Origin: an uncultured virus (IMG/VR IMGVR_UViG_3300034050_000143)
Lineage: Duplodnaviria; Heunggongvirae; Uroviricota; Caudoviricetes; Crassvirales
Direction: 5' to 3' (one strand)
Virus record (IMG/VR): IMGVR_UViG_3300034050_000143
Length of the DNA stretch: 20,000 bases
Each line of letters opens with the position of its first letter. Positions within the stretch are counted from its first letter, which is position 1. Positions 1 to 20,000 of this stretch are shown here, piece by piece. Made by a program: the position numbers and the translations under genes. The notes under the pieces were generated by a model. The model was not told the DNA's origin, ran no database searches, and saw only the letters and a program-made list of their open reading frames with translations.

Positions 1-2
1 TA

Positions 3-428
3 GCTAATACTTTAGATACATTAAGAGCCACTGGAGCAAGTGCTGGTGGAGCAACTGCTTTAGCTCAAGCGGCTTTACAAAGTAAGAAAGGTGTATCTGC
101 TAGTATAGAACAGCAAGAAGCTGCTAATGAAAAAATGAAAGCACAAGGCGAATCTGACATGCAGAAAATGAAAATGTCAGAAGCTCAAAGAGTTCAAGGT
201 GTTCAATTTAGTGAAGGTCAGAGATTACAACAAGCAGAAACAGAAGGTATTAAGTTCCAGTACGGAGAGCAAGAATCTAGGGATATATCTAAATTAAATA
301 GGTTATCTGGACAACAGGCTCAAGCGCAAGCAAATCAAGCGGCCGCTAAACAAGCTCAAGGAGCGGCTATTGCATCTGGTATAAGTGCTGTTGGAAATAT
401 AGCTGGTGGGTTTGCATCTGCTGGTTAG
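3..428 (+). CDS. Internal virion / DNA-ejection (pilot-type) protein, 5'-truncated by the window edge
   Basis: The frame of the 135..428 ORF stays open back to position 3 (ANTLDTLRATGASAGGATALAQAALQSKKGVSASIEQQEAANEK-M), so the true start is upstream. Ala/Gly/Gln-rich with a Gly/Ala hydrophobic C-terminus; first of a small-medium-giant trio typical of podoviral ejection genes (positional analogy to T7 gp14-16). Confidence 0.6.
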   Translation, partial: ANTLDTLRATGASAGGATALAQAALQSKKGVSASIEQQEAANEKMKAQGESDMQKMKMSEAQRVQGVQFSEGQRLQQAETEGIKFQYGEQESRDISKLNRLSGQQAQAQANQAAAKQAQGAAIASGISAVGNIAGGFASAG

Positions 429-458
429 TATTTTATAAACAATTAAAAAAAAACATCA

Positions 459-2261
459 ATGGGGTATTACGAAAATCCACCTATAATTCAACCAGGAAGA
501 GGTAGCGAAATGATTTCTTCAGCTATAGTAGATGCTTCTACTTCTATGTCTAGAGCTTTAATAGAAAAAGGTGAAAGAAAACGTCAAGAAGAAAAAGAGT
601 ATAAGTTAACACTTCAAAAACTTCAAGATAGAAAAAATGAGACTGATCTTTATTATAACGAAAAGTTATCTGAATGGGCTGTAAAGCAAACACACACTGA
701 TGACGTTGCTGATAAACAGATTTATTCTATAATGCAAGATTCTATAAAAAGTGCTGCTGATAGTAGAATATTATTGTTAAATGAAAACGATCCTAATAAA
801 AGACAAGAATATTTAAAAAATATTAGAAATGCTAACTCTCTTTTAGAAGGTTCTTCTACTTTTGCTAAGTCATTAGCTGGTCAAGTTGCTACTTGGAAGT
901 TAGATACTAAAGGTAGTAAAGTTGGTGTAGTAGGTGGTCATTTTGTTAATGGTAAAGACGAAGATGAAATAATGAATAACACTGCTGGTCTTGAAATACT
1001 TGGTAATATGAAACAAAGATACATAGATCCAAAAATAGATATACAAAAAGATGAAGATGGAGATGGTTTAATATTAACTGTAACAGGTAAACATAAAGAT
1101 AATAATAAAGATATTAATTTTAAGATATATTCTAAAAACTTTAATAAATCAGAAACTGAAACTGAAGACGGATTATTAGTACCTGTTGAAAGTTTAGATA
1201 CTTTTAACACTCAAGCTAAAGAGACTATAGTTGATAAAAAAGGAAATATATATGATGGTTTTTTATTAAAAGACTACGAAACTTTTGATCTTGATAGTAA
1301 AGGTACATCTGGAGGTAATGGAAGAGATATTTATCAAATAACAGGTGGAAGAAGATTACAAGTAACTGCTGCTAAAAACGAAATACGTAAGAAAGCAGAG
1401 GTTACAGCAACAGGTATGATTGGTGCCGATAGTGTTACTAGACTTAAAGCGATGTTAAATTACACATTAGAGAAAGGTCCATTATTCTATAATGAAAAAT
1501 TTGTAGTAGATGAAAAAGGACAGCCTAGAAGTACTGAGTCTCAAAAACAAATGCTTACAGAAATGCTTACTGAGAAATCATTCCAAAACATGGTTAATAA
1601 TTTCGAAAAAACCACGACTAAAGAAGGTGTTATATATTGGGATCCTACTGCTGACGTTAAATTAAAAGACAAACCTAGTAACGCTGATCTTAGAGGAACA
1701 ACAAATAAAAGTGGTGGTGGTGAAGACACTGGTAAAGACTATAGATCTGATTATTATGACAATTTAATTAAAGGTCCTAAGAAGAAACAAGGTGAAAGTC
1801 AAGCATATTACGATTATAGGTCTAGAAAATACTATGCTGAAAATCTAAACAGATTAGCTGGAGGTACAAGTAAATTTATTACTGGTGACGATCTATATAA
1901 AAAATGGTTACAAGGAGCGTCTAGCATTAAAGGAAGTGATAAAACAATAAAAGAAGAGTATGAATCTGGCAAATTAAAAGGAAATGATCCTAAACAAGCT
2001 TTCTATTCTGAATATCCTAAATCTGATTTATATTACGAAGAATCAGCTAATGATTATAGACCATTAACTAATTACAATATAAACAAAGCTGAGAGTAGAA
2101 CTAGATTAGCATTAGACCTTACCGCTGGAGAAGGAGAAATTAAAAAATTACAAGGAAAAGTTGGAGAAGCTAGTTTATCAGATTGGATGACCGCTAATCC
2201 TAAGAAGCAAGGTGAATCAGATATGCAATACGTTGCTAGATACAAAAAATATAAAATATAA
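459..2261 (+). CDS. Probable internal virion/ejection protein (600 aa)
   Basis: Long ORF with A-rich leader (aaacaattaaaaaaaaacatcaATG), coiled-coil-like N-terminus, located between the pilot-like gene and the giant gene. No catalytic motif recognised. Confidence 0.55.
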   Translation: MGYYENPPIIQPGRGSEMISSAIVDASTSMSRALIEKGERKRQEEKEYKLTLQKLQDRKNETDLYYNEKLSEWAVKQTHTDDVADKQIYSIMQDSIKSAADSRILLLNENDPNKRQEYLKNIRNANSLLEGSSTFAKSLAGQVATWKLDTKGSKVGVVGGHFVNGKDEDEIMNNTAGLEILGNMKQRYIDPKIDIQKDEDGDGLILTVTGKHKDNNKDINFKIYSKNFNKSETETEDGLLVPVESLDTFNTQAKETIVDKKGNIYDGFLLKDYETFDLDSKGTSGGNGRDIYQITGGRRLQVTAAKNEIRKKAEVTATGMIGADSVTRLKAMLNYTLEKGPLFYNEKFVVDEKGQPRSTESQKQMLTEMLTEKSFQNMVNNFEKTTTKEGVIYWDPTADVKLKDKPSNADLRGTTNKSGGGEDTGKDYRSDYYDNLIKGPKKKQGESQAYYDYRSRKYYAENLNRLAGGTSKFITGDDLYKKWLQGASSIKGSDKTIKEEYESGKLKGNDPKQAFYSEYPKSDLYYEESANDYRPLTNYNINKAESRTRLALDLTAGEGEIKKLQGKVGEASLSDWMTANPKKQGESDMQYVARYKKYKI

Positions 2262-2264
2262 AAA

Positions 2265-5200
2265 ATGGAAGACTTATATACTTTACCAGACGGATCAACA
2301 GTTGATATATCAAAATACTCTCAGTTACAGAGAATGCAGTTTTTATTAGACAATGAAGGAGCAAAAAAGTCAAAAGGCGGTGCAAAGAGTGCAGTTGTAA
2401 CGCCAAGAAAAAACAAAGCACTGACAAAAGATACGGATTCAAAATCGGTAAGTGGTACTTCAGCGCCTCAAAAATTTAGATTACCTACTATTGAAGAACT
2501 TCAGAAAAAAGGCGAAGCACCGCCACCATCTGAATCTGCAAGTCCTAGTATAGTAGATGTAAGTAGATTATATAACATGGTTGGTAATACTGGTAATCAA
2601 GTAAACCAACAAAATTTTAAAACTGCTACTACTAAAGGTAGGAAAGAACAAAAAGTTGAAGGTTATTTTACAGCTGGATCAGGCGCTATCGATGACTTAG
2701 TAGAAAGCATCGACAATCCTGGTAACACAAAAAACAAAAGAAGAGATTTAAAATATAGTATAGACACTATTAAGAATAAAATACAATTAACTGATTCTAA
2801 TTTATTGAATCCGTATTTATACTATTCTTCTAATAAGAAGGGCATTGATGATAGTTTTGTAGATAAAAACTATAGTTCTAAAGAGTTACAAGATATAGGT
2901 GTTAATCCAGATGATTTCGATGGTTACTTAAATAAAAAAGGATATAAAGAAGACTTCCTAAAAAAAGAAGCACAAGGTTTATACGAAGGTACTGGTAACG
3001 CTGCATTTTCAAGATATAATATAGGTTTAGCCAAAGAACTTGCTAAAAAGAAAATGCTTAATATGTATATGGAAGATATGCAAGGAAGGGATTTTACTAA
3101 ACAAGATCTTGATCAAGACTTAGAAATAGCTTTTGGTATGCGAGACAAGAAAGAAATAGTACGAAATGAAATATTCAATACTAATGGTATATCAAAATAC
3201 GTAGAAAAAAACTTCCCTATAGTAACTCAAAAGTTAAAAGATAGAGATATTGAAAATAAAAGAATATACGAAGAGTCTAAAAAAGGAGGAACTGATTTCT
3301 TTTCTTGGGACACACTTGGTAAAATGGGTAAATCTGGGTGGAACGCAGTATCTGATAGAACTAAGCAGATTAGTGCTACGGTTTATGACACTTTAGGAAT
3401 GGATACTACCGCTGAAGGTATTAGAGCTTTAGACGAAGAAAATAAATTTATAAGACCAGATGACAGAGGTATTGCCTATGCTTCTGGTAAATCTGTTTCA
3501 TATAAAGGAACAAACTATTTAGTTGATTCTAAAGGAGAAATATATGACACGGATGCAAAGATAAGGGTTACTGATTTATTTGATGAATCTGAGTATAAAA
3601 ACATAGTAGAAACATCTAAGTACGCTCCATCTGATTTCGTATTCAGTACTCAAGGCGCTGCAGTACAAACTTCAGGCGTAATGGCTGATATGCTAATACA
3701 GGCAGCTGTTACTCGTGGAATTGGACAATTTGGCGCTATGGCAAGTGGAGCTAGACTAGCTTTAAATGGAGCTAGACAAACTAGTAGGTTCACATCTATA
3801 TTAAATGATAGTTCTCAATTATTAAAAAGAATACCACTTGATAGAGCTACTGGTTATTCTATGATAGCACAAGGTGCTTTAGGATATTCTCAAGGTTACG
3901 AGGATACATTAAAAGCAGCTAGAGATGCTGGGATAAATGATGAAGAAGCTTTTAAACTTGCTTCTACCAGCGCTCAAAGAATGGCTATTCTATATAGTAC
4001 AACTGGTGCAATCAACCCGCAAACTAAATTAGTAGAAAATGTATTTGGTTCTAAAAATGTAATTAAAAAAGCTATAGATCAATACTTGAAAACAGGTGAA
4101 AAAGGATTTGTAGCTTATATAGATGATATAATTAAAAGTACACCTAGAAACTTAGTTGAGTTCGCTGAAGAAGGTGGTAAAGAAGTTATTCAAGAGAATA
4201 TACAACAGGCAGGTGAATTAGGAGTTAACAGACTTACTAATCAAGAAGCTGGTAAGAAGATAGTTAATGATGTAATGACAGGAGATGATTTCATGAATAC
4301 ATCGATACTTTCTTTTATATCTTCTGGTTTGATTTCTAAAGCTAAAATACCTAGTTTTAGTTCTAATGATAATAATGTAGATAATTTAACTTCATTAAAT
4401 ACTTTAGCTAAAAATAAAAAAGAGTTTGTAAAAATAGTAGATGGATTAGTAGATCAAAAAGTGTTCACATTAGATCAAGTAAAAGCTTTGAAAGACGATG
4501 TGGATATTTATGATAATAATGTAAATAAAATACCTAAATCAATATCTCCAGAAATAGCAATGCCTGTTATGAGGGAGTTAGATAAGGTTACTAAACTTCA
4601 AAATGAAAAAGAATCTGTAGACAAAGCCTTTCACCCTAAGTTAGATGAAAAGATAAATCAAATTAGACAGAATATATTAGATATAGAGTATTCAAATGAT
4701 TTAAAAATAAAAAACAAACAGATATTAAACGCTATAAATAAAGGTGTAGCTAAAGGTATTTCTACTAAAAGTTTTTCTACTACTGAAGAAGTTAATAATT
4801 ACTTAATTAATGAAGTAGGTATACCTGAAAAAGATGTCTCTATGTACAGTTCTCAAGGTGGATTTGCTTTAAGTTCTGCTGCATTAAAAAAATATTCTAA
4901 AGATCCAGATTCTATTCCAGAAAATACTCAATTAATAGTCATTAATGAATCTAAGAGTAGAGACGCAGGTGTAATACAACACGAATTTTTACACGGAGTA
5001 CTTCAGAATACTTTAAAAGAAAATCCTGAAGCACAAAAACTAATAGGTAATGCTTTGGCTAAAGAATTGTTGAAAATAAATGATAACTTAAAGAAAAAAG
5101 GATTAGACGAAAGTGCTTTACCCGTAGAGTATGCAAAAAGATTAGGTGCATATATGGAAAGAAACACTAACGACAAAGCTGAAGCGATTGCAAGGTATGA

Positions 5201-8200
5201 AATAAATATGCGTGAAGCTAGAAACAACCCATCTAAGATGGCAGAAATAAAAGCGAAGCATAATGATTATATGAGTGGATTAGATGGTGTTTTCTGGGAA
5301 GAAGCAATAGTTCTATATTCCGATGCTTTGAGACGTGGTTATGTAACTTATAATGAAAATACATTTACAAAACTTGGAGATACAATAAGAAGAGTTTTAC
5401 AATACCTAGGTATAAAAGATGTAAAATTTAATTCTGGTAAAGATGTTTATAATTTCTTAAAAGATTATAATAATAGCATTGAAACTGGAAATTGGGGTAA
5501 GGCATTGACTAAAATGAGTAATAAAGGCGCTAGTATAGGTATAAAAAGCGATAAAGATGTTACAAAATCAAAACCATCAGCACCACAAAAGAAATTCTCT
5601 TTAAGTGAAAAAAAATCTGCAGATGAAATTAAAAAAGACGTAAATAAAAACTACAATAAAGATACTTTTACACAAAAAATAAATAGTGAAAGAGATCCTT
5701 CTTTATATGACATATTAAAAGAATATGAGTTTATAGTTAAAGGTAAAGCTAAATCACTGGGTTACGCAAACACACCTGACTATAGTGAGTTAGATATGAT
5801 AATGGAAACTCAAATGGCTTTAATTCCTCATATTCGTAACTTTAATAAAGAATTTTTACAAAAAAGAGAAGAATATAAGCAAGAATTAATAAGTAAAGGT
5901 CTTGATCCTGACAGTAAAGAGTTTAAAGACAAAGTACAGACACAAGATGAAAAAGGTTATCAAGGTAAAAAAGGCATCGTAAAAGAAAATGACGACTTAA
6001 ATGCTTGGATAAATTCTCAGTTAGGTAATAAAATGAAGGTTGCACTTAATACAGGTAACGTAACTACTCAAAAATTTACAGAAGATGTAGAAGGTGAAAT
6101 GTTTAAAGAATCTAATATATCTGACGGTTTTGGTGGTGATGAAGGTTATTTAATGGACGAAGGTGAAACTGTCTTTGAAGCACAACAAGACTTTGAACAA
6201 GAGCAAAATGCTTTAGCAGTTTTATTAAGTGATCCTGTATTTAGATTTACAGATGATAAAGGTAATTATATAGACATTGAAACAATACCTTTTGGCGCAC
6301 TATATGTAACAGAAGCTACAGATCCTTCTGTTCCTGCTAATAAGAAATTAAAAACAGAAACTAATCTAGCAAAAATAAAAGAACTTAAAAAAGAGATAAG
6401 TGATTTAAGACGTGGTTTAGAACTAGAATCTAAAAAAGATATAACACCTGAAGAAAAACAAGAACTTAAAAACTTAAAGTCTTTTGATTCTTTTGATCTA
6501 TCTACTGGTAATGTAATAAAAACATTTAAAGCTTTATCTACACAAGACACACCTGCTAAAATCGTTATAGATGATGTTGCTCGTGAAATATTATATTCTC
6601 CAAACATTGAGACTTTAGAGTTCCGTAATTTTAAAGAGAAGTTATCTGATTTGTCTAAGACAATGATGAAAAGAATGACTTTTGAAACAGGTGAAGGACT
6701 TGAATCTTTAATGTATAATGAATGGAAGTTATTATACGATGTTATTAATCACCCTATTGATGCTGTTACTGGGGAATCTAGTTATGCATCTAAGAAATTG
6801 CCTCCTAGATTAAAAGAATTTGATGATAAAGGTAATCTTAAGAAAATAGGTAATATAACTAGAGTTAAGTTCTTACAATCATTTTACGGAATAGAAGATG
6901 CTACTAGAATAATAAATAAGTTTGGTGGAAGTAATGCTGAATCAGAGATTTTACAGTTTGAAGATCCTGAAATGAATGATAAAACAGGTAATAAACTATG
7001 GCCAACCGCTTATTTTGATAGAAGAACAGCACTAAGAGAGTTATTTGGTGACGTAATGGTACTTCAAGAAGCTAGAAGACTAATACGTAACGAGGAATTT
7101 TTATCTAAAGTAGCTGAAAGAAATGTTAACTTATATAACAGTCTTAAAGATGATATTATTAGAGCAGAAGTTCTAAATAATATGGCTAAAGGTAAAAGTG
7201 ATATAGTTAAATTTAGTTTAGCAGAAGAATCAAATGGTAAAATATCTGAATTTTTACAAGGATTAAACATAGGACAACAATGGGTTGTTGCTAGAGACAT
7301 AGATAGAGCTATCTTAAATAGTAGATTATTAGTAGGAACACAACAAGACGTAGTAACTTTTAAAGTTCCTAGTAGATCTAAAATGTCTGATAAATCAACT
7401 GCTTATTTTATAATAAGTAAAGTTGCAGAAGGTTACAATAACTTTGAGTTCATGGTTGATAAGAATTCCAAAGGTCCTTTAACTAAACAGGTGTTAAATG
7501 CTGTTGATATTAAAAACAAAGATATATCTAAAACAAAACAAAATGCAATAGTTAAGTTTAGTCTAGAAGAAACAATGAATGATATAATAGAAGAAAATAC
7601 TGGAGTAAAATCTTCTGAAAAATTCTCTCCTGAAACTGCTAAAAACATAGGTAAAAACATAGGTAAAAATGAATTCTATCTACCACCACAAGATGAGGAT
7701 TTCTTAGGTTTAATATATACACTTGCTTCTGGTAAAGGCGCGATGGGAGAGGCTCAGTTAGATTTCTTTAAAGATAATTTATTAAAACCTTATAGTACTG
7801 CGATGCTTAATTTAATGAAAGCAAGACAGACTATGTATAAAGACTGGAAAGACTTAATAAAGAACAAACATAAAGGTATAACTAAGTTGTTGAAAGAAGA
7901 TTCTGGATATGAAGGTTATACTATAGATCAAGCTGTTAGGGTTTATCTTTGGAAAAATGCTAAATACGATATACCTGGATTAGATTCAAAAGACATGTTT
8001 AATTTGGTTCAATTAGTTAGAACTAATAAAAAACTAAGAGATTTTGCTACAGACGTTTCGTTATTATCTAAACAAGCTAATGGATATATAGAACCAGATA
8101 AGAATTGGGGTTTTGGTAGTGTTGTTGGAGATATAAACACTGTAATATCTAAGTCTAATAGAAAAAAATACTTAGAACAATGGCAGAACAATGTAGATAA

Positions 8201-9596
8201 GATATTCTCTAAAGATAACATGAGTAAGATAGAAGCTGTTTATGGCAGACAATATGCTAGTGCTTTAAGGAATATGTTAGATAGAATGGAAAGTGGTACT
8301 AACAGACAGAAAGGTTCTAATGATGAATTTTTAAACTGGTTAAATGGTGCTACAGCTGATGTAATGTGGTGGAACGTTCGTTCTGCTGCTCTACAAACAT
8401 TAGGAGCTATAAACTATATAAATACTAGTGATAACAATATATTAAAAGCTAGTAAGGCATTTTTAAATATGCCTCAGTTTATAGAAGACTTCATGACTAT
8501 ATGGAGATCAGATTATTCTAAAGATAGAAGATCTGGACTTATGAATGACGTTGCTGAAGCTGAATTTGCTCAAATGATGAACGATCCAAGAAATAAAAGT
8601 CTTGGAGATAAGTTAAAAGCGGCTAACTATTATCTACTTAAAAACGGATTCAATGCTACTAGATTTATGGATAGTTTCGCTATTGCATTAGGTGGTGCTA
8701 GTTTCTATAGAAATAGATTAGATACATATAAAAAACAAGGTCTATCAGATGAAGAAGCTGAAACTAAAACAATGAGTGACTTCTATGATGTATCAGAACA
8801 GTCGCAACAATCAGCAGATGTTTCTAAAATATCTAAAAATCAAGCAAGTACTAGAGGTAGATTGCTATTAGCCTTCTTAAATACTCCTTTTCAATATTCA
8901 AGACTTATAAAGAAATCAGTAATTGATTTAGTTAAAGGAAGAGGAAGTGTTGTAAACAATGTTTCAAAGATAGTATATTATGGTGTAGTTCAAAACGTTA
9001 TGTTTAACATGCTTCAAAATGCTTTATTCACTAAGATATTTGGTGATGATGACGAAGAAGAACTTACTACTGCAGAAATGAGAACTATAAACGGTGCTTT
9101 AGATACAATATTAAGAGGTGCTGGTTTAACAGGAGTATTAATGTCTGTAGCTAAAAATGCTATAGTTAAATGGTATGAAAAAAGTGGTGATCCAAAAGGT
9201 TACGGTGATGTATTGTTAGAACTAGCAAACGTTGCTCCTGCTATAGGAACTAAACTTAGATCAGTAGCTAAAGCATATAAAGCATTTGAATATAATAAAG
9301 ACGAAATAATGTATAAAGGATTTAGTCTTGATAATGAATATGCTATTGAAGCTCTTACTTCTTTAACTACGGCTAGATATAATATACCTTTAGATAGAAT
9401 ATATCAAAAATCACAGAATATTATGGCTGCTTTAGATTCAGAAACAGAGAACTGGCAGAGAGTATTCTTATTGATGGGTTATAGCGCATGGAATTTAGGC
9501 ATGGAAGATAAAGATGAAAAACCAGAGACTAACGCTAGAAGTTTAAAAAAATCTAATCTAACAAGAGGAGGTTTGAAAAAACAAGGTTTAAGATAA
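2265..9596 (+). CDS. Giant internal virion/ejection 'polyvalent' protein (2443 aa) with zincin motif and sigma region-2-like segment
   Basis: HEFLH at aa 906-910 (4980-4994) with downstream EE (aa 1012-1013); KFSL at aa 1110, 1649 and 1764; sigma-r2-like stretch at aa 1149-1261; amphipathic helical C-terminal third resembling large podoviral ejection proteins; last gene of the structural arm. Confidence 0.65.
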   Translation: MEDLYTLPDGSTVDISKYSQLQRMQFLLDNEGAKKSKGGAKSAVVTPRKNKALTKDTDSKSVSGTSAPQKFRLPTIEELQKKGEAPPPSESASPSIVDVSRLYNMVGNTGNQVNQQNFKTATTKGRKEQKVEGYFTAGSGAIDDLVESIDNPGNTKNKRRDLKYSIDTIKNKIQLTDSNLLNPYLYYSSNKKGIDDSFVDKNYSSKELQDIGVNPDDFDGYLNKKGYKEDFLKKEAQGLYEGTGNAAFSRYNIGLAKELAKKKMLNMYMEDMQGRDFTKQDLDQDLEIAFGMRDKKEIVRNEIFNTNGISKYVEKNFPIVTQKLKDRDIENKRIYEESKKGGTDFFSWDTLGKMGKSGWNAVSDRTKQISATVYDTLGMDTTAEGIRALDEENKFIRPDDRGIAYASGKSVSYKGTNYLVDSKGEIYDTDAKIRVTDLFDESEYKNIVETSKYAPSDFVFSTQGAAVQTSGVMADMLIQAAVTRGIGQFGAMASGARLALNGARQTSRFTSILNDSSQLLKRIPLDRATGYSMIAQGALGYSQGYEDTLKAARDAGINDEEAFKLASTSAQRMAILYSTTGAINPQTKLVENVFGSKNVIKKAIDQYLKTGEKGFVAYIDDIIKSTPRNLVEFAEEGGKEVIQENIQQAGELGVNRLTNQEAGKKIVNDVMTGDDFMNTSILSFISSGLISKAKIPSFSSNDNNVDNLTSLNTLAKNKKEFVKIVDGLVDQKVFTLDQVKALKDDVDIYDNNVNKIPKSISPEIAMPVMRELDKVTKLQNEKESVDKAFHPKLDEKINQIRQNILDIEYSNDLKIKNKQILNAINKGVAKGISTKSFSTTEEVNNYLINEVGIPEKDVSMYSSQGGFALSSAALKKYSKDPDSIPENTQLIVINESKSRDAGVIQHEFLHGVLQNTLKENPEAQKLIGNALAKELLKINDNLKKKGLDESALPVEYAKRLGAYMERNTNDKAEAIARYEINMREARNNPSKMAEIKAKHNDYMSGLDGVFWEEAIVLYSDALRRGYVTYNENTFTKLGDTIRRVLQYLGIKDVKFNSGKDVYNFLKDYNNSIETGNWGKALTKMSNKGASIGIKSDKDVTKSKPSAPQKKFSLSEKKSADEIKKDVNKNYNKDTFTQKINSERDPSLYDILKEYEFIVKGKAKSLGYANTPDYSELDMIMETQMALIPHIRNFNKEFLQKREEYKQELISKGLDPDSKEFKDKVQTQDEKGYQGKKGIVKENDDLNAWINSQLGNKMKVALNTGNVTTQKFTEDVEGEMFKESNISDGFGGDEGYLMDEGETVFEAQQDFEQEQNALAVLLSDPVFRFTDDKGNYIDIETIPFGALYVTEATDPSVPANKKLKTETNLAKIKELKKEISDLRRGLELESKKDITPEEKQELKNLKSFDSFDLSTGNVIKTFKALSTQDTPAKIVIDDVAREILYSPNIETLEFRNFKEKLSDLSKTMMKRMTFETGEGLESLMYNEWKLLYDVINHPIDAVTGESSYASKKLPPRLKEFDDKGNLKKIGNITRVKFLQSFYGIEDATRIINKFGGSNAESEILQFEDPEMNDKTGNKLWPTAYFDRRTALRELFGDVMVLQEARRLIRNEEFLSKVAERNVNLYNSLKDDIIRAEVLNNMAKGKSDIVKFSLAEESNGKISEFLQGLNIGQQWVVARDIDRAILNSRLLVGTQQDVVTFKVPSRSKMSDKSTAYFIISKVAEGYNNFEFMVDKNSKGPLTKQVLNAVDIKNKDISKTKQNAIVKFSLEETMNDIIEENTGVKSSEKFSPETAKNIGKNIGKNEFYLPPQDEDFLGLIYTLASGKGAMGEAQLDFFKDNLLKPYSTAMLNLMKARQTMYKDWKDLIKNKHKGITKLLKEDSGYEGYTIDQAVRVYLWKNAKYDIPGLDSKDMFNLVQLVRTNKKLRDFATDVSLLSKQANGYIEPDKNWGFGSVVGDINTVISKSNRKKYLEQWQNNVDKIFSKDNMSKIEAVYGRQYASALRNMLDRMESGTNRQKGSNDEFLNWLNGATADVMWWNVRSAALQTLGAINYINTSDNNILKASKAFLNMPQFIEDFMTIWRSDYSKDRRSGLMNDVAEAEFAQMMNDPRNKSLGDKLKAANYYLLKNGFNATRFMDSFAIALGGASFYRNRLDTYKKQGLSDEEAETKTMSDFYDVSEQSQQSADVSKISKNQASTRGRLLLAFLNTPFQYSRLIKKSVIDLVKGRGSVVNNVSKIVYYGVVQNVMFNMLQNALFTKIFGDDDEEELTTAEMRTINGALDTILRGAGLTGVLMSVAKNAIVKWYEKSGDPKGYGDVLLELANVAPAIGTKLRSVAKAYKAFEYNKDEIMYKGFSLDNEYAIEALTSLTTARYNIPLDRIYQKSQNIMAALDSETENWQRVFLLMGYSAWNLGMEDKDEKPETNARSLKKSNLTRGGLKKQGLR
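7640..7669 (+). repeat. In-frame 12-bp tandem repeat (taaaaacatagg x2.5; KNIG-KNIG-KN)
   Basis: Directly visible: taaaaacatagg taaaaacatagg taaaaa. Confidence 0.85.
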
Positions 9597-9640
9597 TAGA
9601 AACAATATAAGATGAGCAACATACTCAAAGTTTCTATATA

Positions 9641-9681
9641 AGAAAAGGGGATCACAATTAAGTGTATCCCCTTTCTTTATT
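9641..9681. terminator. Bidirectional intrinsic terminator between the convergent arms
   Basis: Hairpin AAAGGGGAT-CAC-aattaa-GTG-t-ATCCCCTTT (9644-9674), A-rich on the left and T-rich on the right, between the stops at 9596 (+) and 9704 (-). Confidence 0.85.
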
Positions 9682-9703
9682 TAGTGTGTATAGCACTTAT
9701 AAG

Positions 9704-9922
9704 TTATTCCGTTAATGGTTCAATATCAATAGGTGCGCTTTCTGGTTTTAATCTTTCAGTCATTAGTTTGATAGCATCGTCATAACTAGGCATTAGTTTT
9801 AAAGTTTGTAACGTTCCAGCGGCTAATGTTGTTAAATGCTGTTGTTCGTCCATTACTTGCTGTAGAACTCTAACTAAAGCTTCTACTTTATTTTTCATTT
9901 CAATTAAACTTTGTTCTTTCAT
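9704..9922 (-). CDS. Hypothetical protein (72 aa, coiled-coil-like)
   Basis: ATGA overlap with the upstream ORF; last gene of the minus-strand operon. Confidence 0.7.
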   Translation of the reverse strand: MKEQSLIEMKNKVEALVRVLQQVMDEQQHLTTLAAGTLQTLKLMPSYDDAIKLMTERLKPESAPIDIEPLTE

Positions 9923-10134
9923 TTTTCTAATTCTTTAATAAGCTTTTTAATCAATTTAAACTCTCCGTGAGTAATTCCTATTGTTCTATCTGTATAATTA
10001 CAAACGTTTATATCAAATCCTTCTCCATTATTCCATTCGGTTATTTCTACATAACCATGTTCTTTAGCTAAAAAATCATAATCTTTTAACGAAGAGAATA
10101 TTGTTTTTCTATCGTATCTTTCTATTTCTTTCAT
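9919..10134 (-). CDS. Hypothetical phage protein (71 aa)
   Basis: 4-bp start/stop overlaps on both sides. Confidence 0.7.
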   Translation of the reverse strand: MKEIERYDRKTIFSSLKDYDFLAKEHGYVEITEWNNGEGFDINVCNYTDRTIGITHGEFKLIKKLIKELEK

Positions 10135-10283
10135 TTGTCTATAGTAAATATAATATTTATGAATGGTAAATATAACACATGTGTATTGAATGTTTGTTCT
10201 TCATAGGTTCTAATTCCAAGCAGAATACCTGGATATGTGCCAATTGCTAATTCCCAACCTTTTTCATCATTGTTTAACGTCAT
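10131..10283 (-). CDS. Small hypothetical protein (50 aa), not in ORF track
   Basis: Manual translation MTLNNDEKGWELAIGTYPGILLGIRTYEEQTFNTHVLYLPFINIIFTIDK*; fills the gap exactly and its TGA overlaps the ATG at 10134. Confidence 0.7.
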   Translation of the reverse strand: MTLNNDEKGWELAIGTYPGILLGIRTYEEQTFNTHVLYLPFINIIFTIDK

Positions 10284-10725
10284 CTTGTCTTTGTTTTAAT
10301 ATTAATCTAACGGTCTCATCACAGTCTTTCTGCGATTGAGGTTTGTATAGTATTCTAGTGTCATTATTATTTGTCATCCAATCTTTAAACATTTTCCAGC
10401 GTAAAGGAAAAGAATCATTCGCTTTACCTTTTGTTTCTATTATAAAATCCCACCCAGTAAAATCTGGAGTATACTTTATATTGAGAACTTTTTTATTACC
10501 TCTATTCACGAAATCACCTTTACCATTTGATTGCCGTTCATAACAGTTATTACTAAACTGAAAAGCATGTAATAATTCAAAGTTCTCGCCTTCGTATCTA
10601 AAATCTATATTAGCATCTTTTAAAGCTTTATACATATACTTTTCCAAACCAGAAGCGAAGGTAATACCATTATATATTACCTTCTTTGAAACAACTGGTC
10701 CTTTTTTCCTACTTATCCTCTTCAT
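10267..10725 (-). CDS. PD-(D/E)XK endonuclease, T7 endonuclease I / Holliday-junction resolvase-like
   Basis: Motifs FASGLE, FRYE, YTPDF and IIETKG follow the T7 gp3 pattern. Confidence 0.8.
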   Translation of the reverse strand: MKRISRKKGPVVSKKVIYNGITFASGLEKYMYKALKDANIDFRYEGENFELLHAFQFSNNCYERQSNGKGDFVNRGNKKVLNIKYTPDFTGWDFIIETKGKANDSFPLRWKMFKDWMTNNNDTRILYKPQSQKDCDETVRLILKQRQDDVKQ

Positions 10726-11096
10726 TAGTTACGATGACCATACTTTTCTTTTTTAGCGTCTACTAATTCGTAATTAACTTTAATATCACCGATAGAACTA
10801 CTACATAAATTTTCTAAATAACCAAAATCTAAAACTTCAGAATCGTCAAACTCTTTTATTAATGCTTCTTCTGTTAAATCTTGTATTTCTTCTCTACATG
10901 CTTGTATATAAAGAATTGCATCCATTAACTCTTCTTGTACATCGTTTAAGTACTTAGCAAGACCTTTCATCTTTGTTGTACGTTCTTCATGTAATGTAGT
11001 TCCGTATTTAGCAAAACCAATATCTGATCTTGATACAAACTTTTGCACTACTCTTTCTACTACAGGATCTCTAAAATCTATTGATACTTTATTCAT
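10725..11096 (-). CDS. All-alpha NTP-pyrophosphatase-like (MazG/dimeric dUTPase superfamily) protein
   Basis: R-x-x-x-G-x-x-KYG-x-TL followed by an acidic helix QEELMDAILY; adjacent to other nucleotide-metabolism genes. Confidence 0.55.
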   Translation of the reverse strand: MNKVSIDFRDPVVERVVQKFVSRSDIGFAKYGTTLHEERTTKMKGLAKYLNDVQEELMDAILYIQACREEIQDLTEEALIKEFDDSEVLDFGYLENLCSSSIGDIKVNYELVDAKKEKYGHRN

Positions 11097-11938
11097 TATA
11101 ATGTTGTTATTAAAGGTTTATTTTCTTTTACAAAAGTACCATTTACCATCTGACCATGTCTTGATTTAATTACGTCATAAGCTGATACAATACAGTCTTC
11201 AACTTTTAATCCCTCTAAGGCAGCTAGATTTGTCAATACAACCATCATATCGCCTATCGCATCAATAAATTCATCTTTATCATTCTTAAGAATAGATCTA
11301 CTTAATTCACCAGCTTCTTCCATTAGTTTTACAAACTGAGTTTTAGTATCACCATTTCTGTATATGCCACGCTCATCAGCCCATTGTCTAATCAAGTCAT
11401 ATACATTAGGAACTTCAACTTCAACTTCTTCAGGTTGATTTTTATGTTCCATTGCTGGACTTTTCTTACCTAATGATTTACAATACTCATCCATTGCTTT
11501 ATTATAAATAAATGAACGAGCTGGATTGTACATAGATGTTTTAGCGTTTTTAACTATCCAATCGCATAGGTCAGGCGTTAAAAGATATTTACCAAAAGAA
11601 TTATCTAATTGAATACCTAAACTATCCATTAAATTACCCTTTAACTTGTTTAGCGGATAAGGAAATGTAGTTGTTTGTTCTGTTACGTTTAATACCATTC
11701 GATTTAATTTTTTGTTTAATTTATTAGTTATTAATTCTTTGTAAGATTGCCTATCTACTTTATAGCCAAATTTGTTTTGAAGTTCTATCTCTTTATTAGA
11801 GATGTAATCTATACATTCACTTGAATCTAGAACTTCATATTCTTTATAACCATAACCTTGTTGTCTAGTTAATCTTTCCTTAAGATTACATGTAACTCCT
11901 ATTTTTTTACCAAATATATGATATAGATAGTATTTCAT
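11096..11938 (-). CDS. Fusion protein: N-terminal GIY-YIG-like domain, unknown middle domain, C-terminal MazG-like pyrophosphohydrolase
   Basis: C-terminal IRQWADERGI...KLMEEAGEL...DAIGDMMVVL is a clear MazG-type EExxE...DxxxD signature. N-terminal YYLYHI...KIGVTCNLKERL resembles the GIY-YIG Y-x-Y...KIG-x-T...R core (less certain). Confidence 0.75.
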   Translation of the reverse strand: MKYYLYHIFGKKIGVTCNLKERLTRQQGYGYKEYEVLDSSECIDYISNKEIELQNKFGYKVDRQSYKELITNKLNKKLNRMVLNVTEQTTTFPYPLNKLKGNLMDSLGIQLDNSFGKYLLTPDLCDWIVKNAKTSMYNPARSFIYNKAMDEYCKSLGKKSPAMEHKNQPEEVEVEVPNVYDLIRQWADERGIYRNGDTKTQFVKLMEEAGELSRSILKNDKDEFIDAIGDMMVVLTNLAALEGLKVEDCIVSAYDVIKSRHGQMVNGTFVKENKPLITTL

Positions 11939-11941
11939 AAT

Positions 11942-12121
11942 TTATTCTTTTACAATTACTTCTAAGTTAAAAGACTCTAAATCTACAATTAAACCAACAG
12001 GTTCTAAACCGTTTTCTATTAATTTATTAAAAAACTCTTTTAAATTGTTTCTTATAAAGTAACCACCTCTAGCATTATAATCACCGTCTTTCCAAAATTC
12101 TATTGTTTTTTTATCTTCCAT
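11942..12121 (-). CDS. Small hypothetical protein (59 aa), not in ORF track
   Basis: Manual translation MEDKKTIEFWKDGDYNARGGYFIRNNLKEFFNKLIENGLEPVGLIVDLESFNLEVIVKE*; fills the gap and stops 3 nt before the next ATG. Confidence 0.7.
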   Translation of the reverse strand: MEDKKTIEFWKDGDYNARGGYFIRNNLKEFFNKLIENGLEPVGLIVDLESFNLEVIVKE

Positions 12122-12294
12122 AATTGTTTAATATTTTCTACTTCTTGTTTAACTTCATACCAGTATTTTGCTCCTGTTTCTTTTATTAATTGATTAACTG
12201 CTACCAAAGCGCATTGTTGTGCTTTTTCTTCATCCGCTATTATATCTCTATAGAATTTAAAGAATAAATGAAACGCTTGTTCTTTTGGTCTCAT
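12100..12294 (-). CDS. Hypothetical phage protein (64 aa)
   Basis: Start overlaps the stop of the TS-family gene by 4 bp; AQQCALVAV...YWYEVKQEVE helical pattern. Confidence 0.7.
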   Translation of the reverse strand: MRPKEQAFHLFFKFYRDIIADEEKAQQCALVAVNQLIKETGAKYWYEVKQEVENIKQLWKIKKQ

Positions 12295-12929
12295 AATTTG
12301 TCGTTGTATAAATGTAAATTATGAGCAAAATGATAATATGTACCAATCTCTATTTGTAATATATGAGCAATATCAGCTTGTAAGTTTGAAAAACAGAATT
12401 GATCGTTACAGAAACCATACCAAATATCATTAGAACGCATTAGAACGGCCATATTTAATTTACCGTCTAATATTGTAAACTGAATAGCATACGTACAAGG
12501 AGTGTCATTAGAATACGTATCTATCTCTTTGCCATCATATATTGATATAGTTGCTTTTCTAGTGTTTGGATTGTCTTGAAGTAGTTTTATAACTTTACCT
12601 ATTTGGTCGTTTCGTTTCCACTGCCAACCATAATTAGATCTAACGTTTCCATTCTCGTCCATCATGTTTTTCCATATTGGAGCAAACTTTGATATTTCTT
12701 CTGCATTAGGATCACCAGATAAATACCACATCCATTCTCTCATAGCATAGACTGGATTCCATTTCCTACTAAGATCTCTAATAGAATTGTCTGTTGGATT
12801 TTCTATGTAGAAACCTACGTTAAACAAAGCTTTAGTGTCGTCAAAATCAACTCCTTCTAAGATTATTTTGTCTAATAAATATCTGTAGGCTTCATCTGCA
12901 TTTTTAAAACTATTTTTCATACTTGTCAT
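12291..12929 (-). CDS. Thymidylate-synthase-fold enzyme, probably dCMP (hydroxy)methyltransferase rather than ThyA
   Basis: Catalytic DTPCT (C145), MRSNDIWYGFCND with Asp176 at the position of E. coli ThyA Asn177, NVRSNYGW, and HNLHLY. Family call is strong; substrate call is inference. Confidence 0.8.
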   Translation of the reverse strand: MTSMKNSFKNADEAYRYLLDKIILEGVDFDDTKALFNVGFYIENPTDNSIRDLSRKWNPVYAMREWMWYLSGDPNAEEISKFAPIWKNMMDENGNVRSNYGWQWKRNDQIGKVIKLLQDNPNTRKATISIYDGKEIDTYSNDTPCTYAIQFTILDGKLNMAVLMRSNDIWYGFCNDQFCFSNLQADIAHILQIEIGTYYHFAHNLHLYNDKL

Positions 12930-13155
12930 AATAATATGTGTAATACTTGAATATTTGTTTCCATATTTCGTTTTTTTTGTATGTAACTGGACTTATACTT
13001 ATCTTTTTATTCATATCGATACATATAAACCATTCTATTAAAGATTTAGCTTGTGGTGATATATAAATGCCATTATTGACACACCAAACATGTGCTTTTC
13101 TTTCTTTATCAGAAGGAAGATAATCTCCCATGTCTACACCTTTTTTAACCGCCAC
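12910..13155 (-). CDS. Hypothetical protein (81 aa)
   Basis: Abuts the primase-helicase stop and overlaps the TS-family gene start. Confidence 0.7.
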   Translation of the reverse strand: MAVKKGVDMGDYLPSDKERKAHVWCVNNGIYISPQAKSLIEWFICIDMNKKISISPVTYKKNEIWKQIFKYYTYYYDKYEK

Positions 13156-14868
13156 TTAGTCCCAAGGCATTTTATCATCACTAGTGTCTAATGGTTCATG
13201 AGGTATAAAACAACCAGAACGTGGTTCCCATTTAAAATGCGCTTCTGCTCCGTTCTCACCGAGGTTTTGAAACTTTACTTTAAGTACTTTACATTTAACT
13301 GTTTTATCTTCATAATTCCTATGAACTAATAAACCATGATACGAAGCATCATACCATTCACCACCACCTTTTATATTATACATAGTAGGTTCTTCTATTT
13401 TACCTTCTCTATCTTTATACATTTTAGTTGGGTGAGCAACTACGATAACTAATACATCATACTTTTTAGCAAAGACTTCTATCTGTTGTAGATATTCTAA
13501 CGTATAAACATTTACATCTCCAGAAGCATCTGTTGCTCTAACCTTATTAAATGGATCTATAACAAGACATTTAATACCTTTACGTTTAACCAACTCAGCA
13601 CCTTTTCTAAGAACAGACTCTAACGTATAACGTTCCATGTCTATAAAGAAATAACTACTATTAACATGCGTTGCTATTTGATTCCACTTTTCTCCGTGTA
13701 TATCTTCTGCTGAAGGCATATCGCCCCAGGTTTTACGCATTAGTTTATGAGCATGTAAATAAGTAGGTTGATTCTCTGGTGAAGCAAATGCTGTTTTCCA
13801 ACCATACTTACCATTGTAACCTACAACCATTTGGTCAACAAAATCAGACTTACCACTGCTAGGTATACCAGTAACGGTAATAAACTGACCCGTATAAGTA
13901 GAAAATATGCTATCAAAGTTATCGAGTCCGACTTGAAACCCAGGTTTGAAACCATTTCTAACAAAATCCGTGACTTCATCTTCAATGTCACGGAATGTAG
14001 TAACATTTTCCAGCGGAACAGGTTTAGATCTTGATATTCTTTGTGATAATGCTTCTTTTCCATATTTAATTAAGTATTCGTTTGCGTCTTTACAATCATC
14101 GAAAGTTGCAATATAACAAGTTTCTGATCCTAGTCGTCTAACTAGTTCTGTCTGTAAGGCTTGCCCAGCAGCGTCTGAATCAACTGCAATAATGATTTTT
14201 GATTTGTCTTCAAAGTAATCAATACAATTATCTAAGTACTCGAGATTGTTTGTGCCTAAGGTTGCACCATTAGGAACAGATATTGCATTAGTAATCCCTG
14301 CTTCGTGTAATGCTAATACGTCCATTTCGCCTTCAACAATAACACAATATTCAAAACCTACAATGCTGTTAATATTATAGAATACTTTTTCAGCTCCTTT
14401 GAATAATTTAAAGTGTTTATGCCCGTCTCTGTATTTTACATTGATAAGTTGATCGCCAATAAAATAATTAAAGTGTATAGCATTTTCTGTTTTACCAGTT
14501 TGAGGCATAAACTCTGGCCCTTCTGTAACTTGTAAATCTGTTAATGTTTGTTTTGATATTCCACGATCCGCAAACCAGTCAGCCACTTTTGAACTAGGTG
14601 GTAATACCGTAATTGCTGTTGGCCTTGTATATACTTTTTCACTTGCACCTTTACGTTGATAGGTATGTAATTGAAAAGTCTTGTTGCAGTTATGGCAAGT
14701 ACCTATGCCCCGCTCCCAATCATAAGATGCACACTTTGCTTTTTCATTCTTAGGTTTTCTATCAGAAGAACACATAGGACAAACACCTTGCGTTTTACCT
14801 TCTTCTAGACCATATTGATTGAAAGTATCAATCAAGAATCCATTGATCTCTGTATTATTTACTTGCAT
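13156..14868 (-). CDS. DNA primase-helicase (T7 gp4/Twinkle-like)
   Basis: Zn-binding CPMC...CHNC, TOPRIM VIVEGEMD and DSD, Walker A TGIPSSGKS, Walker B LVIDP, SF4 motif VVAHP. Confidence 0.95.
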   Translation of the reverse strand: MQVNNTEINGFLIDTFNQYGLEEGKTQGVCPMCSSDRKPKNEKAKCASYDWERGIGTCHNCNKTFQLHTYQRKGASEKVYTRPTAITVLPPSSKVADWFADRGISKQTLTDLQVTEGPEFMPQTGKTENAIHFNYFIGDQLINVKYRDGHKHFKLFKGAEKVFYNINSIVGFEYCVIVEGEMDVLALHEAGITNAISVPNGATLGTNNLEYLDNCIDYFEDKSKIIIAVDSDAAGQALQTELVRRLGSETCYIATFDDCKDANEYLIKYGKEALSQRISRSKPVPLENVTTFRDIEDEVTDFVRNGFKPGFQVGLDNFDSIFSTYTGQFITVTGIPSSGKSDFVDQMVVGYNGKYGWKTAFASPENQPTYLHAHKLMRKTWGDMPSAEDIHGEKWNQIATHVNSSYFFIDMERYTLESVLRKGAELVKRKGIKCLVIDPFNKVRATDASGDVNVYTLEYLQQIEVFAKKYDVLVIVVAHPTKMYKDREGKIEEPTMYNIKGGGEWYDASYHGLLVHRNYEDKTVKCKVLKVKFQNLGENGAEAHFKWEPRSGCFIPHEPLDTSDDKMPWD

Positions 14869-14896
14869 TTATTAGATTTAATTGTTACTAATTATA

Positions 14897-14924
14897 GATA
14901 GAAAAACCCCAGTAAATGGGGTTT
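14897..14924 (-). terminator. Intrinsic terminator between ssb and primase-helicase
   Basis: Minus strand AAACCCCA-tttac-TGGGGTTT-TTCTATC: GC-rich stem followed by a U-run. Confidence 0.75.
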
Positions 14925-14931
14925 AACTAAC

Positions 14932-15097
14932 TACAGTGTGTTATAGGGCAGTTGGACTCGAAAGTTTACAACCACACTATATAAAAGGCGATTCTTATTT
15001 GTAACCCCTGCAGCGGTGTCGCCTAACGCCACTAACTATAAGGCTGTCTAGATTTCATTCTGTACCAGCGACTGTCTAAATTACATCCTGCCTTATA
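14932..15097 (-). ncRNA. Candidate structured cis-regulatory RNA / ncRNA with three stem-closed modules (family not recognised)
   Basis: Closing stems TATAAGGC/GCCTTATA (15097-15037), AGGCGA/TCGCCT (15024-14986), TATAGTGTG/CACACTGTA (14981-14932). About 42% GC by hand count (72/170 over 14931-15100), well above other intergenic tracts. Non-WC pairs read G-U on the minus strand but A-C on plus. Confidence 0.55.
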
Positions 15098-15099
15098 TT

Positions 15100-15420
15100 C
15101 TAGAACGGTAAATCGTCAAACACTTCTTTAGGTGCTGCTTTCTTAGGTGCTGCACTTTGTTGTTGACCGTCTTTAGGAGCTACATTTACATTTTCTCCAT
15201 TAGTCCATAAGACTTTTACATTACCTAAGTAAACTTTAGGAGATTTAGCATCTCTTTCGTCTTTACTTTGCCCAACAGTAATTGGACCTTGGTTTCCAAA
15301 CTTATCAAAATCATCATTAAGTACTATTGTAATAGGTAAATACTTACCTTTAGCACCACTGATGATCTTGTCTTTTGGAATTTCGTTTAAATTAATACTT
15401 GCATTGATAATTGAAGCCAT
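15100..15420 (-). CDS. ssb: Single-stranded DNA-binding protein
   Basis: OB-fold-like beta pattern (GKYLPITIVLND...YLGNVKVLW), flexible linker, acidic C-terminal DDLPF tail; adjacent to exonuclease and ERF. Confidence 0.85.
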   Translation of the reverse strand: MASIINASINLNEIPKDKIISGAKGKYLPITIVLNDDFDKFGNQGPITVGQSKDERDAKSPKVYLGNVKVLWTNGENVNVAPKDGQQQSAAPKKAAPKEVFDDLPF

Positions 15421-15421
15421 A

Positions 15422-15559
15422 TTAGAATATATTGAATTGGTTAAAAAATTGTTTTAATCTTTCGTAAACACTGAGTTGTTGTTTTACTTTCTTGTAAGTC
15501 TTTAAATCATTTGATTCTTCAGGTTTAATAGGAATGATTACTTTTTTTGGTCTATTCAT
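15422..15559 (-). CDS. Small basic hypothetical protein (45 aa), not in ORF track
   Basis: MNRPKKVIIPIKPEESNDLKTYKKVKQQLSVYERLKQFFNQFNIF*; fills the gap, stop 1 nt before the ssb ATG. Confidence 0.6.
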   Translation of the reverse strand: MNRPKKVIIPIKPEESNDLKTYKKVKQQLSVYERLKQFFNQFNIF

Positions 15560-15568
15560 AGTTAAAAA

Positions 15569-16300
15569 TTAAAGTGTTAAATTTATAAAATAGTTTTCAG
15601 GAACAAAGTCTGGATCGTTGTAAAATAGATTATAAGCTTCAACAGCTTTCTCAACTTTTTCCTTACCTGTTTCTAAGAATTTATCAGAACAATCATATAT
15701 ACCTATTTGATTTGTTACTTTATCTATAGCCATAAAAACCATATCGTAACCAAATAACTGTTTATATATATAAGCTTGACTATCGTAGTTATACTTTTTA
15801 GCAGAGTATCTAAAATCTGCAAGATTAGATGTAGTTTTTAAATCTACAATTAGTTTTTCTGAATGATTAAGTATATCTGCTTTACCTTTCCACATTACAC
15901 CTGCTATTTCAGCAATACCAGGAACTTCATAATCATTGTTATCTGCTCTTATTAATCCTCTACATACTTCATTAGATAATACCTTATCTATCATCAACTC
16001 TAACTGATCTACTTCATGATTTAATAAACACATTTCTCCACCAGATAACTCTTTATATATATTTGTATTTCTAGTCGATGCTTGAATTACTTTATATTTT
16101 TTAAGTTTATCAGGTTCTAGTATAGCTGTATGGAAATAACCACCGATTAAGAAATTTATATTTTGTGGATTAGGATCTTTTAAAGCTAATGGATTTGTTA
16201 GTAAAGTACCAACATTTGAATTGCTAAGAAACTGCTTCCCAAAATCACCATAATAATCTTCATCATTTTTAAGTCTTTCTAATATTAATTCTTTTTTCAT
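15569..16300 (-). CDS. PD-(D/E)XK exonuclease (DUF3799 / RecE-ExoVIII-like)
   Basis: FLSNS, GGYFHTAILEP, KGKADIL, IVDLKTT, YDSQAYIY motifs; next to the ERF annealase. Confidence 0.85.
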   Translation of the reverse strand: MKKELILERLKNDEDYYGDFGKQFLSNSNVGTLLTNPLALKDPNPQNINFLIGGYFHTAILEPDKLKKYKVIQASTRNTNIYKELSGGEMCLLNHEVDQLELMIDKVLSNEVCRGLIRADNNDYEVPGIAEIAGVMWKGKADILNHSEKLIVDLKTTSNLADFRYSAKKYNYDSQAYIYKQLFGYDMVFMAIDKVTNQIGIYDCSDKFLETGKEKVEKAVEAYNLFYNDPDFVPENYFINLTL

Positions 16301-16301
16301 A

Positions 16302-16856
16302 TTATAGTTTAGATAAAATTGTTATTTGCTCTTTACTTAAATCGTATTTGCCTTTAATAGTTTCCAAAGAACCACCTGTCTCTACAAACGTCTTAGCTTT
16401 TTCAAGACCAGCAGCATCTAATTTCGCTTTAACAGGTTCAGTTTTACCATGTGTATTTGAAGCATCTGCATCAGCAGTGTCATCAATAAGTAATAAATTA
16501 CCAAGAGCATATTTTTTACCATAACTAGAAGCAGAACCAAATGCCTGTGGCGTCTGCATACCTTTTTGAACTAAGTCTACACCAACAATAGCTTTAACTT
16601 CTATTGAATTTTCACTAAAAGCATCGTGTATAGCAGCTTTGCTAATAATAACTGGTAAATCGTGAGAATAAATATAATCCTCATTTATTGTAAAATACAC
16701 ACCATATTTTTCGTTAAAAGGTTTTAAGCCTTCTAATATATCCTCAGCGGATCTAAAATTGTATTTACCAAACGAATTGTATCTACTTTTATTTGACTTA
16801 AACTCAATTTGAATTCTAGACAACTTGATAGACAAAGGCAACTTTTGATTTTCCAT
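16302..16856 (-). CDS. erf: ERF-family ssDNA annealing protein (recombinase)
   Basis: N-terminal K-x-x-x-N-x-F-x-KY-x-FRSAEDI and the ERF signature QAFGSASSYGKKYAL...DDTADAD. Confidence 0.9.
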   Translation of the reverse strand: MENQKLPLSIKLSRIQIEFKSNKSRYNSFGKYNFRSAEDILEGLKPFNEKYGVYFTINEDYIYSHDLPVIISKAAIHDAFSENSIEVKAIVGVDLVQKGMQTPQAFGSASSYGKKYALGNLLLIDDTADADASNTHGKTEPVKAKLDAAGLEKAKTFVETGGSLETIKGKYDLSKEQITILSKL

Positions 16857-16869
16857 ATATTTAATTTAA

Positions 16870-16986
16870 TTAATTTAAAAATTCTCTAATAAAATGTACA
16901 ACCATACCCACCATTAATACTGCAACACCAATCATTATTATTCCAATAAAAATGGGTGCTATAGTATGCATAACAAAATCTTCCAT
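16870..16986 (-). CDS. Small single-pass membrane peptide (38 aa), not in ORF track
   Basis: MEDFVMHTIAPIFIGIIMIGVAVLMVGMVVHFIREFLN*; leader aattaaattaaattatATG nearly identical to that of erf (aattaaattaaatatATG). Confidence 0.6.
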   Translation of the reverse strand: MEDFVMHTIAPIFIGIIMIGVAVLMVGMVVHFIREFLN

Positions 16987-17017
16987 ATAATTTAATTTAA
17001 TTGTTTAACTTTTATAT

Positions 17018-17050
17018 CTATATAATTACGTATTTTTCAATCTTTTTACA
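17018..17050 (-). promoter_or_regulatory. Candidate phage promoter upstream of the recombination/replication operon
   Basis: Only sizeable gap (about 70 nt) between the sigma gene and the downstream operon; reads TGTAAAAAGATTGAAAAATACGTAATTATATAG; lacks the Bacteroidota TAnnTTTG box. Positional inference only. Confidence 0.3.
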
Positions 17051-17056
17051 TTTAAC

Positions 17057-17839
17057 TTACATAAAGTCAAGCACTTGCGATGATTCTACATTCACTACTA
17101 ATTTACTTATTGCTAATTTTTTTAACTCAGAAATTCTAACATAAGCACTAGCACCTTTAAAGTCTAATATATCTGCTATTGATATAGCTGAATGTCTATC
17201 ACAGTCTAAACCATAACTTAATCTTAATACTTCTGATTCATTATGAGTTAAATGTTTTTTAAATATACTTAACAAATAAGAATTTAATAAATCTATATTA
17301 TACTCTTTAGATTTATCTTCGAAAATAGCACCGGCATAACTAGTTTCTCCATCAAAGAAATTGTCATCAGAACTATCAAAATCCTCATCTAAACTTTTAA
17401 ATATACTATTAAAGAACATTTCAACCATTTTTTCGTTGTCTGGATTCTTACGTATCTCATTTAATTTATGTTCAGGAATACGTATTGCTCCTCTATTAAT
17501 GTCTATTGCGCGTCTAATTGAACCCTTTATTCGTTTTGACAGAAACGATTTCAATGTATTTTCTTGATTGTCAGATTCATTTATTCTGTCCCAATCTATG
17601 TTGTCTATAGCTAGAATTAAGGCTATGCTACCTTCTTGTAACATGTCTGTTATATCCATTATTCCTGAAGCTTGGTCTGCGGTTGAAAACTTTCTAGCTA
17701 TATTTTCAACTAAAGGCATAAACACAATAATTAATTCTTTTTTACTGTATTCATCATAAGATTTATTTTCTATGTTAGATAAACATTCTTTTAAATCTTG
17801 TTTGTACCTAAGATAATTATCTATATTATACTTTTTCAT
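17057..17839 (-). CDS. Phage-encoded RNA polymerase sigma70-family factor
   Basis: Region 2 (PLVENIARKF...DMLQEGSIALILAIDN), region 2.4-3 (IRRAIDINRGAIRIPEHK) and region 4 (LTHNESEVLRLSYGL...IADIL...VRISELKKLAISKL). Confidence 0.92.
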   Translation of the reverse strand: MKKYNIDNYLRYKQDLKECLSNIENKSYDEYSKKELIIVFMPLVENIARKFSTADQASGIMDITDMLQEGSIALILAIDNIDWDRINESDNQENTLKSFLSKRIKGSIRRAIDINRGAIRIPEHKLNEIRKNPDNEKMVEMFFNSIFKSLDEDFDSSDDNFFDGETSYAGAIFEDKSKEYNIDLLNSYLLSIFKKHLTHNESEVLRLSYGLDCDRHSAISIADILDFKGASAYVRISELKKLAISKLVVNVESSQVLDFM

Positions 17840-18101
17840 TTGATTTTTCTTTATCTATTTTATCCATGAAATCTTTTATATCTCCAATAGTATATATTCC
17901 TTGTGCTGAATTATCTAATGGAAATACTCTAGTTTCATCTGGTAATCTAGATGCTAAAGGATTTAACCATCGTCCGTAATGTGACCTAAACCATATCCTT
18001 TCAAAGAAAGAATGATCTATATAATCTAATAACTCTCCTTCTTCATCGCATATCTTATCGATGTCTATCATACGCTGAGGTATTCCAAATGTTGTACTCA
18101 T
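17826..18101 (-). CDS. Hypothetical protein (91 aa)
   Basis: Overlaps both neighbours in operon fashion. Confidence 0.7.
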   Translation of the reverse strand: MSTTFGIPQRMIDIDKICDEEGELLDYIDHSFFERIWFRSHYGRWLNPLASRLPDETRVFPLDNSAQGIYTIGDIKDFMDKIDKEKSNEKV

Positions 18102-18313
18102 AGTCCTTTTTCTTTTTTATATATTAATAGTAATTTTTCTATTGATAATTTACCCATATCTTCAGTTGTTAAACTATCTAAATATTCTCCAAATCCAATA
18201 ACAAATTCATTAATAATTTTTAAAACTTTACCTGTGTGGTTATATTCTAATGGACAATCATTATAGCAATCCCAATACTGAGTATGTGGTCTAACTTGTT
18301 CTTCTAATGTCAT
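18098..18313 (-). CDS. Hypothetical phage protein (71 aa)
   Basis: 4-bp overlaps on both sides. Confidence 0.7.
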   Translation of the reverse strand: MTLEEQVRPHTQYWDCYNDCPLEYNHTGKVLKIINEFVIGFGEYLDSLTTEDMGKLSIEKLLLIYKKEKGL

Positions 18314-18927
18314 AATGTTTGATTTAAAAGTTCTTTTTCTTTTTTAAGTTCGTTACTCATGTTTCTGTAAACTGTTCTCGCAGAACAACCAAGATGTTTC
18401 GCTAGTTTCTCAACAGTGATTTTTTCACCATCATCATGAGTGTATAGCATAGCATCGTAAATCTCAGACTCTGATAATTTTTTACGACCAATAATACTTC
18501 CTACAATTTGTAGTTTCTGTTCTGCTGTTAACATGCAGAATTCTTTAAATATTATCTTACGTAACTTGTTTTTAGGCGGAGTTTCAAGATCTTGCATACT
18601 AACTTCATATATCATAGTTTTCAATAGTTGATCAGATATTGTAAATGTAATAAAGTTATTTGACTTATCACATATAAATTTACATATATTTTCTAATTCA
18701 TCTTGATTTAACTGAGGATTAAGATACCATATAACTAATATATGCCACTTAAGACTTCTATAAGTATTTATCTTAGCTTTGCTTCTGAATAACTCATAAC
18801 ATTCAAATGTTCCATTTTCATAATAATCACCCCACTCAAATCTATTAGTTGGTTGATCTTTAATTGGAAATTGTCTATATATTATTCTTTTGTTTACCAA
18901 GTACTTTATATTTCTATCATGTGACAT
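18310..18927 (-). CDS. DNA-binding protein with C-terminal helix-turn-helix (regulator or replication-initiator-like)
   Basis: ITVEKLAKHLGCSARTVYRNM is a typical HTH; the gene starts inside an inverted repeat. Confidence 0.75.
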   Translation of the reverse strand: MSHDRNIKYLVNKRIIYRQFPIKDQPTNRFEWGDYYENGTFECYELFRSKAKINTYRSLKWHILVIWYLNPQLNQDELENICKFICDKSNNFITFTISDQLLKTMIYEVSMQDLETPPKNKLRKIIFKEFCMLTAEQKLQIVGSIIGRKKLSESEIYDAMLYTHDDGEKITVEKLAKHLGCSARTVYRNMSNELKKEKELLNQTL

Positions 18928-18966
18928 TAGCCCCTTATTATTTATATATATACCCTATTGTCACAT
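18919..18966. promoter_or_regulatory. 12-bp inverted repeat (11/12) with 24-bp AT-rich spacer: operator/origin candidate
   Basis: ATGTGACATTAG (18919-18930) ... CTATTGTCACAT (18955-18966); spacer ccccttattatttatatatatacc. Confidence 0.6.
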
Positions 18967-19048
18967 TATCTTCATCATCATTATTATCTGAATCATTTTC
19001 TTTTTGTTTATTTCTCATATCCTCAAATAATTCTTTACTTCTTCCCAT
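18938..19048 (-). CDS. Small acidic peptide (36 aa), not in ORF track
   Basis: MGRSKELFEDMRNKQKENDSDNNDDEDNVTIGYIYK*; fills the gap between 19060 and 18927. Confidence 0.5.
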   Translation of the reverse strand: MGRSKELFEDMRNKQKENDSDNNDDEDNVTIGYIYK

Positions 19049-19059
19049 AACATTTGTAT

Positions 19060-19338
19060 TTAAGATATATCTTTTAATAAATTTTTTAGATCTGTTATTT
19101 TCTGTGAGCATTTAATTGCTAATTCATAATCTTGTTTTTTCTCTAAATCAAATAATAAAACATTTAACCTAGTTATTTCCATTATTATTTTATCTTTTTG
19201 ATCTATTTTTTGATGTACTTCTATTGGTACATTAGCTAATTCTAGATCTTGAATAAATTCTTTGTCTAACTCTTTTTGTTTACCGATTAATTTATCTACA
19301 ATTAAATCTGCGAATTTTTCCATTTCTTCATTTGTCAT
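19060..19338 (-). CDS. Hypothetical protein (92 aa), possible C-terminal UVR-like helical hairpin
   Basis: A-rich leader; C-terminal EKKQDYELAIKCSQKITDL resembles the UvrB/UvrC-motif pattern (weak). Confidence 0.65.
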   Translation of the reverse strand: MTNEEMEKFADLIVDKLIGKQKELDKEFIQDLELANVPIEVHQKIDQKDKIIMEITRLNVLLFDLEKKQDYELAIKCSQKITDLKNLLKDIS

Positions 19339-19350
19339 ATTTGTCTTTTT

Positions 19351-19394
19351 TTTATATTAATATTATCTAAAGTTAATTTATTTAAGTCTGTGTG
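19351..19394 (-). promoter_or_regulatory. Candidate early-type phage promoter
   Basis: Intergenic gap reading CACACAGACTTAAATAAATTAACTTTAGATAATATTAATATAAA upstream of the operon containing the HTH and sigma genes; no TAnnTTTG box. Positional inference only. Confidence 0.3.
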
Positions 19395-19404
19395 GTTATT
19401 GAAG

Positions 19405-19500
19405 TTAATTCTTTTCAAGCATTTTAATTATTAAAGATAATAATAAAAAAAATAAGAAAATTAAAGTTGACTTAATTTTATTTAAAATTTTTCTTATCAT
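19405..19500 (-). CDS. Possible tiny membrane peptide (31 aa)
   Basis: MIRKILNKIKSTLIFLFFLLLSLIIKMLEKN*; basic N-terminus plus hydrophobic stretch, but in very AT-rich DNA. Confidence 0.35.
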   Translation of the reverse strand: MIRKILNKIKSTLIFLFFLLLSLIIKMLEKN

Positions 19501-19591
19501 TATTTTTAATTAGATAGTTTATATATGTTTTTCCTAATACAACAATACCAACTAGTATTATTATAAATGTTGTTATTTTTATCTGTATCAT
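19478..19591 (-). CDS. Possible tiny membrane peptide (37 aa)
   Basis: MIQIKITTFIIILVGIVVLGKTYINYLIKNNDKKNFK*; ATG 1 nt after the stop of 19593..19856. Confidence 0.45.
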   Translation of the reverse strand: MIQIKITTFIIILVGIVVLGKTYINYLIKNNDKKNFK

Positions 19592-19592
19592 G

Positions 19593-19856
19593 TCAATCTA
19601 ATAACGTCATGTAAGATGCTGGACTTGAATCTTTGAACCACCAGAGACCATCATAGAACATCTTAGATAGACTACTATCTTCTGATCCAGAATTTAATAA
19701 AAATTCAGAACCTTTTATGAAGTCATACATACTTAACTCTTTAGCTGTTAAGTAACAAGAATGTCCACTGTATGGATTTGTTACTTCAGACCCTTCAGTA
19801 TAAACTTCTCCGTCAAACCAATCTGGTAGATTGATTTCTTTAATTTCTTTTTCCAT
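19593..19856 (-). CDS. Hypothetical phage protein (87 aa)
   Basis: A-rich leader (aaataaattaaaattATG); protein-like composition. Confidence 0.75.
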   Translation of the reverse strand: MEKEIKEINLPDWFDGEVYTEGSEVTNPYSGHSCYLTAKELSMYDFIKGSEFLLNSGSEDSSLSKMFYDGLWWFKDSSPASYMTLLD

Positions 19857-19873
19857 AATTTTAATTTATTTTA

Positions 19874-19999
19874 TTACCAAAAGTTAGGTATTGTGAAACC
19901 TTTACGTCTTATTACTGCTAATTCGTTTTTATTAAACACTTCTGAGTTCTTGACTTCGTTTTTATAGTTTGTGTATAGCACTCGTTCGTTTATACCGTT
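19874..19999 (-). CDS. 3' end of a CDS starting beyond the window
   Basis: Open frame NGINERVLYTNYKNEVKNSEVFNKNELAVIRRKGFTIPNFW* ending in TAATAA. Confidence 0.6.
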   Translation of the reverse strand, partial: NGINERVLYTNYKNEVKNSEVFNKNELAVIRRKGFTIPNFW

Positions 20000-20000
20000 G

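What the first reader, a model, noticed from the sequence alone, without database searches (positions are those of the whole stretch)
12291..12929. The 'thymidylate synthase' has the dCMP-specifying Asp: probable cytosine-modifying enzyme
Seen: MRSNDIWYGFCND, with Asp176 (codon 12404-12402) eleven residues after the Arg of RSxD; also PCT instead of PCH, and GNVRSNYGW. Established: the equivalent residue is Asn177 in E. coli ThyA (dUMP) and Asp179 in T4 gp42 dCMP hydroxymethylase, and it governs U versus C preference. The motifs follow gp42 as I recall it (INSNYGW, CT, MRSND..GF.ND) better than ThyA (QRSxD..GxPFN). Inference: the phage makes 5-hydroxymethyl- or 5-methyl-dCMP and carries modified cytosine. 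Automated pipelines would probably label it thyA.
Basis: partly seen in the sequence, partly recalled or inferred. Interest (0 to 1): 0.78.

Follow-up and report, generated by a model that had tools for sequence, protein, structure and literature searches.

The report
Phage dCMP hydroxymethylase mislabelled thymidylate synthase
A short phage gene that pipelines call thymidylate synthase carries every active-site residue that marks the T4 enzyme making 5-hydroxymethyl-dCMP, so this aquatic phage probably builds modified cytosine; this is a known kind of enzyme in a new host group.

Summary
ORF 12291..12929 (-) encodes a 212-aa thymidylate-synthase-fold protein (Pfam PF00303, E 4.8e-27).

- **Diagnostic residues.** Asp176 aligns with E. 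coli Asn177 and T4 gp42 Asp179. At five published diagnostic positions the protein equals T4 dCMP hydroxymethylase: Asp three residues before the catalytic Cys, Thr after it, Ser-x-Tyr, retained Asp169 and Asp177.
- **How it differs from other known enzymes.** It differs from E. coli ThyA, from RB69 5-hydroxy-dCMP synthase (Asn at 169) and from the SPO1 and ViI-like dUMP hydroxymethylases. The MilA ribose-specificity sites carry the deoxy-type residues Arg124 and Ser166.
- **Conservation.** All these residues are kept in 81 of 81 family members.
- **Context.** A MazG-like pyrophosphatase follows the gene on the same strand in 78 of 78 loci with at least 400 nt of downstream sequence. It is a dCTPase candidate.
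- **Gaps.** No dNMP kinase, DNA polymerase or glycosyltransferase was recognised in this phage or in one complete relative. hmC in virion DNA therefore remains an inference.

Verdict: a probable dCMP 5-hydroxymethylase, a new member of a known kind, of moderate interest.

The parts
12291..12929 (-). 212-aa thymidylate-synthase-fold ORF; probable dCMP 5-hydroxymethylase (stop codon included)
   Evidence: ORF. Pfam PF00303 E 4.8e-27. AlphaFold2 model pLDDT 90.4; best fold match MilA, TM 0.91. Five-site signature identical to T4 gp42.
12402..12404 (-). Asp176 codon (gat), equivalent to E. coli ThyA Asn177, T4 gp42 Asp179 and MilA Asp186; the cytosine-versus-uracil determinant
   Evidence: D in 81 of 81 family members and in 136 of 137 nearest 50%-cluster representatives.
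12495..12506 (-). Asp142-Thr143-Pro144-Cys145. Cys145 is the catalytic nucleophile. Asp142, at Cys-3 (the E. coli Leu143 position, T4 Asp145), is the water-activating residue of hydroxymethylases.
   Evidence: Sequence. Both are invariant in 81 of 81. Role taken from passages of PMC6400193 and section 24 of PMC13326640.
12492..12494 (-). Thr146, at the E. coli His147 position (Thr149 in T4 gp42)
   Evidence: Position 147 is the second top discriminating site in MetaGPA (PMC8670742).
12630..12638 (-). Ser98-Asn99-Tyr100, the Ser-x-Tyr motif (T4 Ser94-Asn95-Tyr96)
   Evidence: Signature role from PMC6400193.
12426..12437 (-). Arg165-Ser166-Asn167-Asp168 (E. coli R166-S167-C168-D169). Asp168 is retained, whereas 5hodCMP synthases have Asn here. 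Ser166 is the deoxyribose-type residue, where MilA has Ala176.
   Evidence: PMC13326640 section 28. PMC5175136 passages.
11096..11938 (-). 280-aa three-domain protein with a C-terminal MazG-like NTP pyrophosphohydrolase domain (residues about 174-260); candidate dCTPase supplying dCMP (substrate inferred, not shown)
   Evidence: Pfam MazG 28.0 bits (cut-off 22) and PRA-PH 26.5 bits (cut-off 21.3). phrog_1992 E 1.3e-35. VIA Z 9.5 to MazG 1vmg. Found downstream on the same strand in 78 of 78 loci.

Best explanation
The ORF encodes a folate-dependent deoxycytidylate 5-hydroxymethylase of the thymidylate-synthase fold, acting as T4 gp42 does.

Proposed catalytic steps (inferred from the T4 mechanism):
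- Cys145 attacks C6 of dCMP.
- Asp176 binds and protonates N3 of cytosine, and so selects C over U.
- Glu65 opens methylene-tetrahydrofolate.
- Water held by Ser98 and Tyr100 removes the C5 proton.
- Asp142, three residues before the Cys, activates a water that adds to the exocyclic methylene. This gives 5-hydroxymethyl-dCMP. The hydride transfer that would give a methyl group does not occur.

The protein is a minimal form that ends four residues after the His-x-Tyr ribose-binding motif. The closing C-terminal tail that ThyA needs for hydride transfer is absent.

Proposed pathway (inferred, not shown): the conserved downstream MazG-like pyrophosphatase converts dCTP to dCMP. That both feeds the enzyme and lowers the dCTP pool. 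Host kinases and the host replisome, recruited by the phage primase-helicase, then put hmC into phage DNA.
For: - **Fold and family.** PF00303 E 4.8e-27. The AF2 model has pLDDT 90.4. Foldseek's best hit is the cytosine hydroxymethylase MilA (TMq 0.91, rmsd 1.7 A, 31% identity), ahead of thymidylate synthases at about 0.76-0.81. MilA is also the best PDB sequence hit, at 7e-23.
- **Five-site signature.** The positions are Cys-3, Cys+1, Tyr-2, E. coli 169 and E. coli 177.
  - Window: D,T,S,D,D, identical to T4 gp42.
  - E. coli ThyA: L,H,P,D,N.
  - RB69 gp48 (5hodCMP synthase): E,T,T,N,D.
  - SPO1 gp29 and a ViI-like dUMP hydroxymethylase: D,N,A/G,D, with the Asn displaced by one residue.
- **Published meaning of these sites.**
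  - 177 sets C versus U; 147 is the second discriminator (PMC8670742).
  - Asp/Glu at Cys-3 plus Ser/Thr-x-Tyr is the hydroxymethylation signature; T4 D145N and S94N made no product and Y96F none (PMC6400193).
  - D169N marks 5hodCMP synthases (PMC13326640 section 28).
- **Deoxyribose specificity.** The MilA sites Lys133 and Ala176 are Arg124 and Ser166 here.
- **Other catalytic residues present.** Glu65 (E58), Arg124, Arg165, His206 and Tyr208, plus the hydrophobic folate-site equivalents Ile85, Met89 and Tyr171.
- **Conservation.** All signature residues are kept in 81 of 81 family members.
- **An experimentally anchored relative.** Enterococcus phage VPE25 has a homologue of 37-38% identity with the same signature, next to a beta-glucosyltransferase gene. 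It is the only thymidylate-synthase annotation in the 12.6-kb stretch I fetched; I did not search the whole record. Its DNA resists bisulfite conversion (PMC4999554).
- **A fusion.** P0199 joins an Asp-type homologue (34% identity) to a TET-associated glycosyltransferase domain.
- **Context.** A MazG-like gene lies downstream on the same strand in 78 of 78 loci with at least 400 nt of downstream sequence. The PRA-PH/MazG domain co-occurs with TS homologues in the MetaGPA analysis, where such co-occurrences are reported as often specific to cytosine-modified contigs (PMC8670742).
- **No second thymidylate route.** The three complete relatives each have a single PF00303 match, no ThyX and no dCMP deaminase.
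- **Not a canonical ThyA by NCBI's models.** NCBIfam thymidylate-synthase equivalog models score 40-82 bits against cut-offs of 108-427.
Against: - No biochemistry and no virion DNA data exist for this phage.
- Overall identity does not discriminate: 26.8% to T4 gp42, 27.2% to E. coli ThyA, 28.5% to SPO1 gp29 and 33.0% to the ViI-like dUMP hydroxymethylase. The case rests on active-site residues.
- The tree puts the window on the T4 gp42 side, away from the dUMP hydroxymethylases and RB69 gp48. No branch that holds the window reaches SH-aLRT 95, and several reference rows sit on long branches.
- No dNMP kinase, DNA polymerase, glycosyltransferase, or homologue of T4 gp1, gp56 or beta-GT was found.
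  - The own 53.9 kb was scanned.
  - The early region of the complete relative G002 was scanned.
  - tblastn gave E of 0.49 or worse throughout.
  - In T4 the phage kinase is needed to phosphorylate hm-dCMP (T4 record note).
- The MazG substrate is unknown. It shows no sequence similarity to T4 gp56 (E 0.53).
- The protein lacks the loop that holds E. coli Arg21 / T4 Lys28, and it lacks T4 Arg220.
- C-terminal truncations of MilA were insoluble (PMC5175136).
- The flavin-dependent dCMP monooxygenase 9iqc is also a good fold match (TMq 0.87).
Confidence: 0.72

Rival explanations
1. It is a flavin-dependent 5-hydroxy-dCMP synthase like RB69 gp48, DLP3 gp80 or the phage HY126 enzyme. It would hydroxylate C5 of dCMP with O2 and would not transfer a one-carbon unit.
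For: It has Asp at the 177 position and an acidic residue at Cys-3, as those enzymes do (PMC13326640 section 24). The solved monooxygenase 9iqc is a good fold match (TMq 0.87, TMt 0.79). It too has a short C-terminal tail: RB69 gp48 has 12 residues after the motif.
Against: The diagnostic D169N change reported for every tested 5hodCMP synthase is absent. Asp168 is kept in 81 of 81 family members and in 137 of 137 nearest representatives (PMC13326640 section 28). Identity is 18% to 9iqc and 22% to RB69 gp48. RB69 has Thr-x-Tyr and His-x-Phe where the window has Ser-x-Tyr and His-x-Tyr. No arabinose or other sugar-nucleotide genes were found nearby.
Confidence: 0.07
2. It is a dCMP methyltransferase making 5-methyl-dCMP, as the N177D or N229D mutants of thymidylate synthase do.
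For: Asp at position 177 alone converts thymidylate synthase into a dCMP methylase (Liu and Santi 1992 and Hardy and Nalivaika 1992, as cited in PMC8670742).
Against: Methyl transfer needs hydride transfer from the folate in a closed, water-excluding site. Here the water-excluding Leu143 is replaced by Asp142 and the closing C-terminal tail is missing. Both features are those of hydroxymethylases (PMC6400193; PMC13326640).
Confidence: 0.05
3. It acts on uracil nucleotides, either as a thymidylate synthase as annotated or as a dUMP hydroxymethylase like SPO1 gp29 or the ViI-like enzymes.
For: Pipelines call it thymidylate synthase. Overall identity is slightly higher to the ViI-like dUMP hydroxymethylase (33.0%) than to T4 gp42 (26.8%). 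The phage has no other thymidylate synthase.
Against: Asn177 is replaced by Asp in 81 of 81 members. His147 and Leu143 of ThyA are absent. The dUMP hydroxymethylases keep an Asn in this loop and have Asn after the catalytic Cys, which the window does not. NCBIfam thymidylate-synthase equivalog scores are far below their cut-offs. The D179N mutant of T4 gp42 loses about 3600-fold in kcat (PMC6400193).
Confidence: 0.05
4. It hydroxymethylates a cytosine nucleotide that is not destined for DNA: CMP, as MilA and BcmA do, or dCMP as pool manipulation only. The virion DNA would be unmodified.
For: MilA is the closest solved relative by both sequence and fold. No phage dNMP kinase, polymerase or hmC-decorating enzyme was recognised.
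Against: The two MilA ribose-specificity residues, Lys133 and Ala176, are Arg124 and Ser166 here, the deoxy-type pair. The MilA A176S/K133R double mutant lost all CMP activity. The gene sits in the replication module between the primase-helicase and a MazG-like gene, and that arrangement is conserved. No nucleoside-antibiotic genes are present.
Confidence: 0.08

Closest known systems
T4 gp42 deoxycytidylate 5-hydroxymethylase (dCH; PDB 1b5d, 1b49, 6a9a)
   Same: Same fold. Identical residues at all five diagnostic active-site positions (Cys-3 Asp, Cys+1 Thr, Ser-x-Tyr, Asp171/168, Asp179/176). The catalytic Cys, Glu60/65, Arg123/124, Ser169/166 and His-x-Tyr also match. There is no ThyA-type closing C-terminal tail.
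   Different: Only 26.8% identity. 212 aa against 246 aa, with 4 residues against 28 after His-x-Tyr. It lacks the loop with T4 Lys28, and it lacks Arg220 and the T4 insertion before the last strand. The Foldseek TM to T4 dCH is only 0.73. T4's partners (gp1 kinase, gp56 dCTPase, glucosyltransferases, own polymerase) have no detectable homologues here.
MilA, CMP 5-hydroxymethylase of mildiomycin biosynthesis (PDB 5jnh, 5b6d)
   Same: It is the best solved match by sequence (E 7e-23) and by fold (TMq 0.91, rmsd 1.7 A, 31% identity). It is cytosine-specific through the same Asp (MilA Asp186) and has Asp at Cys-3.
   Different: MilA's ribose-selecting Lys133 and Ala176 are Arg124 and Ser166 here. 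MilA has an extra five-helix C-terminal domain (316-342 aa) that the window protein lacks entirely. MilA is bacterial secondary metabolism, not a phage replication module.
Short TS homologue of Bacteroides phages BF503P2 / BF486P2 (GenBank product 'deoxycytidylate 5-hydroxymethyltransferase', 226 aa)
   Same: It is the closest homologue in a cultured phage, at 45-46% identity. It has the same short form (17-residue tail) and the same signature, and it falls in the same clade in the tree.
   Different: Those phages carry a second, longer Asp-type TS homologue and a dUTPase-like gene nearby. Their function is an annotation only. I saw no experimental data.
TS homologue of Enterococcus phages VPE25 / VFW (281 aa)
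   Same: 37-38% identity and the same five-site signature. The DNA of these phages resists bisulfite conversion, so cytosine is modified (PMC4999554).
   Different: It has a 75-residue C-terminal tail. It is flanked by a dUTPase-like gene and a beta-glucosyltransferase gene, neither of which was found here.
E. coli ThyA (canonical thymidylate synthase)
   Same: Same fold and the same catalytic Cys, Glu58, Arg166, Ser167, Asp169, His207 and Tyr209.
   Different: Asn177 is Asp, Leu143 is Asp and His147 is Thr. The last 51 residues, including the closing tail, are absent. NCBIfam equivalog cut-offs are missed by a wide margin.

Membership tests
Thymidylate synthase / pyrimidine hydroxymethylase superfamily (Pfam PF00303) | Profile match above the curated cut-off | tested here: met
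   95.2 bits against a cut-off of 24.3, E 4.8e-27, residues 58-211.
Thymidylate synthase / pyrimidine hydroxymethylase superfamily (Pfam PF00303) | TS fold with the catalytic Cys, the Glu58 equivalent, the Arg166-Ser167 phosphate site and the His-x-Tyr ribose site | tested here: met
   The model has pLDDT 90.4 and TM 0.76-0.91 to solved family members. Cys145, Glu65, Arg165, Ser166, His206 and Tyr208 are each present in 81 of 81 members.
T4-type dCMP 5-hydroxymethylase | Asp at the position of E. coli Asn177 (T4 Asp179): cytosine specificity | tested here: met
   Asp176 is aligned and is present in 81 of 81 members.
T4-type dCMP 5-hydroxymethylase | Asp or Glu three residues before the catalytic Cys (T4 Asp145) | tested here: met
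   Asp142 is present in 81 of 81 members. The rule comes from PMC6400193 and PMC13326640.
T4-type dCMP 5-hydroxymethylase | Ser or Thr two residues before the conserved Tyr (T4 Ser94-x-Tyr96) | tested here: met
   Ser98-Asn99-Tyr100 is present in 81 of 81 members.
T4-type dCMP 5-hydroxymethylase | Deoxyribose-type residues (Arg123' and Ser169 in T4) | tested here: met
   Arg124 and Ser166.
T4-type dCMP 5-hydroxymethylase | Converts dCMP plus methylene-THF to 5-hydroxymethyl-dCMP | not testable with these tools
   This needs an enzyme assay.
T4-type dCMP 5-hydroxymethylase | Groups with gp42 in a phylogeny | tested here: inconclusive
   The window lies on the gp42 side of the tree, but no branch holding it reaches SH-aLRT 95, and gp42 sits on a long branch.
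Canonical thymidylate synthase ThyA | Asn177, Leu143, His147 and the C-terminal closing tail | tested here: not met
   The window has Asp, Asp and Thr at these positions, and its tail is 4 residues against 55.
Canonical thymidylate synthase ThyA | NCBIfam equivalog score above the cut-off | tested here: not met
   The best score is 82.2 bits against a cut-off of 327. All seven models fall below their cut-offs.
5-hydroxy-dCMP synthase (RB69 gp48 type) | Asn at the position of E. coli Asp169 | tested here: not met
   Asp168 is present in 81 of 81 members, whereas RB69 gp48 has Asn in the same column.
5-hydroxy-dCMP synthase (RB69 gp48 type) | Bound flavin and O2-dependent hydroxylation | not testable with these tools
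   This needs purified protein.
dUMP hydroxymethylase (SPO1 gp29, ViI-like) | Asn in the 177 loop, and Asn after the catalytic Cys in the two references used | tested here: not met
   The window has Asp176 and Thr146. The references have Asn at both sites.
MilA-type CMP hydroxymethylase | Lys133 and Ala176 ribose-selecting pair, and the C-terminal five-helix domain | tested here: not met
   The window has Arg124 and Ser166, and the protein ends at the equivalent of MilA residue ~222.
MazG-like NTP pyrophosphohydrolase (the neighbour at 11096..11938) | Pfam match above the cut-off and the all-alpha MazG fold | tested here: met
   PF03819 scores 28.0 bits (cut-off 22) and PF01503 scores 26.5 bits (cut-off 21.3). 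VIA Z is 9.5, rmsd 2.6 A over 81 residues, to 1vmg.
MazG-like NTP pyrophosphohydrolase (the neighbour at 11096..11938) | dCTP as substrate | not testable with these tools
   This is inferred from context only. There is no similarity to T4 gp56. Mammalian dCTPase DCTPP1 appears among the weak fold matches.

The most novel reading that the evidence does not exclude
A stripped-down cytosine-replacement module made of two phage genes. The first is a minimal 212-aa dCMP hydroxymethylase. The second is a conserved three-domain protein. Its MazG domain would act as the dCTPase. Its N-terminal GIY-YIG/T5orf172-like domain would attack unmodified cytosine DNA, in the way T4 endonuclease II does. The module would work with no phage dNMP kinase, no phage DNA polymerase and no glycosyltransferase, so host kinases and the host replisome would make and incorporate hm-dCTP. 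If this is right, plain (undecorated) hmC genomes would be common in a large clade of aquatic Bacteroidota phages. Pattern scanning found 295 relatives in IMG/VR.
Probability: 0.17. Interest if true: 0.62.

Novelty: new member of a known kind. Interest (0 to 1): 0.4.

Why it matters
If the assignment is right, a large group of uncultured aquatic phages carries hydroxymethylcytosine or a derivative in its DNA. The group comprises 295 confirmed relatives in IMG/VR, and near-identical sequence was found in 11 lake-water runs.

- **Sequencing and restriction.** Such DNA behaves differently in restriction digests, in bisulfite, enzymatic-methylation and nanopore analyses, and towards host restriction and type IV systems.
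- **Annotation.** The 'thymidylate synthase' label hides a DNA-modification pathway. A five-residue rule separates thymidylate synthase, dUMP hydroxymethylase, dCMP hydroxymethylase and 5-hydroxy-dCMP synthase, and it could be applied in bulk.
- **An open question.** The missing phage dNMP kinase and polymerase offer a way to ask whether host enzymes alone can carry hm-dCMP into DNA.

Tried and rejected
- **Split gene.** I asked whether the 64-aa ORF overlapping the stop codon (12100..12294) supplies the missing C-terminal part in trans. I rejected this. tblastn finds it in only 6 of 80 related loci, and next to the TS gene in only 3. In most loci the MazG-like gene follows directly.
- **MazG domain as a T4 gp56 homologue.** BLASTP gives E 0.53, so no similarity is detectable. 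The PDB sequence search gives only one MazG hit, 1vmg at 5.2e-05.
- **Pathway partners.**
  - tblastn with T4 gp1, gp56 and beta-GT, RB69 ORF045, and VPE25 beta-GT and dUTPase gave nothing better than E 0.49. The targets were the 53.9-kb composite of this phage and the complete relative G002.
  - A Walker-A scan found the primase-helicase, a MoxR-type ATPase in G002, and some poorly placed motifs.
  - Pfam and PHROG scans of the ORFs found no kinase, polymerase or glycosyltransferase.
  - G002 ORFs between 23 and 55 kb were not scanned themselves; their counterparts in G001 were. The ORFs beyond 55 kb were not scanned either.
- **Near-identical cultured phage.** Megablast of 5 kb against 50,697 phage records found no match.
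- **The 123-aa ORF at 10725..11096.** I suspected a second MazG-like protein. It has no Pfam or NCBIfam hit, no PDB hit better than E 0.41, and the protein atlas names no family.
- **N-terminal domains of the MazG protein.** The Foldseek and VIA lists were filled by the MazG domain, so these parts remain untested. The atlas gives only a lead to T5orf172/MUG113, carried by 15% and 48% of the members of two clusters.
- **Literature.**
  - A search for 'dCMP hydroxymethylase' together with flavobacterial phage names returned 38 papers holding at least two terms. None of the 12 listed contained 'dCMP hydroxymethylase'.
  - A search with 'crAss', 'hydroxymethylase', 'modified cytosine' and 'thymidylate synthase' returned none containing 'crAss' among the 8 listed.
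  - These two searches are my only basis for saying I found no report of hmC in such phages.
- **Sequencing runs.** All 24 holders are kept as assembled contigs of lake-water metagenomes. Contigs cannot show base modification, so I did not lay reads.
Full report
**1. The observation**

The minus strand carries an ORF at 12291..12929, ATG start, 212 aa. It translates to the sequence printed.
- MRSNDIWYGFCND is residues 164-176.
- Asp176 is codon 12404-12402 (gat), eleven residues after Arg165.
- Pro144-Cys145-Thr146 is present.
- GNVRSNYGW is residues 94-102.

The protein matches Pfam PF00303 (thymidylate synthase) at E 4.8e-27, 95.2 bits against a cut-off of 24.3. It also matches four PHROG families, all called 'thymidylate synthase'.

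**2. Where it sits**

- The window is part of a phage genome of about 30% G+C.
- Window 1-14478 is 100% identical to the last 14.5 kb of an unnamed 48-kb virus record, G001. That gives 53.9 kb of this phage.
- A 66.5-kb relative, G002, is collinear at about 70-80% DNA identity. CheckV rates it complete.
- The gene lies in a minus-strand replication module. Reading down the minus strand, the module holds:
  - a sigma-like factor;
  - Erf;
  - a PDDEXK exonuclease;
  - a primase-helicase (13156..14868);
  - a conserved 81-aa ORF;
  - the TS homologue;
  - two small ORFs;
  - a MazG-like protein (11096..11938);
  - a 123-aa ORF;
  - a resolvase-like protein.
- The nearest cultured-phage proteins belong to Cellulophaga, Tenacibaculum and Flavobacterium phages; the primase-helicase reaches 42% identity at best. 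A Bacteroidota host is therefore an inference.
- Near-identical DNA occurs in lake-water metagenomes. 11 of the 24 listed runs hold half or more of the sampled words.

**3. What the residues say**

I fetched reference proteins from public records:
- T4 gp42 (dCMP hydroxymethylase);
- E. coli ThyA;
- RB69 gp48 (shown to make 5-hydroxy-dCMP);
- SPO1 gp29;
- a ViI-like enzyme (annotated deoxyuridylate hydroxymethyltransferase);
- the homologues of Enterococcus phage VPE25 and Bacteroides phage BF503P2.

I aligned them with the window protein and its relatives.

Asp176 falls in the column of E. coli residue 177 (Asn) and T4 residue 179 (Asp). HMMER's pairwise alignments with E. coli TS and MilA agree.

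The literature gives four further diagnostic positions:
- Positions 177 and 147 (E. coli numbering) were the two most discriminating positions between TS homologues on cytosine-modified and on unmodified metagenomic contigs (passages of PMC8670742).
- An Asp or Glu three residues before the catalytic Cys, with a Ser or Thr two residues before the conserved Tyr, is the proposed signature of hydroxymethylation. T4 D145N and S94N made no product and Y96F none (passages of PMC6400193; section 24 of PMC13326640).
- Asn in place of E. coli Asp169 marks the flavin-dependent 5-hydroxy-dCMP synthases (section 28 of PMC13326640).

Residues at Cys-3, Cys+1, Tyr-2, E. coli 169 and E. coli 177:

| Protein | Cys-3 | Cys+1 | Tyr-2 | 169 | 177 |
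|---|---|---|---|---|---|
| Window | D | T | S | D | D |
| T4 gp42 | D | T | S | D | D |
| VPE25 homologue | D | T | S | D | D |
| BF503P2, both homologues | D | T | S | D | D |
| E. coli ThyA | L | H | P | D | N |
| RB69 gp48 | E | T | T | N | D |
| SPO1 gp29 | D | N | A | D | Asn, one residue later |
| ViI-like enzyme | D | N | G | D | Asn, one residue later |

The window therefore equals the dCMP hydroxymethylase at every diagnostic position, and it differs from each other functional class at one or more positions.

The two residues that make MilA prefer CMP over dCMP are Lys133 and Ala176. Here they are Arg124 and Ser166, the deoxy-type pair (alignment; passages of PMC5175136).

Glu65, Arg124, Arg165, His206 and Tyr208 are present, as are the hydrophobic folate-site equivalents Ile85, Met89 and Tyr171.

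**4. Conservation**

- Pattern scanning of IMG/VR matched 298 stretches. 295 of them encode a relative, and the best 80 were kept.
- In the window plus these 80, Asp176, Asp142, Cys145, Thr146, Asp168, Ser98 and Tyr100 are each present in 81 of 81.
- A full HMMER scan of 1.84 billion cluster representatives found 8953 proteins at E up to 0.001 and 72 at E up to 1e-30.
- Of the 150 best representatives, 137 covered all the sites:
  - 136 of 137 have Asp at 177 and 136 of 137 have Asp at Cys-3.
  - 137 of 137 keep Asp169.
  - 126 of 137 have Thr after the Cys.
  - 74 have Ser and 60 have Gly at Tyr-2.
- The whole sequence neighbourhood is thus of the cytosine type.
- 27 of the 137 are short forms like this one, with at most 25 residues after His-x-Tyr.

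**5. Structure**

- An AlphaFold2 model built on 42 family members has mean pLDDT 90.4 and pTM 0.88.
- Foldseek against the PDB ranks as follows:

| Match | TMq | Other figures |
|---|---|---|
| MilA | 0.91 | rmsd 1.7 A, 31% identity |
| Flavin-dependent dCMP monooxygenase 9iqc | 0.87 | 18% identity |
| Thymidylate synthases | about 0.76-0.81 | |
| T4 dCH | 0.73 | |

- The protein ends four residues after His-x-Tyr. T4 gp42 has 28 residues there, RB69 gp48 has 12 and E. coli ThyA has 55.
- ThyA's tail closes the site for hydride transfer, and T4 dCH works without such a tail (PMC6400193; PMC5175136).
- Short forms are not unprecedented. The NCBIfam model for the methanogen-type thymidylate synthase is 201 positions long and ends at the same place.

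**6. Phylogeny**

I built a quick IQ-TREE of 76 rows: the window, 8 references and 67 representatives of at least 195 aa. The 67 were the first 45 such hits plus every fourth one after that. Shorter fragments were dropped.

- The window falls in a clade of short forms together with the Bacteroides phage enzyme.
- That clade lies inside a 39-row group that also holds T4 gp42.
- It is apart from the group holding the two dUMP hydroxymethylases and RB69 gp48.
- Support is weak. No branch holding the window reaches SH-aLRT 95, and several references sit on long branches.
- Overall identity does not discriminate either: 26.8% to gp42, 27.2% to ThyA, 28.5% to SPO1 gp29 and 33.0% to the ViI-like enzyme.

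The functional call therefore rests on the active-site residues, not on the tree.

**7. Context**

- **MazG neighbour.** A homologue of the 280-aa MazG-like protein lies downstream on the same strand in 78 of the 78 loci that have at least 400 nt after the TS gene. In 66 of them the match starts within 60 nt.
  - The C-terminal domain is MazG/PRA-PH by Pfam and by fold: VIA Z 9.5 to 1vmg, with mammalian dCTPase among the weaker Foldseek rows.
  - In the MetaGPA study the PRA-PH domain co-occurred with TS homologues, and such co-occurrences were reported as often specific to modified contigs.
  - I infer a dCTPase role like that of T4 gp56, but there is no sequence similarity to gp56. The substrate is unknown.
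- **No second thymidylate route.** Three complete relatives each have one PF00303 match, no ThyX and no dCMP deaminase.
- **VPE25.** Its homologue carries the same signature, sits next to a beta-glucosyltransferase gene, and is the only thymidylate-synthase annotation in the 12.6-kb stretch I fetched. I did not search the whole record. VPE25 DNA resists bisulfite conversion (PMC4999554).
- **A fusion.** One representative, P0199 (34% identity, Asp type), is fused to a TET-associated glycosyltransferase domain.

**8. What is missing**

I found no dNMP kinase, DNA polymerase, glycosyltransferase, or homologue of T4 gp1, gp56 or beta-GT. This holds for the 53.9 kb of this phage and for the scanned parts of the complete relative.

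In T4 the phage kinase gp1 converts hm-dCMP to the diphosphate (T4 record note). Here host kinases and the host replisome would have to do the work, or an unrecognised protein does it. This is the main reason the step from 'makes hm-dCMP' to 'virion DNA carries hmC' stays an inference.

**9. Comparison and verdict**

- The protein works like, and by every testable criterion belongs with, the dCMP 5-hydroxymethylases.
- It fails the tests for canonical ThyA, including NCBIfam equivalog cut-offs (82 bits against 327). It also fails the tests for 5-hydroxy-dCMP synthase, dUMP hydroxymethylase and MilA-type CMP hydroxymethylase.
- The specificity rule is decades old. Asp-type TS homologues on modified environmental contigs were described in 2021. 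A 46%-identical Bacteroides phage protein already carries the dCMP hydroxymethyltransferase label in GenBank.
- This is therefore a new member of a known kind.
- The less ordinary features are the minimal length, the strictly conserved three-domain MazG partner, and the absence of a phage kinase and polymerase.
- My two literature searches found no report of hmC in flavobacterial or crAss-like phages. That is a limited basis.

Confidence is 0.72 that the enzyme is a dCMP 5-hydroxymethylase, and lower, about 0.5-0.6, that the virion DNA is modified.

Noticed in passing
window 2265..9596 (+): A giant 2443-aa ORF with no Pfam or PHROG hit. The upstream part of the same phage (G001) has two proteins matching the Crassvirus muzzle protein families PF25731 and PF25729. 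This suggests a crAss-like podovirus architecture. The giant ORF might be a virion-packaged protein such as an RNA polymerase, but I did not test that.
   Followed up: no
window 11096..11938 (-), residues 1-160 of the MazG-like protein: The MazG domain is preceded by two further folded domains (model: 1-73 and 81-159). They are conserved, since 72 of 78 homologous matches start within the first 25 residues. The start of the protein reads like a GIY-YIG motif by eye. The protein atlas's nearest clusters partly carry T5orf172/MUG113 (15% and 48% of members). This is a lead only; no fold match was obtained.
   Followed up: partly
L007 (G001) 11461-13005 and 13005-13265; a further GroES-like ORF at 17023-17631: The phage encodes its own GroEL (PF00118, E 1.4e-53) and GroES (PF00166, E 5.2e-12), plus a second GroES-like protein matching phrog_13932.
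   Followed up: no
L091 (G002) 126-1994 and 1996-2559; absent between window about 9925 and 10133: The complete relative G002 has a 622-aa ribonucleotide reductase (phrog_367, E 6.5e-128) and a 187-aa ORF inserted between the resolvase-like gene and the giant ORF. The window lacks both.
   Followed up: partly
L002 (Bacteroides phage BF503P2) 3127-3933 and 6007-6687: This cultured phage carries two Asp-type TS homologues (268 and 226 aa). Both are annotated dCMP hydroxymethyltransferase and a dUTPase-like gene lies between them. The longer one has Leu in place of the Glu58 equivalent.
   Followed up: partly
protein P0199 (616 aa, metagenomic representative): A natural fusion of a TET-associated glycosyltransferase domain (PF20691, E 2.2e-12, residues 33-236) with an Asp-type TS homologue (residues 354-583).
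   Followed up: no
window 12910..13155 (-) and 10725..11096 (-): An 81-aa ORF overlaps the start of the TS gene by 20 nt. A 123-aa ORF follows the MazG-like gene. tblastn finds both in many of the 80 related loci. Neither has any family assignment.
   Followed up: partly
window 17057..17839 (-): A 260-aa ORF with a weak sigma-70 region 2 match (PF04542, 20.6 bits, below the cut-off of 24) and phrog_351 'RNA polymerase sigma factor' at E 4.8e-18.
   Followed up: no
whole phage (window plus G001) and the relative G002: No DNA polymerase was recognised by Pfam or PHROGs in any scanned ORF, although a primase-helicase, Erf, an exonuclease and a resolvase-like protein are present. G002 also has a MoxR-type AAA ATPase and a weak, below-cut-off VWA-like match (PF05762, 17.3 bits against 26.4) in its early region.
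   Followed up: partly
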